The notes under the pieces: model-generated | What the model was told of the DNA's origin: nothing | Seen by the model: only the letters and a program-made list of their open reading frames with translations | The model's database searches: none | Part shown: piece by piece, positions 1 to 64,000 of the stretch | Numbering within the stretch: the first letter of the stretch is position 1 | Layout: the number at the start of each line of letters is the position of its first letter | Assembly: GCA_023667185.1 (NCBI GenBank) | Contig: JAMPAP010000002.1 | Location: forward strand, 150,978 to 214,977 | Source: Lachnoclostridium sp. | GTDB lineage: Bacteria; Bacteroidota; Bacteroidia; Bacteroidales; Muribaculaceae | Length of the DNA stretch: 64,000 bases | Reading direction: 5' to 3' | Translations under genes and position numbers: made by a program

Positions 1-1
1 T

Positions 2-928
2 CCCTATAACAACAACCGTCAGGGCGGATACAACAACCAGGGCAATCGTCGCTTCAATAACAATAACAACCGTCAGGGCGGATACAATAACCAAGGCAAC
101 CGTCGCCCGGGTCAGAACCGCCAGAACCAGTATGGCATGCCTCAGGGTGGCAAGAGCTTTACTCCGCGTCCACGCCCTGTGGAATATGAAGTGACAATCC
201 CGGATCCCGACGAGCAAATCCGTCTCAACAAATATATGGCCAATGCCGGCATCTGCTCCCGCCGCGAGGCCGACGAATACATCAAGCAGGGCCTTGTGAA
301 GGTAAACGGCGAAGTGGTCACTGAGCTCGGCACCAAGATTACCCACAGCGATACTATCGAATATGACGACAAAGTGGTCACTCTCGAGCGTAAATGCTAC
401 ATCCTGCTCAACAAGCCCAAAGACTGCGTCACAACATCTGACGATCCCAACGGCCGCCTTACAGTGATGGACATCGTCAAAGGCGCATGCAACGAGCGCA
501 TCTACCCCGTAGGTCGCCTCGACCGCAACACCACAGGTGTGCTCCTGCTCACCAATGATGGTGACCTCGCTTCGAAGCTCACCCATCCCAAGTATGTCAA
601 GAAGAAAATCTACCACGTGTGGACTGATAAAGACATCTCTGAGGACGATATGCAGCGCATTGCCGACGGTATAGAGCTCGACGATGGCCCCATCCACGCC
701 GACGCCATCAGCTACGCTACCGAAACTGACCGCAATCAGGCCGGCATCGAAATCCACTCCGGACGTAACCGCATCGTGCGCCGCATATTCGAATCGCTCG
801 GCTACCACGTTACCAAGCTCGACCGCGTATACTTCGCCGGTCTGACCAAGAAAAACCTCCCCCGAGGCCGTTGGCGCTACCTCACCCAAGAAGAAGTCAA
901 CTACCTCAAGATGGGCTCATTCGAATAA
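2..928 (+). CDS. rluB: RluB/RsuA-family rRNA pseudouridine synthase; 5' end outside the window; N/Q/G/R-rich low-complexity N-terminal extension
   Basis: The frame is open from base 2 into ORF 137..928. It has an S4 motif (IRLNKYMANAGICSRREADEYIKQG) and the catalytic motif GRLDRNTTGVLLLTNDG. Confidence 0.85.
   Translation, partial: PYNNNRQGGYNNQGNRRFNNNNNRQGGYNNQGNRRPGQNRQNQYGMPQGGKSFTPRPRPVEYEVTIPDPDEQIRLNKYMANAGICSRREADEYIKQGLVKVNGEVVTELGTKITHSDTIEYDDKVVTLERKCYILLNKPKDCVTTSDDPNGRLTVMDIVKGACNERIYPVGRLDRNTTGVLLLTNDGDLASKLTHPKYVKKKIYHVWTDKDISEDDMQRIADGIELDDGPIHADAISYATETDRNQAGIEIHSGRNRIVRRIFESLGYHVTKLDRVYFAGLTKKNLPRGRWRYLTQEEVNYLKMGSFE
8..106 (+). repeat. Two near-identical 45-nt coding units (8..52 and 62..106) with a 54-nt period, each encoding N-N-(N)-R-Q-G-G-Y-N-N-Q-G-N-R-R
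   Basis: Direct comparison of aacaacaaccgtcagggcggatacaacaaccagggcaatcgtcgc with aataacaaccgtcagggcggatacaataaccaaggcaaccgtcgc. Confidence 0.9.
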
Positions 929-957
929 TTCCCCTCCCCGCGCCTCCACGGGCGGTA

Positions 958-1068
958 TGGCAACGTCTTTTTCATGAGCATATCATACGGGATCAGCGCT
1001 CGTATGATAATATTATGAATTATATTGACAATAATGTAGCAAACTGGTCAGTAGACTGCTTTTACTGA
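958..1068 (+). pseudogene. 3' remnant (about 36 codons) of an IS200/IS605-like Y1 (RayT-type) transposase gene
   Basis: The tail of ORF 871..1068 reads VWQRLFHEHIIRDQRSYDNIMNYIDNNVANWSVDCFY. From memory this matches the conserved C-terminus of REP-associated/IS200-like transposases (WQR.(F/Y).(D/E)H.IR....Y..I..YI..N...W). No upstream catalytic part exists because rluB ends at 928. Confidence 0.55.
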
Positions 1069-1120
1069 AATGCAAAATGCCGATGCGGGCGCGGTGGTCT
1101 CGTGCTGCAATGTAACTAAG

Positions 1121-1159
1121 AAGTCGCCGAAGGAGGTTGCAATCCTCTTTCGGCGACTT
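1121..1159 (+). terminator. Hairpin (about 15-bp stem, aagtcgccgaaggagg / cctctttcggcgactt) downstream of rluB and the transposase remnant
   Basis: Inverted repeat read directly, followed by only a short T run (tttg). Confidence 0.4.
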
Positions 1160-1332
1160 TGTCATTGAGGTAGTAGTCATGTATTATAACCATAAGATGT
1201 TCCAAAAAGTTGATATTTATGATCTATTTGGGAATACGAAATTTGTGATAATATTTTGATGAACCAATCGTCATTCCCAAAAGTCACCGGGCTCTTTCTG
1301 CATAAAAATTCATCGGGAAATGAGGGGAAATT

Positions 1333-1363
1333 TTTGTAGTTAGGTGAAAAGTCGCTACTTTTG
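1333..1363 (+). promoter_or_regulatory. Candidate Bacteroidetes sigma-A promoter (TTTG, 19 nt, TACTTTTG) upstream of rnz
   Basis: TTTG at 1333..1336 and TAnnTTTG at 1356..1363. The -7 box overlaps the TTG start given by the ORF track, so the rnz start codon is uncertain. Confidence 0.4.
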
Positions 1364-2284
1364 CGCGTGGCAAAGTTTCAAATAAATATTTTGGGCTGTG
1401 GGTCAGCTACGCCGTCGTCGCGCCATCAGCCATCGTGTCAGGTGATTGACTTCCGTGATCGCCTGATGATGGTGGATTGTGGCGAGGGTGCGCAGATGCA
1501 GTTTAAGAAGATGGGACTGAAGTTTTCCCGCCTGAGCCATATATTTATTTCTCACCTGCATGGCGACCATGTTTTCGGCTTGCCGGGACTACTGTCTACG
1601 ATGGCATTGCATGATGTGACGCCGCGGGTGACGGTTCATGTCCATGCCGAGGGTGTAAACTTGCTGCGCCAGTGGCTCGGCTACTTCCTGCGGGATACGG
1701 CTCTCGATATTATCTATGATCCCATACAGCCGGGTGAATCGCGTATCTTGCTCGAGGATAAGGCCTTGACTGTGGAATCTTTCCCGCTCTACCACCGCGT
1801 GCCGTGCTCGGGTTTTATCTTTCGAGAGAAACCCAAGGCGCGCCATATCAATGGCGAAATGGTGAAGTATCTGAATCTTACGCCGTCGCAGATCATAGCG
1901 GTGAAGGAGGGGGCTGATTATGTGTCGCCTGACGGCCGTGTGTATCCTAATTCGGCTCTTACCACTGATCCTGATCCGGCGATGAGTTATGCTTACTGCT
2001 CGGATACGGCGGCTGACTATAGGGTGGCCGAAGCGATCCGCGGCGTAGATACTATATATCATGAGGCCACTTACGATGACTCGTTCCGCGCTATGGCGCG
2101 TGAGCGCGGGCACTCCACCGCCCGCCAGGCCGCAGAAATAGCACTTAAAGCCGGCGTCAAGCGGCTGATACTTGGCCACTTCTCCAAGCGATATGACTCG
2201 GAGCAGATCCTTCTGGACGAAGCCCGTGAGACGTTCCCTGATGTGATAATCGCCCGCGAGGGCTTGAAAATTGACCTGCTCTGA
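1361..2284 (+). CDS. rnz: Ribonuclease Z (tRNA 3' endonuclease, metallo-beta-lactamase fold)
   Basis: N-terminus INILGCGSATPS and HxHxDH motif ISHLHGDHVFGLPGLL; length about 305 aa. The start (TTG 1361 or GTG 1367) is uncertain. Confidence 0.9.
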   Translation: MRVAKFQINILGCGSATPSSRHQPSCQVIDFRDRLMMVDCGEGAQMQFKKMGLKFSRLSHIFISHLHGDHVFGLPGLLSTMALHDVTPRVTVHVHAEGVNLLRQWLGYFLRDTALDIIYDPIQPGESRILLEDKALTVESFPLYHRVPCSGFIFREKPKARHINGEMVKYLNLTPSQIIAVKEGADYVSPDGRVYPNSALTTDPDPAMSYAYCSDTAADYRVAEAIRGVDTIYHEATYDDSFRAMARERGHSTARQAAEIALKAGVKRLILGHFSKRYDSEQILLDEARETFPDVIIAREGLKIDLL

Positions 2285-2289
2285 CGCTT

Positions 2290-4281
2290 ATGGATACGAC
2301 AGGTAAGACTTTGAGATGGCTCCTTGTAGCGATACTTGCCGCGGTGGTTGCCGCGTGTGCGTCGATAGGTCGACCTGAAGGGGGGCCGCGTGACGAGCTC
2401 CCTCCCGTGTATGTCAGGAGTAATCCCCGGCCGGGCCAGACTGAGTTTAAAGGTGACCGCATTACTATCGACTTTGATGAGAATGTGCAGCTTGACGATG
2501 CCATGAACAAGGTGGTGGTGTCGCCCGCTCAGCGCACTACACCTCAAGTGTCGGCTCTCGGCAAACGAATCACCGTGCAACTACGCGATACGATGATCCC
2601 CGATGTCACTTATACGATTGACTTCTCTGACGCCATCAAGGACCTAAATGAAGGGAATATTCTCGACGGATTTGCTATCGATTTCGCCACCGGCCCGGTC
2701 ATAGATACGCTCCGCATATCAGGTATGGTGCTTGAGGCAAAGACTTTGGAGCCCGCCCAAGGCATGCTCGTAGGGGTGTATTCAAATCTCTCGGACACAG
2801 CAATCTCAACCCTGCCATTCGAACGAATCACCAAGACCAACCAGCTCGGACAGTTCACCCTCCGCGGCCTTAAGGAGGGTACCTACCGCATCTTTGCCAT
2901 CGACGATAAAAACCGTGATTACCACTGGGATCGCTCCGAAAATATAGCCTTTTATGATACGTTGATCACTCCTGTAGCCCGGCCGGTGATGGTGGTGGAT
3001 ACGCTTACATCTTCGGATGGCCGCGATTCGCTGGTGGAACGTCAGACTACGGCATTTTATCCCGACGATATCCTCCTGACATGGTTCAACGAGGATTATA
3101 AAGCGCGTTACATGATGGACAACAAGCGCACCGAGCGAGGCCGTATCGACTTGATGTTCAGTACTCCGGGTGACACTTTGCCAATACTCAAACTGATTAA
3201 TACCTACCGTGCCGGCGACGACATCTCCACATGGGCTGCCTTGAAGGCTTCCGAGACCCTCGACACGCTCACTTACTGGATCACTGACACTGCTCTCGTG
3301 GCTACTGACTCTATCCTCGTCGAAGCCAAATATATGCGCACTGACACCCTCGACAATCTCTCCATGGCCACTGACACGCTGAAATTCTTCATGCGCCCGG
3401 CCCGCCCGAAAAAGGAGAAGAAATCAAAGAAGGATGAGGAAGCTGACACCATCCCGCCCGTTATTCCGACGATAAAATTAGACGTGACAAGCGGCACCAT
3501 GCAGCAGCTTAATCGTCCGCTGACACTCCGATCACAGTCGGCAATCGAAAGCTTCGACTCCACCGGCGTAAGCCTCGAGATGCTCGAAGACAGCACGTGG
3601 ATACCACTGACGCCGCCACACTTCAGCCGGGTATCGCAGTATAATCCCATGGAATATCTGGCTCCATACGAGTGGCTTGAAAACACCAAGTACCGTCTGA
3701 CCATCGACTCAGCCATGATAACAGATATCTACGGCCTTGTCAACAAGCCGGTAAAGCACGAGTTTACCACCCGCAGCCTGAGCGATTATTCTACCGTCAC
3801 GTTTAATATCGAGGGGCTCGATGGGAGGCCGGCCATGGTGGAGCTCCTGTCGACATCTGATGCCCCGGTAGCCACCGCCCCGGTAGAAAACGGCTCAGCA
3901 ACACTGAGATACCTCAACCCCGGTGTATATTACGCGCGCCTGTATATTGACTCTGATACTTCGCAGACTTATACCACCGGCAATCTCCTGACGTCACTTC
4001 AGCCGGAGGAAACCTACTATTACCCCAAGAAACTTAATCTTAAGAAAAACTGGGACATAGAGCAATCATGGAACATTTATGAACTCCCGCTCGATACCCA
4101 GAAACCTTTCGAAATAAAGAAAAACAAGCCCAAGCGATCCAACCGCGAAGAGACCTATTCTGATGAGGACGATGAGGAGGATGATATGTACAATAATCAG
4201 TTCCTCAATCCAGCCGGGAACGGCTCAAGCTTTGACAATCTAAACAACCGAAGCGGTCGAAACTCTCCACGATTTATGTAA
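2290..4281 (+). CDS. Ig-like (SbsA/Big_5-like) domain lipoprotein with an acidic, low-complexity C-terminus
   Basis: Lipoprotein signal LAAVVAAC. Near the N-terminus, FKGDRITIDFDENVQLDD resembles Big_5 Ig-like domains. The family call is tentative. Confidence 0.6.
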   Translation: MDTTGKTLRWLLVAILAAVVAACASIGRPEGGPRDELPPVYVRSNPRPGQTEFKGDRITIDFDENVQLDDAMNKVVVSPAQRTTPQVSALGKRITVQLRDTMIPDVTYTIDFSDAIKDLNEGNILDGFAIDFATGPVIDTLRISGMVLEAKTLEPAQGMLVGVYSNLSDTAISTLPFERITKTNQLGQFTLRGLKEGTYRIFAIDDKNRDYHWDRSENIAFYDTLITPVARPVMVVDTLTSSDGRDSLVERQTTAFYPDDILLTWFNEDYKARYMMDNKRTERGRIDLMFSTPGDTLPILKLINTYRAGDDISTWAALKASETLDTLTYWITDTALVATDSILVEAKYMRTDTLDNLSMATDTLKFFMRPARPKKEKKSKKDEEADTIPPVIPTIKLDVTSGTMQQLNRPLTLRSQSAIESFDSTGVSLEMLEDSTWIPLTPPHFSRVSQYNPMEYLAPYEWLENTKYRLTIDSAMITDIYGLVNKPVKHEFTTRSLSDYSTVTFNIEGLDGRPAMVELLSTSDAPVATAPVENGSATLRYLNPGVYYARLYIDSDTSQTYTTGNLLTSLQPEETYYYPKKLNLKKNWDIEQSWNIYELPLDTQKPFEIKKNKPKRSNREETYSDEDDEEDDMYNNQFLNPAGNGSSFDNLNNRSGRNSPRFM

Positions 4282-4293
4282 TCGAATGATCCT

Positions 4294-6300
4294 ATGAGAA
4301 AACTATTTATACTGCTTATCCTGACCACTCTCTCGATGACTGTGTTTTTTACGGCCTGCTCGGATCATGATAAGCATAACGCTATGGCCATGAGGGATAT
4401 TGACACCATAGCTGATAAATACTATGCAAGGATATACTCTGATCCCCTGTATGCCGATAGCGGACTGACAGCCTTACGGGCCTCCCTCTCTGACAGTGAC
4501 CAATATCACTCGATCAGCTCGATGCTTGCTCTTGTGAAGCTCGTAGAGGGAAATGCTCAGGCAAGTGACTCCATCCTGAATGATGTGCGCCGTTTCGTGG
4601 CAAGTAACGATGCCCGGTATGCCCGCGAACGCCTTGCCATTACCATAGCGGTAATCAACTCATTGTATGGGCGTAACGAAGCCGCTTGTGACGATTTTAT
4701 TATTGCCTATCGTCTTTCAGTAGAAAATAAGGACTGGCTGAACGCTATCAAGAATATGGCTAACGTAGGAGAGCTGACAGAGTTACTCGGCGACCCGGCC
4801 GAGGCTGTAATCTGGCTCCGTAATACCCTCGTGCTTGCTGACTCAGTGGGGATCTCTGACATGGACTTCTCAGTGAGGACACGCCTTGCCGGAACATATA
4901 CCTCGATGCAGAATTTTGCCGAGGCTGATCGTCTCTTTGCCCGCAATGAGCCGTTAGTAGATGCCGAGCCGCCGTCAAATCAGTTCTTCTATTATTCAGC
5001 CCGAGGCAATAGCCTGTATTACCGTCAATTGTATGCTCCTGCGCTGAAGGATTTCAAGCTTGCGGCGGCTACGTTGGCTAAGCTTGGAGACCCATACATG
5101 GAGGCCGTCACTATGACTAACATCGGCGAGGTATATATGTATCTCGGGCAGCTTGATTCGGCTCAGTATTATGTTGACCGCGCTGTTAAGACCTTTGATG
5201 AAATAGCTGTCAATGATCCGGGGCAGCTCTTTTATCTCAACTCCCTGCGGGGCGACCTGGAGATGCGTCTCGGAAACCTTGCCGAGGCACGACGGCTTCT
5301 TATGGCTATTGATCCTGATTCAGTAAGCATCACACCGCGCTATATCGCCGTGCATCATCGCCGTCTACAGGACTTTTATCAGGCTATAGGTGACTATAAG
5401 AACTCACTCAATCACCTCATAAAGGCCGATGTGATCGACGATTCGCTGCAGAACCTTATAGCCCGTAACTTCTCCGAAGAGGTGGACAACCGATATTCGC
5501 GTGACACCACCGTGCTCCACGCCCGGCTACGTGTGTCGCAGAAAGAGGAAGAGATCTCGATGCTCTATCTGTGGATTATAGGGTCAGTGCTCGTGGGTAT
5601 TGTTATCATCTTTGTACTCATTATCAATCAGGTAGTCCGACGACGCAGGGCTGCCCGCCAGCTGGAAGAGATGCGCGATTCACTTATAGGAATACGTATG
5701 GAGAGCACCCGTAACCGTATATCGCCGCATTTTATCTTCAATCTGCTCAATAATGAGCTGCCTGATGATAACGTCAATGTGCGCAATCTTGTTAACCTCA
5801 TGCGCCTTAATCTTGACCTGTGTAACCAGCCGGTCATCACTCTCAGTGAAGAACTTAACTTCATCAAGCTCTATGTCAATGTGGTGCGTGATTCCATTGG
5901 CTCGGATCTGAAGTTTGATGTGAATATATCCTCAGATATTGATCCTGACAAGGTGGAGATTCCATCCATGATGCTGCAGATCTTTGCAGAGAATGCTATC
6001 AAGCATGGTCTGCGCGGATATGAGGATCCCGGAAAGAGGTTGATTATTGATATCCGGCGTGCCGACAGCGGCATTGAAGTGAGCATCTCTAACACCACTC
6101 TGCCAGGCCATTACAAGGCCACGGGTGGCACGGGCACTGGTATGCGCGTAGTAAGCCAGACCATAGCGACACTCAACACCCGCAATCTTCAGCCCATAGA
6201 AATGTCACAGAAGGTGGAATCGCTCCCTGACGGTCATGAAATGTACACTGTGAAAATCTTCTTCCCTGACGGTTACGATTACACAATGCTCGAACATTGA
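4294..6300 (+). CDS. LytS/YehU-type sensor histidine kinase with a periplasmic TPR-like region; no response regulator gene adjacent
   Basis: Lipobox-type signal (VFFTAC), a TPR-like helical repeat region and a TM segment (LWIIGSVLVGIVIIFVLII). The His_kinase motif is RISPHFIFNLLNN and the HATPase motifs are FAENAIKHG and GTGTGM. Confidence 0.85.
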   Translation: MRKLFILLILTTLSMTVFFTACSDHDKHNAMAMRDIDTIADKYYARIYSDPLYADSGLTALRASLSDSDQYHSISSMLALVKLVEGNAQASDSILNDVRRFVASNDARYARERLAITIAVINSLYGRNEAACDDFIIAYRLSVENKDWLNAIKNMANVGELTELLGDPAEAVIWLRNTLVLADSVGISDMDFSVRTRLAGTYTSMQNFAEADRLFARNEPLVDAEPPSNQFFYYSARGNSLYYRQLYAPALKDFKLAAATLAKLGDPYMEAVTMTNIGEVYMYLGQLDSAQYYVDRAVKTFDEIAVNDPGQLFYLNSLRGDLEMRLGNLAEARRLLMAIDPDSVSITPRYIAVHHRRLQDFYQAIGDYKNSLNHLIKADVIDDSLQNLIARNFSEEVDNRYSRDTTVLHARLRVSQKEEEISMLYLWIIGSVLVGIVIIFVLIINQVVRRRRAARQLEEMRDSLIGIRMESTRNRISPHFIFNLLNNELPDDNVNVRNLVNLMRLNLDLCNQPVITLSEELNFIKLYVNVVRDSIGSDLKFDVNISSDIDPDKVEIPSMMLQIFAENAIKHGLRGYEDPGKRLIIDIRRADSGIEVSISNTTLPGHYKATGGTGTGMRVVSQTIATLNTRNLQPIEMSQKVESLPDGHEMYTVKIFFPDGYDYTMLEH

Positions 6301-6564
6301 TGAAAATCATACGTTTGGTTGTTAAATTGTGACGTATATCCAAAACTTCATTTCCCTGCTTTTGACGCCTCGAAAAAACGCCTGATTTTCGCGGTGTTAT
6401 GGATTTTATTTCTTATCTTTGCGTGTATTACTGTCTGAACGACAGACGGTTTGTCGCGGGCTTTTCAAAGCTCTTAAAGCTGCGGTTAAACGTCTTAAGA
6501 TTAGATGGTTATATGTGCAATATAGTAAATTAATTATCTTTTACAACTGATATATCTGAAGAAA

Positions 6565-9500
6565 ATGAAGGACTTTTCATTGATTCTTAACACCGGAATC
6601 CAGTTTTACCAGCTGGACAACGAGGTTACGATTGACCTTAATGAGAGCGTGATGAAGGCATTACGCTACTATGTCTACCAGTTCCGTGACACTATCTACA
6701 TGGATCCCGTGTACTATTTCCCCATGAAAGACAAATTCCTGCGACGTAATGACCTGGTAACTAACGGATATCTTGACCCGAATACCAATGTCATGGCTCC
6801 TGAGGAAGTGATAAACAACCATGTCAACTGGCTTGAGGATGATACGCTACTCTCGGTCAACGGCCTTGATGTGACTATCGGCGATGAACGTCTTTCAGGT
6901 ATCGAACAGATTGAAAATCAGTGGCTCCCCATTCCTTTCTATGAGAAAGACCGCGACGGATCGTTCTCCTATCCGGTCAACTGGTGTCGTATCAAGCTGG
7001 TGCCGGTGAAGGAGAAGAGTACCGCTCACAAGAAGGTCTACAAGGCAGTGATGGCATTTGATACCAACGAAAATCTCCAGTATGCTGATCGCAGCCCCCA
7101 CTTCAATAATGGCCAGCCTTTCAAGGATTATGCCATGTGTGGTATCTCGCAGAAGGATCTCGACAATATGACTGACTCTGACCGCAAGCGCGTCAACTCA
7201 ATGATTGTCCCCCTGCGCGCCTACGAGTTTGTAGATACAAAGAAAAACCCCGAGCTCGACGGTTACCTCCGTACTATCCTCCACAGCAGTCCTGACGGAA
7301 AGCAGGAGGATGTGCGTGACCGCGTGAAATATCTCGCCTATTATACTTACCTGATAACTTACCTGCAGCTGAAGCATATCTTCCCTGACGTAAGATTGTA
7401 TAATGACGTCAATCAGGCTGTTATCAAGACGAATCTTGTGCTCGACGTAGGTAACTCCCGCACATTTGGCCTTATAGCCGAGGATCCGTTGAACGCATCA
7501 TTCTCCAAGGCTTCACCCATAGAGCTGCGTGACCTCTCCACCGGCCAGATTTACGACAAGCCCTTCGATATGCGTCTGTGCTTCCGCCGCGAGCTGTTCG
7601 GGCTCAGCACCAGCGACCGCCAGTTCCGCTGGCCGAGCTATGTGCGCCTCGGCGAAGAAGCTCTCCGCAATATCTACGATGGCGATCAGGATCTCGACAG
7701 TAACGAGGAGTTTGAGACAAACCATTCAAGCCCCAAGCGTTATCTCTGGGATACAGCACCTTACTGCGGCGAGTGGAAATTCGTTTCGGAGAAAGACCGC
7801 TACATCGGCCCGGCCATGAAAGTAAGCATCGAGGGACTTGATGAGCAGTTTGCTACCGATGGATCCTTCGTGGCTGACCCCATGAACTTCGGCGTCAAGA
7901 GCAGCTACTCCCGCTGCTCGCTGATGACCTTCTGCTTCCTGGAGATACTTCTTCAGGTAAGAATGCAGATCAACGGCGTGAAATTCCGTGAGAAAAACGG
8001 TAACGAAAGCCGCAAGCGTCAGATTTCCCGCGTGATACTTACATGCCCTACAGCGATGAGTCGCGAGGAACAGAAGACTCTCCGCAAGTGTATGGAGGAT
8101 GCGACCATCGTGCTCCGCCGCTTCTATAACGATTCGTATAACGAAGTCTATAATCCTGAGAATGATAAAGATAAAGTGGAAATCATCCCCTCGGTGAAAG
8201 ACCTTGCCAAGAATGCCGACAATTATGAAATGCGCCGCAACTGGATATACGACGAGGCTACCTGCTGCCAGATGGTGTATCTCTACTCCGAAATGCGCCG
8301 CTACTTAGGTAATGTCAATGAGTTTTTCGACCTCTACGGTATGCGTCGCAACGGCGAACCGCAGAAGTCGCTCACAGTGGCTTCAATCGACATAGGTGCC
8401 GGCACCACTGACATCATGATCTGCAACTACCGCAATGGAGGTGAGACGATTATACCTACGCCTCTTTTTTGGGAAACATTCCATATCGCCGGCGACGAGC
8501 TCGTGAAACGCGTGATTATCGACGTGCTTATCAACGATCCCCAGGAGAAGTTCCGCGGTGCATCCGGCCTGATTACCGATAAGCTCCGCTCCATAGGCTG
8601 CCCCGACATTCCTAATACCAAGGCTCACTTCTTCGGCGACACTCAGGCTATGGGAGTAAAAGAAAAACGTATGCGCAAGGAGTTTAACGTGCAGGTGCTC
8701 ATCCCTATAGCCAACTATCTTCTCGACCTTCTCCAGAAAAATGAGGAGGATCGCATCATCAAGTTTGACGACATCTTTACCACAACCCGTCCTTCAAAAA
8801 CACTGCTTGACTTCTTCGCCAACCAGATGGGCTTCCGCTTCGAGGAAATGCCTATCAAATATTCGCGCGAGTTTATGAACGACATCGTCAGCAAGGTATT
8901 TGAGCCGTCGATGCGCAAGTGGGCTGCAATATTCTACAGCTACAAGTGCGACATCGTGCTCATGGCCGGCCGCCCCTGCTCGCTCGAGCGCGTCCACAAG
9001 ATGCTGCTTCGCCTCTATTCCGTATCACCCAACCGCCTCATCTCGATGAACGACTACCGTGTAGGCTCATGGTATCCCGGCTCAAGCGACATCGGTCACT
9101 TCGGCGACAAGAAGTCGATGGTGGCTGTAGGTGCCTTGATATCTTATCTGGCTGAGACCGGCAAGCTGTCATATCTCCGCCTGAATACTGAAAACCTGAA
9201 AACCAAGATATTACCTACGAGTGACTTCATCGGCCTGCTCAACTCCAAGACGGGCTCACTCACTCCGCTGCTTACTCCGGAAATACGTCGTGCTCGCATG
9301 GAAATCTCAGGCTTCCCCATCCGCATCGGCACCAAGCAGATCAATATCGGCGGCTATCCTTCACGACTTATGTATGTACTTGACTTCAATGAGGATTTCA
9401 TCCGTCGTAAGGCTATTGAAAATCTTATCAACCAGCTCGGACTACCCATGTCGGCCAAAGAAACCGATATCTCACCTGACTATATTGTCAACGAGATGGA

Positions 9501-9717
9501 TACGCTGAAATTCCGTACCAAGCGCGCCACGCCGCTTACCTTCGCCTTCGAACGCGAGTTTAACACTGACAAGGAGCTCATCAAGATCGAAAGCGTGACT
9601 AACGCCGAGCGTGACGAGATCTCACCCAAAATGTTCAGCCTCAAGCTGCAAAGCTGGGATGAAGATGAAAACAACTGGCTCGATTCCGGTAAATTCATCA
9701 TGCAGATCAGCGAATGA
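6565..9717 (+). CDS. SrfB-like protein: large actin/Hsp70-fold (ASKHA) ATPase
   Basis: Phosphate-1-like VLDVGNSRTFG (about 7438), phosphate-2-like SIDIGAGTTDIM (about 8383) and an adenosine-like VLMAGRPCSL. It is 1050 aa and precedes a large P-loop protein, as in srfB-srfC. The N-terminus (LILNTGIQFYQLD) resembles my memory of SrfB. Confidence 0.6.
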   Translation: MKDFSLILNTGIQFYQLDNEVTIDLNESVMKALRYYVYQFRDTIYMDPVYYFPMKDKFLRRNDLVTNGYLDPNTNVMAPEEVINNHVNWLEDDTLLSVNGLDVTIGDERLSGIEQIENQWLPIPFYEKDRDGSFSYPVNWCRIKLVPVKEKSTAHKKVYKAVMAFDTNENLQYADRSPHFNNGQPFKDYAMCGISQKDLDNMTDSDRKRVNSMIVPLRAYEFVDTKKNPELDGYLRTILHSSPDGKQEDVRDRVKYLAYYTYLITYLQLKHIFPDVRLYNDVNQAVIKTNLVLDVGNSRTFGLIAEDPLNASFSKASPIELRDLSTGQIYDKPFDMRLCFRRELFGLSTSDRQFRWPSYVRLGEEALRNIYDGDQDLDSNEEFETNHSSPKRYLWDTAPYCGEWKFVSEKDRYIGPAMKVSIEGLDEQFATDGSFVADPMNFGVKSSYSRCSLMTFCFLEILLQVRMQINGVKFREKNGNESRKRQISRVILTCPTAMSREEQKTLRKCMEDATIVLRRFYNDSYNEVYNPENDKDKVEIIPSVKDLAKNADNYEMRRNWIYDEATCCQMVYLYSEMRRYLGNVNEFFDLYGMRRNGEPQKSLTVASIDIGAGTTDIMICNYRNGGETIIPTPLFWETFHIAGDELVKRVIIDVLINDPQEKFRGASGLITDKLRSIGCPDIPNTKAHFFGDTQAMGVKEKRMRKEFNVQVLIPIANYLLDLLQKNEEDRIIKFDDIFTTTRPSKTLLDFFANQMGFRFEEMPIKYSREFMNDIVSKVFEPSMRKWAAIFYSYKCDIVLMAGRPCSLERVHKMLLRLYSVSPNRLISMNDYRVGSWYPGSSDIGHFGDKKSMVAVGALISYLAETGKLSYLRLNTENLKTKILPTSDFIGLLNSKTGSLTPLLTPEIRRARMEISGFPIRIGTKQINIGGYPSRLMYVLDFNEDFIRRKAIENLINQLGLPMSAKETDISPDYIVNEMDTLKFRTKRATPLTFAFEREFNTDKELIKIESVTNAERDEISPKMFSLKLQSWDEDENNWLDSGKFIMQISE

Positions 9718-9759
9718 TTTTCAAGTGCACAAATTTACTAATTCTGACTACTTCTTAAA

Positions 9760-12700
9760 ATGGAAAACAAGATAATAGATGCTCAGATGAGCGCTAACGG
9801 AGCAGGTCTCGGCTGGGGACGCTCTTTTCTCAAAGGATCTGACCTGCGCGAGCTTCGCAGCGATCTAATCCGTAACCGTATCGACCTGCGTCGCATCCGC
9901 TATGCTGCCAGTGTCAACCCTGCAGCCGCTATCTTCGGCAAGAGCCAGGTGGGTAAGTCGTATATGGTTGACTGTCTGCTGACAAGCGAGACCAATCCGC
10001 TTACTGTATACGATGCCCAAGGTAATGCCCATGGGTTTATCGAGAAAATCAATCCTACCGGTAATGGTAAGGAGGCCACTTCGCTGATTTCACGCTTCAC
10101 TACCCAGAAGGTGTGGAAAGATGAGCGATTCCCGGTGAAGGCTATGATGCTTTCGCCCGTCGATGTAGTGCTCGTGCTCTGCGACACATATTATAATGAC
10201 GTAATGGGTCACAAAGTGCCTAACGACGAGGCGATAAATGCCGAGATCCAGCGCCTGCGCGAAACTTACGGCAACCGCCCCGCCGTGCAGACCATCATCG
10301 GCGAAGATGACATGATGGAGCTCCGCGAATATTTCACTCTCGGGCTGATGGAACAGCGCCCTGATTTTCAGGAAGCTCTTCTCCGCCTTAACTACTTCGA
10401 GACTCTCTCGGAGTTGATAGACGCTGTCCCCGTCGCTGCCTGGGCTGATGTGTTCTCCTTCCTTTGGAATCGTAATCCTATTATCACCGAGGTGTTTAAC
10501 AAGTTGATCAATACTCTCGAGCGCCTCGACTTCAGCCCCACAGTATATATAAAAATAGCTGCTGTGGACAAGTATCTCGGCACCATCCTCCATGTTGACC
10601 GTATCTATGAGCTATTCGGTATCACCGAGCTTGACGATGAGAAAAATGGCAAGACCATGATCGAGAAGGCTAAAGAACCTCTGATGGTGGCACTTACCGA
10701 GAATGGGAAGGAGGTAGAGAATATCGAGAAGAGTGTGTTCTGCGCCTTGGCCATGGAGGTCGACTTTACCATTGTCAATCCTGATGATGCATCATCGAGC
10801 GAAAAGCTGCTCAAGGAGAAGCCTTTCCTTCATGATCTTGACATCCTCGACTTCCCCGGTGCACGTTCACGCCAGAAAAACCCCGAGGCCGATATCACCA
10901 AGAAGGATGCCTCGCTTATGCTTATCCGCGGTAAGGTGGCATATCTGTTCAACAAGTATTCACAGCAATATCTTATTACCAACCTCCTTTTCTGCCACGA
11001 TGATACTCAGAACGAGGTTAATACGCTGCCTACCCTCCTTAAGAGCTGGGTAGAGAAAACCGTCGGTAAGACTCCCTCGGAGCGTGAAGTTTTCCTCCGC
11101 ACGGCCGAGGTGTCGCCCCTCTTCGTCATCGGCACAAAGTTTAATATCGAGCTCAAGCGCCGCGACGTCGACTCCAAGGGTAGCGCCGAGCAGCGCGAGC
11201 AGGAGAAGCGTAACCGCTGGATCAAGCGTTTCAGCATCCTGAGCAGTGTGATTTCGGCTTCGATCAAGAGCCCGTGGGAGCTCGAGTGGACCCCCGGCAA
11301 GGCGTTTAAGAATTTCTATATGCTGCGCTCGTTTGAATACTCTTGCCTCGATGGCCTTTATGAAGGCTATCAAGAGAAGGATGACAACGGCGACTGGGTG
11401 CTTTCGCGTAACGCCGATGGTACGCTCCGCGGTGAGCAGCGCGTCAGCGATGACTATAAGGACTTCTTCGCCGGACTGAAATCCACATTCCTTCAGAATG
11501 AATATGTGACCGAGCACTTCGAGGACGCCTCGAAGTCATGGGATGAGGCTGTTGCTCCCGGCAAGGATGGCTCGGCTTGGATTATCGAGAATCTTACCCG
11601 CTCGGGCCGCAACATGAAGGCTGCCCGCGAGCAGACCTTCTCACGCCTGTCGGACAGCGCCATGACCAAGCTGTGCTCAGCCTTGAAAAAGCATTTCCAT
11701 GATGATAACTCTGACTCCGAATTGCGCCGCGCCCTCGAAAGCGCCGGCCGTATCGAGCTGCTGTTTGATGCTCTATTCGGCAAGGACAAATATTTCTTCT
11801 CTGATTTCATCAACGCCTTGCTCGTGCATGAGGATGAGATCAATGACACTATCCTTTGCACAGTAAATTCCATCAAGGTGCTCGACGATACTGATATGTC
11901 CGTGCTCTTCGCTATCCGTAACCGCGCCAAGATCGTCGCTCCTTACACTGAGGATGAACATGGCAACCGCACACCCGTTGACCTTGAAGAGAACATGAAG
12001 GAAAACCGCCGCCGTATGCGTGAGACGTATCACTTCTCTACTGATGAGGAGCTTGACGAGTTCCTTGCCGGCATGAAGCTCACCATGGAGGATATTATCA
12101 ATCCGCCTATGGTGCGTAACCTTGCGCGTATCATCGTCGATGCCGTCGAGAAATATTGGATGGATACATATCTGTCGCTTGAAAACTTCAGCGAGTTTGT
12201 TGAGCGTGGTATGTCAGAGAAGGGCATCGAGACCCTCCTCAGCAATATGCGCGTGCTCTACAAAGATAAACTGCATATGTCAGAGCGCCTGACTGCCCGT
12301 CTTGCTCCCTACGTTACAGCCCGCGAGAACCTCGACGATATGGCCGAAATGCTCGCCGACATATGCGCCGAGATGCTCAACAAGTTTATCAACACCATAG
12401 GTACATCCTATTTTGAGGAAGAACTTTGGAAAGACGTTCACGCCACCGTGGATCATAATGGCTTTGATATCAAGGTGGATGCTGCTGAGTATGACTCCGA
12501 TATTGACTTCGATGGCGAGAAGACCCGCGAAGGCCTCAACGACGTGTTTGACGTGTTTGATAATGTTGATGTAATCCTCAATCAAGTGCCCGTGGATACC
12601 GAGAAACTTTCATATTTCTCCAATTATCATGCTTTCCGCGAGTGGACTGACATGATGAAGATTGCCTTCCTTGCCACTTGCGGTATCCCCAAATATGACG

Positions 12701-12813
12701 TGGTGATGAATAATGAGCTCCGCAACGTGCTTGTAAAATACATAGTCGATAACGATAATCTCAAGCCCATGCTTAAGCCTGAATATGGCCTGAGCGAGCT
12801 TGCTACTCTTTGA
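9760..12813 (+). CDS. SrfC-like large P-loop (dynamin-like?) GTPase
   Basis: Walker A FGKSQVGKSYMV (about 9934), DxxG-type LDILDFPGARS and a possible G4, GTKFN. It is 1017 aa with a long helical C-terminal part. Confidence 0.55.
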   Translation: MENKIIDAQMSANGAGLGWGRSFLKGSDLRELRSDLIRNRIDLRRIRYAASVNPAAAIFGKSQVGKSYMVDCLLTSETNPLTVYDAQGNAHGFIEKINPTGNGKEATSLISRFTTQKVWKDERFPVKAMMLSPVDVVLVLCDTYYNDVMGHKVPNDEAINAEIQRLRETYGNRPAVQTIIGEDDMMELREYFTLGLMEQRPDFQEALLRLNYFETLSELIDAVPVAAWADVFSFLWNRNPIITEVFNKLINTLERLDFSPTVYIKIAAVDKYLGTILHVDRIYELFGITELDDEKNGKTMIEKAKEPLMVALTENGKEVENIEKSVFCALAMEVDFTIVNPDDASSSEKLLKEKPFLHDLDILDFPGARSRQKNPEADITKKDASLMLIRGKVAYLFNKYSQQYLITNLLFCHDDTQNEVNTLPTLLKSWVEKTVGKTPSEREVFLRTAEVSPLFVIGTKFNIELKRRDVDSKGSAEQREQEKRNRWIKRFSILSSVISASIKSPWELEWTPGKAFKNFYMLRSFEYSCLDGLYEGYQEKDDNGDWVLSRNADGTLRGEQRVSDDYKDFFAGLKSTFLQNEYVTEHFEDASKSWDEAVAPGKDGSAWIIENLTRSGRNMKAAREQTFSRLSDSAMTKLCSALKKHFHDDNSDSELRRALESAGRIELLFDALFGKDKYFFSDFINALLVHEDEINDTILCTVNSIKVLDDTDMSVLFAIRNRAKIVAPYTEDEHGNRTPVDLEENMKENRRRMRETYHFSTDEELDEFLAGMKLTMEDIINPPMVRNLARIIVDAVEKYWMDTYLSLENFSEFVERGMSEKGIETLLSNMRVLYKDKLHMSERLTARLAPYVTARENLDDMAEMLADICAEMLNKFINTIGTSYFEEELWKDVHATVDHNGFDIKVDAAEYDSDIDFDGEKTREGLNDVFDVFDNVDVILNQVPVDTEKLSYFSNYHAFREWTDMMKIAFLATCGIPKYDVVMNNELRNVLVKYIVDNDNLKPMLKPEYGLSELATL

Positions 12814-12840
12814 GATTAACCTAAAGCATTATCCATCAAT

Positions 12841-15438
12841 ATGCAACGAATATTAGGACAAAGTGATTATAACTCTTTCACCCACCATTTCAATGCCAAC
12901 GAACCGGTGGTGAAAAATCCGCGCATCAGCTCTTTTATGGCTACGCGTCTGCCCGGCCTTGACGATGCTTCACGTAAGGCACTCGCCAATCCGTATTTCA
13001 GCGGTATGCCGGGTAAGGAGCAGGTGATGTGGCAGACTGACGCCTTCGAAAGCGAGCCCGTAAGACTTAGTGACCTTTCCGGTGCTGAGCGCGAGAAATA
13101 TGAGCGTATTCTCGACAAGACTATGCGCTCGATAGCCCGCTCCGTGGAGCAGACTGACGATGAAATGAAGCGTGTGATGAAAGAGGCTGTCACATACCAT
13201 TCGCCCGATACCGTATACTGTGCTGATGATCGCGTGGTGATCACCGAGTGGGGTATGCATCCCAAGTCGCGTAGCGATTTCAGCAGCCTGCCACTGGGCG
13301 TGCAGCTCGATGAAACCGGTGAGCCCACCGGCAATTCTTCAGCTTCTGAGACTCCTGAGACTCCTGGAAATTCTGGAAATTCCGGGAATAATGAGAATTA
13401 TGGGAATACAGAGAACAATGAGAATACCGGGAACAATGAACCGGAATCTCCCACACCTCCCACACCTCCCACTCCACCCACACCTCCTGTTCCACCCGTT
13501 CCACCCACAACTCCACCTACACCCCCCGTTACTCCCACACCCCCGGTGAAGCCCTCCGGCGATTCCGGCAACTCCGGCGGCAAGAATAAGAAGGGGTGCC
13601 TCAAGAAGCTGTTGAAGTGGCTGCTCATAGCTCTTGGTGTGCTGTTGCTGCTGTGGTTGCTGTCAAGTCTGCTGAAGTCGTGTGACGGTTCCTCAACCCC
13701 CGGCTCGGAGGATATTGTGGCACTACCACCAGAAATTGACCCCGAGGAGGATATAGTGGAGAGTCCTGACTCGATGACTCGTATCGTGGCCAATCGCCTG
13801 ATCTTGCTTATCTCGGATGGTGGCACGGTCAACGAGTTTGTCGATGCGTTTTATGCCAAGTACCCTGACAAGAAGAAATACACCTTCGCTAATCCTGATA
13901 CGTTGATCCCGCGCGTAGTGCTTGTGCTGCCCGCTGATGAGCGTGAGGGGATGATAGAGCGGTTGCCGTCAGAGTTCCCTGACTGGGATCTCGTGGTGCT
14001 TCCCGAAACTCTTTTCGGCGGCTCGATGATACCTGACGATCCGGCATTCGCTGACCCTGAGAAGAGATGGTATTTCGACATGACCTCGACATTTGACGCC
14101 TGGGACACCACCCGTGGCGACAAGAAAATCAAGATAGCTATCATCGACGACGGCTTTGACCTGAATCATCCCGAAATCAAGGGTAAGGTGGTGGATCAAT
14201 ACAATGCCGTCACCCACACCCGTGATGTCTTCCCGCAGAAGGATGGCCACGGTATGCACGTAGCAGGCACGGCTGCCGGTATCGCCGGTAACCACGAGGG
14301 TATCTCCGGTATCGCCCCTGACTGCGAACTTATGCTCATCCAGGTAGGCGACCGTAATGGGGTGATGTCAACCTCGGCCGTGATTGATGCCGTGCTTTAT
14401 GCCATCAGCAATGGCGCCGATGTGGTAAATATGTCGCTCGGTATGGAATTTAACCCTATGCTGCAGCTCGCTCCCCCTGAAATGCAGGAGGAAATCATCC
14501 GCAACCAGTTTCTCGAGGAGGAAGGGATGTGGAACAAGATTTTCGAAATGGCCGATAAGAAAAACGTAACGTTTGTGCTTGCCGGTGGTAACCAGAACCT
14601 TATTATCGGCCTTGACCCGATGCAGCGCTCGTCACGCACCATCAAGGTGTCGGCCGTAACGCCCACCAAGGAGAAGGCTGACTTCTCCAACTATGGTAAA
14701 TACTCCACCCTCTCGGCTCCCGGTGTAAATATCTACAACGCCTTCCCCGGCGGCAAGTATATCTCGTATCAGGGTACGTCGATGGCCTCGCCCATCGTGG
14801 CCGGTGGTGTGGGATTGCTGAAGAGTGTTGAGCCGTCGCTCACAACGGCACAGATTGCCAACATCCTGCGCGAAACGGGTATAGAATCGCCCAGCGACGT
14901 CGGCCCGATAGTCAACTTCGCCCGCGCACTTGACCTCCTTAAAGAGAAGGGACCTGATGCCGGAACCGGTACCGGGGACACTGACTGCGACAAGATTCGC
15001 GACCGCTATCTGGAGCTCACTGAGGAGATAGAGCGCATCCGACGCGAGCATCCCGAGTGTGTCGATGCTATTGACACTCTCGAGATCCCGGTAGGTGTGG
15101 CGCTCACTGACTTGCGTGGTCTTTACCAGAGTACCACCAAGATTGTTAATGTGTCCGGCGAGGATGTTGTGATCTTCCTGTCGTTTGATGGAACGCCCAC
15201 CGGCGGTGTGATGCTCGTAGAGCCTTCGGGCGCTAAGTTTACTGCCTCAACATCAGTGTCAGTCTCCGGCGACAAGATCCTTATTCACCAGAATGGACCG
15301 GCCGAAGGCACGAGTGGCGGGTATCTGCCTTACGACTTTACCCTCATTCCTGACCGCGACCGTAAGGCGCAGGGTACAGCTGTAAATCAATCCGATCCTC
15401 GCAACAGGGTTCGCTTCCAGCTTATCCGCATAAAGTAA
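12841..15438 (+). CDS. Membrane-anchored subtilisin-like (S8) serine protease. Domain order: cytoplasmic N-domain, N/G/E- and Pro/Thr-rich linker, single TM, periplasmic S8 domain, C-terminal beta domain
   Basis: Catalytic triad motifs IAIIDDGFD (about 14146), DGHGMHVAGTAAG (about 14248) and GTSMASPIVAGG (about 14779). The TM segment WLLIALGVLLLLWLLSSLL is preceded by KNKKGCLKKLLK (positive-inside rule). Confidence 0.85.
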   Translation: MQRILGQSDYNSFTHHFNANEPVVKNPRISSFMATRLPGLDDASRKALANPYFSGMPGKEQVMWQTDAFESEPVRLSDLSGAEREKYERILDKTMRSIARSVEQTDDEMKRVMKEAVTYHSPDTVYCADDRVVITEWGMHPKSRSDFSSLPLGVQLDETGEPTGNSSASETPETPGNSGNSGNNENYGNTENNENTGNNEPESPTPPTPPTPPTPPVPPVPPTTPPTPPVTPTPPVKPSGDSGNSGGKNKKGCLKKLLKWLLIALGVLLLLWLLSSLLKSCDGSSTPGSEDIVALPPEIDPEEDIVESPDSMTRIVANRLILLISDGGTVNEFVDAFYAKYPDKKKYTFANPDTLIPRVVLVLPADEREGMIERLPSEFPDWDLVVLPETLFGGSMIPDDPAFADPEKRWYFDMTSTFDAWDTTRGDKKIKIAIIDDGFDLNHPEIKGKVVDQYNAVTHTRDVFPQKDGHGMHVAGTAAGIAGNHEGISGIAPDCELMLIQVGDRNGVMSTSAVIDAVLYAISNGADVVNMSLGMEFNPMLQLAPPEMQEEIIRNQFLEEEGMWNKIFEMADKKNVTFVLAGGNQNLIIGLDPMQRSSRTIKVSAVTPTKEKADFSNYGKYSTLSAPGVNIYNAFPGGKYISYQGTSMASPIVAGGVGLLKSVEPSLTTAQIANILRETGIESPSDVGPIVNFARALDLLKEKGPDAGTGTGDTDCDKIRDRYLELTEEIERIRREHPECVDAIDTLEIPVGVALTDLRGLYQSTTKIVNVSGEDVVIFLSFDGTPTGGVMLVEPSGAKFTASTSVSVSGDKILIHQNGPAEGTSGGYLPYDFTLIPDRDRKAQGTAVNQSDPRNRVRFQLIRIK
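13331..13580 (+). repeat. Low-complexity coding repeats (GNS/NEN units, then PTPPTPPTPPVPP units)
   Basis: Reiterated short units gagactcct, ggaaattct and cccacacct seen directly. The overlapping alternate-frame ORFs are artefacts of this tract. Confidence 0.85.
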
Positions 15439-15482
15439 TCACCACATATATTATATATAGTAACTGAAAATTTAAACCAAAT

Positions 15483-16361
15483 ATGAAAACGTTTCTTTCA
15501 ATTGTAAGTGTAATAGGCACATTGCTTTGGGCTACAGCCTTTTTCTTCGGATTCAACTACTACGTTGGCGGCGCGCTGATGCTGTCAATACCATTGGCGG
15601 TTTTCCTCGCGCTGATCCTCGGCGGCTCTGTTTTCCTGATGATCAAGAAAAGCCAGGATAAGGACTCTGTATCGCGTCGCACCGAGCGCCTTGCCATTGC
15701 AGTATATGTGCTGTTCAGCCTCCTCTCAGTTGCCTTCATCGGCCACTTCGTGGATGTCACCCTCAATAAGAAGAAGGCTATTCAGGACGAGGCCCTCGCC
15801 CAGATCGAGGAACTGTCGCTCACATTCGATGCCGGCGATGGTTCGCCCCGCGCCGGTAGCTATGAGGAGTATGTGGCTGACAATGTGTATACTTACGGTA
15901 ATAACCTTGAAGGCCTTGAACCCGGCACTATTGATGCCAAAAAGAGCGAGCTGATGTCAGATCTGCTCGATGATGGCTTCGTTGAGCTTCAGGATTATGT
16001 AAACCAGGAACTTGACTACGCCAAGGGTACTATCGAAGGATGGAACTGGCTTTATGTGTCACAGCGTCTCGACCAGCTCGAAAAGTATAAGGGTGATTGG
16101 GAAACCAGCGTTGCGGTTCAGTCACGCAATTCTGACTATACAAAGAGCACCATGGACTTCTATAAGCCGACATCCGTCCACAACAACTTCGAGATCTTCA
16201 ACGGCCTTAGAACCCTCGACTTAGCCGGATGCTTCAACATCTACACCATCCTCCTCGTGGTAGTGCTCCAGTTCATGATGATCTTCATCTACTTCGCCGC
16301 CCGTCCCAACCGTATGCACGGCCCTGAAAAGCCTAAAGGCTCTGAAGTTGAATCTTGGTAA
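15483..16361 (+). CDS. Integral membrane protein (3 N-terminal TM, soluble loop of about 150 aa, C-terminal TM); no recognised family
   Basis: Hydrophobic segments VIGTLLWATAFFFGF, LMLSIPLAVFLALILGGSVFLMI, LAIAVYVLFSLLSVAFIGHFV and IYTILLVVVLQFMMIFIYFAA. Confidence 0.65.
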   Translation: MKTFLSIVSVIGTLLWATAFFFGFNYYVGGALMLSIPLAVFLALILGGSVFLMIKKSQDKDSVSRRTERLAIAVYVLFSLLSVAFIGHFVDVTLNKKKAIQDEALAQIEELSLTFDAGDGSPRAGSYEEYVADNVYTYGNNLEGLEPGTIDAKKSELMSDLLDDGFVELQDYVNQELDYAKGTIEGWNWLYVSQRLDQLEKYKGDWETSVAVQSRNSDYTKSTMDFYKPTSVHNNFEIFNGLRTLDLAGCFNIYTILLVVVLQFMMIFIYFAARPNRMHGPEKPKGSEVESW

Positions 16362-16412
16362 AAATAAAATATTATTGATTATAATTGAAAATACAAATTA
16401 AAAATATAAGCT

Positions 16413-17954
16413 ATGCCATTCGATCATACAAAACTATCAATTTATACAGTGCCTCAGCTCATTGAGTTTATGAAGTCAGGTGAAGTAACTTTTGAAGAAC
16501 TTCAGCAACTCGGTCTTCCATATTTCAAGCAGGATGAGATACGCAAATTCCTCGCTGAAAAGGATATATGGGAAGCCGCCAAAATGACTCAGGAAGGTAT
16601 CAACAACTATCTTGCCACTTATCCCAACGGCTTCTTCGTGGATGAGGCCGGTGCAGCAATGACTGCTGCAAAAGAAGAAGGAGTTTGGCAGTGGGCTTGC
16701 GACGAAGATAATGTTGCAGCCTATAAGCGCTACCTCAGCAAATATCCTACGGGCAAGTATGCTATTAAAGCCGAAATGAGAATTGAAGAACTTGAGGAGA
16801 TAGAGAAAAATCTGAAGGAGGAGATTTTCAATGATATGCGCGAGAACTTCTGGAACTATTCTTATATGAAGATGCGCCAGCTCTATAATCCCCAGCCTCT
16901 TACTCCAGAGCAGAAAGACTTCCTCGCTTCGCAGGATGATGCTTATTCACGATTTGTAGCTAACGGGTTGAAACTGACTCATCAGGATCTGATCGATAAT
17001 GGTGTAGTTCCTGAGGGCGTCACCCAGTCAGAAGTTTCTTCACCTGAGTTTACGATGCCTGCTACTAAAATTGAAGAACTCGGTATGTTCCCCAAGGATC
17101 GCACTGACATATTCTTCCTCGGTGTGCCTCGTTCGGGTAAGTCTTCAGTTTTATCGGGTGTGATTTATCAGCTTTGGCGCGATGGTTTTGCCGGCTATGA
17201 GCCTCAACTTGTAAATGGTGTAGACCCTTGTATGGCCTATTATCAGGGTCTTATCCGTGCGGTTGCCACCAAGAAGCCGCCGGTAGGTACGGCTACTGAT
17301 ACAGTGTCGTTCATGAAAATAGACCTTGTGCATGGTAAGCGTCGCAACAAGCTGACTATTGTCGAGATGGCAGGTGAAGCTTTTAAAAGAGCTGCCGAGC
17401 GTATTGCCAAAGGTAATGGAAATCAGGAAGAAGTGTGGAAGGAACTTGGCGCCGAACAGTGCTTAAGAAGCAAGAATCAGAAGATGCTCTTCTTTGTGCT
17501 TGACTATAGTGCTGTCAAGGGTATAAATGAGGCATGCTCCGCATTTGATCAGCTCGAGATCCTTGAATCAGCTCTCCGAACCTTGAGTACCGATGGCCCT
17601 GACCCCCAAAATCCTCGCAAGGGTTGTACAATGAGCCGTGTTGAAACTGTAGCCGTGCTTGTGACAAAAAGCGACCTTATGCAGCAGTCAACAGTGCAAG
17701 GACGTCTTGCCGAGGCAAGAGCCTATATGGAAGATAACTTCAAGAACTTCATGCGTGAACTGATGGATATGTCACGTGAATTTGGTTGCAACAGGGTTAA
17801 CGATTACCGTCCTTACTTCCTTACTTTCAGCCTCGGAAATTTCTACGTAGGAAATACTGTCGTATTTAATCCTGATGATTCCAAACGAATTATTGACTTT
17901 ATCCGTACGGCTACTCCATCAGAATCGATTGATCGTTTCCGCTTCTTTAACTAA
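16413..17954 (+). CDS. TRAFAC-type GTPase-like protein with a helical N-terminal region (two YxxxYPxG repeats)
   Basis: G1 FFLGVPRSGKSSVL (about 17120), G3-like LTIVEMAGEAF and G4 VLVTKSDL. It is a paralog of 28332..29456. Confidence 0.65.
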   Translation: MPFDHTKLSIYTVPQLIEFMKSGEVTFEELQQLGLPYFKQDEIRKFLAEKDIWEAAKMTQEGINNYLATYPNGFFVDEAGAAMTAAKEEGVWQWACDEDNVAAYKRYLSKYPTGKYAIKAEMRIEELEEIEKNLKEEIFNDMRENFWNYSYMKMRQLYNPQPLTPEQKDFLASQDDAYSRFVANGLKLTHQDLIDNGVVPEGVTQSEVSSPEFTMPATKIEELGMFPKDRTDIFFLGVPRSGKSSVLSGVIYQLWRDGFAGYEPQLVNGVDPCMAYYQGLIRAVATKKPPVGTATDTVSFMKIDLVHGKRRNKLTIVEMAGEAFKRAAERIAKGNGNQEEVWKELGAEQCLRSKNQKMLFFVLDYSAVKGINEACSAFDQLEILESALRTLSTDGPDPQNPRKGCTMSRVETVAVLVTKSDLMQQSTVQGRLAEARAYMEDNFKNFMRELMDMSREFGCNRVNDYRPYFLTFSLGNFYVGNTVVFNPDDSKRIIDFIRTATPSESIDRFRFFN

Positions 17955-17972
17955 CAAAACACGATTTTACTA

Positions 17973-20900
17973 ATGATCCAAGATATAGGTTTAGTAATCT
18001 GGGGCTGCAAAGGCGGATGCCGCACGTTCTGCAACAATCGCGTCATTAACGTCGAGGAGCCCGTCATTCGCCAGACTTTAAAAGATGTTCGTTCATCAAT
18101 ATATTTTAAGCGTTCCGGCCTTGACTATTATGCAGTGGAGTTTACGCAGCGCTACAAGGTGTATACCCACTACCGCTCGTCGAACGACTCCGGAGGTGGT
18201 GCATTTATCGCCATAACGATTTATGTACCTCACAATCTTATGATTAAAAATGTCCGCTCGATTCTCGACGAGATGATTGTGCTTTACTTCAAGGAGTACA
18301 TGAACCCGATGTCCTACACTCCGCTCCCCGGCAAGTATGACGACATCAATATGTTCCTGCGCATACTCGATGAGCATCAGAATGATATCGTCACTGATCG
18401 CCGCGGCTATGCTTACCATCCCTCAGAGCAGGATGATCGCCCTCAGATTATCAAGTATAATGATGTAACTGAGATAGATAAGTATTTCGAAAATCCTTAT
18501 CATAAGGAATTTTTCGCCTGCCAGGAGGTAATGTTCCTGCGTAGCGAATACTACGACCGTCCACAGGAATTTGACATCGACTTCGTGCAGCGGCTCCAGC
18601 TCATCGACAAGGTGTCAGAGTCAGTGCGCATGAACCGTCTGCTCCCGTTTGACAAGCCCGGGAAGAAGCTCAGTCGCCTGATAATTAATGGAGATGACTT
18701 TACCAATGATAAGGATGGCGCGTCGCTCGACAAAAAGGACCTCGTCAGCTTCACCATCGAATCCGCCGACGATCGATATGAGCCGATGAAGGCTGACAAC
18801 ATCACCGTCGAAGATATGCTCCGGCGTAGGTTGATTCGCAAGAAAGGTGATGATTACGAGTGGGATGACATTATTCTCGACAAACGCACGTATGAGTTGA
18901 AAGTAAGTGCCTCGCCTGAGAGCAGTGTCAGGATGCGCGACTTCGCTGCCCACCTTCAGCTCGTTATAGGTAAAGGCAAATATCATGCAACGGTGATGGC
19001 TGATGGTACGGCTCGATTCCTTTTGCGAGGCCCCGAGGTTGACCAGGAGTGTACTCTCGTATTCGGGTATGACGAAAAGACCGATCTGCCAATCCAAAAG
19101 GTTGTTCCCGCGCAACATCTTGACAATGGCCTCACCGTAGCAGCCGACGAGCATCAGTTGAAGGTGAAATTAGAAGGCTTTGATGGTGATAGTCCTCTCG
19201 TTGAGGCAGAGGTCAAGTTGGCCGGCGACACTGTCTATACTCCTATTGAAGATAATAAGATATATACACCTGTAATCAATGGTGAGCACGCCACTGTAGG
19301 CATCAGAGCCCGGGATTGTAACGTCAAATTCAATGGCGATGCATGGGTGGTTACGCCCACAGTTGTCAGGGTTAAAGTGTTCATCCCCAAGGAAATATCC
19401 GGCTTGTTAAAGCGTATAGGAGCAAAGGTGTCATTTAATGGCAAAACTTATGGCATTAATGACTCGGGTAAGGTATCGCTTCCTTATGGTTGGGAAGAAA
19501 ACGGCGAAATGCCTGAAATTCAGCTGACTGATGAAAGCGGGGTGGTTAGACAGCCGATGAACTACGAAGGTGGATACCTTCGCTTTACCGGATGTGTGAT
19601 CTCAAACAAGACACGCGAGGCAGTAAAGCTATCGATTAACGGAGAAGAGAAAACATTTAAGGCACGTACTGAATTTTTTCACTACAACGTCGACGGCAAA
19701 TATAACATTGATTTTGCCAATCCTTTAGATAAGGATCTCATGAAGATCTCTTCCTCGCAAAAGGATGGATTCACTTACTATGTCGTTGAGCCAAAAGATC
19801 GTGACATCGTTGTAATTCCCGGAGGAGACTCTCACTCTGGCAACTCCAAGTCTAAGGATAAGAACGATAGTAAGGCTGATAAAAAACTGCCGTTCGGCGG
19901 TAAAGGTCGTATTCTCTTCCACGCTTGTAAGGGATACTTTACTTTTGAAGGTGAAGACAGAATTAAATTCGATAAGACGATCGAAATCACAGTCAAACAG
20001 CAAGTATATAAGATTTTTGATCCAGGCAATAGAGAAGTGGGTTCTATCAATGTTTCAAATCCATGCGATTATACTACCGGACAATTTGATGTGAAGTATA
20101 AAGAAGAAAATGGATTGAAAATATGGGAAGTAACTTATCGCAAAACATTTATTGACAAATTCATTGACTTTGTTACCTCGAAGCTCGGTCTTGGACTGAT
20201 CGGTCTCCTGGTGGTATTGGTAATTGGAGGCTGGATTGCCTGGCCTCACCTCTTCGGCGCAAAGGAATACACAGCAACTATCACCTTCACCACCGATGAT
20301 CCCATTGCTTCAATTACGGTGGTGAAGCCGGAGAATGGAATTACGATTACCCCCAGTGAAAGCACCATCACCATTAGACGTAGCAAGGACGACAAGAACC
20401 AATTTGCCGGAACCGCATTGCTTAAATTCTCGTACAAGGATGAAGGCGATACCGAAAAGATGCTGAAAGATCTGCCCGACGTTGATATGAAATCTCTCCG
20501 TGCGGTTCTCAGCGAAAACCATGAGAAAGATGCCTCCACTGCATTTACGGCAGCTGCGCCTCAGTCACCGGCTCATGTTGAGTATCTTGACATAACGTCG
20601 GTTACTCCTCTTGACTCAGCCAAAGTCGCTAACTTCCAAACGCAATATCAAGGTTCAAATTACGAGAAGAAGTTAACCGAGTCTTATGGCAAACAAGTGG
20701 CAGCCGAAGAGGAAGAGAAGGCTAAAAGAAACGCAGAAGAAGCCTCTCATCAAAGTCTCGTTGATAAGTATAACAAGCTCCTTGAAAAACTGAATAGTAT
20801 GGATGTTATGGCTTCAGATGTCGCAGTAATTGAGGCTTTCGAAACTGTGCATAGGAAAGACCTTGCAAGGGAAATCGCAGCCAATCGCGCCAAAGTCAAG

Positions 20901-21086
20901 GCTTACAAGGGTTTCTTTAAACTAGATGACTCTCCATCAAAGACATCGTATCTACAACAGTTTACCCATGAGCAGCAGGAGGCATGCAAGTATTACATCA
21001 AGTATTATAATAAGAATAATAAGAATGACACGATACGCGACTTCAGCTATGCAAAAAAACGGGCTAAAGCAATGGGTATTTTATAA
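17973..21086 (+). CDS. Large single-pass membrane protein (about 735-aa beta-rich cytoplasmic part, TM, about 280-aa periplasmic helical part); no recognised family
   Basis: The TM segment LGLGLIGLLVVLVIGGWIAW has basic residues on its N-side. The pre-TM module, TM and C-terminal domain are paralogous to the next gene. Confidence 0.7.
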   Translation: MIQDIGLVIWGCKGGCRTFCNNRVINVEEPVIRQTLKDVRSSIYFKRSGLDYYAVEFTQRYKVYTHYRSSNDSGGGAFIAITIYVPHNLMIKNVRSILDEMIVLYFKEYMNPMSYTPLPGKYDDINMFLRILDEHQNDIVTDRRGYAYHPSEQDDRPQIIKYNDVTEIDKYFENPYHKEFFACQEVMFLRSEYYDRPQEFDIDFVQRLQLIDKVSESVRMNRLLPFDKPGKKLSRLIINGDDFTNDKDGASLDKKDLVSFTIESADDRYEPMKADNITVEDMLRRRLIRKKGDDYEWDDIILDKRTYELKVSASPESSVRMRDFAAHLQLVIGKGKYHATVMADGTARFLLRGPEVDQECTLVFGYDEKTDLPIQKVVPAQHLDNGLTVAADEHQLKVKLEGFDGDSPLVEAEVKLAGDTVYTPIEDNKIYTPVINGEHATVGIRARDCNVKFNGDAWVVTPTVVRVKVFIPKEISGLLKRIGAKVSFNGKTYGINDSGKVSLPYGWEENGEMPEIQLTDESGVVRQPMNYEGGYLRFTGCVISNKTREAVKLSINGEEKTFKARTEFFHYNVDGKYNIDFANPLDKDLMKISSSQKDGFTYYVVEPKDRDIVVIPGGDSHSGNSKSKDKNDSKADKKLPFGGKGRILFHACKGYFTFEGEDRIKFDKTIEITVKQQVYKIFDPGNREVGSINVSNPCDYTTGQFDVKYKEENGLKIWEVTYRKTFIDKFIDFVTSKLGLGLIGLLVVLVIGGWIAWPHLFGAKEYTATITFTTDDPIASITVVKPENGITITPSESTITIRRSKDDKNQFAGTALLKFSYKDEGDTEKMLKDLPDVDMKSLRAVLSENHEKDASTAFTAAAPQSPAHVEYLDITSVTPLDSAKVANFQTQYQGSNYEKKLTESYGKQVAAEEEEKAKRNAEEASHQSLVDKYNKLLEKLNSMDVMASDVAVIEAFETVHRKDLAREIAANRAKVKAYKGFFKLDDSPSKTSYLQQFTHEQQEACKYYIKYYNKNNKNDTIRDFSYAKKRAKAMGIL
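20757..21086 (+). repeat. Direct DNA repeat, copy 1 (3' end of the 1037-aa gene)
   Basis: Collinear, gap-free similarity to 21656..21985 at a constant offset of 899 nt. Example: ctgaatagtatggatgttatggcttcagatgtcgcagtaattgaggctttcg versus ctgaatagaatggatgttatggcaacagatgtcgcagcaattgaggctttcg. Confidence 0.85.
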
Positions 21087-21094
21087 TTTCAGAA

Positions 21095-21985
21095 ATGATG
21101 TACGATTCGAATGATACATTGCGGGCATCGGGTGGGGGAGTGGCTCCCATCCGCCCCGACACACCCTCTCCGTCAACGCCTCTTGACGGACGCAGTCGCG
21201 TGACGTTTGTAAATTGTAAAGGCTTTTATACCTATTTTGTTCGCCCCGGTGAAACTGCTTTGAAGCTCAACGAGATCACTGAGAACTCGTGGACCGTCAC
21301 TCTTCGACAGCCTACCATCTCTCTCTACGATGCCGCCGGGAAAGAAATATGCAAATTTGACCCGGCAACCACCCGGAAGATTGGCTATTTCACCCTTGAG
21401 CAGTCGGGAGAATACGACTGGACTGTAGAAAATACTGAGACACTATTTGATGAAATCAAAGACAAAGTCGTAGCATGGGTAGGCAAAAATCCGCTCCTGA
21501 TACCTGCAGCAATCCTTATCTTCCTGATCGGTTTGGCTATTGGATTCACTTCTAATAAAGAGACGGTCAAAACAGAATATGTAACAGAGAAAATCGTAGT
21601 TCACGATACGATCTATATAGAACAGGATGAGCCAGCGAGAAAAGTTGATATAAGACTCGTTGATGAGTATAACAGGCTCCTTGCAAGACTGAATAGAATG
21701 GATGTTATGGCAACAGATGTCGCAGCAATTGAGGCTTTCGCAGCTGAACCCAGTAAGGAGCTTGCAAAGGTAATTGCAGAAAATCGCGCCAAAGTCAACG
21801 CCTACAAAAAATTCTTCGATCAAGAGGATGCTCCAACTTCCGATGAAGCAAAGAAATATTTTACAAAGGAGCAGCAAAATGCATATAAATATTACAATCA
21901 ATATTATAATTTGCATAAGAAGAATGACCCGAAACGCGACTTCAACTATGCTAAAAGGAAACTTGAAGAAATGGGATTATACTAA
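21095..21985 (+). CDS. Single-pass membrane protein; short paralog of the C-terminal third of 17973..21086
   Basis: Shared motifs are FVNCKGFYTYF / FHACKGYFTFE, MDVMATDVAAIEAF / MDVMASDVAVIEAF and AENRAKVNAYKKFF / AANRAKVKAYKGFF. The C-terminal KNDxxRDFxYAK...MG is also shared. TM segment: LLIPAAILIFLIGLAIGF. Confidence 0.7.
   Translation: MMYDSNDTLRASGGGVAPIRPDTPSPSTPLDGRSRVTFVNCKGFYTYFVRPGETALKLNEITENSWTVTLRQPTISLYDAAGKEICKFDPATTRKIGYFTLEQSGEYDWTVENTETLFDEIKDKVVAWVGKNPLLIPAAILIFLIGLAIGFTSNKETVKTEYVTEKIVVHDTIYIEQDEPARKVDIRLVDEYNRLLARLNRMDVMATDVAAIEAFAAEPSKELAKVIAENRAKVNAYKKFFDQEDAPTSDEAKKYFTKEQQNAYKYYNQYYNLHKKNDPKRDFNYAKRKLEEMGLY
21656..21985 (+). repeat. Direct DNA repeat, copy 2 (3' end of the 296-aa gene)
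   Basis: See 20757..21086. Confidence 0.85.
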
Positions 21986-21991
21986 AAACTA

Positions 21992-22798
21992 ATGAAAATG
22001 AAAACGATAATAAAATTGATGCTGGTTTGTCTGATTCTTACAGCTTGCGGTGAGTCGCGAAGCTCGGATTCAGGGAAAAACAATAAAAGAACCAGCTCGT
22101 CAGAGAAGGTGATCGTGCAAAATATCGAGAACCTTAAGGAAAATAAATGGAACAAGAAGGCTTATACGGAGATTCTTGAAAATCAGATTAAGTCGTCGAG
22201 CCGACTTAGAAATGCCCAGCGTGAGGGCTTGACCCACAAGCTTGAGGTGGTTTATTCCGGCGTGCTGGTCCGCGATGCCAACGACATCATGGACAATAGC
22301 TGTGGCGCAAACCATAAGCTGCTTGACCAGATTGTCGCCGAGCTCAAAGACCATAAGAAGGATAATGGCGCGGAAGCCGTTTTCAGCCGATATAATGAGC
22401 ATCAGGCTGAAATGGCATTTGTCAGCTCCATCTACGGAAAGCAGCGTCTCACCAACTGGAATACCGCTTACGATGAGTCGTTTGAAGCCACTAAGCGCAC
22501 AGAAGTGGCTGCGCATCGTGCCAAGAGTCCCGTCTGCTCTTACTTGAAGAGCCGTCTTGAGGACAACTCCGTCAATGCCGCTTATGCCCAGCGCCGTATC
22601 GCATACGCCAATGCCGTTGTCGACCTCTACTGCAAGAAACCGGATTATAAAGAGGTAGAAGAGAAGCAGGCAAAAAGCCGTATAAATTTTGCTCTCAATA
22701 AGTTTGTATCGGCTTCCGATAAGGCCAAAACACTCGACAAACTTAATGAGAAGTTTGAAGAGTTCCGCGAAGAAAAAGAGCCGAAAGAGTCCATTTAA
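21992..22798 (+). CDS. Lipoprotein, helical, no recognised family
   Basis: Signal plus lipobox MLVCLILTACGES. Confidence 0.65.
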   Translation: MKMKTIIKLMLVCLILTACGESRSSDSGKNNKRTSSSEKVIVQNIENLKENKWNKKAYTEILENQIKSSSRLRNAQREGLTHKLEVVYSGVLVRDANDIMDNSCGANHKLLDQIVAELKDHKKDNGAEAVFSRYNEHQAEMAFVSSIYGKQRLTNWNTAYDESFEATKRTEVAAHRAKSPVCSYLKSRLEDNSVNAAYAQRRIAYANAVVDLYCKKPDYKEVEEKQAKSRINFALNKFVSASDKAKTLDKLNEKFEEFREEKEPKESI

Positions 22799-22801
22799 AA
22801 G

Positions 22802-24010
22802 ATGATGAAACAGAAGATTAAGATAATCCTCATGGCGGTCAGTGCTCTGTGCATGGCTTCCGGGACTTCAGCCCAGAAGTCAGCAGCAAAGGCCATCGGC
22901 TACTACCGCTATGACCCTGCTAAGGTAAGCGAGCTTGCCGATCAAGCCGTCGACACGCTGAAAGCAGACGCGCTTCAGAAGGAAGCGTATAAAGTTGCTG
23001 TGACCGACGCGTTTAGCGCCCTGGTGAAGCGCTCAGACAAGAAAGTGAAGGAAAGCGAAATCCTTGATCAGCGCCAGCTTCTTGCCAACGCTGATACGAC
23101 AATTAAGAGCCTTAACGAGCGGCTCAAACTGGTTAAGGACTCGTTGGCTCTGCCGCTTGACAGTGTTTCACAGACTGAAGTCCCCACAGCCGAACAGAAT
23201 CTCATCAAAGAGATTGAAACCCTGAAAGTAGAATTAACTAACGCCAATGCTGATACCCTTGAATATAAGGAAGAGTTAGCGCGAGCCATGGCTCTCTATA
23301 ATGAGAAAGATAGCATCTTCAAATCCAAAGAGGATGAGGCTAATGCCATGAAATCTCAACTCAATGCAATGCTTAACGATTCGGTTGTAGCGAGTGTAAG
23401 TGCTGCAGAAGATGTATTGGCAAAACTTCACGAAGCCGCCGTAGCAAGTGAAGGGCCTCTGGCTAATGTTGATACAGATTCACTTGGCAATTCCTTGAAT
23501 GTGTATAGAGCCAACCGACTCAAATACGAAGGCGTATACCCTGCCGACCGACTTAAAGCAGCTGATGCTGACGCTGAAATCGTAAGTCAGGCGATTGATC
23601 TTGCCGGCCCGATAAAAAAAACCGTGGAAATCATGAAAGGCCGATATAACAAGGCTGATAACGACAAAGCTCATTCGGCAATTGCTGCATTAGTTGCCAA
23701 AGCGGGCGATCACAAGGCAGAGGTAAATGAGATTGCCGATGCTCTCGGAGAACGAGATCGTGCATACCGAAACGTTACCTACCTGTTGAATCAAATTGAC
23801 GAAATGGGCGAAAGTGGTTTCGAGTCCGATTTTGATATCGATTATACAATAACCAAAATAGTTGAGCTTTACTCTGATTCCGGCCGTTACAGTGAGTATT
23901 ACGTCAGGTTTAACGACGCCTTGAAAACCCTGAGTATGAAAATCAAAGGTAAAAAGCTCAGTGGAGATAAGATAAAGAAAATTACTAAAGAAATTAGAGA
24001 AACAATATGA
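22802..24010 (+). CDS. Secreted coiled-coil protein (402 aa)
   Basis: Signal peptide ILMAVSALCMASGTSAQ. A long heptad-like E/K/L/A-rich region follows. Confidence 0.65.
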   Translation: MMKQKIKIILMAVSALCMASGTSAQKSAAKAIGYYRYDPAKVSELADQAVDTLKADALQKEAYKVAVTDAFSALVKRSDKKVKESEILDQRQLLANADTTIKSLNERLKLVKDSLALPLDSVSQTEVPTAEQNLIKEIETLKVELTNANADTLEYKEELARAMALYNEKDSIFKSKEDEANAMKSQLNAMLNDSVVASVSAAEDVLAKLHEAAVASEGPLANVDTDSLGNSLNVYRANRLKYEGVYPADRLKAADADAEIVSQAIDLAGPIKKTVEIMKGRYNKADNDKAHSAIAALVAKAGDHKAEVNEIADALGERDRAYRNVTYLLNQIDEMGESGFESDFDIDYTITKIVELYSDSGRYSEYYVRFNDALKTLSMKIKGKKLSGDKIKKITKEIRETI

Positions 24011-25215
24011 TACGCAAGTTATTGATAATGCTGTTGGCCGCTATGCCCGCCGTTATGGCCTTGGCTGACGCTGCAGATGATGTGACTCTGTTCACCCTTA
24101 CCAACGATACACGGAACGTCGTTGTCAAGGATGCGACGCTGGAGGACTCTGTCGCCGGTCAGGTAGTCGACAAGGTGATAAAGAGATTCCTTGAAGAGCC
24201 ATGGGCTGTATCAGAGTATAACACAGCCTCACTGGATGAATACAAAACCTTGACAAAGACCGCCAACGATAGCATCAGGAAGCTGAAAGACCAACTAAAA
24301 AAAGAAGAAAAAGCTCTGAAGGCTCTGAATAATTCACTAGAAAAGGCTAAAGAGGAAGCCTCTAAAAAGGAAAAGAACCGCATTGATAGCCTGACAACGG
24401 TCAGAAACAAAGTCAAGGCTCAGCTTGATTCTATAAACAAGCAAAACAATAAACTTGAATCCTTGACAATAGTATATCGCAATAAGGTCGCTCATCTCGA
24501 CTCCCTAACCAATGCTCTAAATTCGCAGATTGACGAAATGGACACCGAACTCTCGCGCGGCTCTGCCATCAAGAAAGACTTTGATGACAAGAAAAATGAA
24601 GCCGCCAACGTTGTGAACTCCATCCGCAAAAATCTTGATACGATGCGCGCTACCGATCTGACGAAAGTTGACAAGAAGCCTATTGAGCAGTCAAAAAAGC
24701 TCCTTGCCGACAACAGCTTGCTTATACAAAACTATAACCCTGTCCTACTCCAGGAAGCCAAGAAGTATATCCGAGACATGGAGCAGATCCTCGAGGTCAA
24801 GAATGCTTGTGACGAATCACTCCTCCTCATGAGCCAGAAGTATGCCCCTGCAGCTGTAAATGCCCAAATCAGCAAACTTCAGGCAATACGCAGAGATGCC
24901 GATATGCTCTCATCCGCTCAGGAAAATTATGTGGTAGTTGTCCTTAATCTCCTTAAAGTGGAAGGTGAAACAGTCAATAAATTCAAAGAAACAGTCGAGG
25001 GGCTGAAAAAGCATATTGCGCTTGATGGGACCCCGGGTCAAGAGAATACGATAAAAAAAGAGCTTAATGGAGTGGTTATTAATCCTGAATACACTTATTA
25101 TATACAGATGCGCAAGAAAATCCTGGATGATTTCTTTGTGAATAAAACCAAAGGAGATCTCCTTGATTTCGAGCGATATGATGATTATTTAAATAAAACT
25201 CTAAACGATCTATAA
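24007..25215 (+). CDS. Secreted coiled-coil protein (402 aa), same length as the preceding gene
   Basis: Signal peptide LLIMLLAAMPAVMALADA. It is K/E/L/N-rich with coiled-coil character, and an ATGA start/stop overlap links it to the upstream gene. Confidence 0.65.
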   Translation: MIRKLLIMLLAAMPAVMALADAADDVTLFTLTNDTRNVVVKDATLEDSVAGQVVDKVIKRFLEEPWAVSEYNTASLDEYKTLTKTANDSIRKLKDQLKKEEKALKALNNSLEKAKEEASKKEKNRIDSLTTVRNKVKAQLDSINKQNNKLESLTIVYRNKVAHLDSLTNALNSQIDEMDTELSRGSAIKKDFDDKKNEAANVVNSIRKNLDTMRATDLTKVDKKPIEQSKKLLADNSLLIQNYNPVLLQEAKKYIRDMEQILEVKNACDESLLLMSQKYAPAAVNAQISKLQAIRRDADMLSSAQENYVVVVLNLLKVEGETVNKFKETVEGLKKHIALDGTPGQENTIKKELNGVVINPEYTYYIQMRKKILDDFFVNKTKGDLLDFERYDDYLNKTLNDL

Positions 25216-25216
25216 C

Positions 25217-26443
25217 ATGAGATTACTATCAGAAGAGTCGTTCAGCCGCATTGAGCCGCTGATTGCCGATGATTATAAACGCACCCGCAGCCGCCTGGCG
25301 CTGTTGTTGTCCCCGCAAGACTGCGAAGTGTTTGCCCAGGTGGACCTGCTGCCCAACCGCGGCAAGTGGGTAGCCGATGTCCCCGGCCAGCTGATGCCCT
25401 ATTCCGAGGCTTCGGCCGCCGAGCGCGAGCAGATCGCAGCCTATCTCGAGGATAAGAAGCGCGCCATAGCCGCTGCCATCGGCGACAAGGTCCCCTACGT
25501 CAACGACCTTTTCCGTATCCCTGATGAAAACCAGATCTTCTGGTTCAAGGACAGCACCGGCAATGTCCGCGTAGTGCTGTCGCAGTGGGGATTCCGCCGC
25601 ATCAATGCTCCCGGCGACGTCGACGTGATAGAATTTCTCATCTCCCAGCCCCGCACAATGTCAATATGCGAGGTTGTGGCCAAGGGCGTATACTCTGACG
25701 GACAGCCTTACGCCTGCCAGCCCATCACGCTCTCGATTTTCGGCAATACATCTGAGGTAAAAACCGCTACTGATGGTACTTACTTCATAGGCAAAGTGCC
25801 CATGAACAAGGAATTCTCAATCACGGCCGATGGACAGATATACGACTTCGTGACAAGTGCTGACCGCGAAAGCTACGACTTCATTGTCAATCGCTACACC
25901 GGGTGGAGTGTCCGCGTCGTTGGTCAGAAAGGTGAGTCTGTAGCCAACTATCCGGTGAAGATCAACGGCCGCGACTGCATGACCGATGCTGACGGCATCA
26001 TCGCTGCCGATAATGTCATGATGACCGGCGATGACCGCCTGCAGGTAGAAGCTGAATATGGCGAACCGATGGAATACACCCTCTCTCCAGTCAGAGAAAA
26101 CAACGACTTCGAATACCGCGTTACTCTCCCTGTAAAAGAGGAAGTGAAGCCCCCGCTGCCCCCTGTGCCCCCCGAACCGCCGGTTAAGAAACCCGTCAGA
26201 GTGCATCTGCTCGACCTTGACGGCTCGCCCCTTGACTTCGTTGATGTATTCATTGACCAGCCCAACGGCACCACTGTCACCGCCACAACCGATGCCGACG
26301 GCTGGGCCACCTTCCCACGCGACACCTTTGTTGACAAGAAGAAGTCAAAGCTCCGCTTCAAGCTCACCAAGGAGTATCAGGAGCGTCGCCGCCAGATGAA
26401 AGAACAGCAAAAACAGCAACAAACTTCACAGAATCATGGCTAA
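25217..26443 (+). CDS. Cytoplasmic protein: N-domain shared with the S8 protease, CarboxypepD_reg-like beta-sandwich repeats, Pro-rich stretch, basic tail
   Basis: SAAEREQIAAYLEDKKRAIAAAI...VRVVLSQWGF resembles SGAEREKYERILDKTMRSIARSV...RVVITEWGM in 12841..15438. Repeats of the type TDADG.. occur. Pro-rich stretch: PPLPPVPPEPP. Confidence 0.65.
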   Translation: MRLLSEESFSRIEPLIADDYKRTRSRLALLLSPQDCEVFAQVDLLPNRGKWVADVPGQLMPYSEASAAEREQIAAYLEDKKRAIAAAIGDKVPYVNDLFRIPDENQIFWFKDSTGNVRVVLSQWGFRRINAPGDVDVIEFLISQPRTMSICEVVAKGVYSDGQPYACQPITLSIFGNTSEVKTATDGTYFIGKVPMNKEFSITADGQIYDFVTSADRESYDFIVNRYTGWSVRVVGQKGESVANYPVKINGRDCMTDADGIIAADNVMMTGDDRLQVEAEYGEPMEYTLSPVRENNDFEYRVTLPVKEEVKPPLPPVPPEPPVKKPVRVHLLDLDGSPLDFVDVFIDQPNGTTVTATTDADGWATFPRDTFVDKKKSKLRFKLTKEYQERRRQMKEQQKQQQTSQNHG

Positions 26444-28325
26444 ATCTCAGGATATCAACTATCAGAAAAAATTCAAGTTTGACCCCCGGCAGGACGAATA
26501 CGAATTCCAGCTCAAGAAGAAACGTAACTGGTGGTGGCTGCTGTTGCTGCTGTTACCCCTTCTGCTGCTGATCCGCTGCGAGCGCGACATGACCATAACC
26601 GTGGTCGACGATGATACCGACGAGCCTATCGAAGGAGCCCAGCTCAACTTAAGGTACACTTCCCATTATCTGCTCAAAGACTGGAAATTCCTCCTCAACG
26701 AGCCGGTGGCGCGCGAGGCTATTACTGATGTCGACGGAGAAGCACGTTTCGAGAAGCTCCCCTGCAGCGTCTACTCCTACATATTCTATTGCCTGAGCCG
26801 CGCTGCTGTCACGGCCTCCGACCCTTGCCATGAACCGGCCTCGATAATGCCGCTGGTTCACTACACATGGAATGCCGAAATCCGCCTCAAAAAGCTCCTC
26901 ACTGACGTCACCGTCACGGTGGTCGATGATGAGACCTCTGATCCAATCCCGGGGGCTGTGGTCACAGTAACCACCGGCGAAGTCACTGATTCCGTAACCA
27001 CAGATGCCGCCGGGCGTGTCAAGCTCGAAAAAGTGCCTCACTGTGGTATTATCGATGTGCTGAAAGGCTCGGCCTTCGGCTACGCTGATACCTTGCGGCG
27101 CAACCTGCCCGTGGCGCTGCTCGAAGACCCTGACAGCGCTTATCTGCGACTCCGTCCCGTCAAGGAGCGCTTCACATTCTTCGTCAAAGATGTGGAGACT
27201 CGCGAGCCGATCCCCGGTGCAACAGCTGTGGTGACCCTCGACGACCCCCGATCCGGCTATCGCGGCACTCATGAATACAAGACCAACGTCGATGGCCGCG
27301 GCATGGGATTCTACGACGAAGGGTTTATCCTCTCGCGCCTCAGCATAAAGGCCTCAAAAGTGCATTACAACGATTCCACCCTGAAGGGTGACTACACTAT
27401 CGGTGAATTTATAAAACTGCCTGACTCGCTTCGCACCGTATGGCTGCGCCCGATGCCATTTAACACTGAATTCCAGTGTATCGACTCCCTCTCGCGCAAG
27501 CCCATACCGGGAGTGGAAAATGTGATCACTGTCACTGACCCTGCCGGAAATACCGAGACCTATACCGAGATATCCAACCGCAATGGCAAATTCCCCGTCC
27601 ATGCCAAGGAAGGCTCCAAGATACATATCGACTCGCGTCTCCCCGGCGAGTACAAGGACAAGGCTACTGACATCCCCTCCTACGACGGAAAAGAGGAGAT
27701 CATCGAAATGATGCCTGACGTCACTCCGCTTGACGTAGACATGGTGATGGTGATTGACAACACCGGCTCAATGTCAGGAACCATAGGTATGGTAAAGCGC
27801 AATGCCTCGAATTTCTATTCTGACCTCAACGAGGAATGTGTGAAACATAAACTGTATATCAACAAGTTCCGCCTGAAGGTGATCTCGTACGGCGACCTGT
27901 CAGAAAAGCCGTTCAATGTATCACCGCTATATGAATTACCTGACCAGACTGCTGCTTACAAAGCATTCGTAAGCTCAATTATAGCCGCCGGAGGTGGCGA
28001 TGAGCCTGAGGATGGATTGCAGGCCGTGCGCGACGCCATGTCGACATCCTGGGTAAGCGGGCCGCAGCTCAAGCGCCATGTGATCGTCGTGTACACTGAT
28101 GCTCCGACCCATAGTATGTCATCCGGCGACTTCGACGCCATTAAATCCAAATGGATGTCAATGGATCCCGATTCGCGGCGCATGATCCTCTTTGCCCCGG
28201 CTAAAGATTCATGGAACACGCTGGCCACCTGGCCTCAGGTAAGTCACGAGACCGGTTCGCTCTCGTCAGTGCTCGCCGGAACCGGTTACGCCAACGTCCT
28301 CGAAAATATCTGTAAATCACTCTAA
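26436..28325 (+). CDS. N-terminally anchored periplasmic protein: four CarboxypepD_reg-like repeats plus a C-terminal von Willebrand factor A (vWA) domain
   Basis: TM segment KKKRNWWWLLLLLLPLLLLIRC. Repeats are ITVVDDDTDEPIEGAQ, VTVVDDETSDPIPGAV, FFVKDVETREPIPGAT and FQCIDSLSRKPIPGVE. The MIDAS-like motif is VMVIDNTGSMSG (about 27750), followed later by GGGDEPEDG and VVYTDAP. Confidence 0.8.
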   Translation: MAKSQDINYQKKFKFDPRQDEYEFQLKKKRNWWWLLLLLLPLLLLIRCERDMTITVVDDDTDEPIEGAQLNLRYTSHYLLKDWKFLLNEPVAREAITDVDGEARFEKLPCSVYSYIFYCLSRAAVTASDPCHEPASIMPLVHYTWNAEIRLKKLLTDVTVTVVDDETSDPIPGAVVTVTTGEVTDSVTTDAAGRVKLEKVPHCGIIDVLKGSAFGYADTLRRNLPVALLEDPDSAYLRLRPVKERFTFFVKDVETREPIPGATAVVTLDDPRSGYRGTHEYKTNVDGRGMGFYDEGFILSRLSIKASKVHYNDSTLKGDYTIGEFIKLPDSLRTVWLRPMPFNTEFQCIDSLSRKPIPGVENVITVTDPAGNTETYTEISNRNGKFPVHAKEGSKIHIDSRLPGEYKDKATDIPSYDGKEEIIEMMPDVTPLDVDMVMVIDNTGSMSGTIGMVKRNASNFYSDLNEECVKHKLYINKFRLKVISYGDLSEKPFNVSPLYELPDQTAAYKAFVSSIIAAGGGDEPEDGLQAVRDAMSTSWVSGPQLKRHVIVVYTDAPTHSMSSGDFDAIKSKWMSMDPDSRRMILFAPAKDSWNTLATWPQVSHETGSLSSVLAGTGYANVLENICKSL

Positions 28326-28331
28326 ATCGAT

Positions 28332-29456
28332 ATGCCTAAAACCAATATGTCACCCGTCAAGGAGCAGCTTCTCCGCCACATGAAGGAAGCCCCGCAATAC
28401 TACCATCCGGCACTGTTGCGCGACATCCTTGACGGCCGACTTGGGGATGCTGACGACTACGCCCTCATGCCCGGCCCGATGAAGGAGTTCATCGAGTCAG
28501 GGCAGAGGCTTACGTGGGAGGAGATCCTTGGGGCCGGAGTGCTTCCCCGGCCGCTTCCCCGCGAGGTGGTGACCGCTGATGAGGATATGCGCCTACCCGT
28601 CTACTCCGTTAAGCAGTATGAGGGCGGCATCGTAGCTCCGCATCGCACTGACGTGTTTATCCTCGGCGTGGCCGGTACAGGAAAATCCTCTCTTGCCTGT
28701 AGCCTTATCCGCCAGCTCGTGGATGTGTGTGAGTATGAGTATCAGCCTATGAAGTCCTCGCCCGATGATGCCAAGACTGCTGATTATTATAATGCTGTCA
28801 TGGACATAACTTTGCGGTTCAACAAGCCCGTGGCTCCTTCGCTCAACGATAACCTACTTTTCACCCAGCTTCGCGACACCCATTCTCGCCGCCGCCTTAC
28901 CATTATTGACGGTGACAGCAATGATATGTCAGATCTGGCACGGATCAACACCCCTGACGGAGTGATATTCAAGAAATACAATATCTACCGTATCATGGGC
29001 AACCGCAACTCCAAGATCCTGCTACTGCTCTTCAACTATCGTCAGATCAAGACCTCCGGCCATCGCACCATGTTCAACCAGTCAATGCTCATCGAGCGCT
29101 TCCTCAATGCCATGACATCTGACGGATCACCCGATAATCCCGAAAAGGATAGCTCGTTCAGCCGATTGAAAGGACTGGTATTTGTGTTTACAAAGTGCGA
29201 CAATCAGGATCCTGACGCGCTGAATGTCATCAACCGGTTTCTTGAAGAGCATCTCAAGACTGTGATGATGCGGCTCGACATCATCAACCGCCGTTTCGGC
29301 ATCAACAAGGAGAATGGCTACCGCCCGTATATCCTCCCCGTTACCCTCGGGCAGTTTACCATCGGAAACACGTTCATCTACAACCCGGAAACATCCATAA
29401 ACCTTGCCAAACTTATCACCTCGATTACACCTACGCAGTGGCCCTGGCAATGTTGA
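28332..29456 (+). CDS. TRAFAC-type GTPase-like protein, paralog of 16413..17954, with a degenerate G3
   Basis: G1 FILGVAGTGKSSLA (about 28666) and G4 FVFTKCDN. The G3 position reads LTIIDGDSND, with no DxxG glycine. The C-terminus GYRPYILPVTLGQFTIGNTFIYNPETS matches DYRPYFLTFSLGNFYVGNTVVFNPDDS in the paralog. Confidence 0.65.
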   Translation: MPKTNMSPVKEQLLRHMKEAPQYYHPALLRDILDGRLGDADDYALMPGPMKEFIESGQRLTWEEILGAGVLPRPLPREVVTADEDMRLPVYSVKQYEGGIVAPHRTDVFILGVAGTGKSSLACSLIRQLVDVCEYEYQPMKSSPDDAKTADYYNAVMDITLRFNKPVAPSLNDNLLFTQLRDTHSRRRLTIIDGDSNDMSDLARINTPDGVIFKKYNIYRIMGNRNSKILLLLFNYRQIKTSGHRTMFNQSMLIERFLNAMTSDGSPDNPEKDSSFSRLKGLVFVFTKCDNQDPDALNVINRFLEEHLKTVMMRLDIINRRFGINKENGYRPYILPVTLGQFTIGNTFIYNPETSINLAKLITSITPTQWPWQC

Positions 29457-29494
29457 TGAATATAACCTAATCCAAGAAAAATATAATAAGTGCA

Positions 29495-30949
29495 ATGTTA
29501 GATATAATCGCTAAAAACCCGTTCCGCATCCTCGGTGTCTACTCTGACTCCGGCCTGCGTGACATCGTGGCCAATCGCAACCGCATCAATGCCTTTGCGA
29601 AAGTGGGGAAGCCCTGTACGTTTCCTACTGATCTTGCCTCACTCGCCGGACCGGTTGACCGCTCGCCCGAATCAGTGCAGGCTGCTGACTCGGCTCTTAC
29701 CATCGATGCTGACAAACTGAAATATGCTACCTTCTGGCTTATGAAGGGGGAGCCGGCTGACGCTGACGCCCTCCGTATGGCCTCGGAAGGAAACATAGCC
29801 GGTGCGCTCGCCTCGCTCGAGAGCCGCAGCTCCATGGCCTCGCTTCAGAACCTTGCAGTCATCAGCCTGATGCGCAACGATATCCGCAAGGCTTCAGTGG
29901 CTTTCGCAAATATGACTGACCGCTATGCCGCAAACTTCTACTCGGCTATCGGACTCAATGTCGGCGGCACGGAAACTCTCGTGGATACATACGTGAAGAC
30001 ACTCCTGGAGAATGACAGCACGATCGATGCGGCCGTGTTTACCGGTAATGATTATCCCGCCTCGTGGAATGCAACTGTAAAAGACGTGGCCGCTGTGCCC
30101 GTCATCTCCCAGCTTGAGGCGTTGATAGCCGAGGCCCGCAAGTCGAAGGACGGCAGCCCCGTAGAGCGTCTCAAAGCCGGTATCAACCTCTCCAAGAAGT
30201 CAAAACCGCTGCTGATGAAGCTGCGCAATATGCTGACCACCAAAGATCTCAAACTCGTCAATATATCTGACAAGGTAGGCAACGAGGTGCTTCAGTGCGG
30301 TATCGACTTCTATAACGATTCTGACGACATTTCTACTGCCAAGGATGCCCTCGCTCTTGCCAAGGATGCCCGCATGATAGTGCTCGGCTCCATGGCCCGC
30401 CAGCGTTGCGACGAGAATATCAAGACCCTCGAAAACAATGCCGCTCTTATCCCGTCAGCCGCTATTCAGGCCGACGTTAATGCTATCAGTGTAGCTCTCA
30501 ACGACTTCACCTCCCACAACCAGTCGTTTGACTCGCTCATCAGCCTCCTTGACCTTGTAGAGCCTCACCTGAAGAAGATGAAGGACACTGTAGGTGAAAA
30601 TGATCCTATCTATATCAACTGGTCAACAAACGTAGTGAATGTAGCTCTTAACCTGATCATCGACAAGGTTAATGCTGCACAAAATGTAGCAGGCAATGGC
30701 TCTAAACAGCTTCAGGACTATGTCACATATGTCGCAATGGCTCACGGTTTCATGAATCGTCTGTCGAAATACGCGATGGATCAGGCGTGCCGCAATCGAT
30801 TCAATACCAATAACAATACACTCAATGATCTTTATGCCCAAACCAAAAATGTCAATACCGGCGGCAGCAGCGATTCCGGCTTCAGCAGCTGCTTTATACA
30901 GATCCTGATTTATTTGGGTATCATGGCATTAGTGGGAATGTGTAGTTAA
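29495..30949 (+). CDS. Tail-anchored helical protein with a J-domain-like N-terminus that lacks the HPD motif
   Basis: NPFRILGVYSDSGLRDIVANRNRINAF resembles J-domain helix I/II (DYYEILGV...). No HPD tripeptide follows. C-terminal TM: FIQILIYLGIMALVGM. The family call is weak. Confidence 0.45.
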   Translation: MLDIIAKNPFRILGVYSDSGLRDIVANRNRINAFAKVGKPCTFPTDLASLAGPVDRSPESVQAADSALTIDADKLKYATFWLMKGEPADADALRMASEGNIAGALASLESRSSMASLQNLAVISLMRNDIRKASVAFANMTDRYAANFYSAIGLNVGGTETLVDTYVKTLLENDSTIDAAVFTGNDYPASWNATVKDVAAVPVISQLEALIAEARKSKDGSPVERLKAGINLSKKSKPLLMKLRNMLTTKDLKLVNISDKVGNEVLQCGIDFYNDSDDISTAKDALALAKDARMIVLGSMARQRCDENIKTLENNAALIPSAAIQADVNAISVALNDFTSHNQSFDSLISLLDLVEPHLKKMKDTVGENDPIYINWSTNVVNVALNLIIDKVNAAQNVAGNGSKQLQDYVTYVAMAHGFMNRLSKYAMDQACRNRFNTNNNTLNDLYAQTKNVNTGGSSDSGFSSCFIQILIYLGIMALVGMCS

Positions 30950-30969
30950 TAAAAAATTTAATACCAGAT

Positions 30970-31899
30970 ATGAAAAAATATTTTACAATGCTTGCTCTTG
31001 CAGCGGCAATGACAATGTCGGCACAGATGCCGGGTATCCCTTCAGAAAATCTCGCTGATTCGCTTAAGGCGGTTAATAAGGAGCTCGTTACCATTAACGA
31101 TGCTGTAAAAAAGAATGCCGAGGATATAAAGGCAGTCAATGAGTGCATTGACGCCACTGAAAAGGCTTTCGTTGCCAAAACTGACTCAATGACAGCCGAG
31201 GCCTCCGCGCTCGCGGCTCGCGTTGACGATATCAACTCTACTCTCAATGCCGCCATCGAGAAGGTGAACGAGACCCTCGGCACCGAGATCCGTACCACCA
31301 AGACTGAGGTGACAACGCGCACCGGCTCGCTGCTGACATACGGTATTATTGCGGCCATCGTGCTACTCCTTCTTGTTGTGGCTGCATATATGATACTTCG
31401 CAAACGTATCGGCGACGGCAGCGTGGATCTTGACACGGTCAAGGAGGCTAACAAGCAACTTCAGGAGCAGTCAGTCAGCCTTGACAATAAGCTTACTGAA
31501 GTGCTTCAGCAACAACTCGCCATGGCTGATACGCTGAAAAAGGCCACGGCAAACAGCTCTTCCGAGCCTGATCACTCTCTGGAGCTATCGATTGCCAACG
31601 AGCTCGCCCGCATAGAGCAGAACCTCGCTTTCATGGATCCCAAAACCAAGGGTGTGTCACAGCTTAAAAACCGTGCAGCGGCTATCAGCGAAGCTCTCAA
31701 AAAGAAGGGCTACGAGATTGTGCCGATGCTCGGCCAGGATTACAAGGAGGGCATGAACGTGGAGGCCACGATGGAGGAGGATGACACTCTCGAGCCCGGT
31801 AAGCAGATTATTCGCCGCGTTAGCCGTCCGGCCGTGCTCTACAAAGGATCTATGATACAGCCCGCTCAGGTAGTGGTGGCTTTCAACCCCGAAGACTAA
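30970..31899 (+). CDS. Membrane-spanning protein with a cytoplasmic GrpE-like C-terminal domain
   Basis: It has a signal peptide (MLALAAAMTMSAQ), a periplasmic coiled coil, and the TM segment LLTYGIIAAIVLLLLVVAAYMIL followed by RKR. The C-terminus KKGYEIVPMLGQDYKEGMNVEATMEEDDTLEPGKQIIRRVSRPAVLYKGSMIQPAQVVVA follows the GrpE beta-domain pattern (G.E.I...G...dp..h.A.......PG.V..V...GY...G..iRpA.V.V). Confidence 0.6.
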   Translation: MKKYFTMLALAAAMTMSAQMPGIPSENLADSLKAVNKELVTINDAVKKNAEDIKAVNECIDATEKAFVAKTDSMTAEASALAARVDDINSTLNAAIEKVNETLGTEIRTTKTEVTTRTGSLLTYGIIAAIVLLLLVVAAYMILRKRIGDGSVDLDTVKEANKQLQEQSVSLDNKLTEVLQQQLAMADTLKKATANSSSEPDHSLELSIANELARIEQNLAFMDPKTKGVSQLKNRAAAISEALKKKGYEIVPMLGQDYKEGMNVEATMEEDDTLEPGKQIIRRVSRPAVLYKGSMIQPAQVVVAFNPED

Positions 31900-31920
31900 A
31901 AAGAAATAAATTTACATTAT

Positions 31921-34422
31921 ATGGCATCACTTAAAATAATATACGGTATCGACCTCGGTACCACCAACTCGGCAATCACCCGATTCGAAAATGGTAAGGC
32001 CGTAGTAAAGAAAAATTCGCTCCAGAGTGACACCACACCATCTGTTGTGGCATATCGCGCCCAGGGTAAGGCCCCTTCGGTAGGCTCACGTGCAAAAACT
32101 CAGCTTGAGAAGGATCACGTGATGGCCTTCCGCAAGCCGGGCTATAAGTCAAACGTATTCCATGAGTTCAAGCGCGTGATGGGCACTGACCATAAGTTTT
32201 TCTCTTCAGCGCTTAATGCCGAGCTGACTCCTGAGGATCTTTCGGCCGAAGTGCTAAAAGAGCTGCGTAAGAATATCCTTGATGATGAGGTCTCATCGGC
32301 CGTAATCACCGTCCCTGCGATGTTTAATAACACTCAGAAGGATGCAACCAAGCGAGCTGCAAAACTCGCCGGATTTGACCATGTAGAGCTTATTCAGGAA
32401 CCGGTGGCCGCATCTGTGGCTTATGGTTTGTCCTCAAAGATGAAGAATGCTTACTGGGTGGTGTTTGACTTCGGTGGCGGTACATTTGACGCTGCTCTGA
32501 TGCGTATCACTGACGGTATCATGCAGGCTATAGACACTGCCGGTAACAACAAGCTCGGCGGCAAGGATATCGACAACGCTATAATCGAGCAGATTATGAT
32601 CCCATATTTCCGCTCCAACTATACAATTGAAAACATCCTGACCAACAATCGCAAGGCCTTTGCCGAGGTGTGGAAGGCAAAGGCTGAGGAGGCGAAGATT
32701 AACCTTTCGTTCAACTCATCGTATGAGCTCGAGACTGACCTCGGCGAGGATTACGGTACTGATGATCTCGGCGATGAGCTTGCCCTCTCGCTCACCATCA
32801 CTCAGGATGATCTGGAGCGTGTGGCTGCGCCCATCTATCAGAAAGCCATCGATATAACCAAGGAACTGCTTGCCCGCAACGGTATCAACGGCAAGGATCT
32901 CGGCGCTCTTATCCTCGTGGGCGGTCCTACACATTCGCCCATTGTGCGTCGTATGCTCCGCGAGCAGGTGACTCCGAATGTCGACACTTCTATTGACCCG
33001 ATGACCTGTGTGGCTGCCGGGGCTGCCATCTATGGCTCTACAATAGATGTCCCTGAGGAGATTGCTGACACCAAGCGTGACCGCTCCAAGGTGCAGCTCG
33101 CCGTGACTTATCAGAGTACCTCAGTCGAGACCGAGGAGTGGGTGTCAGTATCGCTGCTCCGTGACAAGTGTGACAACTACACCGAGCCTACGGTGAGAGT
33201 GGAATTTGCCCGCACTGACGGCCTGTTTACCTCGCCCGCCTCAGAAGTGGATGCAGCCGGCGACGTTGTATCGCTGATGCTCAAGCCGGATGCTACAAAT
33301 ACGTTTGATATCCGCTGCTACGACAGCCGCGGCACACGCCTCGAGTGTGAACCATCGCAGATCTCCATCATTCAGGGTGTGGCCGGATTAGGCGATGCTG
33401 TCATCCCTATGGCTCTCGGTATCGGTGCTACCAATAAGGATAATGTCGAAGTATTCATCCCCATTCAGGGTCTCGAGAAGAGCCGCAAGCTCCCCGCTTC
33501 GGGAAGTACTCGCTCTAACGGACTTCGCACACAGAAGGATATTCGCCCAGGTGTGGAGTCTGACACCGTCAGAATGTCTCTTTATCAGACCGAGGATGTG
33601 GGCGAAAACGTCAGAGTGCTCTATTGCCAGCGCATCTACGATGTACTGGTCACCGGCGAGGATGTACCCGTACTCGTGCCTGCCGAGAGTGTGATAAATA
33701 TCAACCTCCATGCCGAGCGCTCGGGCACAATCGATAAGTTTGAGATCGAGATTCCGAGCATCAACTTCACTCTCGACCTTACCGAGCGCATGAGCAAGAG
33801 CACCACATCAGCTCTCTCCGAAAGCTTCCTTGTGCATGAGATATATGATGCCAAGACCCGCGCCCGCCGCCTTGATAATGCCGCCTTGATCAACCGCATT
33901 GACCTTCTTGAGCAGCGCCTGAAGAATGCTGCCGGCGACCGCGATGCCCTCGATGGTATCTTTGCCGAGCTCCAGTCAATCGGTCGCGAGATCGATCATC
34001 AGATGTCGCTCGGCGAATGGGATCGCGAGGCTGCCCGACTTAAGTCAATGTTTGCCGAACTCTCAAACGATAACGTCAAGTATGGCAACGCTGATACCAC
34101 CGCTCTAATCGAGCAGATCAAGAAGGAGATGGACAAGGTGCTCGAAAGCCGTAACGTCCAGCTTGCCAAGGATCTTTACAGCCAGATGTGGAATCTCGAC
34201 TTCCGCATCGCTGAGGTGGAATTCTATATCGCATGGATACAGCAATGGAACAGCGAGTTTGCCCGCAAGAACTGGACTAATCCCTCGCGTGCCCGCCAGC
34301 TCGTTGACAATGGTCTGTCCATCATCCGCCAGGGCTCGCCTACGGCCGATGCTCTCCGCCCCATTGCCTTTGAGCTCAACGATATGCTACCCGAACACCA
34401 GAAAACCGATACTCTTCACTGA
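31921..34422 (+). CDS. Non-canonical Hsp70 (DnaK-family) ATPase, 833 aa
   Basis: IYGIDLGTTNSAI, VITVPAMFNNTQKDATKRAAKLAGF, VFDFGGGTFDAAL and LVGGPTHSPIVRRML. SBD-beta-like: IPMALGIGATN...VFIPI. An extra segment of about 115 aa lies between the NBD and SBD, and the helical C-terminus is long. Confidence 0.9.
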   Translation: MASLKIIYGIDLGTTNSAITRFENGKAVVKKNSLQSDTTPSVVAYRAQGKAPSVGSRAKTQLEKDHVMAFRKPGYKSNVFHEFKRVMGTDHKFFSSALNAELTPEDLSAEVLKELRKNILDDEVSSAVITVPAMFNNTQKDATKRAAKLAGFDHVELIQEPVAASVAYGLSSKMKNAYWVVFDFGGGTFDAALMRITDGIMQAIDTAGNNKLGGKDIDNAIIEQIMIPYFRSNYTIENILTNNRKAFAEVWKAKAEEAKINLSFNSSYELETDLGEDYGTDDLGDELALSLTITQDDLERVAAPIYQKAIDITKELLARNGINGKDLGALILVGGPTHSPIVRRMLREQVTPNVDTSIDPMTCVAAGAAIYGSTIDVPEEIADTKRDRSKVQLAVTYQSTSVETEEWVSVSLLRDKCDNYTEPTVRVEFARTDGLFTSPASEVDAAGDVVSLMLKPDATNTFDIRCYDSRGTRLECEPSQISIIQGVAGLGDAVIPMALGIGATNKDNVEVFIPIQGLEKSRKLPASGSTRSNGLRTQKDIRPGVESDTVRMSLYQTEDVGENVRVLYCQRIYDVLVTGEDVPVLVPAESVININLHAERSGTIDKFEIEIPSINFTLDLTERMSKSTTSALSESFLVHEIYDAKTRARRLDNAALINRIDLLEQRLKNAAGDRDALDGIFAELQSIGREIDHQMSLGEWDREAARLKSMFAELSNDNVKYGNADTTALIEQIKKEMDKVLESRNVQLAKDLYSQMWNLDFRIAEVEFYIAWIQQWNSEFARKNWTNPSRARQLVDNGLSIIRQGSPTADALRPIAFELNDMLPEHQKTDTLH

Positions 34423-36179
34423 TGATTTACAAAGCTAAAGATACAATACTTGACCGCTACACTGTCCTTTTCCCGATAAAGGAAGGAGCCTACGCCGAGT
34501 CGTATCGCGTGAAAGATGCTGCCGGCAAGCGGTATTTCTTCAAGCTGATTGACCGGTCCAGGCTTCAGCCCGAGCAGATCGATGACTATGGGCGTGTGCG
34601 CGAAATAGAGATCGTAAAGGATTTGGCTCACCCATGCCTCCCGGCTATGATCGAGTCGGGCGAGGTGACTATCGGCGGCAAGGAGTACGAATACCTTGTC
34701 AACAAATATGTGCCCTCCGAGACCCTTGCTGACCGCCTTCAGCGCGCGCAGACCCTCAAAATGTATGATATCAAGGCCATAGCTCGCGGAGTGCTCTCGG
34801 CTCTGACAGCGCTGCATGAGAATGACAATCCGGTGATCCACAATGAGGTCACGGCTCTGAATGTGCTGATGGATCTGTCGGTCGACGATCCGTCGGCTGT
34901 ATGCCTTATCGACTTTGGCTATGCCCGCCATACTGACGAGGCTCATGGCCAGTCGATCGAGGGGCTCAACTGGTTTTACCTCGCTCCGGAACGGTTTGAC
35001 GGCGCTTCAACGGTGCAGAGCGACCTCTATTCAGTAGGAGCTCTGCTATATCAGCTGACCTTCGGGCTGCTCCCCTGGTTCTGCGACCTCTCGACCATAG
35101 CTCCCGAGAAGCGTAAGCAGTATATCCTGCGCCAGAAGCACACCGCATTGCTGATGCCCGTAGTGGATAAGTTTGAGCTCGACGATCGTTTCCTCAACAT
35201 CCTCCGCAAAGCTCTTGCTGCTGATGTCGACGAGCGTTTTCAGTCGGCCCGGGAGTTTCTTGACGCCATCGAGGGAAAAGGCGAGGTGATAGCGCCGTCG
35301 CAGAATCCTGCTACGGCTGATGATCGCCGCGATGCTTTCTCAGCTTCGCGTCAGCGCTCCGGCAACGGGTTTGAGGATGTGGCAGGTATGACAGAGCTTA
35401 AGGAAATGCTCCGCAAGCGGGTGCTCAACATCCTGCGCGATACCGAGAAGGCAAAGCGTTACAAGCTTCAGATACCCAACGGTATACTCTTCTACGGCCC
35501 TCCCGGATGCGGCAAGTCGTTTCTTGCTGAGAAGTTTGCCGAGGAAGCCGGCTACAATTTCAAGCTCGTGAAGGCATCTGACCTGGCGTCTATCTATGTT
35601 CACGGCTCGCAGGAAAAGATAGGCCAGCTCTTTGACGAGGCACGCAAGAATGCGCCTACGATCCTCTGCTTCGACGAGTTTGACGCTCTGGTGCCGGCTC
35701 GCGGTACGCAGGGCGCCGAGCACCAGTCGGGCGAGGTCAACGAGTTTCTTACCCAGCTCAACAACTGCGGCGAGACCGGCGTCTTCGTCATCGCGTCGAC
35801 CAATCGTCCCGACATGATCGACCAGGCCGTGCTGCGTCGCGGCCGTATTGACCAGGTGATTTTCATCCCGGTGCCTGATGCCGAGAGTCGTGCCGCGATG
35901 TTTGAGCTCCATCTCAAGGGTCGCCCCTTCGACACCTCGATCGACTATTCAGCACTCGCTGCCTTGACTGAGAATTACGTGGCAAGTGACATAGCCTACG
36001 TGGTCAACGAGGCCGCAGCCCGCGCAGCGTTTGCTGACGAGAAGATCACTTCCGAGCATCTCGAAGAGGTAATCTCCGAGTGCCGCCCTTCGCTCAACGA
36101 GGGCGCGCTGCGCAACTACGACAAGCTACGCGAAAAAATGGAAGGCATCGTGGAGTCACGGCGCCGCATAGGTTTTTAA
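34422..36179 (+). CDS. Fusion of a Ser/Thr-kinase-like domain (atypical catalytic loop) and a classical-clade AAA+ ATPase
   Basis: Kinase-like motifs: YFFKLI (beta-3 Lys), IHNEVTALNVLMD in place of HRDLKPxN (34839..), DFGYA (34911..) and YLAPERF. AAA+ motifs: Walker A GPPGCGKS (about 35496), Walker B ILCFDEFD, sensor-1 IASTN and the Arg-finger region DQAVLRRGRID. Confidence 0.85.
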   Translation: MIYKAKDTILDRYTVLFPIKEGAYAESYRVKDAAGKRYFFKLIDRSRLQPEQIDDYGRVREIEIVKDLAHPCLPAMIESGEVTIGGKEYEYLVNKYVPSETLADRLQRAQTLKMYDIKAIARGVLSALTALHENDNPVIHNEVTALNVLMDLSVDDPSAVCLIDFGYARHTDEAHGQSIEGLNWFYLAPERFDGASTVQSDLYSVGALLYQLTFGLLPWFCDLSTIAPEKRKQYILRQKHTALLMPVVDKFELDDRFLNILRKALAADVDERFQSAREFLDAIEGKGEVIAPSQNPATADDRRDAFSASRQRSGNGFEDVAGMTELKEMLRKRVLNILRDTEKAKRYKLQIPNGILFYGPPGCGKSFLAEKFAEEAGYNFKLVKASDLASIYVHGSQEKIGQLFDEARKNAPTILCFDEFDALVPARGTQGAEHQSGEVNEFLTQLNNCGETGVFVIASTNRPDMIDQAVLRRGRIDQVIFIPVPDAESRAAMFELHLKGRPFDTSIDYSALAALTENYVASDIAYVVNEAAARAAFADEKITSEHLEEVISECRPSLNEGALRNYDKLREKMEGIVESRRRIGF

Positions 36180-36200
36180 ACTATTCACAAAGTGTAAATC

Positions 36201-36692
36201 ATGATAAAAGATAATTTGAATCTCGCTACAGCCTTCGCATTTATGGCATGCGACGGCGATATCTCGCCCGATGAGGTGAAGTTGATAAAGCAGATGAATG
36301 CTGACGGCATCATCCCGTGTGACGATGTCGACGATAAGCTCGAGCAGCTACTCGGGCAGCTCAACGCCCGCGGTCACGGCTTTATGAAAGACTATTTCCA
36401 GGCCGTCACTGACGCTGACCTTGACGCCGACGCGGCTCTCGCGCTACTCAAGATTGCCGTCGCCACCATCTATGCCGACGAAATCGTGGAATACTCCGAG
36501 GTGAAGTTTTTCCGAGCCGTGCGCTCGCATATCCTCTCAATGACCGATGAGCAGATCCTCGAGGCTATCCCCGAGGTTGAGGACTTTTGGCTGGAGTCTG
36601 ACGTCAAGTCGGCCGCTCCGGGCTACCTCGACCAGCAGTATATGGAAGCTGTCGAGCTACCGCAGTTTGACATCGCATCATTGAAGAAGTAA
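36201..36692 (+). CDS. TerB-like (tellurite-resistance TerB / DjlA N-domain type) protein
   Basis: Two copies of the TerB-type motif: FMACDGDISPDEVKLIKQM and IYADEIVEYSEVKFFRAV. All-helical, 163 aa. Confidence 0.65.
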   Translation: MIKDNLNLATAFAFMACDGDISPDEVKLIKQMNADGIIPCDDVDDKLEQLLGQLNARGHGFMKDYFQAVTDADLDADAALALLKIAVATIYADEIVEYSEVKFFRAVRSHILSMTDEQILEAIPEVEDFWLESDVKSAAPGYLDQQYMEAVELPQFDIASLKK

Positions 36693-37744
36693 TGGATAAG
36701 GTATTTATAAGCTACCGCCGCGATACGGGGCAGGATATCGCCCGCGGCCTCAACGACCGTCTCACCCAGCGCGGCATCAAGACCTTCTTTGACCGTGAGA
36801 CGCTCCATAACGGCAAGTTTAACCAGCAACTGCTCGGCGCCATCCGCGAGTGCCGCGACTTCATACTTGTGTTCTCCAAGGGCGCCCTTGACCGCTGCGT
36901 CAACCCTGACGACTGGGTGCGCACCGAGATCGAGTGTGCTCTGAAGCTGCATAAAAACATTGTGATAGTCTACACCATCCAGCCGCTCGAATTTCCGGCC
37001 AATCTCCCCGCGTCGCTCAACGAGCTGAAGTTTTACCAGGGCGTGTATCTCAACCATGAGTATTACAACGAGAGCATTGACCGCATCATCAACCACCTCG
37101 AGACCGGGCGTCAGCTCCATCGCAGCCGCGTCTTGACATGGGGATGCGTGGCTCTGGCCATTATCGTGACTGCCGCGTGGATGTACTTCGGCCATGAAAA
37201 GAACGCTGACTCTCAGCCCGCTGCCGTAGAGGATAGCGTGGCAGTGGTTGAGGAAGAGCAGATTGTAGTGGAGCAGCCTTCAAAGAAGAAGTCTACCCCC
37301 GTGCAGCAAGCCCCCTCAAAGCCCGTCGAAAAGTCTACCCCGGCCGTGGAGGAAAAGTCTCAGCCCGCAGCTACCCAGCCTGTAACCACCCAGCCTGTCG
37401 CCACTCAACCCGTAGCAACTCAGCCGCAGACACCCCGCAAGAGCGACGTGGAGCAGCTTGCCGAACGAGCTGCCTCGGGTGATGCCGCCGCAGCCTGTCA
37501 GATGGGTCTGCGGTTCCTTAACGGCGATGGCGTGTCAAAAAATTTCAAGACCGCCTTTGCATATTTCAACCAGTCGGCCTCGGCCGGTAACATCGATGGT
37601 ATGTACTGGCTCGGATACTGCTATCGCATGGGGCGCGGCACTTCCAAGGATTTAAATAAAGCCAAGCAATTGTGGAAACGCGCTGCCTCGGCGGGAAATG
37701 CCCGTGCCGCCCACGACCTCGAAGAAATCGAATCATTAATGTAA
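36692..37744 (+). CDS. TIR domain - TM - Pro/Thr/Gln-rich linker - Sel1 (SLR) repeat protein
   Basis: TIR: VFISYRRDTGQDIARGLNDRLTQRGIKTFFDRETLHNGKF...FILVFSKGAL...DWVRTEIECAL, with the conserved Glu present. TM: VLTWGCVALAIIVTAAWMYFG. Sel1: AACQMGLRFLNGDGVSKNFKTAFAYFNQSASAGNIDGMYWLGYCYRMGRGTSKDLNKAKQLWKRAASAGN. Confidence 0.85.
   Translation: MDKVFISYRRDTGQDIARGLNDRLTQRGIKTFFDRETLHNGKFNQQLLGAIRECRDFILVFSKGALDRCVNPDDWVRTEIECALKLHKNIVIVYTIQPLEFPANLPASLNELKFYQGVYLNHEYYNESIDRIINHLETGRQLHRSRVLTWGCVALAIIVTAAWMYFGHEKNADSQPAAVEDSVAVVEEEQIVVEQPSKKKSTPVQQAPSKPVEKSTPAVEEKSQPAATQPVTTQPVATQPVATQPQTPRKSDVEQLAERAASGDAAAACQMGLRFLNGDGVSKNFKTAFAYFNQSASAGNIDGMYWLGYCYRMGRGTSKDLNKAKQLWKRAASAGNARAAHDLEEIESLM
37370..37429 (+). 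repeat. Four tandem 15-nt coding units (ATQPV TTQPV ATQPV ATQPQ) in the TIR-Sel1 linker
   Basis: The four units gctacccagcctgta, accacccagcctgtc, gccactcaacccgta and gcaactcagccgcag were read directly. Confidence 0.85.
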
Positions 37745-37762
37745 TAAATAATCTGTATTGTT

Positions 37763-38374
37763 ATGAAAAAAACTATCATTTTATCACTGGTCACCATTAT
37801 GACCTCGTTGCTTTGTCCGGCAGAAATGTCAGCCCAAGGTTTTTGGAAAAAGGTTCAGAAAGCCGGTAAAGACATCGAGAAGACACTGAATGGAGTGTCT
37901 GAGACCTTGAATTCTGTGTCAGACAACAGTACCACCACCGCCGGAACATCCAAGACCTACACTCCCGGCAGCGACGGCCGCCTCAGCACCTCGAGCGAAG
38001 CCGATGGAATAAAACTGAAAGTCAAGAGCTGTAATGTCGACGATGAAAACAACGCCGTCATAGTCTTCACCCTCACCAACAACCGCCCCGATGACTACAG
38101 AGGATGGTTCAGTAACAATAGCAGCGAGGCATATGATGACGAAGGTAACTTATATCAGGGAAGTGATATCATAAGTTATGCTCCGGGTAATGCGGTAGTA
38201 TATGATTATAATAGTGAGTTGAAGATACCGGCCGGCCTTACTACGAAATGGAAAATGCGTGTCCGCAGAGTTGATCCTGCCGCAACGATGCTTAAAAAGG
38301 TACGCGTTCGTCTTACAAATAATCAAAGCTTCTACATCTACAACCTCCCCATCACCCGCGAAGGCGACGAATAA
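37763..38374 (+). CDS. Secreted beta-rich protein, last co-directional gene of the cluster; no recognised family
   Basis: Signal peptide IILSLVTIMTSLLCPAEMSAQ. Membership of the cluster rests only on the 18-nt spacing from the previous gene. Confidence 0.6.
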   Translation: MKKTIILSLVTIMTSLLCPAEMSAQGFWKKVQKAGKDIEKTLNGVSETLNSVSDNSTTTAGTSKTYTPGSDGRLSTSSEADGIKLKVKSCNVDDENNAVIVFTLTNNRPDDYRGWFSNNSSEAYDDEGNLYQGSDIISYAPGNAVVYDYNSELKIPAGLTTKWKMRVRRVDPAATMLKKVRVRLTNNQSFYIYNLPITREGDE

Positions 38375-38608
38375 CCCCCTCCACCTGTAGTGCCGCTCAT
38401 CCCGATACTGCAAACAAGCCCGGAGAGCGATGCCCTGCATGACCATATACCCGCCAGGGTGCTATTCTTGTCTCAGGAAATTTCCTCTCGATGAGATATC
38501 TATAGCTGAGCAAAATGTTATGGAAAGAGCGCCTTTAGGTGCTCCACAATGGTAGGCCCGGGCGATTTTATGAGCCCGGGTACATAAGCAACATAATGTA
38601 AACGAGCT

Positions 38609-38665
38609 CTGTAGGAGCGAAACAATGACAACGGCATAGCCAATGAAATTGTTTCGCGCCTACAG
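38609..38665. repeat. 18-bp inverted repeat (ctgtaggagcgaaacaat / attgtttcgcgcctacag, 17 of 18 complementary) with a 21-nt spacer
   Basis: Read directly. It lies 80 nt upstream of the Rhs start codon, in the 371-nt gap after the cluster. Confidence 0.8.
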
Positions 38666-38708
38666 CAGTTATCGCACAAATCTAGCGATGTTAAAGATTG
38701 TGAAATTC

Positions 38709-38739
38709 TTGCTTCACAAGCCTTTTCTTTCTATATTTG
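38709..38739 (+). promoter_or_regulatory. Candidate promoter of the Rhs gene (TTG, 20 nt, TATATTTG)
   Basis: A TAnnTTTG match at 38732..38739 ends 6 nt before the ATG at 38746, implying a very short leader or none. Confidence 0.35.
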
Positions 38740-38745
38740 TGAATT

Positions 38746-40320
38746 ATGAGATGGCTTCTCTCCATACTGATGCTCGCATCGCTTTCAATCCTTGTCGCCA
38801 ATCCCCTCCCCGCCAACGATTTGCGCCGTTACGGTGGTAAAAATCCTTTTGAAAACGATTTGGTTGATGATCTCGAGCTTACCTACTCCGGAAATCAGTT
38901 GCAGAATGTAACCGATGCCGCCACTGACTTTCCTTACTCAGAGTCACTCGATTTCAGAGCCCGTAAACATACAATCTTTACACCCGGCGATAAAATAGCC
39001 ACGGTATTTGACCGTTATGACGGGATTGTAGCTGACTCACTTGTGTTGGAACCCTACATTCCTTTCAATTCCACTGATTTCTCTTATGATGCCAACGGCA
39101 ATGTATGCCGCGACTTCCATTCAGGCATCTCATCGATATCATACAATCCTTTAAACCTGCCACAGAAGGTCAACTATAGCGACGAGGAAATCATTGCAGC
39201 GCGACTGCCACTTGTTACCCAAATATCATACACTTATGATGCCCTTGGGAAGAAGCACTCCGTCAATGAATGTCGGAAACTGGGCAATCGTATCCTGTCA
39301 CAGGGTGACAAGATCAGTTATATCGGAGACTACATTGTAGTAAATGACACAATAGATCGTCTGATGACTCCTTACGGATACCTTCGCAATGGAGTGTTTC
39401 ATACATATCTGCGCGACTATCAGCAAAACATAGTATGCGTAGTGACACCCGATGACGTTATACAGACCAATATTTATTATCCCGACGGCCTGACCACATC
39501 CAACTCCACCGGCGTAGCAGCCAACACATTCAAGCATACCGGTAAAGAGCTCCTTCTCGGACATGGTTTGCCCAGATATGACTTCACAGCCCGATTCACA
39601 CAGCCCTCCACCGGAAATCACTTCCGGTCAATCGACCCCAACGCCGAAACCTATACAAAGTTATCACCTTACACCTTCTGTGCCGGTGACCCCATCAATA
39701 ATACCGACCCCTCCGGCCGAGATGTATTTATTTTATATTATAGCGAATGGGCTTGTCACCTTGCTATGTTGATTCAAAATAATGAAGGTAAATGGCAGTA
39801 TTATTCGATTAATGGTACTAAGTCTTATTATTCTTGGGGAAGTTCTGGGAGTGGTTCTCTTAATGGATCGTCCTCCGGCTTAAGTCATGATGATGTAGGT
39901 GTAGGTAATTGGGACAGTCCGGAGGAATTTCTGAATTCAGACTATAATTCTGAGGGAGACAAAGAAGATCCAAATATAAATCACTATGGCTATAATCAAG
40001 GATTATACATCCCAACCAGCCAGGAACAAGATCAACAAATGTCGGAAGACTTTAGGACACTTTCAGAAAAAACGAAATATAATGTATTTAATAACAACTG
40101 CGCAACAGCAGTTCAATTAGTATTACATAATGCAAAGATTCCTATAACGAGGACAGCAAGAAATAATCCTGATAATATGCATAGAATTGAAATCAATCAG
40201 AATATGAAAAGGGATAAGAGTTATAAAGAGTTACAATTTTTACCATATTGTGCATATACATCAATTAGACAAAATACTCTAAATCGCAGAACGATTTGGC
40301 GTAAGGGAAAAGGTCGATAA
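38746..40320 (+). CDS. Short Rhs/YD-repeat protein with an Rhs core end motif and a variable C-terminal toxin domain
   Basis: YD-type repeats FSYDANGNVCRD and YTYDALGKK. The core end is RYDFTARFTQPSTGNHFRSIDP...YTFCAGDPINNTDPSGR. The roughly 200 aa after DPSGR are encoded by markedly AT-rich DNA. Confidence 0.8.
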   Translation: MRWLLSILMLASLSILVANPLPANDLRRYGGKNPFENDLVDDLELTYSGNQLQNVTDAATDFPYSESLDFRARKHTIFTPGDKIATVFDRYDGIVADSLVLEPYIPFNSTDFSYDANGNVCRDFHSGISSISYNPLNLPQKVNYSDEEIIAARLPLVTQISYTYDALGKKHSVNECRKLGNRILSQGDKISYIGDYIVVNDTIDRLMTPYGYLRNGVFHTYLRDYQQNIVCVVTPDDVIQTNIYYPDGLTTSNSTGVAANTFKHTGKELLLGHGLPRYDFTARFTQPSTGNHFRSIDPNAETYTKLSPYTFCAGDPINNTDPSGRDVFILYYSEWACHLAMLIQNNEGKWQYYSINGTKSYYSWGSSGSGSLNGSSSGLSHDDVGVGNWDSPEEFLNSDYNSEGDKEDPNINHYGYNQGLYIPTSQEQDQQMSEDFRTLSEKTKYNVFNNNCATAVQLVLHNAKIPITRTARNNPDNMHRIEINQNMKRDKSYKELQFLPYCAYTSIRQNTLNRRTIWRKGKGR

Positions 40321-40337
40321 TTATTAACTATTTTACG

Positions 40338-40637
40338 ATGAAGATATTATCATGGCGAACGAAAGTGAGGCTGATAAAAGCTATACAGTTTTTATTGGTG
40401 GCAGCGCTGTTTGGATACGGTTTGTTCCTAATGATTATTTCTGCGATTTATCCGGCAAATTTTTCGTTGTTCAAGTATTTCTACGCGGCGCTATTGTTAT
40501 ATGGATTAATAAATCTGACATTATTTCGCGAAGCCGTTTCTTGGAAACGAACTATGAATATCATGCTGTTTTTGAGTCTGACGCCTGTGATTAATTATGT
40601 TATATTTGGGTTTCTTTGTGGATTGCTTTTTCATTAG
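40338..40637 (+). CDS. Small 3-TM membrane protein; candidate immunity protein 1
   Basis: It lies immediately downstream of the toxin tip and has the same AT-rich composition. Hydrophobic segments: FLLVAALFGYGLFLMIISAIY, YFYAALLLYGLINLTLF and IMLFLSLTPVINYVIFGFLCGLLF. Confidence 0.5.
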   Translation: MKILSWRTKVRLIKAIQFLLVAALFGYGLFLMIISAIYPANFSLFKYFYAALLLYGLINLTLFREAVSWKRTMNIMLFLSLTPVINYVIFGFLCGLLFH

Positions 40638-40639
40638 TC

Positions 40640-40945
40640 ATGAGACATACAGTAAAAGATTTGATAATCGGATGGCTGAAAACGATTGTGGCATTTGTGT
40701 TTATTGAAATTTTGGGATTGTTTCTCGCATTTCTTCCAGCAGTCTTTAATCAGTCTCCGCTTGTGTTATTATTTTCAGTTCCGGTGTTTTACGGTGCCAT
40801 TTATTTATTCAAGCAATATAGCAGGGATGAGCTTTCAAGTTTTATGCCCTCTCTATATCTTGATTGGGTAAGGTATATGATGATATTGATTTTTATTGCA
40901 GAGATAGTCATCGCAATATCGATGAGATTGATTTGGATAGATTAG
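40640..40945 (+). CDS. Small 3-TM membrane protein; candidate immunity protein 2 (or orphan immunity)
   Basis: ATG at 40640 (MRHTVKD), just after the previous stop; the ORF-track start at 40616 would overlap the previous gene. AT-rich and hydrophobic. Confidence 0.45.
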   Translation: MRHTVKDLIIGWLKTIVAFVFIEILGLFLAFLPAVFNQSPLVLLFSVPVFYGAIYLFKQYSRDELSSFMPSLYLDWVRYMMILIFIAEIVIAISMRLIWID

Positions 40946-40974
40946 TTCACGCACCTAAAGATGGGTGCGTGAAC
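40945..40974. terminator. 11-bp GC-rich hairpin (gttcacgcacc / ggtgcgtgaac) between convergent genes
   Basis: Perfect inverted repeat with an 8-nt loop between the stop at 40945 and the dxs-like stop at 41000. No clear U tract. Confidence 0.45.
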
Positions 40975-40999
40975 TAAGTGTGAGGGATGTTGTAAGGGG

Positions 41000-42754
41000 T
41001 CAGGAGAGGAGGGCGGAGATGTCGTCGGCGATCAGGGTGGGGGTGAGGTGGAGGTCGGTGGCCATTTGGCGCGGGTCGTAACGGTCAGCAAATTTCTTGT
41101 TTAGGCCGTAGCATTTGACTTCCACATCGGATGTGCCGTAGTAACGGGCGATCTTTTCACCATATCCGCCATCGAGGATGCCATCTTCGAGAGTTACCAC
41201 GAGGCGGTGATCGGCCTTGAAGCTGTCGAGCATCTCGGCATCGATGCCGCTGAGAAACCGCGGATTGACGAGCGTGGGGTTGAAGCCGCGGCACACGAGC
41301 TCTTTGGCGGCCTCTTCGCCGAGCTGGTAGAATGAGCCGGCGGCTATGATGGCCACGTCTTTTCCGTGGCGGGTGATGTCGTATTTGTTGAGGTCAGAGT
41401 AGTCAGCGGGGAAATGTTCGCCGGTGGTTATGACCCGTGTTCCCGGCACACGGATTGCTACGGGGTGATCCTTCTGAGCCATGGCCCAGTCGAGCATGGC
41501 GAGGTATTCCTCTTTGCAAGTAGGCGCCAGGTAGATGAATCCCGGGATGTTGCTTACGAGGGTGATGTCAAACCAGCCGAGGTGGGTGACGTCGGTCATG
41601 GCGTAAAGTGAGCCGTAGAAGATGTTGATCACGGCGGGGGTATTGTTGATGGCAATATCCTGAGAGAGCTGGTCATAAGCGCGCTGCAGGAATGAGCTGA
41701 CCACGCCGAAGCATGGGCGCACACCGCCGCGGGCGAGGCCCGAGGCGAGCGACACGGCTTCCTGCTCGGCGATACCTACATCAATGAACTGCGACCCGGC
41801 CTGATGGCGACGGTCGGGGGTGAAGCCGATGGAGCCCGGAGTGCCGGCCGTGATGACGGCTACATCCTCATGCTCCTTCATCATCTCGAGTATATGGGTG
41901 GCGAAGATATCGGAATAGTCCTCTTTCTCGCTGATATGTAGCGGATTGCCCGAAGGAATGTCAAACGGCGCTCCGAAGTGATATTGCTCCTTATGAGCTT
42001 CGGCCGGAGCATAGCCTTTGCCCTTCTGGGTGTTGATATGCACGAGCACCGGGTGATTCGTCCCCTTGACGGCGCGGAAAGCCTCTACGAGCGAAGTCAC
42101 GTCATTGCCGTAAGCCACATAGTGATACTCGAAGCCGAGAGCCTTGAAATAGTTGGGCTCAGCCTGCCCGTCAGTCTCGCGAAGCAGCAGGAGGTTGTCA
42201 TAAAGTCCTCCATGGTTTTCGGCTATCGACATATCGTTATCATTGACCACGACGATGAAATTAGAGCCGAGCTCGGCGGCATAGTCAAGACCCTCAAAGG
42301 CCTCGCCGCCGCTGAGGGCGCCGTCGCCTACTACGGCCACCACGTTCTCCGAGCCGTGACGCATATCGCGAGCCTTGGCCAGGCCGCCTGCGAGGCTGAC
42401 AGCGGTGGAGGTGTGGCCGATGGTGAAGATGTCATATTCGCTTTCGGCCGGATTAGTGAAGCCGGTGACGTCGTCGTAATGGGCAGGATCAGTGAATGCC
42501 TCCATTCTCCCGGTCAGCATCTTGTGGACGTAGGTCTGGTGAGATACGTCAAACACTATCTTATCCTTCGGGGTGTCAAACACATAGTGAAGCGCCACGG
42601 TGGCCTCCACCATGCCGAGGTTTGGCCCGATATGGCCTCCGTGGGCCGCCAATTTCTTAAGGAGGGTTTCACGAAGCCGGTCGCACAGCTCGGGGAGCTG
42701 CGATACTTTCAGGGCGCGCAGGTCTTTGGGCGAATGAATAGTATTCAAGTCCAT
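41000..42754 (-). CDS. dxs: 1-deoxy-D-xylulose-5-phosphate synthase-like transketolase-family enzyme (584 aa, shorter than canonical Dxs)
   Basis: GHIGPNLGMVEATVALHYVFDTPKDKIVFDVSHQTYVHKMLTGR parallels Dxs GH..S.LG.VELT.ALH..F....D..IWDVGHQ.Y.HK.LTGR. The ThDP motif is GDGALSGGEAFEGLD...NDN. Confidence 0.75.
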   Translation of the reverse strand: MDLNTIHSPKDLRALKVSQLPELCDRLRETLLKKLAAHGGHIGPNLGMVEATVALHYVFDTPKDKIVFDVSHQTYVHKMLTGRMEAFTDPAHYDDVTGFTNPAESEYDIFTIGHTSTAVSLAGGLAKARDMRHGSENVVAVVGDGALSGGEAFEGLDYAAELGSNFIVVVNDNDMSIAENHGGLYDNLLLLRETDGQAEPNYFKALGFEYHYVAYGNDVTSLVEAFRAVKGTNHPVLVHINTQKGKGYAPAEAHKEQYHFGAPFDIPSGNPLHISEKEDYSDIFATHILEMMKEHEDVAVITAGTPGSIGFTPDRRHQAGSQFIDVGIAEQEAVSLASGLARGGVRPCFGVVSSFLQRAYDQLSQDIAINNTPAVINIFYGSLYAMTDVTHLGWFDITLVSNIPGFIYLAPTCKEEYLAMLDWAMAQKDHPVAIRVPGTRVITTGEHFPADYSDLNKYDITRHGKDVAIIAAGSFYQLGEEAAKELVCRGFNPTLVNPRFLSGIDAEMLDSFKADHRLVVTLEDGILDGGYGEKIARYYGTSDVEVKCYGLNKKFADRYDPRQMATDLHLTPTLIADDISALLS

Positions 42755-42830
42755 AGGTCAGGATATAGTAAACGGGTTATGTAGGTTAAATTTTCACCTA
42801 TATAACCCGTTAAAATGGAAAAAGTTCAAA

Positions 42831-45623
42831 TCAGCGCACCGTCACTTTTGAGGCATGGCCGGCTGCGGTGACTATGTAGACGCCTGCGGGAAGCGATGAT
42901 GTGCCAACTTTCACGCCCGAAGTGGTGTAGACGTTGACATCGGCCGGGTCGCATCCCTCGACGTAGATTGAGCCGTCAACTGCATAGATGGCGGGGGTGG
43001 TTACGAAGTCAGATGCAATTTCGTCGATGCCTGACACGTTGGTGGTGGCATATACGGCATACGCGCCTGCATCAAGAGTGACTGAGGTGGCGTTGACCTG
43101 CGGAGTGACGCCGTAGCTTGCCGATACCAGATGGTAGGCCGAGGATGAAAGATCCACCGAAACTTCGAATTTCAATCCGGCACTGACGCGCGGGTTGACA
43201 AACAGGTACAGCTCCTTGTTGCCGTTCTTGAGGGTCAGTGTGCGACCTGTATCCCAGCCTGAGAAGTTGACGTCAGTTGATGAGGCTTGGCTGAACAGCT
43301 CGGGCGAGTTGGCGCGGATGCCGAGCAGCTCGGAGTAAGACTCTTTAAGGCCTGCGCGGTCAGGATCGTCGAGGTAGCTCCATACCATCTTCTTGGGATC
43401 GGTATTGTTGCCGCCGTCGGAGTTTTTGGTAGTCTGGTCAGCGCCAAACTCCTGGAACTGCCATATCATGTGTGCGCCGGGCGAAAGAATCATCTGTGCG
43501 GCCACTGAGCCGAGGCGGCGCATCGACATCGGCACATTGTTGCGCACGCCCGCAGCCCCGTAGATGCGCTGCTTGTAAGCCATGCGCTCCTCGTCGTGGC
43601 TCTCGGCGTAGCTTACGGTTGAGCCCCATGTGCGGCTGTCATCGGGCGCGTAGAAGCGGTTGAGATCAGAGTCGTCACTGTAGCCCATGGCAAACTGGCA
43701 GGAAGCATTGTTGATGTTGGCCCAGTTTATTTCACCATCGGTAGCCATCTCGTTCTCTTCTTGAGCTGTAGCGAGGTTCTCGTTGATGAAATATGCATCA
43801 GGGCTGATCTCGCGCATTGCATCGTGAAGCACCTTCATGCGGGCTACGCGGGTAGCGTTGTAGCGGTTAGTATTAGCATCGGAGGGAGTGCCCCAGGTGT
43901 TGGTGGAGGCATTGTAAGTGTTGCCGTAGCTTGAATTGTCGCCGAGACCCTTCACGAGGTCAAAGCGGAAGCCGTCAGCCTTATATTCGCTGAGCCAGTA
44001 TTTGAGACAGTCGTGCCACTGCTGCTGCACAAGGTCGCAGTCCTGACTCCAGTCGTTGAGTACGCTGTAGGCGTGGGGCGACGAGGCGTTGTAGAAGTAG
44101 TTGACATTCGAGGGGTAGAGCTGATACCACGGATGGAGGCCGTCGCTCTGGTTGAACACGATGTCGAGAATCACGGCCATGCCGCGGGCGTGACACTCGT
44201 CGATGAGGCGGCGGTAGTCGGCAGGGGTGCCGTAAGCCTTGTCAGGTGCAAAGTAGAAATTAGTGTTGTAGCCCCACGAATTGTTGCCGTTAAACTCCAT
44301 GATGGGCATGAACTCCACAGCATTCACGCCGAGGCTCTTGATATAGTCGAGTTTCGACAATACACCGGCGATGGTGCCCTCGCCGTTACGTTCTCCCTCA
44401 GTGCCGGTGAAGTCGCGGATAAGGAGCTCGTAGATAAGCAGGTCGCTCTGGTCAACCCCTTTGAACGATTTGACTTTCCAGTCGTAAGCCTCGCGTGAGG
44501 GATTGTAGATGGCCAGGGGCACATTCTGCACCTTGTCAGAAGGATAGGCGGGCAGGTCAGGGAACACTGTCGAGGGTATCCATTTATCGTTTGACGGGTC
44601 AAGCACCAGGCGGGCATACGGGTCGCCGATGGGCGTTACACCGTCGGCAAGGAAGTAATAGAGATTGTCCTTGGTCTTGTCGATGCCGCTGATGGTGGTC
44701 CAGAAGTAGTTGAAGCCGTTTACCTTTTGGCATTTCATCACGCAGTCGTCAGTGACACTGTAGCCGGTCCACGACGGCACGAGAAGCATCGACGAGGTGG
44801 CATCGAGAGTAGCGATGCAGAAAGTCACCGAGCCGTCAGCATTCTCTACGGGGCCCATCTTGGGGATGCCGCCGGGATAGGTCTGCTCGTCTGACTGGTC
44901 CACGCGGGTTATCGTGAGCGTGGCTGTTTCGGTCTCGGTTCCGGTGGTAGCCTTGGCGATAATGGTATAAGTGCCGGCCTGGGTGAATGCTTGGGAATGA
45001 GTGAGCGAAGTCACGCCGGAGGCCGATGCTACCGGAGCTGACCCCATTGAGCCGACATACAGGGAGATATCGGCATCAGAGGTCGTCGAGGCGGTAAACG
45101 TCACCGGTGAGTCATCGCGTACTATATTATTTGTGGCGTTGGTGGTCAGGGTAAGATGGAAACCGGCCTGCACCACATCCACGAAAATGTCAGAATTCCC
45201 TGCGCCTTTTCCTTCGAGCGTACCGTTGGCGTTACGGAATACGAAGGCGAGCTTCTCTACCACAACGTTAGGGTCAGTGATGCCGTAGAAGCTGTTGATC
45301 GATGGGATCGTGAGCGACCAGGTGTTTTCGGCCACCCATGTCATGCGGTATTTGGGGAGGTTAGTGCTCCAGTTGGTGGCATACTGCCAGTCAGACTGGC
45401 TTGTGGAAGTCGACGTGATCACACCGGTATGAGCATAGATCTCGGCCGTCGACGGCTGACCCATCAGCCCTTTGGAGCCCTGGTCGGCGTGAAAAGTAAT
45501 CACAATGTCAGTGGAATTTGTCTGCACGATTTGCGGGACAGTGGTCACCACCTGAGCCACAGCAGTTGAAACGCTGAAAAGAGATGCTACCGCGAGAAGC
45601 ATCAGAGTGTAGAATTTTTTCAT
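42831..45623 (-). CDS. GH13 alpha-amylase-family glycoside hydrolase with a signal peptide and a T9SS-type C-terminal sorting domain
   Basis: GH13 regions GMAVILDIVFNQ, GFRFDLVKGL and YAESHDEERM. The C-terminal roughly 80 aa end in LPAGVYIVTAAGHASKVTVR, typical of Por/T9SS tails. Confidence 0.8.
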   Translation of the reverse strand: MKKFYTLMLLAVASLFSVSTAVAQVVTTVPQIVQTNSTDIVITFHADQGSKGLMGQPSTAEIYAHTGVITSTSTSQSDWQYATNWSTNLPKYRMTWVAENTWSLTIPSINSFYGITDPNVVVEKLAFVFRNANGTLEGKGAGNSDIFVDVVQAGFHLTLTTNATNNIVRDDSPVTFTASTTSDADISLYVGSMGSAPVASASGVTSLTHSQAFTQAGTYTIIAKATTGTETETATLTITRVDQSDEQTYPGGIPKMGPVENADGSVTFCIATLDATSSMLLVPSWTGYSVTDDCVMKCQKVNGFNYFWTTISGIDKTKDNLYYFLADGVTPIGDPYARLVLDPSNDKWIPSTVFPDLPAYPSDKVQNVPLAIYNPSREAYDWKVKSFKGVDQSDLLIYELLIRDFTGTEGERNGEGTIAGVLSKLDYIKSLGVNAVEFMPIMEFNGNNSWGYNTNFYFAPDKAYGTPADYRRLIDECHARGMAVILDIVFNQSDGLHPWYQLYPSNVNYFYNASSPHAYSVLNDWSQDCDLVQQQWHDCLKYWLSEYKADGFRFDLVKGLGDNSSYGNTYNASTNTWGTPSDANTNRYNATRVARMKVLHDAMREISPDAYFINENLATAQEENEMATDGEINWANINNASCQFAMGYSDDSDLNRFYAPDDSRTWGSTVSYAESHDEERMAYKQRIYGAAGVRNNVPMSMRRLGSVAAQMILSPGAHMIWQFQEFGADQTTKNSDGGNNTDPKKMVWSYLDDPDRAGLKESYSELLGIRANSPELFSQASSTDVNFSGWDTGRTLTLKNGNKELYLFVNPRVSAGLKFEVSVDLSSSAYHLVSASYGVTPQVNATSVTLDAGAYAVYATTNVSGIDEIASDFVTTPAIYAVDGSIYVEGCDPADVNVYTTSGVKVGTSSLPAGVYIVTAAGHASKVTVR

Positions 45624-45715
45624 GTTATGTAGGTATAGTATGTATCTCTAAATGCAAAGATAATGTAAAAACGTTTTAGCCTATGACCATTGTTGACACC
45701 CGCCCTCGGCTTTAA

Positions 45716-45762
45716 CAAAAAATAACAAAAAGCCGGAGAGCAGCGATTGCTGCGCTCCGGCT
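45716..45762 (-). terminator. Rho-independent terminator of the lipoprotein gene
   Basis: On the minus strand, a 14-bp stem (agccggagcgcagc / gctgctctccggct, 13 of 14 paired, loop aatc) is followed by ttttgttatttttt. Confidence 0.65.
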
Positions 45763-45781
45763 GTATAGGGGGATTAAGGGC

Positions 45782-46576
45782 TTACTTCCAGCTGAAAGTC
45801 ATGGCATCGTATTCGTAGTCACCTTCCCAGAACTTGGTGGGGAGACCGTTGGCGTTGAATTCCCAGTTGAAGGTTTCAGAGCCGGTGTAGGTAGAGCCAC
45901 CCTCTTTCTCTACATAAGAGTAGCCCATGGGGAGGTTCTTGGTGGCTTTGCCGAGAAGGCCTGCATAGTAAGCAACACCCATCTCGTCCATGTCAATATT
46001 GAAGAATGAGTCGAAGTCCATTACGCCACCCTTATTGGCAACGGCGGTAGTGTATTTGCTGTTGGTGTAAACGAAGGTGTATTCTTCGTAATCACCATCT
46101 TCTTCAACCTCTTTTGTTGTAGCGATGTCACCGTTAGAGTAGGTGATAGTGACTGTAGATTCGTTTTCGCTGCGATAAAGTTTGGTGAGTTGGCCGTCAG
46201 AGTTGTAATCGAATTCCCATGTTTCAGAATCCTCTAATTGGTCGCCATCATAATAATATTCTTCAGCATATTTCACGAAACCCTGGCCGTTGAGCTGCAT
46301 ATAGAATTCATCGCGGTCGTCAGAGCCTTTTTCAGTGATGGTCATGAGCACCTGGAAAGTGTTGGCGCGGCTGAATGAGCCATATTGGAAAGTTGCGGTG
46401 TTGTACTGGTTAGAGATTTCCACTACCTGACCGGCAGCATTGGTTTTGATGGTTGCACCGTCGATTGAGGGCAGACCTTCAGGAAGTACATCCTCGATGC
46501 CCACTACCGGGGGATTCTTGTCGTCATCATCGTCAGAGCATGATGTGAATGTGAATGCGCAGCAGGCTGCGAGCAT
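45782..46576 (-). CDS. Lipoprotein of unknown function with an unusually short signal peptide
   Basis: The N-terminus is MLAACCAFTFTSCSDDDDD: a lipobox is present but there is no basic n-region. No alternative in-frame start lies upstream. Confidence 0.6.
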   Translation of the reverse strand: MLAACCAFTFTSCSDDDDDKNPPVVGIEDVLPEGLPSIDGATIKTNAAGQVVEISNQYNTATFQYGSFSRANTFQVLMTITEKGSDDRDEFYMQLNGQGFVKYAEEYYYDGDQLEDSETWEFDYNSDGQLTKLYRSENESTVTITYSNGDIATTKEVEEDGDYEEYTFVYTNSKYTTAVANKGGVMDFDSFFNIDMDEMGVAYYAGLLGKATKNLPMGYSYVEKEGGSTYTGSETFNWEFNANGLPTKFWEGDYEYDAMTFSWK

Positions 46577-46591
46577 TGCGGGCGCAAATTT

Positions 46592-46648
46592 AGTGACGAT
46601 TAAAAAATAACATGGTAAACTTTTCTATGTTATTTATGAATCTTCACT
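46592..46648 (-). repeat. Palindromic intergenic repeat, copy A (57 nt, inverted relative to copies B-D)
   Basis: The reverse complement is agtgaagattcataaataacatagaaaagtttaccatgttattttttaatcgtcact, matching copy D at 55 of 57 positions. Confidence 0.9.
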
Positions 46649-46693
46649 TTTTCCAAACAATCATTTAGCTCGCTAAACTCATGCTTGTTCAAA

Positions 46694-46754
46694 AGTAAAT
46701 CTTCAAAAAATAACATTGACGAAAATTTTACCAAGTTATTTTTTAATCGTCACT
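46694..46754 (+). repeat. Palindromic intergenic repeat, copy B (61 nt, left arm diverged)
   Basis: agtaaatcttcaaaaaataacattgacgaaaattttaccaagttattttttaatcgtcact. The right arm is identical to copy D. Confidence 0.8.
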
Positions 46755-46861
46755 TAAGAAATTTGTTCATAGTGTTTTATTTGTCCACGTGCCCCTGGTT
46801 CGTGGTCGTTGCAAGAGTTTTATTGGATTAAACGGCAGCGGGGGCAGCCGCTGTTTCGGTT

Positions 46862-46918
46862 AGTGATGATTCACAAATAAAATAGAAAAGTTTACCATGT
46901 TATTTTTTAATCGTCACT
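46862..46918 (+). repeat. Palindromic intergenic repeat, copy C (57 nt), abutting the prfB stop codon
   Basis: agtgatgattcacaaataaaatagaaaagtttaccatgttattttttaatcgtcact, matching copy A (reverse complement) at 54 of 57 positions. Confidence 0.9.
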
Positions 46919-48037
46919 TAGTTTTCTTCTTCGCCGGCAAACTGCATCAGGTAGCTCTTGATGAAGCCGTCAAGGTCGCCGTCCATCACACCGTTGACGT
47001 CAGAGGTCTGGTAGCCGGTGCGGTGATCCTTGACGCGGCGGTCGTCAAATACGTAAGAGCGTATCTGCGAGCCCCATTCGATCTTCATCTTTCCGGCCTC
47101 CACCTTGGCTTGCTCCTGCAGACGGTGTTGCAGCTCCTTGTCGTAGAGTATGGAGCGGAGTTGGCGCAGGGCGTTCTCCTTGTTTTTGGGCTGGTCACGG
47201 GTTTCGGTGTTTTCGATAAGGATCTCCTCGTGCTCGCCGGTGTAGGGGTCAGTGAACTGGTAGCGCAGTCGCACGCCTGACTCCACCTTGTTGACGTTCT
47301 GGCCGCCGGCACCACCCGAGCGGAAGGTGTCCCACGACAGGAGCGCGGGCTCCACTTTCACCTCGATGGTATCGTCGACGAGCGGCGTCACAAACACTGA
47401 TGCAAACGAGGTCATGCGCTTGCCCTGAGCATTGTAAGGCGACACGCGCACCAGACGGTGCACACCATTTTCGCTCTTGAGGTAACCGTAGGCAAAGTCG
47501 CCCTCGATGTTGATGGTGCATGACTTGATGCCGGCCTCGTCGCCGTCAAGAATGTTGGCAATCGATGTCTTATAGTTGTGAGCTTCAGCCCAGCGCAGAT
47601 ACATACGCATGAGCATTGATGCCCAGTCCTGACTCTCGGTGCCGCCGGCGCCGGAGTTGATCTTCAGCACCACGCCGAGCTTGTCCTCCTCGCGGCGCAG
47701 CATATTGCGCAGCTCGAGGGCTTCGATTTTCTCCAGGGTGTTGGCATAGATGCTGTCGAGCTCAGCCTCTTCCACGAGACCCTCCTTCAGGAAGTCCCAT
47801 GCGAGCTGCAGCTCCTCGGTGAGCTTGTCAATCTCCTCGTAGCCCTCTATCCAAGCCTGAAGATCTTTTATCTTCTTCATCTGCACCTGTGCCTCCTTGG
47901 GGTGCTCCCAGAAGTCGGGCACATGGGTGCGGAGCTCTTCTTCTTCTACTTGTATTTTCTTGCTATCGATGTCAAAGATACCTCCTCAGCGCCAGCTTGC
48001 GCTCAAAAGTCTCTTTTAATTGTTCCTGTGTAATCAT
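46918..48037 (-). CDS. prfB: Peptide chain release factor 2, requiring a programmed +1 ribosomal frameshift (frame 0: 48037..47975; frame +1: 47973..46918)
   Basis: Upstream frame: ATG ATT ACA ... GCG CTG AGG AGG TAT CTT TGA C (MITQEQLKETFERKLALRRYL-stop). After skipping one T, the +1 frame reads DIDSKKIQVEEEELRTHVPDFWEH and joins ORF 46918..47922. The joined length is about 372 aa. The SPF-region and GGQ motifs (RSGGAGGQNVNKVES) are present. Confidence 0.92.
47971..47986 (-). promoter_or_regulatory. prfB +1 frameshift site: SD-like AGGAGG, spacer TAT, slippery CTT, in-frame TGA, then C
   Basis: The minus strand reads AGGAGGTATCTTTGAC, nearly identical to the classical E. coli prfB site (AGGGGGTATCTTTGAC). 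Confidence 0.9.
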
Positions 48038-48095
48038 TAGAATCAGTTTTCGGTTGAAAATTTCGGCAAAATTACTAAATATTAACCACAAAATA

Positions 48096-48126
48096 TTGAC
48101 AACGCCTGTTAAAATGACTAATTTTG
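48096..48126 (+). promoter_or_regulatory. Candidate promoter of ftsX (TTG, 20 nt, TAATTTTG)
   Basis: TAnnTTTG match at 48119..48126. The TTG start in the ORF track (48124) lies inside this box, which favours the ATG at 48163. Confidence 0.4.
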
Positions 48127-48162
48127 CAAAAATTTTTCCTTGAAACGCGTTCGAGGCCAGTT

Positions 48163-49038
48163 ATGGGCACTAAAAAACGACATAATATCATACCACTGTT
48201 CAGCACCCGCGTCACGGCCACCATATCAGTAGCCATGGTGCTATTGCTCGTAGGCCTTGCTGCGTTCATAGGTGTGGCTGCCCATAACGTCGAGAATATC
48301 ATCCGCGAGAATACCGGCTTCACCATCGTCCTTGCTGACAATCTGACGGCATCGCAGACCGACGCTCTCCGCCATAAGCTCGATGCCCATCCCGCCGTGG
48401 CTCGCGTGGTCTACAATTCGCCTGATGCCACCCTTGAGCGATGGAAGGACATGATGGGCGATGATATTGAGGCTCTTGCTGGATTGAACCCGTTCGCCCC
48501 TGAGTTTGAGGTCAATGTCAAGGCTGCCTACGCTCATCCTGACTCGATAGCCGCTGTCGTGGAGCAGTTTGAAGATATGCCTGAGGTGGATGATATTGCC
48601 GTTGTCAACAATATCACTTCCGAGATTTCAAGCCTCTTTGACAGCCTGGAGCTTATCCTGATAATCATAGCCGCGGCGCTCCTGCTGGTATCGCTCGTGC
48701 TGATATCCAACACCGTGCGTCTGGCCGTCTATTCCCGCCGCTTTGCCATTCATACGATGAAGCTCGTAGGAGCCACGCCGGGCTTTATCCGCCGCCCCTT
48801 CCTGACTTCCAATATGGTCAACGGCCTCATAGCAGGATTAGCTGCTGCACTGATTCTCAGTGGTATTCTATATTATCTCTATACACTTGAGCCCCAAATC
48901 GACGAGATAATTACTCCGGTGGCCACCGCCGTGATTCTCGGAGCGATAGTAGTGGCCGGAGTGCTGATATGCCTTGTAACTTCGGCTTTTGCCACTAACA
49001 AATACATCCGTCAAAACTACGACGATATGTTCAAATAA
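48163..49038 (+). CDS. ftsX: Cell-division permease-like protein FtsX
   Basis: It has an N-terminal TM, a periplasmic domain of about 100 aa and three C-terminal TM segments of the FtsX type (LVGATPGFIRRPF). It is followed by DUF3098-uppP-truB-queA, as in other Bacteroidales. The start is revised to ATG 48163. Confidence 0.82.
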   Translation: MGTKKRHNIIPLFSTRVTATISVAMVLLLVGLAAFIGVAAHNVENIIRENTGFTIVLADNLTASQTDALRHKLDAHPAVARVVYNSPDATLERWKDMMGDDIEALAGLNPFAPEFEVNVKAAYAHPDSIAAVVEQFEDMPEVDDIAVVNNITSEISSLFDSLELILIIIAAALLLVSLVLISNTVRLAVYSRRFAIHTMKLVGATPGFIRRPFLTSNMVNGLIAGLAAALILSGILYYLYTLEPQIDEIITPVATAVILGAIVVAGVLICLVTSAFATNKYIRQNYDDMFK

Positions 49039-49046
49039 TAATTCCC

Positions 49047-49388
49047 ATGACCCGACCCACTTCAACTAAAAAAGACAACACAGATATACTCATCAAAGAG
49101 GAATCAAAAGATATGCCTCTCACCGGTAAAAATTTCAAGCTCATGGCTGTAGCCGGACTGACCATTATCATCGGCTTCCTGCTGATGGCCGGTGGCTCAA
49201 CTACCGTTGATAATTTCAACCCCGACATTTTTTCCACACGCCGCATCATCGTCGGTCCCACGGTGGCATTCCTCGGCTTCATTTTCATGGGTGTGGCTAT
49301 AATGTGGAGCGGCCGCAAGAAAAATACGATAGCCGAAAAAACTGAAAAGCCGGCCGAGTCAGCTGACGAATCTACATCGAAAATCTGA
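49047..49388 (+). CDS. Small 2-TM membrane protein (DUF3098-like)
   Basis: FKLMAVAGLTIIIGFLLMAG and IVGPTVAFLGFIFMGVAIM. The position after ftsX is conserved in Bacteroidetes; the family name is from memory. Confidence 0.65.
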   Translation: MTRPTSTKKDNTDILIKEESKDMPLTGKNFKLMAVAGLTIIIGFLLMAGGSTTVDNFNPDIFSTRRIIVGPTVAFLGFIFMGVAIMWSGRKKNTIAEKTEKPAESADESTSKI

Positions 49389-49405
49389 TTATAATCATCA
49401 CATAA

Positions 49406-50224
49406 ATGGATTGGTTAGACGCCCTTATTCTCGGTATAGTCCAGGGACTTGCCGAATATCTTCCCATCAGTTCTAGCGGACATCTGGAGATTTTCCGCGA
49501 AATCCTTCATCTTGACCTCTCGGGAGCCGATGCTCTCGAGTTTGATGTCACGCTTCATGTGGCCACCGTATTGAGTACCATCGTGGTGCTCTGGAGCGAG
49601 TTTGTGCCGCTGTGCAAATCATTCTTCACCATCGCGCGTGACGACAAGTTTTTCTACGTCTGCAAGATTCTCCTGTCATGTATCCCTGTGGCTATCGTAG
49701 GCTTATGTTTCAAGGATGTTGTGGAGTCGTTTTTTGGAAATGGATTGACCGTGGTAGGTTGCTGCCTGCTTGTCACTGCCCTGCTTCTGAGCTTCGCTTA
49801 CTTTTTCCGTAACCCCGAGCGCGAGAAGACCGAGCATTTCAAAGGTCACGACATTACTTGGCTTGACGCCTTCATCATCGGATGCGCCCAGGCCGTAGCC
49901 GTGCTTCCGGGTCTCAGCCGCTCAGGTACGACAATTGCCACCGGACTCCTGCTGGGCGACCGCCGCGACCGCATCGCTCAGTTCTCATTCTTCATGGTGG
50001 TAATCCCTATTCTCGGCGAGGCTCTTCTTGATGTCAAGGATATGCTTGGCGGAGAGGCCGTGGGTCAGTCAGTAGGTACGCTGCCTCTGGTGATCGGCTT
50101 TTTGGCCTCATTCATTGTAGGCTGTCTGGCATGCAAGTGGATGATTAGTATTGTCAAAAAAGGTAAATTAATCTGGTTTGCACTCTACTGCCTTGTAGTG
50201 GGCATCCTGTGTCTTTGCTGGTAA
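49406..50224 (+). CDS. uppP: Undecaprenyl-diphosphate phosphatase
   Basis: GIVQGLAEYLPISSSGHL and PGLSRSGTTIATGLLLG motifs; polytopic membrane protein. Confidence 0.92.
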   Translation: MDWLDALILGIVQGLAEYLPISSSGHLEIFREILHLDLSGADALEFDVTLHVATVLSTIVVLWSEFVPLCKSFFTIARDDKFFYVCKILLSCIPVAIVGLCFKDVVESFFGNGLTVVGCCLLVTALLLSFAYFFRNPEREKTEHFKGHDITWLDAFIIGCAQAVAVLPGLSRSGTTIATGLLLGDRRDRIAQFSFFMVVIPILGEALLDVKDMLGGEAVGQSVGTLPLVIGFLASFIVGCLACKWMISIVKKGKLIWFALYCLVVGILCLCW

Positions 50225-50280
50225 GTGAAGATTCATAAATAACATAGAAAAGATTACCAAGTTATTTTTTAATCGTCACT
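50224..50280 (+). repeat. Palindromic intergenic repeat, copy D (57 nt), filling the entire uppP-truB spacer
   Basis: agtgaagattcataaataacatagaaaagattaccaagttattttttaatcgtcact. It starts at the last base of the uppP stop and ends 2 nt before the truB ATG. Confidence 0.9.
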
Positions 50281-50282
50281 AA

Positions 50283-51011
50283 ATGAATTTCATCGAAGGA
50301 GAGATACTGCATATTGACAAGCCATTAGGCTGGACTTCGTTTGACGTGGTGAAGCGTCTGCGGGGTGTGATACTCCACCGCCTCCACCGCAAGAAGTTCA
50401 AGGTGGGTCACGCCGGTACGCTCGATCCTCTCGCCTCAGGGGTGATGATCGTGGTCACCGGGCGCGCCACCAAGCTCATAGAGCAGCTTCAGGCCGGGGT
50501 GAAGGAATATTTGGCCACGCTGAAACTCGGCGCTACCACTCCATCTCACGACCTTGAGACTGAAATCGATGCCACTTTCCCCACTGAGCATATCACCCGC
50601 CGTCTTATCGACGAGGTCATTCCCCGCTTTACGGGCGAAATCGAGCAGATCCCCCCGGCATTCTCGGCCTGCAAGGTCGACGGCCGCAGGGCTTACGATA
50701 TGGCCCGAAAAGGCCGCGAGGTGAATCTGAAGCCCAAGACCCTTGTAATTGACGAAATCGAGGTGCTCGACTTCAACCCTGACACCATGGAGCTTACCCT
50801 CCGCATCGTATGCAGCAAAGGCACCTACATCCGCGCTCTTGCCCGCGACATCGGCGAGGCGCTCGGCTCGGGCGCCCATTTGACGGCTCTGCGACGCACC
50901 CGGGTGGGTGAGGTAAATATCGCTGACTGCCTGAGCATCGACGCCGCCGTGGAGATGATACGCAACTGCACCCTCGAGATGCCTGAAGATCAAGAGCAGG
51001 ATGCTCAATAA
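50283..51011 (+). CDS. truB: tRNA pseudouridine(55) synthase
   Basis: KVGHAGTLDPLASGVMIV catalytic motif and IPPAFSACKVDGRRAY. Confidence 0.92.
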   Translation: MNFIEGEILHIDKPLGWTSFDVVKRLRGVILHRLHRKKFKVGHAGTLDPLASGVMIVVTGRATKLIEQLQAGVKEYLATLKLGATTPSHDLETEIDATFPTEHITRRLIDEVIPRFTGEIEQIPPAFSACKVDGRRAYDMARKGREVNLKPKTLVIDEIEVLDFNPDTMELTLRIVCSKGTYIRALARDIGEALGSGAHLTALRRTRVGEVNIADCLSIDAAVEMIRNCTLEMPEDQEQDAQ

Positions 51012-51062
51012 TACCGCATAAATTATAATCGTAAACAACATATATTTATATAAGTACTGTCT

Positions 51063-52112
51063 ATGAAGCTCTCACAATTCAAATTCCGCCTGCCTGAGGA
51101 ATTGATCGCCCAGTACCCGTCGGCCGAACGCGACGAAGCGCGCCTGATGGTGGTCAACCGCCACGACGGAACTATCGAGCATCGTATCTTTAAAGAAATT
51201 CTTAACTATTTTGACGATGGCGACCTGATGGTGTTTAACGACACCAAGGTGTTCCCGGCTCGCCTTGACGGTAACAAAGAGAAGACCGGAGCGCGCATCG
51301 AGGTGTTTCTCCTGCGCGAACTCAATGCCGAAAACAAGCTGTGGGATGTGCTCGTGGAGCCCGCCCGCAAGATCCGTATCGGCAACAAGCTTTACTTCGG
51401 CGATGATGAGTCAATGGTGGCCGAGGTGATTGACAACACTACCTCTCGCGGCCGCACTCTGCGATTCCTCTATGACGACCCTCACGATGAGTTCAAGAAG
51501 GCTCTCTTCGCCATGGGCACCACTCCGCTCCCTATGTATATCAACCGCCCTGCCACTGAGGAGGATGCCGAGCGTTACCAGACCATCTATGCCGAAAAGG
51601 AGGGTGCCGTGGTAGCCCCCGCAGCCGGCATGCATTTCTCTCGCGAGCTCATGAAACGCCTCGAAATCAAGGGCGTGAACCAGGGATTCATCACCATACA
51701 CAGCGGCCTTGGCAATTTTCGCGAAATAGATGTGGAGGATCTTACAAAGCATCGCATGGACGCCGAGGAGATGGTGGCTGACCAGAAGCTCGTCGACATG
51801 GTCAACGACACCAAGGATCGTGGCGGAAAGGTCTGTGCCGTAGGTACTTCAGTGCTCCGCGCTATCGCAAGTGCCGTAAGTGTAGGAGGTCACATGAAGA
51901 CATTCTCCGGGTGGACCAACAAGTTTATCTTCCCTCCTTACGACTTCACCGTCACTAATGCCCTCATCTCTAATTTCCACCTTCCTTACTCCACCATGCT
52001 CATGATGGTGGCTGCTTTCGGCGGATATAATCTGGTCATGAAGGCTTACGAGGAGGCTATTGCTGAAGGGTATAAGTTTGGCGCTTACGGCGACGCAATG
52101 CTGATAATCTGA
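51063..52112 (+). CDS. queA: S-adenosylmethionine:tRNA ribosyltransferase-isomerase
   Basis: [24 protein letters not shown] and [11 protein letters not shown], plus the C-terminal [13 protein letters not shown]. Confidence 0.93.
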
Positions 52113-52117
52113 CCCGC

Positions 52118-52711
52118 GTGGCCCGGTTTCTTACTCTGCAAAACGAATCTAAAGCGGTTTATCGTGAAAAGATGAGCCGCTTTCTTTCCTTTGCCATTCC
52201 GGTAAGTACGGCCGCTGAGGCTAAAGAGTATATCGCCCTATACGCCAATGAATATCACGATGCTCGCCACGTCTGCTGGGCCTACATGATAGGGGCTGAT
52301 CGCAAGGAGTTTCTCTCAAGCGACAATGGCGAGCCCTCGGGCACGGCCGGAAAGCCTATTCTCGGACAGATCAATTCTTTCAATCTTACGAATGTAGTAA
52401 TCATCGTGGTGCGCTACTTCGGCGGCATCAAGCTGGGCACCTCCGGCCTTATCGCGGCTTACCGCGAGGCGGCGCGCCTGGCTATCGAGGATGGAACGAT
52501 TATCGAGGGACGAGAGATGTCAACTCTCTCGCTTACATTTCCTTACATGGCCATGAATCCGGTGATGCAACTCATCAAAAGCCGCAATTACAATATCCTC
52601 GAGCAGACGTTTGACAATACCTGCTCGCTGACTATATCTCTCCCCCTTGACGAAAAACAGGAAATGGCATCGCGATTAGGTGCCATCTCCGGAACCTCAA
52701 TTTTACCATGA
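52118..52711 (+). CDS. yigZ: YigZ/IMPACT-family protein
   Basis: KSRFLSFAIPV, ARHVCWAY, DNGEPSGTAGKPIL and VVRYFGGIKLG. Confidence 0.8.
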   Translation: MARFLTLQNESKAVYREKMSRFLSFAIPVSTAAEAKEYIALYANEYHDARHVCWAYMIGADRKEFLSSDNGEPSGTAGKPILGQINSFNLTNVVIIVVRYFGGIKLGTSGLIAAYREAARLAIEDGTIIEGREMSTLSLTFPYMAMNPVMQLIKSRNYNILEQTFDNTCSLTISLPLDEKQEMASRLGAISGTSILP

Positions 52712-55128
52712 AAAATATTATCTTAAGTTGTGCATTTGCATTATCAGCATCACTTTTCTCAAGTGCCCGCACTGTTACTACCCTTCACGATGGATGGATG
52801 TTCAGTCGCGGCGATGCTGACAGTATCACCGCATTGTCTCCGGTCAGAGTGCCTCACGACTGGGCTATCTATGGCCCATTTGACCGCAGTATTGACCTGC
52901 AGGAGGTAGCAATCAAGCAGAATGGCGAGACGGAAAAGACCTGGAAAACAGCCCGCACCGGCGGGTTGCCCTTCATTGGTAAGGGCGTTTATCGCACTAC
53001 TTTTGAGGTAGCTGACACTGCCTCACGCTCCATATCGCTGCTATTTGATGGGGCGATGAGTAACCCCGTGGTATATGTCAATGGCCGTGAAGCTGGCCAC
53101 TGGGGTTCGGGCTACAATAGTTTCTATCTCGATGTTACTGACCTTGTGGCGCCCGGCAGCAACGACCTTGAGGTACGCCTTGAAAACAAGCCTTCCTCCT
53201 CGCGCTGGTATCCCGGCGCAGGGCTTTACCGCAATGTCCACGTTATCGAGACATACCGTATCCACGTCCCCGTATGGGGCACGCATCTCACTACGCCTCA
53301 CGTTTCCGCTGATATGGCTTCGGTGAACCTTACCACTACTATTGCAGGAGCACCCTCACGCTCCCGCATCAAAGCTGTTACCGTGATTCGTGACATGGAG
53401 GGTAATGTCGTTACGGCTGACTCTACCGTGCATGAAGTTCACGGCCAGCCTCTCAGCCAGAATTTCCTTATCGAAAATCCCCGCCTGTGGTCGCCTGATA
53501 GCCCGGAGCTTTATACCGCTACGACTACACTGTCGCTTGACAGTGCTGTTGTGGATACTTACACCACGCGCTTCGGCATCCGCTCGATTGAATATATACC
53601 CAAGAAGGGTTTCTTCCTCAATGGCCGGCCGATGAAATTCCGCGGCGTATGCAATCACCATGACCTCGGTCCGCTCGGAGCTGCTGTCAACCGCTCAGCC
53701 CTGCGCCACCAGCTGATGCTGCTTAAGGATATGGGCTGCAATGCTATACGCACCTCCCACAATATGCCGGCACCGGAACTCGTGGAGCTTTGCGATGAAC
53801 TCGGCCTGATGATGATGGTCGAGGCTTTTGACGATTGGAGCTACCGCCCGAAGAGCGAAAATGGCTACGGCTCGATTTTCGACCAGTGGTATGAGCGCGA
53901 CATATCTAATATGGTGCGCCACTATCGTAACAATCCCTCCGTAGTGATGTGGAGCAATGGCAACGAAGTACCCTCGCAATGGGATCGTACCAATGGCGTA
54001 ACCACCTCTCAGGCGATGATCGATATTATCCACGACCTCGATCCCACCCGCCCGGTCACTAATGGCATGGATCAGATTAAGGCCGTGCTTGACAATGGTT
54101 TTGCCTCTACGCTCGACATCCCCGGCTTCAACTATAAGCCCGGCCATTATCAACGCGCTTACGAAAAGCTCCCCCAGAAGCTGATACTCGGCTCGGAGAC
54201 TGCCTCAACTGTCTCATCCCGCGGCGTCTACAAGTTTCCGCCCGAGCAGAAGAAGATGGCCACGTATCCTGATATGCAGTCCTCATCTTATGACGTCGAG
54301 GCCTGCTCATGGTCAAATATCCCGGATATCGACTTTGCAGCCGACGACGATCTGCCATATATGATAGGCCAGTTTGTATGGACCGGTTTTGACTATCTCG
54401 GTGAACCAACTCCTTATGATACTGACTCCTGGCCTGCCCATAGCAGCTACTTCGGCATCATCGACCTGGCATCCCTCCCCAAAGATCGCTTCTACCTCTA
54501 TCGCTCAAAGTGGAACGAGGCTGACACTACTCTCCACATCCTCCCTCACTGGACATGGCCCGGCCGCGAAGGCGAAGTGACTCCGGTATTTGTCTACACT
54601 AATTTCCCCGGTGCCGAGCTCTTTGTAAATGGCGAAAGTCAAGGCATCCGCCACAAATGTGACTCCACCGTCATGCACCGCTGCCGCCTGATGTGGGACG
54701 ATGTCATCTATCGCCCCGGCACACTCCGTGTCGTAGCCTACGATGCTGAAGGCCACCCTGCCGCTGAATCGTCAGTCGCCACCGCCGGCAAGCCTCATCA
54801 CCTTGTCCTTACTCCCCACCGTGACTCTGTACCCGCTTCTGACGACGAACTCGTCTATATCACCGTAACTGCTGAAGATCGCGACGGCAACCCGGTTCCC
54901 GTGGCCGACAATCTTGTGAAATTCTCCGTCGAAGGTGGCGGCACGTTTGAAGCCACAGCCAATGGCGACCCCAAATCGCTGCGACCATTCCACCTCCCCG
55001 AGATGCCCCTCTTCTCCGGCGCCGCCACATTAATAGTAAGATCGTCCACCTCTCCCTCCGACATCACCATCCGCGCCACCGCCAAATCCCTCCATCCGGC
55101 CACCCTCACTCTCCCCAAATCCCATTAA
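52708..55128 (+). CDS. Glycoside hydrolase family 2 (beta-galactosidase-like), secreted
   Basis: It has a signal peptide, and GCNAIRTSHN, WSNGNEVP (acid/base region) and LILGSETAS (nucleophile region). An ATGA overlap links it to yigZ. Confidence 0.8.
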   Translation: MKNIILSCAFALSASLFSSARTVTTLHDGWMFSRGDADSITALSPVRVPHDWAIYGPFDRSIDLQEVAIKQNGETEKTWKTARTGGLPFIGKGVYRTTFEVADTASRSISLLFDGAMSNPVVYVNGREAGHWGSGYNSFYLDVTDLVAPGSNDLEVRLENKPSSSRWYPGAGLYRNVHVIETYRIHVPVWGTHLTTPHVSADMASVNLTTTIAGAPSRSRIKAVTVIRDMEGNVVTADSTVHEVHGQPLSQNFLIENPRLWSPDSPELYTATTTLSLDSAVVDTYTTRFGIRSIEYIPKKGFFLNGRPMKFRGVCNHHDLGPLGAAVNRSALRHQLMLLKDMGCNAIRTSHNMPAPELVELCDELGLMMMVEAFDDWSYRPKSENGYGSIFDQWYERDISNMVRHYRNNPSVVMWSNGNEVPSQWDRTNGVTTSQAMIDIIHDLDPTRPVTNGMDQIKAVLDNGFASTLDIPGFNYKPGHYQRAYEKLPQKLILGSETASTVSSRGVYKFPPEQKKMATYPDMQSSSYDVEACSWSNIPDIDFAADDDLPYMIGQFVWTGFDYLGEPTPYDTDSWPAHSSYFGIIDLASLPKDRFYLYRSKWNEADTTLHILPHWTWPGREGEVTPVFVYTNFPGAELFVNGESQGIRHKCDSTVMHRCRLMWDDVIYRPGTLRVVAYDAEGHPAAESSVATAGKPHHLVLTPHRDSVPASDDELVYITVTAEDRDGNPVPVADNLVKFSVEGGGTFEATANGDPKSLRPFHLPEMPLFSGAATLIVRSSTSPSDITIRATAKSLHPATLTLPKSH

Positions 55129-55140
55129 CTAAGAGGTATA

Positions 55141-55656
55141 TCAGTCGAGGGTGGGGGAGGAGTAGCGGATGTGGTTGAGGGGACGGAGCACGTTGCAGAG
55201 GGTCTGGCTCCAGTAGTCAGCAAAGTCGGTCTTGATGGTTGCAAGGGCGGGCATCATCTCTTCAGGGTCAAGGTATTTCACGGTGGAGATGAAGTTGAAG
55301 AATACCTGGTAGAGGTCAGCGAGTGACTCCGAGATGGATGCGCCGATAGGTGTGTCAGAATACTTCATTTCCTCCATAAACACTTCGAGGTATACGTCGT
55401 CAGCGCCAAGAAGCTCCGTGATGGCGGTACGTATTGAGTCGTAAGTCTCCTCATCGAGAGCCTGATGGATGCTGTCGTCGTCAGGTTCTTCGGCAAGCTC
55501 CGGCTCGAGGTCAGTTGCAGCCATGTAGATGCGGGGCAGGAGTCGCAACATCGAGGCTGTAAACTCTTCAGGGGCGGCAGTGCCGAGGTTTTCTACGGCG
55601 CTGCAATATTCGTTGGCCAGAGCGATGAATGCTAATGTGTTGGGGGTGAGTTTCAT
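55141..55656 (-). CDS. Conserved hypothetical protein (DUF5063-like) downstream of nadD
   Basis: Acidic helical protein of 171 aa. A 4-nt overlap with nadD suggests co-transcription. The family name is from memory. Confidence 0.55.
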   Translation of the reverse strand: MKLTPNTLAFIALANEYCSAVENLGTAAPEEFTASMLRLLPRIYMAATDLEPELAEEPDDDSIHQALDEETYDSIRTAITELLGADDVYLEVFMEEMKYSDTPIGASISESLADLYQVFFNFISTVKYLDPEEMMPALATIKTDFADYWSQTLCNVLRPLNHIRYSSPTLD

Positions 55657-56255
55657 TCTGATTGTTTTTTCTGATACAGACCGTTTTCGCGGATATAGTC
55701 ATTTACTTTTTCGGGCAGGAAAATGTTTAGATTCTTGCCGCGTGCGATGGCCGAGCGGATCCAGGTGCTCGAGAGGTCGCAGGTAGGAGCGTTCACCACA
55801 TCTACGCCGTCGTCGTAGATAGGCGGTAGTTCATAGCCGGGACGCGGATAGATTATCACACCATAGTTGTCGATAATCTCCTGATAGTTACGCCACTTAT
55901 TGAAGTTTTTCCAGTTATCGCTGCCGATGATGAGCTTGAAGCTGCGGCGGGGGTAGCGGCGTGACAGAAACCGCAGCGTGTTGATGGTGTATGACGGGCG
56001 GGGCATTGACAGCTCTATGTCGCTGACTTCCACGCCGTCAACGTCCTCAGTGGCGAGTTCAAGCATCTTGAGGCGGGTCAGGTCAGGCAGCAGGGCTGAG
56101 GGATCATCTTTTAGCGGATTGAGGGGCGAAAGAAGCATCCACACCTCGTCGACCTTAGTAAACTGGCGGATATAGCTTGCCACCATGAGGTGTCCGGTAT
56201 GAACAGGGTTGAATGAGCCGCCGAGAAGGGCAGTGATGGTTTTCTCTTGAGCCAT
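55653..56255 (-). CDS. nadD: Nicotinate-nucleotide adenylyltransferase
   Basis: LLGGSFNPVHTGHLMVA (HxGH) and ISSTWIR-type LSSTWIRSAI. Confidence 0.9.
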   Translation of the reverse strand: MAQEKTITALLGGSFNPVHTGHLMVASYIRQFTKVDEVWMLLSPLNPLKDDPSALLPDLTRLKMLELATEDVDGVEVSDIELSMPRPSYTINTLRFLSRRYPRRSFKLIIGSDNWKNFNKWRNYQEIIDNYGVIIYPRPGYELPPIYDDGVDVVNAPTCDLSSTWIRSAIARGKNLNIFLPEKVNDYIRENGLYQKKQSE

Positions 56256-56257
56256 AT

Positions 56258-56815
56258 TCAGCGGTTGATAATGTCAGAAATCTCAGCTACGGCCTTGTCA
56301 AGGTCGTCGTTTACGACGGTAAAGTCAAATTTCGGGGCAAATTCCATTTCCCAAGCCGCCTTGCCTACTCGCTTGTCGATCCATTCCTGAGTCTCGGTGC
56401 CACGCAGCTCAAGGCGGCGGCGCAGCTCGTCGACTGACGGCGGCATCACAAAAATGGAGATCGCGCGGCCGCCATACAGGCGCTTTACATTGAGGGCACC
56501 CTTTACGTCGATGTCGAGCACACAGTAATGCCCCTCGGAGCATATTCGTTCGATTTCACTCTTGAGTGTGCCATAATAGCGCCCGGCATACACCTCTTCA
56601 TATTCCACGAAGTCGTTAGCCCGGATATGCTCCTCAAACTCCTCGGTGGTAATGAAGTTGTAGTGTACACCATCGACCTCGCCGGGGCGTGGCGGGCGGT
56701 TGGTAGCCGACACTGAGAGTTGGATGTCGATCTTACCGGCCTCCATGATCCGGCCGATGATCGACGACTTGCCGCATCCCGAGGGTGCTGACAATATGAT
56801 TATTTTGCCTTCCAT
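56258..56815 (-). CDS. gmk: Guanylate kinase
   Basis: P-loop LSAPSGCGKSSI, RPPRPGEVDGVHYNF and YAGRYYGT. Confidence 0.93.
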   Translation of the reverse strand: MEGKIIILSAPSGCGKSSIIGRIMEAGKIDIQLSVSATNRPPRPGEVDGVHYNFITTEEFEEHIRANDFVEYEEVYAGRYYGTLKSEIERICSEGHYCVLDIDVKGALNVKRLYGGRAISIFVMPPSVDELRRRLELRGTETQEWIDKRVGKAAWEMEFAPKFDFTVVNDDLDKAVAEISDIINR

Positions 56816-56834
56816 AACGTAGAGATGTAGAGGA

Positions 56835-57710
56835 TTACATTACGTTGAGCACCTGCTCCTTGATCTGCTCGAGCTCATCTTTCATCGCCACGACGGTCTT
56901 CTGCATCATGGCGTGGTTGCTCTTCGAACCGAGGGTGTTGATTTCACGACCCATTTCCTGGGCGATAAATCCGAGTTTTTTGCCCTGGCCTTGTGTCTCG
57001 TCAAGGGTCTCGAGGAAGTAGCGGAGGTGCTGGGTGAGGCGCTGTTTCTCCTCGTTGATGTCGAGCTTTTCGATGTAATATATCATCTCCTGCTCCAGGC
57101 GCGAACGATCAAAGTCGACGGTGACAATTTTCTCGATGGAGTCGACGATGCGGGCGCGGATTTTGCCTACGCGCTCTTGTTCATACTGAGGTATTTCGGC
57201 AAGCAACTGGGAGATGCTGCAGATGCGGGCTCTGAAAAATTCCTCCAGCTTGATGCCCTCGGCGCGGCGGTATTCCATCAGAGCCTCGATGGCCTGATGG
57301 AGGGCGCTGAGGATAGCCTCCTTCTCGTTGTCATCGACCACCGATGAGGTGTCTGACTTCATGGCGTCAGGGAAGCGGAGCAGCGTGGCATACCAGTCGA
57401 CAGGCTCACCGATGCCTAATTCGGCGCCCATGCGGTCAATCTGCTCCTTATAATTTCTTAGAACGGGTATGTTGAGCTTCATTGCAGCCTCGGCTGTGAC
57501 TGACTCTATCACTACTGAGAGGTCAACCTTGCCGCGCTCGAGGCGATGTGACACTGCGTTACGTATCTCAAGGTCGAGCTCGCGCAGCGAGGTGGGAATG
57601 CGTGAGGCGATGTCCATCTGCTTGCTGTTGAGCGACTTGATCTCTACGGTAATTTTTTTGTTCGGGAGTTCGACTGTAGCTTTCCCGAAACCGGTCATGG
57701 AATATAGCAT
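56835..57710 (-). CDS. yicC: YicC-family stress-induced protein
   Basis: MLYSMTGFGKA N-terminus and the C-terminal GKKLGFIAQEMGREINTLGSKSN. Confidence 0.88.
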   Translation of the reverse strand: MLYSMTGFGKATVELPNKKITVEIKSLNSKQMDIASRIPTSLRELDLEIRNAVSHRLERGKVDLSVVIESVTAEAAMKLNIPVLRNYKEQIDRMGAELGIGEPVDWYATLLRFPDAMKSDTSSVVDDNEKEAILSALHQAIEALMEYRRAEGIKLEEFFRARICSISQLLAEIPQYEQERVGKIRARIVDSIEKIVTVDFDRSRLEQEMIYYIEKLDINEEKQRLTQHLRYFLETLDETQGQGKKLGFIAQEMGREINTLGSKSNHAMMQKTVVAMKDELEQIKEQVLNVM

Positions 57711-57729
57711 TATTTATGTAGATTTTTTG

Positions 57730-57760
57730 CAAAGATACTTAAAACGGCTCAATCTTCAAA
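57730..57760 (-). promoter_or_regulatory. Candidate promoter of yicC (TTTG, 19 nt, TATCTTTG)
   Basis: The minus strand reads TTTGaagattgagccgttttaagTATCTTTG, ending 19 nt upstream of the ATG at 57710. This matches the Bacteroides -33/-7 consensus and spacing. Confidence 0.5.
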
Positions 57761-57800
57761 AAATTAAAAAAATATAGGTCGCTTAACCGATAAGCGACCT
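57761..57800 (-). terminator. Rho-independent terminator downstream of the thioredoxin-family gene
   Basis: The minus strand reads aggtcgctta-tcggt-taagcgacct (perfect 10-bp stem), followed by atatttttttaattt. Confidence 0.65.
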
Positions 57801-57937
57801 ATAGATCATTAAACTCGAGTAAGTAATTATCCTGTAATATTATCCTGATGCAAAATTACAATATAAAGTCACAGTGAAATATCACTTAAAACGAGTAAAT
57901 TTCTTGAAAAAATCTGCTGCCTGATAATCAAATTTGA

Positions 57938-58414
57938 TTACTGCATGCCGAGCATCTGAAGAAATGTGGCTTCATCCATCAAGCCTACGGAGGTCTGAGT
58001 GGTGCCGTCGGGCATGAGCATGGTCACCTGAGGTATGGCTGATACTTCAAACTGCTCTGCGGCTTCGGGGTTGTTGTCGACGTCAACCGAGAGGAAGATG
58101 ATATCCTGATGCTCGCCGGCCACTTTCTTAAACACCGGCTCAAATTGCTTGCAGGGGCCGCACCATGTGGCGTTGAAGTCGATCACTACGGGGAGCTCGG
58201 CGTCAGGTCGGATGTTTTTGCCATAGACATTTGAGTCATATTCGATTACGCCTGTGCCACGGGGATAAGTGGGGACGTCAGCTACTACGGCTTCAGTCTC
58301 TACGGCTGAATTTTCGCTGGTTTCTTCGGATGCCTTGGCGTCCTTGGATGCGCACGAGCCGAGAGCGAGTGTCATCAGCGACAGCGCGGTAAGTTTGAAT
58401 AATTTGATGTTCAT
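57938..58414 (-). CDS. Thioredoxin-family lipoprotein
   Basis: Signal plus lipobox LALGSCAS; active site ATWCGPCKQF. Confidence 0.85.
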   Translation of the reverse strand: MNIKLFKLTALSLMTLALGSCASKDAKASEETSENSAVETEAVVADVPTYPRGTGVIEYDSNVYGKNIRPDAELPVVIDFNATWCGPCKQFEPVFKKVAGEHQDIIFLSVDVDNNPEAAEQFEVSAIPQVTMLMPDGTTQTSVGLMDEATFLQMLGMQ

Positions 58415-58509
58415 AATACTTAAATTTTTAGCAAAGATAATAAACAGGAAGATAATATAAGTTGCATAGGGCGGAATTTTTGGTTAAATTTGCAGAAAAT
58501 AATCTTTAG

Positions 58510-58800
58510 ATGAATAAAATATTACACTGGTGCAAGAGATATATGTCGCTGACACTGCTGATTGCGGTGGCGGTAGCGGCATTTGTAATGTTTTTCAACG
58601 ACAACTCGGTGATGAACACTTACGAGGCTGAGCGGGAGATTGACCGGCTTGAGAGCATCATCCGCCAGGAGGAGGATACACTCAACTATTACCGGAGGCT
58701 CAACGCGTCGCTCGATACTGACCGCGCGACGATGGAACGTATTGTAAGAGAACAACATCACATGCAACACCCCGACGAAGATGTTTACCTTTTCGAATAG
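58510..58800 (+). CDS. Septum formation initiator (FtsB/FtsL/DivIC-like) protein
   Basis: It has an N-terminal TM (LTLLIAVAVAAFVMFF), a short coiled coil, and a C-terminal ERIVREQHHMQHPDEDVYLF typical of this family. A candidate -7 box, TAAATTTG, lies at 58485..58492. Confidence 0.7.
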   Translation: MNKILHWCKRYMSLTLLIAVAVAAFVMFFNDNSVMNTYEAEREIDRLESIIRQEEDTLNYYRRLNASLDTDRATMERIVREQHHMQHPDEDVYLFE

Positions 58801-59152
58801 AAACCAAATATCTTCAGCAGTGGCGATGGCCGGGCTGCTGATCATCGTGGCGGCTACAGCTATGCCGCTGATATGGATGGATAACAATTGGTATCAGTGG
58901 CTTTACGCCGCCGGTGCCATAGTGCTTTTTATCGGCCGACTGATGACGCCCGGCCTCAAGGAGGCGCCCCTGCGATTGCGCCGGCTGCTACGCATCGAGA
59001 CCTGGGGCTCGCTGCTCTTCGTGGTAGGTGCGGCATCGATGTTCTGGGACAGCGGCTCGGGGCGCGACTGGATCGCCTTCACCCTTGCCGGCGGCATCAT
59101 CCAGGTGTATACGTCGATTATGATACCCCGAGTCCAACAACCCAACGAATAA
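58781..59152 (+). CDS. Small polytopic membrane protein, unknown function; start uncertain
   Basis: It has four hydrophobic segments. The 58781 start overlaps the previous gene by 20 nt, and an internal Met (MAGLLIIV) is an alternative. Confidence 0.5.
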   Translation: MFTFSNRNQISSAVAMAGLLIIVAATAMPLIWMDNNWYQWLYAAGAIVLFIGRLMTPGLKEAPLRLRRLLRIETWGSLLFVVGAASMFWDSGSGRDWIAFTLAGGIIQVYTSIMIPRVQQPNE

Positions 59153-59170
59153 ATTGATACACAACACAAT

Positions 59171-60526
59171 ATGCAACTGACTTCACTCACAGCTATTTCG
59201 CCGGTCGACGGCCGTTACCGCTCCAAATGCGAGCGCCTTGATGAATTTTTCTCAGAATATGCTTTGATACGTTACCGTGTCAAGGTGGAAGTGGAATATT
59301 TCATCGCATTATGTGAGATACCTCTGCCGGCACTTGCTTCAGTGCCCGCTGATACAGCAGGGCGTCTCCGCGCCATCGTGGACAACTTCACAGTGGCTGA
59401 TGCCGAGCGCATCAAGGATATCGAGTCGGTGACAAACCACGATGTGAAAGCTGTGGAATATTTTCTCAAGGAGCATTTCGATGCTCTCGGCCTTGAGGCT
59501 TATAAAGAGTATATCCATTTCGGATTGACTTCTCAGGATATCAATAACACCTCGGTGCCGATGTCGATCGCCGATGCTCTCCGGGAGGTGTACCTCCCCA
59601 AGCTCGAGGAGCTTGTAGAGGCTCTCGAGCAGCGAGCTCGCGAGTGGGCTGATGTGGCCATGCTCGCCAAAACTCATGGTCAGCCGGCATCACCTACGGT
59701 GCTGGGCAAGGAGATCGAAGTGTTTGTCTACCGCCTGCGCGAGCAGATTGCCTCTCTCAAGGCTGTGAAAATCAGCGGTAAGTTCGGCGGTGCAACAGGT
59801 AATTTCAACGCCCACAACGTGGCTTTTCCCTCGATTGACTGGCGCTCGTTTGCCGCACGCTTCCTTTCCGAAAAGCTCGGCATAGCGCGTGAGATGTACA
59901 CCACCCAGATTTCCAACTACGACAATCTCGCCGCCCTCTTTGACACCATGCGCCGCATCAATACCATTATCCTTGACCTTGACCGCGATATGTGGCTATA
60001 TGTGTCGATGGAATACTTCAAACAGCGCATCAAAGCCGGCGAGGTAGGCTCATCGGCTATGCCTCACAAGGTTAACCCTATCGATTTCGAAAATTCGGAG
60101 GGAAACCTCGGTATGGCCAACGCCATTCTTGGCCATCTCGCTACCAAGCTCCCGGTGTCACGTCTGCAGCGTGACCTTACTGACTCTACCGTGCTCCGCA
60201 ACATAGGTGTACCTATGGCTCACTCTCTTATAGCATTCGCTTCTACCCTCAAGGGCCTTGGCAAGCTGCTGCTCAACCGTCAGGCTATCGATGCTGACCT
60301 TGAGCAGACCTGGAGCGTAGTGGCTGAGGCTATCCAGACCATCCTCCGCCGCGAGGGATACCCCAAGCCTTACGAGACGCTGAAGGCTCTGACCCGCACT
60401 AACTCTGCCATCACAGCCGAAAGCATTTCCTCGTTTATCGATACTCTTGATGTGTCAGATGAGGTAAAGGCTGAGCTTCACGCCATCACCCCGTCAAACT
60501 ATACCGGACTCAAATTCACCGTATAA
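59171..60526 (+). CDS. purB: Adenylosuccinate lyase
   Basis: SPVDGRY N-terminus, HFGLTSQDINNT, and the signature GSSAMPHKVNPIDFEN. Confidence 0.93.
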   Translation: MQLTSLTAISPVDGRYRSKCERLDEFFSEYALIRYRVKVEVEYFIALCEIPLPALASVPADTAGRLRAIVDNFTVADAERIKDIESVTNHDVKAVEYFLKEHFDALGLEAYKEYIHFGLTSQDINNTSVPMSIADALREVYLPKLEELVEALEQRAREWADVAMLAKTHGQPASPTVLGKEIEVFVYRLREQIASLKAVKISGKFGGATGNFNAHNVAFPSIDWRSFAARFLSEKLGIAREMYTTQISNYDNLAALFDTMRRINTIILDLDRDMWLYVSMEYFKQRIKAGEVGSSAMPHKVNPIDFENSEGNLGMANAILGHLATKLPVSRLQRDLTDSTVLRNIGVPMAHSLIAFASTLKGLGKLLLNRQAIDADLEQTWSVVAEAIQTILRREGYPKPYETLKALTRTNSAITAESISSFIDTLDVSDEVKAELHAITPSNYTGLKFTV

Positions 60527-60532
60527 CTCAGG

Positions 60533-60991
60533 ATGAAGATCGTAATTCAGCGGGTGTCAGAGGCGTCAGTGACTATTGGCGGTGATGTGGCGGGCAAGAT
60601 CGGAACCGGAATAATGGTGCTCGTCGGTGTGGCCGTGGGAGATACCCGGCAGGATGCCGAGCGCCTTGCTGACAAGATGCTGAAGCTCAGAATATTCCCT
60701 GACGAGAATGGCGTGATGAACCGTTCGCTGCTCGATGTTCAGGGCGATCTGCTGATAATCAGTCAGTTCACCCTTCTTGCATCTACAGCCCGCGGCAATC
60801 GCCCGAGCTATATCAACGCTGCCCGCCCCGAGGAGTCAGTGCCGCTCTACGAATACTTCATCGAGCTGTGCCGCAGCCGTATGCCCGAGGGCACTACACT
60901 CGCTACCGGACGCTTCGGCGCAGATATGAAAGTGGCTCTCGTGAACGATGGCCCTGTGACAATTGTTATAGATACAAAGGAGAAGGCATGA
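60533..60991 (+). CDS. dtd: D-aminoacyl-tRNA deacylase
   Basis: MKIVIQRVSEASV, SQFTLLA and NDGPVTIVIDT. Confidence 0.92.
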   Translation: MKIVIQRVSEASVTIGGDVAGKIGTGIMVLVGVAVGDTRQDAERLADKMLKLRIFPDENGVMNRSLLDVQGDLLIISQFTLLASTARGNRPSYINAARPEESVPLYEYFIELCRSRMPEGTTLATGRFGADMKVALVNDGPVTIVIDTKEKA

Positions 60992-61335
60992 CTATTGAAA
61001 CTGTGACACCCCTGACCATCGACGAGATGCAGCAGATTGTGGACCGATGGATAACCACCATCGGTGTGCGCTACTTCTCGCCGCTGACCAACACTGCCAT
61101 CCTCGCCGAGGAGACCGGTGAAGTGGCTCGTATCATGGCTCGCCTCCATGGCGACCAGTCGGCCAAGCCGGGCGAGAAACTTGACCTCGCTGATGAGCTG
61201 GCTGACCTGATGTGGGTGGTAACGGCTATCGCTAATCAGGAAGGTATAAACCTTACCGAGGCTTTTCGCGCCAACATCGACAAGAAGACCCGACGCGACG
61301 CCTCGCGCCATAAAGATAACCCCAAACTCAAGTAA
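60988..61335 (+). CDS. MazG-like nucleotide pyrophosphohydrolase (small, single domain)
   Basis: LAEETGEVARI and ELADLMWVV (EExxE/ExxD-type motifs). The start is revised to ATG 60988, which makes an ATGA overlap with the dtd stop. Confidence 0.78.
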   Translation: MTIETVTPLTIDEMQQIVDRWITTIGVRYFSPLTNTAILAEETGEVARIMARLHGDQSAKPGEKLDLADELADLMWVVTAIANQEGINLTEAFRANIDKKTRRDASRHKDNPKLK

Positions 61336-61372
61336 TTACCGTAATTATAATCATAATAAATCTTTTAAAACC

Positions 61373-62260
61373 ATGGCTGACAAATATCAAGAAGCAATTG
61401 CCGCTTCATGTGTCACTACTGATGATGAAGTGGTCGCTGCCAAGGTGAAAGAAATCCTTGACAAGCATCTCGAAGAAAATCGCAACATCGAAACCTATAA
61501 GCAAATCTTCAACTCTATTGACCTGACCACCCTCAAGTCAACTGACTCACAACAGTCAGTGGCTGACTTTGTGGAGCGTGTCAATGCCTTTGAGCAGGAG
61601 CACGGTGATCTGCCTAACGTGGCTGCAATATGTGTATATCCTAACTTTGTGCCCATCGCGCGCACCGTCCTTGACTGCTCTGATGTGGATATCGCTGCCG
61701 TATCAGGATGTTTCCCCTCGGCTCAGTCATTCATCGAGGTTAAGATTGCTGAAGTAGGTCTGGCTGTTGAGGCCGGTGCCGATGAGATCGACGTAGTGTT
61801 CGGTCTCGGCGACTTCTTTGACAAAGACTATGAAGAGGTATGTGACCAACTTTCAGAGATGAAACACTCCTGCCGCAACGCTATCATGAAGGTTATCCTC
61901 GAGACAGGCGCCCTCAAGACGGCTGAAAACATCCGCAACGCATCAGTGCTCTCTCTCTATTCAGGCGCTGACTTCCTGAAAACCTCCACAGGTAAGGAGT
62001 ATCCCGGAGCTTCGCTCGAGGCTTGCTACATAATGTGTGAGTGTATCAAGGAATATTACGAGAAGACCGGCCGAATGGTAGGCTTTAAGGCTTCAGGTGG
62101 CGTATCCACTACTGAGGAGGCTCTGAAATACTACACTATCGTACGCACCGTCCTCGGTGACAAGTGGCTGGAAACCAACGAGTATTTCCGTATCGGAGCT
62201 TCTCGCCTGGCTAATGCGGTGCTCTCAGATATCCTCGGAACCGAAACCAAATTCTTCTGA
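61373..62260 (+). CDS. deoC: Deoxyribose-phosphate aldolase (long form)
   Basis: AICVYPNFV, DVVF and the Schiff-base lysine context FLKTSTGK, followed by GFKASGG. Confidence 0.85.
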   Translation: MADKYQEAIAASCVTTDDEVVAAKVKEILDKHLEENRNIETYKQIFNSIDLTTLKSTDSQQSVADFVERVNAFEQEHGDLPNVAAICVYPNFVPIARTVLDCSDVDIAAVSGCFPSAQSFIEVKIAEVGLAVEAGADEIDVVFGLGDFFDKDYEEVCDQLSEMKHSCRNAIMKVILETGALKTAENIRNASVLSLYSGADFLKTSTGKEYPGASLEACYIMCECIKEYYEKTGRMVGFKASGGVSTTEEALKYYTIVRTVLGDKWLETNEYFRIGASRLANAVLSDILGTETKFF

Positions 62261-62751
62261 TGGTTTACTGGCTTATTATCAACGGACAACAGCAAGGGCC
62301 TCTGACTCTCAACGAGGTCCTTGCTCATCCGCTTCTTACGCCGGAGACCCCGGTGTGGCGCGAAGGCCTCGACGACTGGGCTACAGCTGAACTGTTTCCT
62401 GAATTTCAGGTGAGGTTTGTAGTTCCTACGGTTGAATCAGAGCCTGTAATTGTCGAGACTGAGGAGAAACCGGCTCAGCAGCCGCTCCCGGCCTGGTGGA
62501 CAGCTGACGACCGTGCCAGCCACAAGATGCCTCCCACTAATCTTACTTGGGCTATCATCGCCACAATCTGCTGCTGCCTCGTGACCGGCATCATCGCTAT
62601 CGTATATGCCTCGCAGGTGGCTCCGTGCTATTATCGAGGTGAATATGAGCGCGCCAACGATATGTCAGAGAAAGCTCTGATATGGGTGCTGGTGTCATTC
62701 GTGGCCGGACTGATTTTTACTCCCTTCTATCTCTTGTTCAGCTTGCTGTGA
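62260..62751 (+). CDS. GYF_2 (DUF4339)-domain plus CD225/dispanin-family membrane protein
   Basis: N-terminus WLIINGQQQGPLTLNEV...VWREGLDDWATA. C-terminus LTWAIIATICCCLVTGIIAIVYASQV...G.Y..A. Confidence 0.7.
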   Translation: MVYWLIINGQQQGPLTLNEVLAHPLLTPETPVWREGLDDWATAELFPEFQVRFVVPTVESEPVIVETEEKPAQQPLPAWWTADDRASHKMPPTNLTWAIIATICCCLVTGIIAIVYASQVAPCYYRGEYERANDMSEKALIWVLVSFVAGLIFTPFYLLFSLL

Positions 62752-63125
62752 TGCAGCTGTCACATAATCGCTTGATTTTACTCGTGCTGATGCTTGCCGC
62801 GGCAGTCATAGCCGTGGTGTATGCCCTGTTTGACCCTGCCGAGGTTGGTTTCTTCCCACGCTGTATGTTCAAGACTCTGACGGGGCTCGACTGCCCCGGA
62901 TGCGGATCACAGCGTGCCGTTCATGCCTTGCTCAATGGCGATTTTGCTGCAGCATGGCATTTCAACGCTCTCTTTTTATTAGAGATACCGCTACTCGCCC
63001 TTCTCGTGTTCACCGGACTGTTTCCGGGACGATTCCCCCGGCTCAACAGGCTGCTTGACTCGCAGGGTTTTATCCTTACGATATTGGCTGTAATAGTGGT
63101 ATTTACTATTCTACGAAATCTGTAA
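62751..63125 (+). CDS. DUF2752-like membrane protein
   Basis: FPRCMFKTLTGLDCPGCGSQRA motif. The start is revised to ATG 62751, which makes a TGATG overlap with the upstream gene. Confidence 0.68.
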   Translation: MQLSHNRLILLVLMLAAAVIAVVYALFDPAEVGFFPRCMFKTLTGLDCPGCGSQRAVHALLNGDFAAAWHFNALFLLEIPLLALLVFTGLFPGRFPRLNRLLDSQGFILTILAVIVVFTILRNL

Positions 63126-64000
63126 CCTCCTCAACTTCACGGCTGAAATAAGCCTTGACTTCGTCGCGAACCACTCCGCGCAGTTTCAGCAGCGTAAACA
63201 TTGTGGGGAAGGCCATGAATGCGTAAAACAGATCACACAGGCTGACGGCCACTCCCAGGGGTATTACGGCAAATACCACTAAGGTCAAGATGAAAAACCA
63301 TGTGTAATATTTTGCCTTGTCTTCGCCGAAGAGATATGCTGCACATCGTGTGCCGTAGAAAGAGTAGCTGAACATTGACGACATGGCGAAAAATGTCACC
63401 ACCATCATCAGCAGATATTTACCCATAGGTATTGCCGAGCCGAAGGCGTTGAGGGCTATCTCAAGACCTTTGATGTCAGGCGACGAGATGTCGCCACACA
63501 CGAGCAGGGCGAGAGCTGTCAGTGTGCAGACGAGTCCTGAGTCAATGCTCGGCCCCAACATTGCGATAAGTCCTTCACGCACAGGTGTATCATTGGCCGA
63601 TGAACCATGCATAATCGTGGCCGTGCCTACTCCGGCGTCATTGACAAGTGCAGCGCGCCGGGCGCCGATGATAGCTATTCCGGCTAAGGCTCCGATACCG
63701 GCTCTGAGGTTGAAAGCGCCGTGGAATATCGATGCTATTGCTCCCGGGATACGCCCGGGATTAGTGACAAGGATATATACCACCATAGCAAAATAGAGCG
63801 TGACCATCAGCGGCACAAGATATGACGCTACTGATGCTATGCGACGTATGCCACCGATTACCACCACCGCCACCACCGTGGCTATAGCCATGCCGCATAT
63901 CAGGCGGAGTGATAAGGCATTGTCAAGGCCTGTAATCATGGATACAGTAGATAGCGCTCTGCTTGCCGCTACTCCTTCCGGAGTGGAGAAAGTGGCTGTG
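63106..64000 (-). CDS. Alanine/glycine:cation symporter (AGCS) family transporter; N-terminal part outside the window
   Basis: It is polytopic, with GGIRRIASVASYLVPLM and GVGTATIMHGSS. The frame stays open upstream of Met 63939 to the window edge. Confidence 0.82.
   Translation of the reverse strand, partial: TATFSTPEGVAASRALSTVSMITGLDNALSLRLICGMAIATVVAVVVIGGIRRIASVASYLVPLMVTLYFAMVVYILVTNPGRIPGAIASIFHGAFNLRAGIGALAGIAIIGARRAALVNDAGVGTATIMHGSSANDTPVREGLIAMLGPSIDSGLVCTLTALALLVCGDISSPDIKGLEIALNAFGSAIPMGKYLLMMVVTFFAMSSMFSYSFYGTRCAAYLFGEDKAKYYTWFFILTLVVFAVIPLGVAVSLCDLFYAFMAFPTMFTLLKLRGVVRDEVKAYFSREVEEVTDFVE

What the first reader, a model, noticed from the sequence alone, without database searches (positions are those of the whole stretch)
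34422..36179. Protein-kinase-like domain with HNE instead of HRD, fused to a Cdc48/FtsH-type AAA+ module
The N-terminal 270 aa keep the beta-3 Lys (YFFKLI), DFG (DFGYA) and APE (LAPE). The catalytic loop, however, reads IHNEVTALN: Glu replaces the catalytic Asp and Thr replaces the Lys of HRDLKxxN. The Gly-rich loop is also degenerate (KEGAYAES). This suggests a pseudokinase or an atypical NTP-binding sensor. The C-terminal half is an intact classical AAA+ module with Walker A and B, sensor 1 and the RRGRID arginine fingers. A kinase-like sensor driving an unfoldase, placed next to an Hsp70, is an unusual arrangement. The start overlaps the Hsp70 stop (TGATG).
Basis: seen in the sequence. Interest (0 to 1): 0.7.

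Follow-up and report, generated by a model that had tools for sequence, protein, structure and literature searches.

The report
Pseudokinase-AAA+ ATPase in an Hsp70 operon
This gene encodes a protein-unfolding motor whose front end is a protein-kinase look-alike lacking the usual catalytic aspartate, and it belongs to a widespread, undescribed five-gene Hsp70 chaperone cassette found in bacterial defence islands, so it may be a new chaperone-based immune system.

Summary
ORF 34422-36179 (585 aa) is a Hanks-type kinase fold (aa 1-290) joined by a variable linker to one intact Cdc48/FtsH-type AAA+ module. HNE is not a sporadic mutation. Glu is present in 114 of 120 close homologues, always with the beta3 Lys, alphaC Glu, loop Asn and DFG Asp. 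No relative in the fused family has HRD-x-K. Across the wider fused family this position reads E, D, N, G, A, S, Q, T or R, with repeated complete decay of the pocket. The AAA+ motifs stay intact. So phosphotransfer is dispensable, and the domain behaves as a pseudokinase-type recognition or regulatory N-domain. The gene is the fourth in a conserved five-gene core: a tail-anchored ~500-aa protein, a coiled-coil membrane protein, an 833-aa two-domain Hsp70 (translationally coupled), the kinase-AAA, and a TerB-like protein. The core occurs in Bacteroidota and one Chloroflexota genome. Flanking genes vary (TIR, caspase/CHAT, LRR, vWA). In the cultured Haliscomenobacter hydrossis it lies on a plasmid between SIR2 genes and a BREX system. 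I found no description in the literature, NCBIfam or PADLOC. A conserved C-terminal basic-[IV]-G-[FY] tail suggests docking to a partner. The mechanism is inferred.

The parts
34422..36179 (+). Kinase-like/AAA+ fusion ORF, 585 aa
   Evidence: 120 homologue clusters share the same two-domain architecture.
34422..35291 (+). Hanks-type protein-kinase fold, aa 1-290 (pseudokinase N-domain)
   Evidence: Pfam Pkinase, E 1.8e-26. PDB phmmer: CDPK1 and PknB, E 1e-17 to 1e-12. AF2 pLDDT above 90. Evolves faster than the AAA core: 46% against 73% mean identity.
34479..34511 (+). Modified Gly-rich loop KEGAYAESYRV (aa 20-30). K20 replaces the first Gly, G22 is kept, and A25 replaces the third Gly.
   Evidence: Conserved as K-[EQ]-G-x-Y-A-[EQD]-T-Y-R-V in 120 homologues. 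K20 is invariant in alignment A1. Register taken from the CDPK1 alignment.
34530..34550 (+). beta3 strand RYFFKLI with K41. Its salt-bridge partner E61 is at 34602-34604.
   Evidence: K in 118 of 120 and E61 in 119 of 120.
34836..34862 (+). Catalytic loop IHNEVTALN (aa 139-147). E142 sits at the HRD-Asp position, T144 at the Lys position, and N147 is retained.
   Evidence: E in 114 of 120, T in 115 of 120, N147 in 119 of 120.
34911..34919 (+). DFG motif (aa 164-166), metal-binding Asp retained
   Evidence: D in 117 of 120.
34983..34991 (+). APE motif (aa 188-190)
   Evidence: E190 in 120 of 120 homologues, and in all 51 fused family representatives.
35292..35366 (+). Variable, low-confidence interdomain linker (aa 291-315)
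   Evidence: pLDDT 54-72 for the 10-residue blocks spanning aa 291-320, with a segment below 50 at aa 308-314. 25% mean identity.
35367..36101 (+). Single classical-clade AAA+ module (large subdomain aa 316-500, lid aa 501-560)
   Evidence: Pfam AAA, E 6.4e-34, plus AAA_lid_3. Cdc48 D2, E 3.6e-45. Foldseek top hits are p97/Cdc48, E 1e-21 to 1e-23.
35496..35519 (+). Walker A, GPPGCGKS
   Evidence: Invariant in 120 of 120, apart from P361 (119 of 120) and S/T at position 366.
35592..35609 (+). Pore loop 1, I-Y392-V-H-G-S. It aligns with M-W-Y-G-E-S of Cdc48 D2.
   Evidence: Y in 119 of 120, H394 and G395 in 120 of 120. An aromatic residue is kept in distant homologues (Y/F/W). Register.
35661..35678 (+). 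Walker B, ILCFDE (D418, E419)
   Evidence: D in 119 of 120 and E in 120 of 120.
35790..35852 (+). Sensor 1 (N461) and second region of homology, with Arg fingers R472 and R475 (LRRGRID)
   Evidence: N461, R472, G474, R475 and D477 in 120 of 120.
36147..36176 (+). Disordered C-terminal tail ending in RRRIGF-COOH. The family-wide motif is basic-[IV]-G-[FY].
   Evidence: Present in nearly all of 169 fused family members, in both clades, and in an AAA-only paralogue. pLDDT below 50.
31921..34422 (+). Atypical 833-aa Hsp70: NBD, enlarged beta region, long helical lid. Its stop overlaps the start of the kinase-AAA gene.
   Evidence: Pfam HSP70, E 1e-68, covering the NBD only. AF2 pLDDT 89. Foldseek matches full-length DnaK and BiP including the SBD, TM 0.78-0.80. 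Conserved neighbour.
29495..30949 (+). 484-aa tail-anchored helical protein, first gene of the conserved core. It has an N-terminal NPYRxLGV motif resembling the start of a J-domain but no HPD.
   Evidence: Conserved in loci L001, L002, L006, L013, L085 and L095 by sequence, and by size and position in L091-L094. No Pfam or NCBIfam hit. hhalign against the DnaJ J-domain gives P 0.011, a hint only.
30970..31899 (+). 309-aa signal/TM coiled-coil membrane protein, second core gene. Its C-terminal domain is possibly GrpE-like.
   Evidence: Conserved in 11 loci. hhalign against E. coli GrpE aligns 64 columns over the beta-domain, P 8.6e-4, probability 24%, which is inconclusive.
36201..36692 (+). 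163-aa TerB-like protein, fifth core gene
   Evidence: 7 of 8 orthologues hit PF05099 (best E 1.6e-5) and one hits DUF533. RefSeq names the Haliscomenobacter orthologue 'TerB family'.
36692..37744 (+). TIR-TM-Sel1 protein, a variable accessory or effector gene. Its start overlaps the TerB stop (TAATG).
   Evidence: Pfam TIR_2 1.7e-12 and Sel1 3.4e-17. PADLOC TIR effector models. Overlap shown. Absent from most related loci.
26436..29456 (+). Accessory module seen only in the closest relatives: a membrane vWA/CarboxypepD_reg protein (26436-28325) and a 374-aa P-loop NTPase-like protein (28332-29456)
   Evidence: The same gene order occurs upstream of the core in L091 and L092 and not in the other loci.

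Best explanation
The ORF encodes a classical-clade (Cdc48/FtsH-type) AAA+ protein-remodelling ATPase. Its N-terminal recognition or regulatory domain, the position held by the N-domain in p97/Cdc48, is a Hanks-type kinase fold that has given up canonical phosphotransfer chemistry: Asp to Glu at the catalytic base, Lys to Thr in the catalytic loop, and a rewritten Gly-rich loop. In this clade the domain still keeps a complete ATP-Mg pocket (K41, E61, N147, D164). It therefore most likely acts as a nucleotide-binding pseudokinase that gates or targets the motor.

The protein is the fourth product of a conserved, partly translationally coupled five-gene module. The members are a tail-anchored ~500-aa protein, a coiled-coil membrane protein, a two-domain 833-aa Hsp70, the kinase-AAA, and a TerB-like protein. 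I propose that these form a membrane-proximal machine with two ATPases. The Hsp70 captures a client. The hexameric AAA+ ring threads or dismantles that client through its Tyr-Val pore loops. TerB and the pseudokinase supply the trigger or adaptor input. The module sits in defence islands next to variable effector-type genes, so the most likely biological role is a conflict system (anti-phage or abortive infection).

Shown: the architecture, motif conservation, family-wide decay of kinase residues with an intact AAA+, operon conservation, and the island context. Inferred: nucleotide binding, hexamer formation, unfolding, the order of events, and the defence role.
For: - **Architecture and folds:**
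- **HNE clade:** E142 in 114 of 120, K41 in 118, E61 in 119, N147 in 119 and D164 in 117.
- **Family level:** among 51 fused representatives of 50%-identity clusters the base position reads E14, D13, N9, G5, A4, S3 and Q, T, R once each. All 14 E-types keep K, N and the DFG Asp, while APE-E190, D201 and R272 are (near-)invariant.
- **Decayed members nested in the clade:** P0024 (HNN, GFE) and P0027 (K to T, HNA, NFE) nest inside the window's own clade. P0049 (HSR) and L006 (HNG, GFE) still sit in complete Hsp70/TerB operons with intact Walker A and B, sensor 1 and Arg fingers.
- **Relative conservation:** the AAA core averages 73% identity against 46% for the kinase half.
- **Pore loop:** the aromatic residue is conserved.
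- **Core operon:** found in the window, L001, L002 (Chloroflexota), L006, L013, L085, L089 (contig-truncated), L091-L094 and L095.
- **Translational coupling:** the Hsp70 stop and this gene's start overlap.
- **Hsp70:** it has an SBD-like region and a lid.
- **TerB:** supported in 7 of 8 orthologues and by RefSeq naming.
- **Conflict context:** TIR (window and L081), caspase plus CHAT (L092), HepT/MNT (L085), SIR2 plus BREX on a Haliscomenobacter plasmid, and cargo differences between otherwise identical loci L081 and L084.
- **Literature:** PMC4718504 states that the HRD Asp and DFG Asp are needed for catalysis rather than for ATP binding.
Against: There is no experimental evidence of any kind.

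- Asp to Glu is a conservative change that keeps a carboxylate, and the rest of the pocket is under strong purifying selection. Residual or atypical catalysis cannot be excluded.
- The defence role rests on guilt by association in about 5 of 13 neighbourhoods. Several loci are flanked by ordinary metabolic genes (L085, L094).
- No PADLOC model matches the Hsp70, TerB or the two membrane proteins.
- The inter-domain geometry is uncertain: pTM is 0.55 for the full-length model.
- The J-like and GrpE-like assignments for the first two core genes are weak.
Confidence: 0.5

Rival explanations
1. It is an active, atypical protein kinase. Glu142 serves as the catalytic base and invariant K20 in the Gly-rich loop compensates for the missing catalytic-loop Lys. 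The enzyme phosphorylates the Hsp70, TerB, itself or an invader protein, and the AAA+ ring supplies oligomerisation or substrate delivery.
For: Every ATP-Mg ligand (K41, E61, N147, D164) and an acidic residue at the base position are conserved in the HNE clade and in 10 of 13 HND representatives. A strictly conserved alternative Gly-rich loop with invariant K20 suggests a functional pocket rather than a decaying one. The best PADLOC hits for this half are active defence kinases, MAD6 and PD-T4-6, at E 1e-34. From my own knowledge, Bud32 uses a Thr at the Lys position, and WNK, PRPK and Haspin were once classed as pseudokinases (PMC4718504).
Against: Lineages nested within the same clade and the same operon have lost the acidic residue together with the DFG Asp and/or the beta3 Lys, yet keep the AAA+ module and the operon (P0024, P0027, P0049, L006). 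So catalysis is not essential to the module. No fused family member has the Ser/Thr-kinase Lys. No phosphatase partner is conserved in the operon.
Confidence: 0.2
2. The cassette is a specialised housekeeping or stress proteostasis system rather than an immune system. It would handle membrane-protein quality control or envelope/metal stress, by analogy with the TerB-J-domain protein DjlA working with DnaK, or with DnaK-ClpB. The kinase-AAA would extract or disaggregate membrane-associated clients handed over by the Hsp70.
For: Hsp70 plus an AAA+ motor is the classic bi-chaperone logic (established knowledge). Two core proteins are membrane-anchored. TerB domains are linked to envelope and metal stress, and from my own knowledge DjlA joins a TerB-like domain to a J-domain. 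Several loci lie among metabolic genes. A sister clade pairs the kinase-AAA with a P-type cation ATPase and a YbjN-like chaperone, which looks more physiological than immune.
Against: The phyletic distribution is patchy, and the cassette lies on a plasmid between SIR2 and BREX. TIR, caspase/CHAT, LRR and HepT/MNT neighbours vary even between near-identical loci. The recognition half evolves fast. These are hallmarks of conflict systems as described in PMC7159879.
Confidence: 0.2
3. The kinase fold carries out a different chemistry, such as SelO-like AMPylation, SidJ-like glutamylation, or pure ATP hydrolysis as in Rio or Bud32. That activity would modify the Hsp70 or the client.
For: Pseudokinases with a conserved pocket have repeatedly turned out to have alternative activities (SelO, SidJ and SdjA; PMC12599244). 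BiP/Hsp70 is a known AMPylation target (structures 6eof and 5o4p appear among the Foldseek hits). There is a weak NCBIfam hit to Bud32 (E 8.6e-5).
Against: There is no specific sequence similarity to SelO, SidJ or Fic systems. The best matches are ordinary Hanks-type kinases. The same argument from decayed lineages applies.
Confidence: 0.07
4. HNE is a sporadic inactivating mutation, a sequencing error or a decaying gene.
For: None was found.
Against: E142 is present in 114 of 120 homologues spanning 50-100% identity from many independent assemblies. It is also present in the cultured Haliscomenobacter hydrossis protein WP_013769014.1. The ORF is full length, with all AAA+ motifs intact.
Confidence: 0.01

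Closest known systems
Cdc48/p97/VAT and other classical-clade AAA+ unfoldases (FtsH, PAN)
   Same: The Walker A and B motifs, sensor 1, the two-Arg second region of homology, an aromatic pore loop 1 and the AAA_lid_3 are shared. The best sequence and fold matches are here. An N-terminal non-ATPase domain precedes the ring, which is where p97 binds adaptors and substrates. A flexible C-terminal tail carries a short hydrophobic motif, like the HbYX tails of PAN and archaeal Cdc48 (my own knowledge).
   Different: It has a single AAA module rather than D1 plus D2. It has no double-psi-barrel N-domain, no TM segment and no M41 peptidase. The N-domain is a kinase fold. It scores far below the family cut-offs: CDC48 183 against 803 bits, FtsH 179 against 600.
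Bacterial pseudokinase families, especially CP1 pseudokinases linked to a COG3899 ATPase (PMC12599244); kinase-STAND fusions such as PknK (my own knowledge)
   Same: A catalytically compromised Hanks-type kinase domain is physically fused to a P-loop ATPase and is cytosolic. Degradation of the catalytic motifs varies within the family, so some members probably bind ATP and others do not.
   Different: The ATPase here is a classical AAA+ unfoldase-type module, not a STAND/COG3899 signalling ATPase. The family is centred on Bacteroidota and is absent from that review (no occurrence of 'Bacteroid', 'fused' or 'Hsp70'). It is embedded in an Hsp70 operon.
PrkA/YeaG (AAA+ domain plus kinase-like domain; my own knowledge)
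   Same: It is a single polypeptide that combines an AAA+-type ATPase with a protein-kinase-like domain in bacteria.
   Different: The domain order is reversed and both halves belong to unrelated subfamilies. No PrkA or AAA_PrkA Pfam hit appears among the 14 families reported at E<=0.01.
Hsp70-DnaJ-GrpE with the ClpB/Hsp104 bi-chaperone disaggregase (established knowledge)
   Same: A two-domain Hsp70 is paired with a hexameric AAA+ threading motor. A GrpE gene is present in one variant (L081), and there are weak GrpE-like and J-like hints in the two membrane proteins.
   Different: The motor is a single-ring classical AAA+ with a pseudokinase N-domain, not a two-ring Clp/Hsp100 with an M-domain. 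The Hsp70 carries a ~110-aa beta insert and an enlarged lid. The cassette is mobile, patchy and island-borne.
NTP-dependent conflict systems of Kaur, Burroughs, Iyer and Aravind 2020 (PMC7159879), e.g. GAP1-N2 DO-GTPase systems with Hsp70/GrpE/DnaJ, vWA and kinase themes
   Same: The logic is a constant NTPase/chaperone core with variable effector-type neighbours (TIR, caspase/CHAT, FGE-sulfatase, vWA). Hsp70, GrpE and J-type components take part. The systems act close to the membrane.
   Different: No DO-GTPase-GAP1 pair or FNIII component is conserved with the core. The passages of that paper I read (term searches and section 29) describe no kinase-AAA+ fusion, and TerB does not occur in it at all. 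Those Hsp70 themes are mainly in Actinobacteria and Firmicutes.
Defence systems with related parts: IetAS (IetA AAA+), PD-T4-6 and MAD6 kinases, Shango (TerB plus ATPase plus helicase)
   Same: There are domain-level HMM hits to IetA (E 3e-32), to PD-T4-6 and to mad6 (E 1e-34). From my own knowledge, a TerB partner is used as in Shango.
   Different: All hits are partial and far below the NCBIfam cut-offs (IteA 96 against 510, MADS6 110 against 460). There is no adjacent IetS protease. No Shango or other PADLOC model hits the TerB, the Hsp70 or the membrane proteins.

Membership tests
Hanks-type (eukaryotic-like) Ser/Thr protein kinase, catalytically competent | Bilobal protein-kinase fold | tested here: met
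   Pfam Pkinase 93.6 bits against a 31.7 cut-off. PDB phmmer, E 7.6e-17. AF2 pLDDT above 90 over aa 1-290.
Hanks-type (eukaryotic-like) Ser/Thr protein kinase, catalytically competent | beta3 Lys, alphaC Glu, catalytic-loop Asn and DFG Asp (the nucleotide and Mg ligands) | tested here: met
   K41 in 118 of 120, E61 in 119, N147 in 119 and D164 in 117.
Hanks-type (eukaryotic-like) Ser/Thr protein kinase, catalytically competent | HRD catalytic Asp | tested here: not met
   Glu142 occupies the position and is conserved in 114 of 120.
Hanks-type (eukaryotic-like) Ser/Thr protein kinase, catalytically competent | Catalytic-loop Lys (HRDxK) and the GxGxxG loop | tested here: not met
   T144 replaces the Lys in 115 of 120. 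The loop reads K-x-G-x-Y-A and keeps only the central Gly.
Hanks-type (eukaryotic-like) Ser/Thr protein kinase, catalytically competent | Phosphotransfer activity | not testable with these tools
   This needs [gamma-32P]ATP assays.
Pseudokinase (operational definition: loss of the beta3 Lys, HRD Asp or DFG Asp; PMC12599244, PMC4718504) | At least one of the three catalytic residues is missing, in a conserved manner | tested here: met
   The HRD Asp is absent and replaced by a conserved Glu. Related lineages lose further residues.
Classical-clade AAA+ ATPase (PF00004) | Walker A, Walker B, sensor-1 Asn, second region of homology with two Arg, and the lid subdomain | tested here: met
   GPPGCGKS, DE418-419, N461 and R472/R475 are invariant. 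Pfam AAA 117.7 bits and AAA_lid_3 29.2 bits, both above cut-off.
Classical-clade AAA+ ATPase (PF00004) | Aromatic-hydrophobic pore loop 1 for substrate threading | tested here: met
   Y392-V393 aligns with W-Y of Cdc48 D2. Y is present in 119 of 120, and Y/F/W in distant relatives.
Classical-clade AAA+ ATPase (PF00004) | Hexameric ring and unfolding activity | not testable with these tools
   This needs SEC-MALS or cryo-EM and unfolding assays.
CDC48/p97 family proper (TIGR01243) | Tandem D1 plus D2 AAA modules and a double-psi-barrel N-domain | tested here: not met
   One AAA module only. 182.9 bits against an 802.65 cut-off. The N-domain is a kinase fold.
FtsH (TIGR01241) | N-terminal TM segments and a C-terminal M41 metallopeptidase | tested here: not met
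   178.9 bits against a 600 cut-off. No peptidase or TM region is present.
IetAS defence system (IetA/IteA) | IetA-type AAA+ reaching the family cut-off, with an adjacent IetS subtilase | tested here: not met
   IteA 96.1 bits against a 510 cut-off. The PADLOC IetA hit is partial. The neighbours are Hsp70 and TerB, and the nearest subtilase is about 19 kb upstream.
PD-T4-6 and MADS MAD6 defence kinases | Full-length match to the family model | tested here: not met
   MADS6 110.4 bits against a 460 cut-off. The PADLOC hits cover only the kinase domain.
PrkA/YeaG | AAA_PrkA N-terminal domain and PrkA C-terminal kinase-like domain | tested here: not met
   No PrkA-family Pfam hit at E<=0.01. The domain order is the opposite.
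CoCoNuT / McrBC-Hsp70 systems (PMC11090510) | McrB-like GTPase with coiled-coil nucleases, and Hsp70 as a fused NBD/SBD unit | tested here: not met
   No McrB or McrC domains occur in the core genes. Description of the systems was read.
DO-GTPase/GAP1 conflict systems (PMC7159879) | A conserved DO-GTPase plus GAP1 pair with a GASH or FNIII component | tested here: inconclusive
   A 374-aa P-loop protein and a vWA protein lie upstream in the window, L091 and L092 only. They are absent from most loci that carry the core. No models for GAP1 or DO-GTPase were available to test them.
Hsp70 chaperone system with J-protein and GrpE co-chaperones | J-domain with an HPD motif, and a GrpE nucleotide-exchange factor | tested here: inconclusive
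   No DnaJ Pfam hit in 7 orthologues and no HPD. hhalign P 0.011. GrpE-like C-terminus P 8.6e-4, probability 24%. A true Pfam GrpE gene occurs only in the L081 variant.

The most novel reading that the evidence does not exclude
The five-gene cassette (tail-anchored protein, coiled-coil membrane protein, Hsp70, pseudokinase-AAA+ and TerB) is a previously unrecognised chaperone-based immune system. In this reading an Hsp70 and a pseudokinase-gated single-ring unfoldase detect and dismantle invader protein assemblies, or unfold a latch to release effectors such as TIR or caspase. The family-wide C-terminal basic-[IV]-G-[FY] tail docks the ring onto a shared partner such as ClpP, which would create a new ClpX-like protease adaptor.
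Probability: 0.25. Interest if true: 0.85.

Novelty: new variant of a known kind. Interest (0 to 1): 0.68.

Why it matters
If this is correct, three things follow.

1. It adds a new N-domain type, a pseudokinase, to the classical AAA+ unfoldases. It also adds a large Bacteroidota-centred family to the short list of bacterial pseudokinase families. That family comes with a natural series (HND, HNE, fully decayed) suited to asking what a kinase fold does once catalysis is lost.
2. It defines a conserved Hsp70-centred cassette in defence islands. Hsp70 machines are not among the established anti-phage systems, so a positive phage assay would open a new mechanistic class: protein remodelling as immunity.
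3. The cassette is abundant in gut and rumen Bacteroidales and exists in a cultured strain, Haliscomenobacter hydrossis DSM 1100 plasmid pHALHY02. It is therefore directly testable.

Tried and rejected
- **Sporadic mutation or HRD in relatives:** rejected.
- **CoCoNuT/McrBC-Hsp70 systems:** I read the paper. The core has no McrB or McrC, so I rejected this.
- **Kaur et al. 2020 GTPase/Hsp70 systems:** I read the relevant parts. They are thematically similar, but the passages read describe no kinase-AAA+ fusion and TerB does not occur in the paper. The GASH domain has nothing to do with the SrfB gene upstream.
- **IetAS, PD-T4-6, MAD6, PrkA, CDC48 and FtsH membership:** rejected on model cut-offs and on architecture.
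- **The 484-aa protein as a true J-protein:** no DnaJ hit in 7 orthologues and only a 26-column hhalign match, so I left this as a hint.
- **The 309-aa protein as GrpE:** there is no match to the L081 GrpE gene.
- **Hsp70 C-terminal half by sequence search:** this found no solved substrate-binding domain. Only the structure model and Foldseek showed it.
- **Ter-systems paper** (Anantharaman et al. 2012, PMID 23044854, PMC4104200): not held, so I could not read it.
- **Oral-microbiome PKL preprint and bacterial pseudokinase review:** neither contains this family.
- **Phage collection:** no phage carries the fusion, and the only hits are generic FtsH-like AAA matches.
- **Source names for close relatives:** none were returned. 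The window's taxon is only inferred as Bacteroidales-like, from the Muribaculaceae and Prevotellaceae names of relatives.
- **Tree:** the NJ tree is rough (BLOSUM distances, midpoint root). I used it only to show that the states are interleaved, not to count events.

Full report
**1.

The + strand ORF at 34422-36179 encodes 585 aa. Pfam finds a protein-kinase domain at aa 19-274 (E 1.8e-26, 93.6 bits). It also finds a classical AAA domain at aa 355-483 (E 6.4e-34) and an AAA_lid_3 at aa 507-548.

Against PDB sequences, the N-terminal half matches ordinary Hanks-type kinases (CDPK1 at 7.6e-17, and MARK, PknB and StkP). The printed alignment puts 'vihnevtalnvlm' on 'ivhrdlkpenlll'. Glu142 therefore occupies the catalytic-Asp position and Thr144 the Lys position.

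The C-terminal half matches Cdc48 D2 (domain E 3.6e-45) and p97. An AlphaFold2 model built on 44 homologues has mean pLDDT 85, with values above 90 across aa 1-290. It shows a floppy linker at aa 291-315 and a disordered last seven residues. Foldseek returns Cdc48/p97 as the top hits.

The TGATG overlap with the Hsp70 stop is real.

**2. HNE is a conserved state, not an accident.**

A search of 5.8 billion proteins scored 8000 word-sharing candidates, and the 120 best clusters (50-100% identity) all share the kinase-plus-AAA architecture. Their motif conservation is as follows.

| Feature | Conservation (of 120) |
|---|---|
| H140 | 119 |
| N141 | 118 |
| E142 | 114 |
| T144 | 115 |
| N147 | 119 |
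| beta3 K41 | 118 |
| alphaC E61 | 119 |
| DFG D164 | 117 |
| APE E190 | 120 |
| D201, R272 | 120 each |

The supposedly degenerate Gly-rich loop is a fixed alternative motif, K-[EQ]-G-x-Y-A-[EQD]-T-Y-R-V. A Lys sits at the position of the first Gly and is invariant in the 44-sequence alignment A1.

Walker A, Walker B, sensor 1, both Arg fingers and the Tyr-Val pore loop are essentially invariant. The cultured Haliscomenobacter hydrossis orthologue also reads HNEIT/DFG.

**3. The wider family shows what is dispensable.**

I ran an exhaustive phmmer search with the kinase half alone against 1.84 billion cluster representatives. I then tabulated motifs in the 51 fused representatives. The catalytic-base position reads E14, D13, N9, G5, A4, S3 and Q, T, R once each.

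All 14 E-types and 10 of 13 D-types keep the beta3 Lys, the loop Asn and the DFG Asp. The N, G, A and S types have usually lost those as well. The structural residues of the C-lobe (APE Glu, D201, R272) are invariant or nearly so (50-51 of 51).

A rough NJ tree shows these states interleaved. P0024 (HNN, GFE) and P0027 (K to T, HNA, NFE) nest inside the window's own HNE clade. P0049 (HSR) and L006 (HNG, GFE) still sit in complete operons with flawless AAA+ motifs.

No fused member has HRD-x-K. That motif appears only in unrelated stand-alone or multi-kinase proteins further down the hit list. The kinase half also evolves much faster than the AAA core, at 46% against 73% mean identity to the query.

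Together this indicates that the ancestral fused protein probably read HND-x-T. Glu replaced Asp within the Hsp70-linked clade, because L089 (P0128) is HND with an Hsp70 and a TerB neighbour. Phosphotransfer is not required for the conserved function, while the HNE lineage still maintains a complete nucleotide-Mg pocket.

The literature states that the HRD and DFG aspartates are needed for catalysis rather than for ATP binding (PMC4718504). It also states that loss of any of the three key residues defines a pseudokinase (PMC12599244).

**4. The surroundings form a conserved five-gene core.**

In the window the gene is fourth in this tightly packed series:

| Coordinates | Product | Notes |
|---|---|---|
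| 29495-30949 | 484 aa | C-terminal TM anchor |
| 30970-31899 | 309 aa | Signal/TM, coiled coil, TM |
| 31921-34422 | Hsp70, 833 aa | Stop overlaps the next start |
| 34422-36179 | Kinase-AAA, 585 aa | The finding |
| 36201-36692 | TerB-like, 163 aa | Stop overlaps the TIR start |

The same order recurs in these loci:
- Muribaculaceae (L001), Flexilinea of the Chloroflexota (L002), Daejeonella (L006) and another Bacteroidota genome (L013).
- Metagenomic contigs L085, L091, L092, L093 and L094, and in contig-truncated form L089.
- H. hydrossis plasmid pHALHY02 (L095).

A variant (L081-L084) interposes a Pfam-recognised GrpE gene and other genes between a 756-aa Hsp70 and the kinase-AAA, and keeps a TerB/DUF533 gene downstream.

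TerB is supported in 7 of 8 orthologues (best E 1.6e-5), and the eighth hits DUF533. RefSeq independently names the Haliscomenobacter protein 'TerB family'.

By sequence the Hsp70 matches DnaK only over the NBD. A confident model (pLDDT 89, pTM 0.80) shows an NBD, an enlarged beta region and a long helical lid. It superposes on full-length DnaK and BiP including the SBD, with TM 0.78-0.80 and rmsd about 4.9 Å. Its ATPase signature residues are invariant in alignment A4.

I suspected that the 484-aa protein begins with a J-domain-like helix and that the 309-aa protein ends in a GrpE-like beta-domain. Profile tests gave only weak support, so these remain hints.

**5. The context points to a conflict system, but it is only context.**

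The genes flanking the core differ from locus to locus:

| Locus | Flanking genes |
|---|---|
| Window | TIR-TM-Sel1 gene whose start overlaps the TerB stop |
| L081 | A different TIR gene; missing from the otherwise identical L084 |
| L092 | Caspase plus CHAT |
| L093 | NAD synthase, FGE-sulfatase and a second Hsp70 |
| L094 | A 931-aa LRR protein |
| L085 | HepT/MNT toxin-antitoxin pair |
| Window, L091, L092 | vWA plus P-loop module upstream |

On the Haliscomenobacter plasmid the core lies between SIR2/WD40 genes and a BREX-1 system with an embedded McrBC-like pair.

A constant NTPase and chaperone core with variable effector-type neighbours is what Kaur et al. describe for NTP-dependent conflict systems (PMC7159879). 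Their systems are built on MoxR-vWA or DO-GTPase-GAP1. The passages I read mention no kinase-AAA+ fusion, and TerB does not occur in the paper.

PADLOC models hit only the two domains of this protein generically (mad6 and PD-T4-6; IetA) and the TIR. No NCBIfam model reaches its cut-off. Public names are 'AAA family ATPase' or 'transitional endoplasmic reticulum ATPase'. Nine literature searches found no description.

**6. How it most likely works.**

In classical AAA+ machines the domain ahead of the ring selects substrates and adaptors. Here that position is held by a kinase fold. Its structural core is conserved, its surface evolves quickly, and its active site is either an intact-but-altered ATP-Mg pocket (the HNE and HND types) or fully decayed.

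My best reading, at confidence about 0.5, has three parts:
- The protein is a hexameric unfoldase with a pseudokinase N-domain that acts as a nucleotide-modulated recognition or regulatory module.
- It works with the co-translated Hsp70 at the membrane, alongside the two membrane proteins, with TerB as a sensor or adaptor.
- The module serves conflict or defence.

The architecture, conservation and context are shown. Nucleotide binding, oligomerisation, threading and the biological role are inferred.

The rivals are an active atypical kinase that uses Glu (0.2), a stress or proteostasis module rather than immunity (0.2), alternative chemistry such as AMPylation (0.07), and a sporadic mutation (refuted).

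**7. Two further findings.**

*A conserved C-terminal tail.* Nearly every family member ends in a polar linker followed by basic-[IV]-G-[FY], at or within a few residues of the C-terminus. The window protein ends in RRRIGF-COOH. The motif appears in both clades and in an AAA-only paralogue. This looks like a docking peptide. From my own knowledge, comparable examples are the HbYX tails of proteasomal ATPases, the IGF loop of ClpX, and basic-hydrophobic Hsp70 client motifs. Its conservation across clades with different operon partners argues for a shared target. It was not tested.

*A sister clade with different partners.* This clade reads HND with D-[LM]-[GS]-H in place of DFG. It replaces Hsp70 and TerB with a ~127-aa YbjN/T3SS-chaperone-like protein. 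In two loci it also has a P-type cation ATPase and a ~450-480-aa protein. The kinase-AAA is therefore a portable module that pairs with a small adaptor-like protein and a large ATP-driven partner.

**8. Verdict.**

The protein is a new domain architecture built from known kinds of parts, and it marks an apparently undescribed Hsp70-centred cassette. I rate the novelty as 'new variant of a known kind' and the interest at 0.68. It ranks high for an annotation-level finding because a cultured strain makes it testable, and it is limited by the absence of any functional evidence.

Noticed in passing
window 36147-36176 (aa 576-585); also L001:13762-14751 and all family members: There is a family-wide C-terminal tail: a polar low-complexity linker followed by basic-[IV]-G-[FY], at or within about 6 residues of the C-terminus. 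The window protein ends in RRRIGF-COOH. The tail is kept in the Hsp70-linked clade, in the YbjN-linked clade and in an AAA-only paralogue. It looks like a docking peptide (compare HbYX tails and the ClpX IGF loop).
   Followed up: partly
L087:636-7439; L008:9544-16580; L003, L005 and L009 next to the match: A sister clade of the kinase-AAA (HND catalytic loop, D-[LM]-[GS]-H in place of DFG) is not next to an Hsp70. It is next to one or two ~127-aa YbjN/TY-Chap1-like proteins. In L087 and L008 there is also a ~900-aa P-type cation ATPase and a ~450-480-aa protein.
   Followed up: partly
window 6565-15438: The same co-directional, tightly spaced gene array begins with SrfB (PF07520, E 4e-160), a Virul_Fac (PF10139) protein that I recall corresponds to SrfC (E 2e-99), and an 865-aa S8 subtilase. 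Seven ORFs without Pfam hits and one with MG4/CarboxypepD_reg hits follow (15483-26443). Including the core, the array forms a superoperon-like island of about 32 kb and 21 genes that ends before dxs (41000-42754, minus strand).
   Followed up: partly
window 36692-37744: The TIR-TM-Sel1 protein has a start that overlaps the TerB stop (TAATG). Its TIR domain keeps a W75-x-x-x-E79 motif of the kind I recall from NADase TIRs. A predicted TM helix and a Pro/Thr/Gln-rich linker precede the Sel1 repeats.
   Followed up: partly
window 38746-40945: A 524-aa ORF has no Pfam hit but carries an RHS-core-like '...DPINNTDPSGRD' junction ahead of a C-terminal region. Three small, strongly hydrophobic ORFs follow. 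This pattern suggests a polymorphic toxin with immunity genes, by motif only.
   Followed up: no
window 30970-31899 (aa 240-305) and alignment A5: The conserved C-terminal ~65 aa of the 309-aa coiled-coil membrane protein aligns in register with the beta-domain of E. coli GrpE (hhalign P 8.6e-4, probability 24%). If real, it would make this protein a membrane-anchored nucleotide-exchange factor for the operon's Hsp70.
   Followed up: partly
window 29495-29620 and alignment A3: The 484-aa tail-anchored protein starts with a conserved NP[YF]RxLG[VL]...AN..R...F.KVGK..(F)P.D motif. It resembles J-domain helices I-II but has no HPD tripeptide. No DnaJ Pfam hit was found.
   Followed up: partly
L081 compared with L084 (12.3-19 kb of each locus): Two contigs carry identical core genes (the same 587-aa kinase-AAA, P0087). 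They differ by a block with a TIR gene, a 724-aa gene, a 614-aa Hsp70 and a 140-aa gene, which is present in L081-L083 and absent in L084. This indicates cassette-like gain or loss of accessory genes.
   Followed up: no
L095 (NC_015512.1, 1738-27504): On Haliscomenobacter hydrossis plasmid pHALHY02 the BREX-1 locus next to the cassette has a McrBC-like pair ('5-methylcytosine restriction system component-like' plus an AAA ATPase) embedded between pglZ and brxC. SIR2 and two WD40 genes lie on the other side.
   Followed up: no
L001:3035-6509 and L001:13762-14751: One Muribaculaceae locus has two tandem paralogues of the 484-aa-type protein. It also has a stand-alone 329-aa AAA-only paralogue (43% identical to the AAA half) that ends in ...RIGFYV.
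   Followed up: no

Follow-up and report, generated by a model that had tools for sequence, protein, structure and literature searches.

A 350-aa protein with a TIR domain, a transmembrane (TM) helix, and Sel1 repeats is encoded directly behind a TerB-like gene in the window, which denotes here the whole 64,000-nt stretch of DNA that was analysed. The locus raises the question of whether this protein is an NADase that senses the periplasm and whether it works for the NTPase gene cluster in which it lies. Axon death driven by SARM1, plant NLR immunity, and several anti-phage systems all depend centrally on TIR NADases, and the bacterial cases worked out so far are, to our knowledge, all cytoplasmic systems. 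The preliminary description had read the protein as a periplasm-sensing NADase effector wired to TerB and to the NTPase cluster; its architecture and intact catalytic Glu were borne out, the wiring only in part. The explanation favoured here, by a little better than even chances, is a periplasm-gated, receptor-like NADase of the inner membrane that was secondarily joined to the operon of the upstream cassette. The features on which this reading draws are collected in Table 1.

Table 1. Positions in the window of the cassette genes, the TIR-TM-Sel1 gene with its predicted parts, and the downstream gene.
Feature	Position	Strand	Basis
484-aa protein, J-like N-terminus, C-terminal TM anchor (465-483), cassette core	29495..30949	+	synteny
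309-aa membrane protein, one predicted TM helix (125-143), cassette core	30970..31899	+	synteny
Hsp70-like ATPase, 833 aa, cassette core	31921..34422	+	Pfam HSP70, synteny
Ser/Thr-kinase and AAA+ fusion, 585 aa, cassette core	34422..36179	+	Pfam
TerB-like gene, 163 aa, final core member of the upstream cassette	36201..36692	+	sub-threshold Pfam match, synteny
TAATG stop/start overlap, TerB/TIR	36690..36694	+	
TIR-TM-Sel1 gene, 350 aa	36692..37744	+	ORF; Pfam TIR_2 and Sel1
Predicted cytoplasmic SARM1-type TIR domain, aa 1-135	36692..37096	+	phmmer against PDB, Foldseek
WxxxE motif, W75-E79 (E79 codon 36926-36928)	36914..36928	+	alignment to SARM1, E79 = catalytic E642
Predicted single TM helix, aa 147-165, N-in/C-out	37130..37186	+	hydropathy scan, AF2 helix
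Predicted disordered periplasmic linker, aa 167-250	37190..37441	+	composition, pLDDT
Four degenerate pentapeptide repeats, (A/T)TQP(V/Q), imperfect 15-nt units	37370..37429	+	read from sequence
Predicted periplasmic Sel1 module, three helical hairpins, aa 252-349, ending ...SLM	37445..37738	+	Pfam Sel1, AF2
Secreted partner, 203 aa, with signal peptide, helix, disordered stretch, and beta-sandwich	37763..38374	+	

Both reading frames, TerB-like and TIR-TM-Sel1, lie where they had been placed before, and the product of the second has an identical entry in NCBI nr titled 'TIR domain-containing protein'. Pfam, hydropathy, and the AF2 model (mean pLDDT 83) agree with the layout first proposed, in which the TIR domain is followed by one TM helix, a disordered linker of 84 residues, and the Sel1 repeats. 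The hydropathy scan found one hydrophobic segment, and the AF2 model has an unbroken helix there, spanning aa 137-166. The 15 residues N-terminal of the TM helix include three Arg and two His, and the 15 residues C-terminal of it include one Lys and three acidic residues. From the hydrophobic segment, the flanking charges, and the modelled helix, the TIR domain is predicted to be cytoplasmic and the Sel1 domain periplasmic, and among 73 single-TM relatives, 69 have their K+R excess on the flank next to the TIR.

The linker is enriched in Pro, Val, Gln, Ala, Glu, Lys, and Thr, and its pLDDT falls below 50 (residues 177-241). Four 15-nt tandem repeats had been reported here; the four pentapeptide copies are present, but the underlying DNA units are degenerate, consecutive copies agreeing at 12/15, 10/15, and 9/15 bases by hand count, and Tandem Repeats Finder did not call them in positions 36000-38000, even at a minimum score of 30. 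In the alignment, the 90% orthologue carries a 5-residue insertion within this repeat region. The C-terminal module matches Pfam Sel1 at E=3.4e-17 (62.7 bits, cutoff 30.7) with two repeats called, and the AF2 model has six helices forming three hairpins at pLDDT above 94, in keeping with the two to three repeats counted earlier. LceB, HcpB, LpnE, and other Sel1 proteins are its Foldseek matches, and by profile match and modelled alpha/alpha hairpin solenoid the region is assigned to the Sel1-like repeat proteins.

The N-terminal domain is placed in the TIR domain superfamily by matches above the curated Pfam thresholds, both to TIR_2 (E=1.7e-12; 48.3 bits, cutoff 28) and to TIR (25.9 bits, cutoff 21.3), and its AF2 fold has five strands (3-7, 30-33, 56-61, 89-94, and 117-119) alternating with helices. 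A comparison with ThsB and AbTir had been suggested, but the closest relative proved to be SARM1, which together with C. elegans TIR-1 gives the best match in sequence and structure, with Foldseek TM-scores of 0.87-0.93. The human SARM1 TIR is matched over the whole domain in phmmer against PDB (E=9e-23; 41% identity), and the best 35 Foldseek matches are all SARM1 or TIR-1 (rmsd 1.6-2.8 A), with TM-scores of 0.81-0.93 for those targets whose chain consists of the TIR domain alone; neither ThsB nor AbTir nor any other defence TIR is among the 50 Foldseek matches listed. The domain is thus classed as SARM1-type and not as ThsB- or AbTir-like, an assignment made by proximity in sequence and model structure. 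Published phylogenies place the SARM1 TIR within a bacterial lineage (PMC13142454).

The Glu in the context DWVRTEIECAL, on which the NADase reading had been built, is present as E79. It is unchanged in 60 aligned homologues, and the WxxxE motif occurs in all 120 of the nearest homologues, so that the doubt raised beforehand, that the Glu might vary among orthologues, does not hold. Across the same 60 homologues, F5, I6, S7, Y8, R9, R10, D34, G41, F43, W75, and E79 are invariant or nearly so. Of these, Y8, R9, R10, D34, G41, F43, W75, and E79 pair with SARM1 Y568, R569, R570, D594, G601, F603, W638, and E642 (query residue 3 corresponding to SARM1 563, with a 3-residue gap in the phmmer alignment), that is, with its YRR motif, BB-loop Asp, Gly, and Phe, WxxxE Trp, and catalytic Glu. 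The WxxxE Trp and Glu, the BB-loop Gly, and head-to-tail assembly all have roles in TIR activity (bioRxiv 10.1101/2022.05.07.491051). By its sequence, the domain has the conserved catalytic Glu in the alphaC WxxxE motif that marks enzymatic (NADase) TIRs.

The TerB-like gene overlaps the TIR start exactly as had been described, one base being common to the TerB stop TAA (36690-36692) and the TIR start ATG (36692-36694). The TAATG overlap is kept in an orthologous locus of 90% identity (L002), the one such locus available, and the link to TerB may therefore be functional rather than incidental. The intergenic gaps to the flanking genes are 21 nt and 18 nt, the latter lying between the TIR gene and the downstream 203-aa partner gene. 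On the + strand, the interval from 35176 to 38731 has no promoter-like TAnnTTTG motif, so that TerB, the TIR gene, and the partner gene are all without one in front. The TIR gene is accordingly predicted to be co-transcribed with TerB in this genome and is probably translationally coupled with it. Base composition shows no GC break from TerB to the TIR gene such as a recent insertion would leave. The name TerB is only partly secured for the 163-aa protein: its Pfam TerB match (E=0.0024, 18.6 bits) lies below the threshold of 24.4, but 18 of 23 family members match the profile at E<=0.01 (best E=5e-5), and relatives of the protein are called TerB-like by several sources. The best PDB profile match is 2h5n, at E=0.088.

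In Bacteroidota, this gene closes a cassette with the order J-like, TM protein, Hsp70-like, kinase-AAA, and TerB. From 130 relatives confirmed by tblastn, 80 were retained and 78 genome loci were fetched; all or almost all of the cassette is present in 56 of them, and the TerB gene comes next after the kinase-AAA gene in 58. An hmmsearch with a TIR profile detected no TIR within 10 kb of the other cassette loci. Conserved gene order hence assigns the TerB gene to the cassette and leaves the TIR gene outside it. Neither a conserved functional pairing of TerB with TIR nor a TIR that routinely serves the NTPase cluster as its output is supported by these loci or by the stand-alone homologues described below.

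Elsewhere, the slot after TerB mostly holds a membrane protein of approximately 100 aa with a DUF6804 domain (about 30 loci), a variable gene, or nothing, and the closest cassette relative (L003) has in this place a single-pass N-in protein of the same topology, p413, which is also found in L008. A membrane protein being usual after TerB fits a variable membrane-output slot, in which TIR-TM-Sel1 would be a dedicated effector of the cassette, activated at the membrane by the chaperone/kinase/AAA machinery. The conserved TAATG overlap and the missing TAnnTTTG motifs argue for such an effector, as do the membrane anchors that several cassette proteins carry themselves and the effector modules known from NTPase-centred conflict systems, in which a TM is combined with Sel1, PEGA, OmpA, or PASTA modules, read as cell-wall-proximal (Kaur, Burroughs, Iyer & Aravind 2020, PMC7159879). 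Those systems resemble the window in having a TM followed by Sel1 and in the company of NTPase, VWA, kinase, and peptidase genes in the cluster, but their cores are MoxR-vWA-iSTAND where the window has Hsp70-like, kinase-AAA, and TerB; TerB is unmentioned in PMC7159879, and the TIR-TM-Sel1 unit is also found outside any such system. Against a dedicated effector stand the lack of a TIR near any other cassette, the many Prevotella and Bacteroidales cassettes that stop at TerB, the existence of a homologous TIR-TM-Sel1 gene with its partner and without the cassette, and the solitary state of the nearest TIR relatives, and this explanation is considered unlikely.

The gene that co-varies with TIR-TM-Sel1 across the compared loci is not TerB; it is the downstream gene for the secreted 203-aa protein. 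Its homologues lie directly 3' of the same Sel1 module in the window and L002, in L001, and in L086-L088, a pairing seen in only three independent contexts. A case of independence is a protein (P0003) that is 44% identical to the window protein over its full length, its C-terminus being 50-56% identical to the Sel1 module of the window protein; its gene sits between greA and trkH, has the partner gene as its sole companion, and possesses its own promoter-like motif, TAATTTTG. In L086-L088, a different cytoplasmic head of 380 aa replaces the TIR before the same tail, whose TM, linker, and Sel1 are 50-56% identical to those of the window protein; there, the TM-Sel1 and partner module adjoins an AAA ATPase and a peptidase, which counts against the reading favoured here. 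A metagenome scan with the Sel1-tail alignment returned 80 loci of generic Sel1 proteins at 28-43% identity, with no TIR head, no partner-like neighbour, and no new contexts among them. On these comparisons, TIR-TM-Sel1 and its partner are taken to be an autonomous two-gene unit separate from the cassette, and two things that were earlier merged, this unit and a widespread cassette, now stand apart.

The partner has no Pfam family match, and its family counts 260 cluster representatives among 1.84 billion proteins. Its AF2 model has a beta-sandwich at residues 77-196, with a block pLDDT mostly of 73-87 and a single loop of low confidence at about 134-145. A fold search gave only generic Ig-like or beta-sandwich matches (MPT63, ApaG, PCuAC, and YjhA) with E of at least 1.7e-3, and a function cannot be read from them. 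Its position behind the Sel1 module suggests that it is probably a periplasmic binding partner of the Sel1 domain.

A TM follows the N-terminal TIR in 84 of the 120 nearest TIR homologues, and the tails of the relatives include BspA-type LRR, MORN, TPR, Sel1, and FGE-sulfatase domains; TIR-TM-ectodomain is therefore a widespread and uncharacterised architecture. Nothing specific on membrane-anchored bacterial TIRs was found in the literature searched, whose coverage is incomplete and does not prove novelty. The other TIR-TM-X relatives are solitary genes amid housekeeping genes. Neighbours of the stand-alone homologues are greA, aspS, trkH, mfd, and purL, and not defence islands.

Such surroundings would also suit a housekeeping or envelope-linked factor, e.g., a TIR acting as a scaffold or one that regulates NAD+ turnover at a low level according to the status of the cell wall, as would the indexing of P0003 in 107 blocks of the assembly collection, with one common neighbourhood in the 24 contigs read. 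The same can be said of the IMG/VR viral contigs, which yielded a single, distant TIR match and three TerB-like matches and no sign of a phage-borne unit. This possibility is nevertheless rated as decidedly unlikely: the protein retains all residues known to be necessary for SARM1-type catalysis and assembly, the window gene is embedded in a large cluster where its neighbours include kinase-AAA, subtilase, VWA, and RHS-toxin genes, and a constitutive SARM1-type NADase would be costly, so that tight gating is expected under either reading.

According to the favoured reading of a gated NADase, the 350-aa protein would be a receptor-like NAD+ glycohydrolase of the inner membrane, with its SARM1-type TIR turned toward the cytoplasm and anchored by one TM helix, and with a disordered tether of about 84 residues that would reach the periplasm bearing the small three-hairpin Sel1 domain. 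Since the active site of TIR NADases arises only upon head-to-tail TIR assembly, the oligomeric state of this single-pass protein would be set from outside, depending on what Sel1 and the partner gain or give up as binding targets in the periplasm or cell wall. Bringing the TIRs together would then lead to cytoplasmic NAD+ cleavage and to growth arrest or death or, less likely, to a cADPR-type signal. The two-gene unit would have been joined by the stop/start overlap to the 3' end of the cassette in this lineage only, and it would use the transcription of the cassette without being a conserved component of it. If this is true, envelope events such as phage adsorption, cell-wall damage, or contact-dependent attack would be coupled to NAD+ destruction, and the protein would offer a simple bacterial model for clustering-gated catalysis of the SARM1 type.

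SARM1 itself forms soluble octamers of ARM-SAM-SAM-TIR chains, in which the C-terminal TIR is autoinhibited by the NMN/NAD+-sensing ARM domain, whereas the window protein has an N-terminal, membrane-anchored TIR without SAM or ARM and carries its alpha-solenoid, Sel1, across the membrane from the TIR. In this respect, it resembles the Toll-like receptors, which are likewise single-pass proteins with extracytoplasmic repeats and a cytoplasmic TIR, and some of its relatives have LRR ectodomains; ligand-driven TIR clustering, as in those receptors, is plausible by analogy. The likeness is meant as an analogy rather than as homology of the entire architecture: the window TIR is assigned to the enzymatic SARM1 type and not to the scaffold type, and the chain order is reversed, with the TIR first and no signal peptide. 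A wider and more tentative proposal, to which we give less than even chances, is that of 'inverted Toll-like receptors', a large, unstudied class of single-pass bacterial proteins in which an N-terminal cytoplasmic SARM1-type TIR NADase would be combined with swappable ectodomains (Sel1, BspA-type LRR, TPR, and MORN among others), so that recognising a periplasmic or extracellular ligand would directly make the TIRs assemble and cleave NAD+; animal SARM1 may have drawn its TIR from this lineage, and here its member would additionally have come under a chaperone/kinase/AAA/TerB membrane-stress cassette.

A ThsB-like signal generator, making a cADPR isomer or related nucleotide for a separate sensor-effector, with NAD+ depletion not being the killer, is highly improbable: bacterial TIRs that retain the WxxxE Trp often cyclise ADPR (bioRxiv 10.1101/2022.05.07.491051), gut bacterial TIR_2 domains make cADPR or variant cADPRs in vitro (PMC9092222), and there are weak profile matches to ThsB1 (PADLOC, E=2.3e-5) and Thoeris type III ThcB4 (E=7e-10), but ThcB4 is matched at only 38 bits where the cutoff is 220, the cluster proteins scanned include neither a ThsA-like protein (SIR2, Macro, or SLOG) nor another nucleotide sensor, no gene of either sort adjoins the stand-alone homologues, and SARM1, the closest characterised relative, works mainly through NAD+ depletion. 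The defence TIRs (Thoeris ThsB, CBASS/Pycsar, SPARTA TIR-APAZ, and AbTir) share with the window protein a bacterial TIR with the catalytic Glu, yet none of the ThsA, cyclase, SAVED/STING, or Argonaute partners is present with the window TIR, and its weak profile matches, to SAVED-TIR and pAgo-associated TIR as well as to ThsB1 and ThcB4, are all far below the family cut-offs. Membership in Thoeris was rejected for the lack of a ThsA-type gene among the cluster proteins scanned and for the ThcB4 and ThsB1 scores; a CBASS/Pycsar TIR effector was rejected because the PADLOC SAVED-TIR match covers only TIR residues 2-87, with no sensor domain or cyclase in the protein or in its neighbours; and SPARTA was rejected on partner genes and scores.

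The widespread Bacteroidota cassette of Hsp70-like, kinase-AAA, and TerB proteins is left as a candidate system of its own, of which a literature search of incomplete coverage found no account. E. coli DjlA has a TM, a TerB-like domain, and a J domain and brings DnaK to the membrane. The cassette, to which this comparison applies and not to the TIR protein, likewise combines TerB-like, Hsp70-like, and J-like membrane parts, a combination that suggests, by analogy, a membrane-associated Hsp70 cycle. Unlike in DjlA, the parts are on separate genes, and the J-like N-terminus of the 484-aa protein has no HPD motif; a profile of 17 N-termini ranks J domains at the top against PDB, although non-significantly (E=0.16-1.4). 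The Pfam HSP70 match of the Hsp70-like ATPase (9.9e-69) covers the nucleotide-binding domain only, residues 8-375, and the kinase-AAA protein matches Pkinase at 1.8e-26 and AAA at 6.4e-34. A pseudokinase reading of the window kinase, which has HNE in place of HRD, was dropped because HND is found in the majority of orthologues, together with an intact DFG and beta3 Lys, and the HN[DE], DFG, Walker A, and Walker B motifs are conserved across 61 kinase-AAA orthologues.

The main interest of this locus lies in a candidate receptor-like architecture of SARM1 type with its own periplasmic partner, adjoining a conserved Bacteroidota cassette; no description of such an architecture was found in the literature searched, itself incomplete. 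The TerB-like and TIR-TM-Sel1 proteins are encoded by two open reading frames, which were recovered where the preliminary description had placed them (Table), and its TAATG is a one-base overlap of the TerB-like stop codon (TAA, 36690-36692) with the start codon of the TIR gene (ATG, 36692-36694), also kept in the orthologous contig L002 (90-93% identical). The genes are tightly packed around the TIR gene, with this overlap and gaps of 21 and 18 nt, and the TAnnTTTG motif is absent from the + strand between 35176 and 38731.

Features of the window and of related loci (positions in the window unless a locus is named)
Feature	Position	Remarks
SrfB and SrfC-like 'Virul_Fac'	6565-12813	PF07520, E=4e-160; PF10139, E=2e-99; same strand
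S8 subtilase with TM	12841-15438	directly after the SrfB/SrfC-like genes
Two CarboxypepD_reg/VWA proteins	25217-28325	end of a run of TM/secreted proteins after the subtilase
Five-gene cassette	29495-36692	J-like 484-aa protein without HPD to TerB-like; Hsp70-like, 833 aa
Kinase-AAA fusion	34422-36179	kinase domain with HNE replacing the HRD catalytic loop
TerB-like gene	36201-36692 (+)	163 aa
TIR-TM-Sel1 gene	36692-37744 (+)	350 aa
Secreted partner gene	37763-38374 (+)	203 aa
RHS core-domain protein and small multi-TM ORFs after it	38746-40945	RHS protein: 524 aa; Rhs_assc_core E=8e-9; distinct C-terminal region
Single-pass N-in protein	L003 10488-11729 (also L008)	413 aa; gene overlaps TerB end; TM 217-235
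Second system, TM-linker-Sel1 tail with two paralogues of the 203-aa protein	L086 3521-13210; L088 3366-13080	flanks: 800-aa protein (zinc-ribbon matches in L088), zinc-ribbon AAA ATPase (AAA_lid_6), C25-like peptidase

The 350-aa protein has TIR_2 (E=1.7e-12) and Sel1 (E=3.4e-17) domains, both over Pfam thresholds, and NCBI nr holds an identical sequence, named 'TIR domain-containing protein', whose source MAG is labelled Lachnoclostridium. A hydropathy scan gives a single TM segment at residues 147-165, and because of this segment and the charge of its flanks (within 15 residues, three Arg on the N-terminal side, and a single Lys with three acidic residues on the C-terminal side), the protein is predicted to be N-in/C-out, in agreement with the topology first proposed. 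The AlphaFold2 model, built from 60 homologues (mean pLDDT 83), comprises a TIR fold (1-135), an unbroken helix (137-166), a disordered stretch (177-241), and six helices forming three Sel1 hairpins (252-349). The four 15-nt tandem repeats described for the linker are present at 37370-37429 and encode (A/T)TQP(V/Q) four times, but they are imperfect, with successive copies agreeing at 12/15, 10/15, and 9/15 bases. They were unreported by Tandem Repeats Finder, and the 90% identical orthologue has a five-residue insertion here.

The TIR domain matches human SARM1 over its whole length in a search of all PDB sequences (E=9e-23), while the next family, plant TNL TIRs, reaches only 2e-4; identity to the SARM1 TIR is 41% (54/131). 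Foldseek of the model against the PDB gave SARM1 or C. elegans TIR-1 as the top 35 matches, with target-normalised TM-scores of 0.81-0.93 and rmsd of 1.6-2.8 Å where the target chain is the TIR domain alone; the other 15 of the 50 listed matches were 14 Sel1-repeat proteins matching the tail and one further SARM1 chain. ThsB and AbTir, suggested at first for comparison, are not among these 50, and by both searches SARM1 is the better reference enzyme. E79 pairs with the catalytic E642 of SARM1. In an alignment of 60 sequences, F5, I6, S7, Y8, R9, R10, A17, D34, G41, D74, and E79 do not vary, and F43 and W75 are almost invariant; of these, Y8, R9, R10, D34, G41, F43, W75, and E79 have the SARM1 counterparts Y568, R569, R570, D594, G601, F603, W638, and E642, and the WxxxE motif is found in 120/120 nearest homologues. 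For SARM1-type activity, the Glu, the Trp of WxxxE (W638 in SARM1), and the integrity of the BB loop are important, and active site formation requires head-to-tail TIR assembly (bioRxiv 10.1101/2022.05.07.491051). Because of the SARM1 match, the conserved residues, and these published roles, the earlier argument from the Glu context that the domain may be catalytically competent is strengthened. The SARM1 TIR is itself nested inside a bacterial lineage (PMC13142454). The protein carries the TIR domain, the enzymatic-TIR motif, and Sel1 repeats, and by sequence and structure similarity it groups with the SARM1-like clade; assignment to Thoeris, CBASS, or Pycsar was tried and failed. Its likeness to SARM1 appears to lie in the catalytic domain, and in topology it resembles a Toll-like receptor whose chain runs in the opposite order.

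An N-terminal TIR followed by a TM at approximately residue 146-200 is found in 84 of the 120 nearest TIR homologues (TIR identity 37-49%). Exactly one TM is present in 73 homologues, of which 69 have more Lys+Arg on the TIR side. Tails past the TM have a median of 222 residues, with BspA-type LRR, MORN, TPR, Sel1, FGE-sulfatase, and other domains, and two relatives examined are solitary genes amid metabolic genes. TIR-TM-ectodomain is apparently a common, uncharacterised bacterial architecture; domain surveys from approximately 2009 reportedly noted TIR-TM combinations, and nothing specific was found in our incomplete literature search.

The gene that travels with TIR-TM-Sel1 is the downstream 203-aa gene. 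In its product, a signal peptide is followed by an amphipathic helix, a disordered stretch, and a beta-sandwich, the last modelled at a block pLDDT of mostly 73-87 with one low-confidence loop. The sandwich has generic Ig-like matches only, and the protein matches no Pfam family over threshold. Searching 1.84 billion representatives with a profile gave 260 relatives, 11 at E<=1e-30. The full-length TIR-TM-Sel1 homologue P0003 (44% identity, found in 107 indexed blocks of the assembly collection) is encoded between greA and trkH/mfd, with neither TerB nor Hsp70 nearby, and is directly followed by a 204-aa protein approximately 30% identical to the 203-aa product (32% alignment, 29% BLASTP). Approximately 300 nt of AT-rich DNA upstream of P0003 contain TAATTTTG, which fits TAnnTTTG, the -7 promoter consensus of Bacteroidetes. 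Other close relatives of the 203-aa protein (37-39% identity) occur only in loci L086-L088, after a 602-607-aa protein with a TM helix, a low-complexity linker, and a Sel1 tail 50-56% identical to that of the window protein, a likeness reaching the terminal ...(S/T)LM. The cytoplasmic head of this protein, 380 aa long, is unrelated and unannotated, and a zinc-ribbon AAA ATPase and a C25-like peptidase are among the neighbours. Since these loci keep both parts under an unrelated head, TM-linker-Sel1 with the secreted protein is, as judged from sequence, the conserved module, and the cytoplasmic heads are predicted to be exchangeable.

The TerB assignment is sub-threshold for the window protein (18.6 vs 24.4 bits) but reasonable for its family, because 18 of 23 members match TerB. 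A first search gave 218 relatives (E<=0.001), mostly 179-aa proteins of Flavobacteriia and Bacteroidia. In 78 Bacteroidota loci fetched with the TerB profile and compared by BLAST with the window's proteins, the order J-like 484-aa protein, 309-aa membrane protein, Hsp70-like ATPase, kinase-AAA fusion, and TerB is fixed, and the cassette is complete or nearly so in 56; our literature search, incomplete as it was, found no description of it. With a TIR profile from the 60-sequence alignment, no ORF of these loci has a TIR, and matches are restricted to L002 and L001, both fetched separately. TerB is followed by a ~100-aa three-TM DUF6804 protein in approximately 30 loci, by a 413-aa single-pass membrane protein in L003/L008, the closest cassette relative (Hsp70 82%, kinase-AAA 86% identical); in many loci of Prevotella and Bacteroidales, either no gene follows or the following genes are unrelated. 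Because no fetched cassette locus has a TIR and the post-TerB gene varies, TerB closes the core of a separate system rather than being the TIR's partner, and the TIR gene, which did not emerge as a conserved cassette member, was added in this lineage. An unlikely rival reading, in which the TIR is the output of the Hsp70/kinase-AAA/TerB cassette and is activated by it, keeps some weight because the TerB/TIR overlap is conserved, the post-TerB slot is mostly occupied by a membrane protein, and the TM-Sel1 and partner module recurs next to an AAA ATPase in L086-L088. TM and Sel1 effector modules do occur in NTPase-centred conflict systems (Kaur et al. 2020, PMC7159879).

In the preferred reading, the TIR-TM-Sel1 protein would be an NAD+ glycohydrolase whose activity is set by lateral clustering of the TIR heads. 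The Sel1 domain, tethered by approximately 84 residues, and the beta-sandwich partner would together control clustering from the periplasmic side, and clustering may be triggered when a multivalent wall or envelope ligand is bound or the partner is lost. NAD+ depletion, then growth arrest or death, would follow. Signalling is the less favoured outcome, since no gene for a ThsA-like or other nucleotide sensor was found near any family member examined.

Several observations concern the cassette itself. The copy in L007 adjoins a type I restriction-modification system, GmrSD, and a WYL protein, and relatives of the TerB-like protein (36% identity) occur in three IMG/VR viral contigs (L174-L176). 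Kinase-AAA orthologues mostly have HND and keep DFG, the beta3 Lys, and both the Walker A and the Walker B motif; the kinase is atypical and probably active. The 413-aa protein of L003/L008, with no Pfam match, has a cytoplasmic head, an acidic/Pro-Lys linker, and a periplasmic C-terminal region, and shares its topology class with the TIR-TM-Sel1 protein.

From the SrfB region to the TIR gene, approximately 32 kb of + strand genes run with mostly short gaps. The RHS gene beyond has its own TATATTTG motif at 38732. Small multi-TM ORFs come after it where GC content is 35%, and the arrangement resembles the tip of a polymorphic toxin accompanied by immunity genes. NCBI labels the source MAG Lachnoclostridium and L003 'uncultured Staphylococcus'. 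The Lachnoclostridium label is probably wrong, since TAnnTTTG is enriched in the whole window (47 vs 24.8 expected; 0/100 shuffles reach 47), a DUF4595 protein, of a family presumably associated with Bacteroidota, is present, and the cassette relatives are all Bacteroidota.
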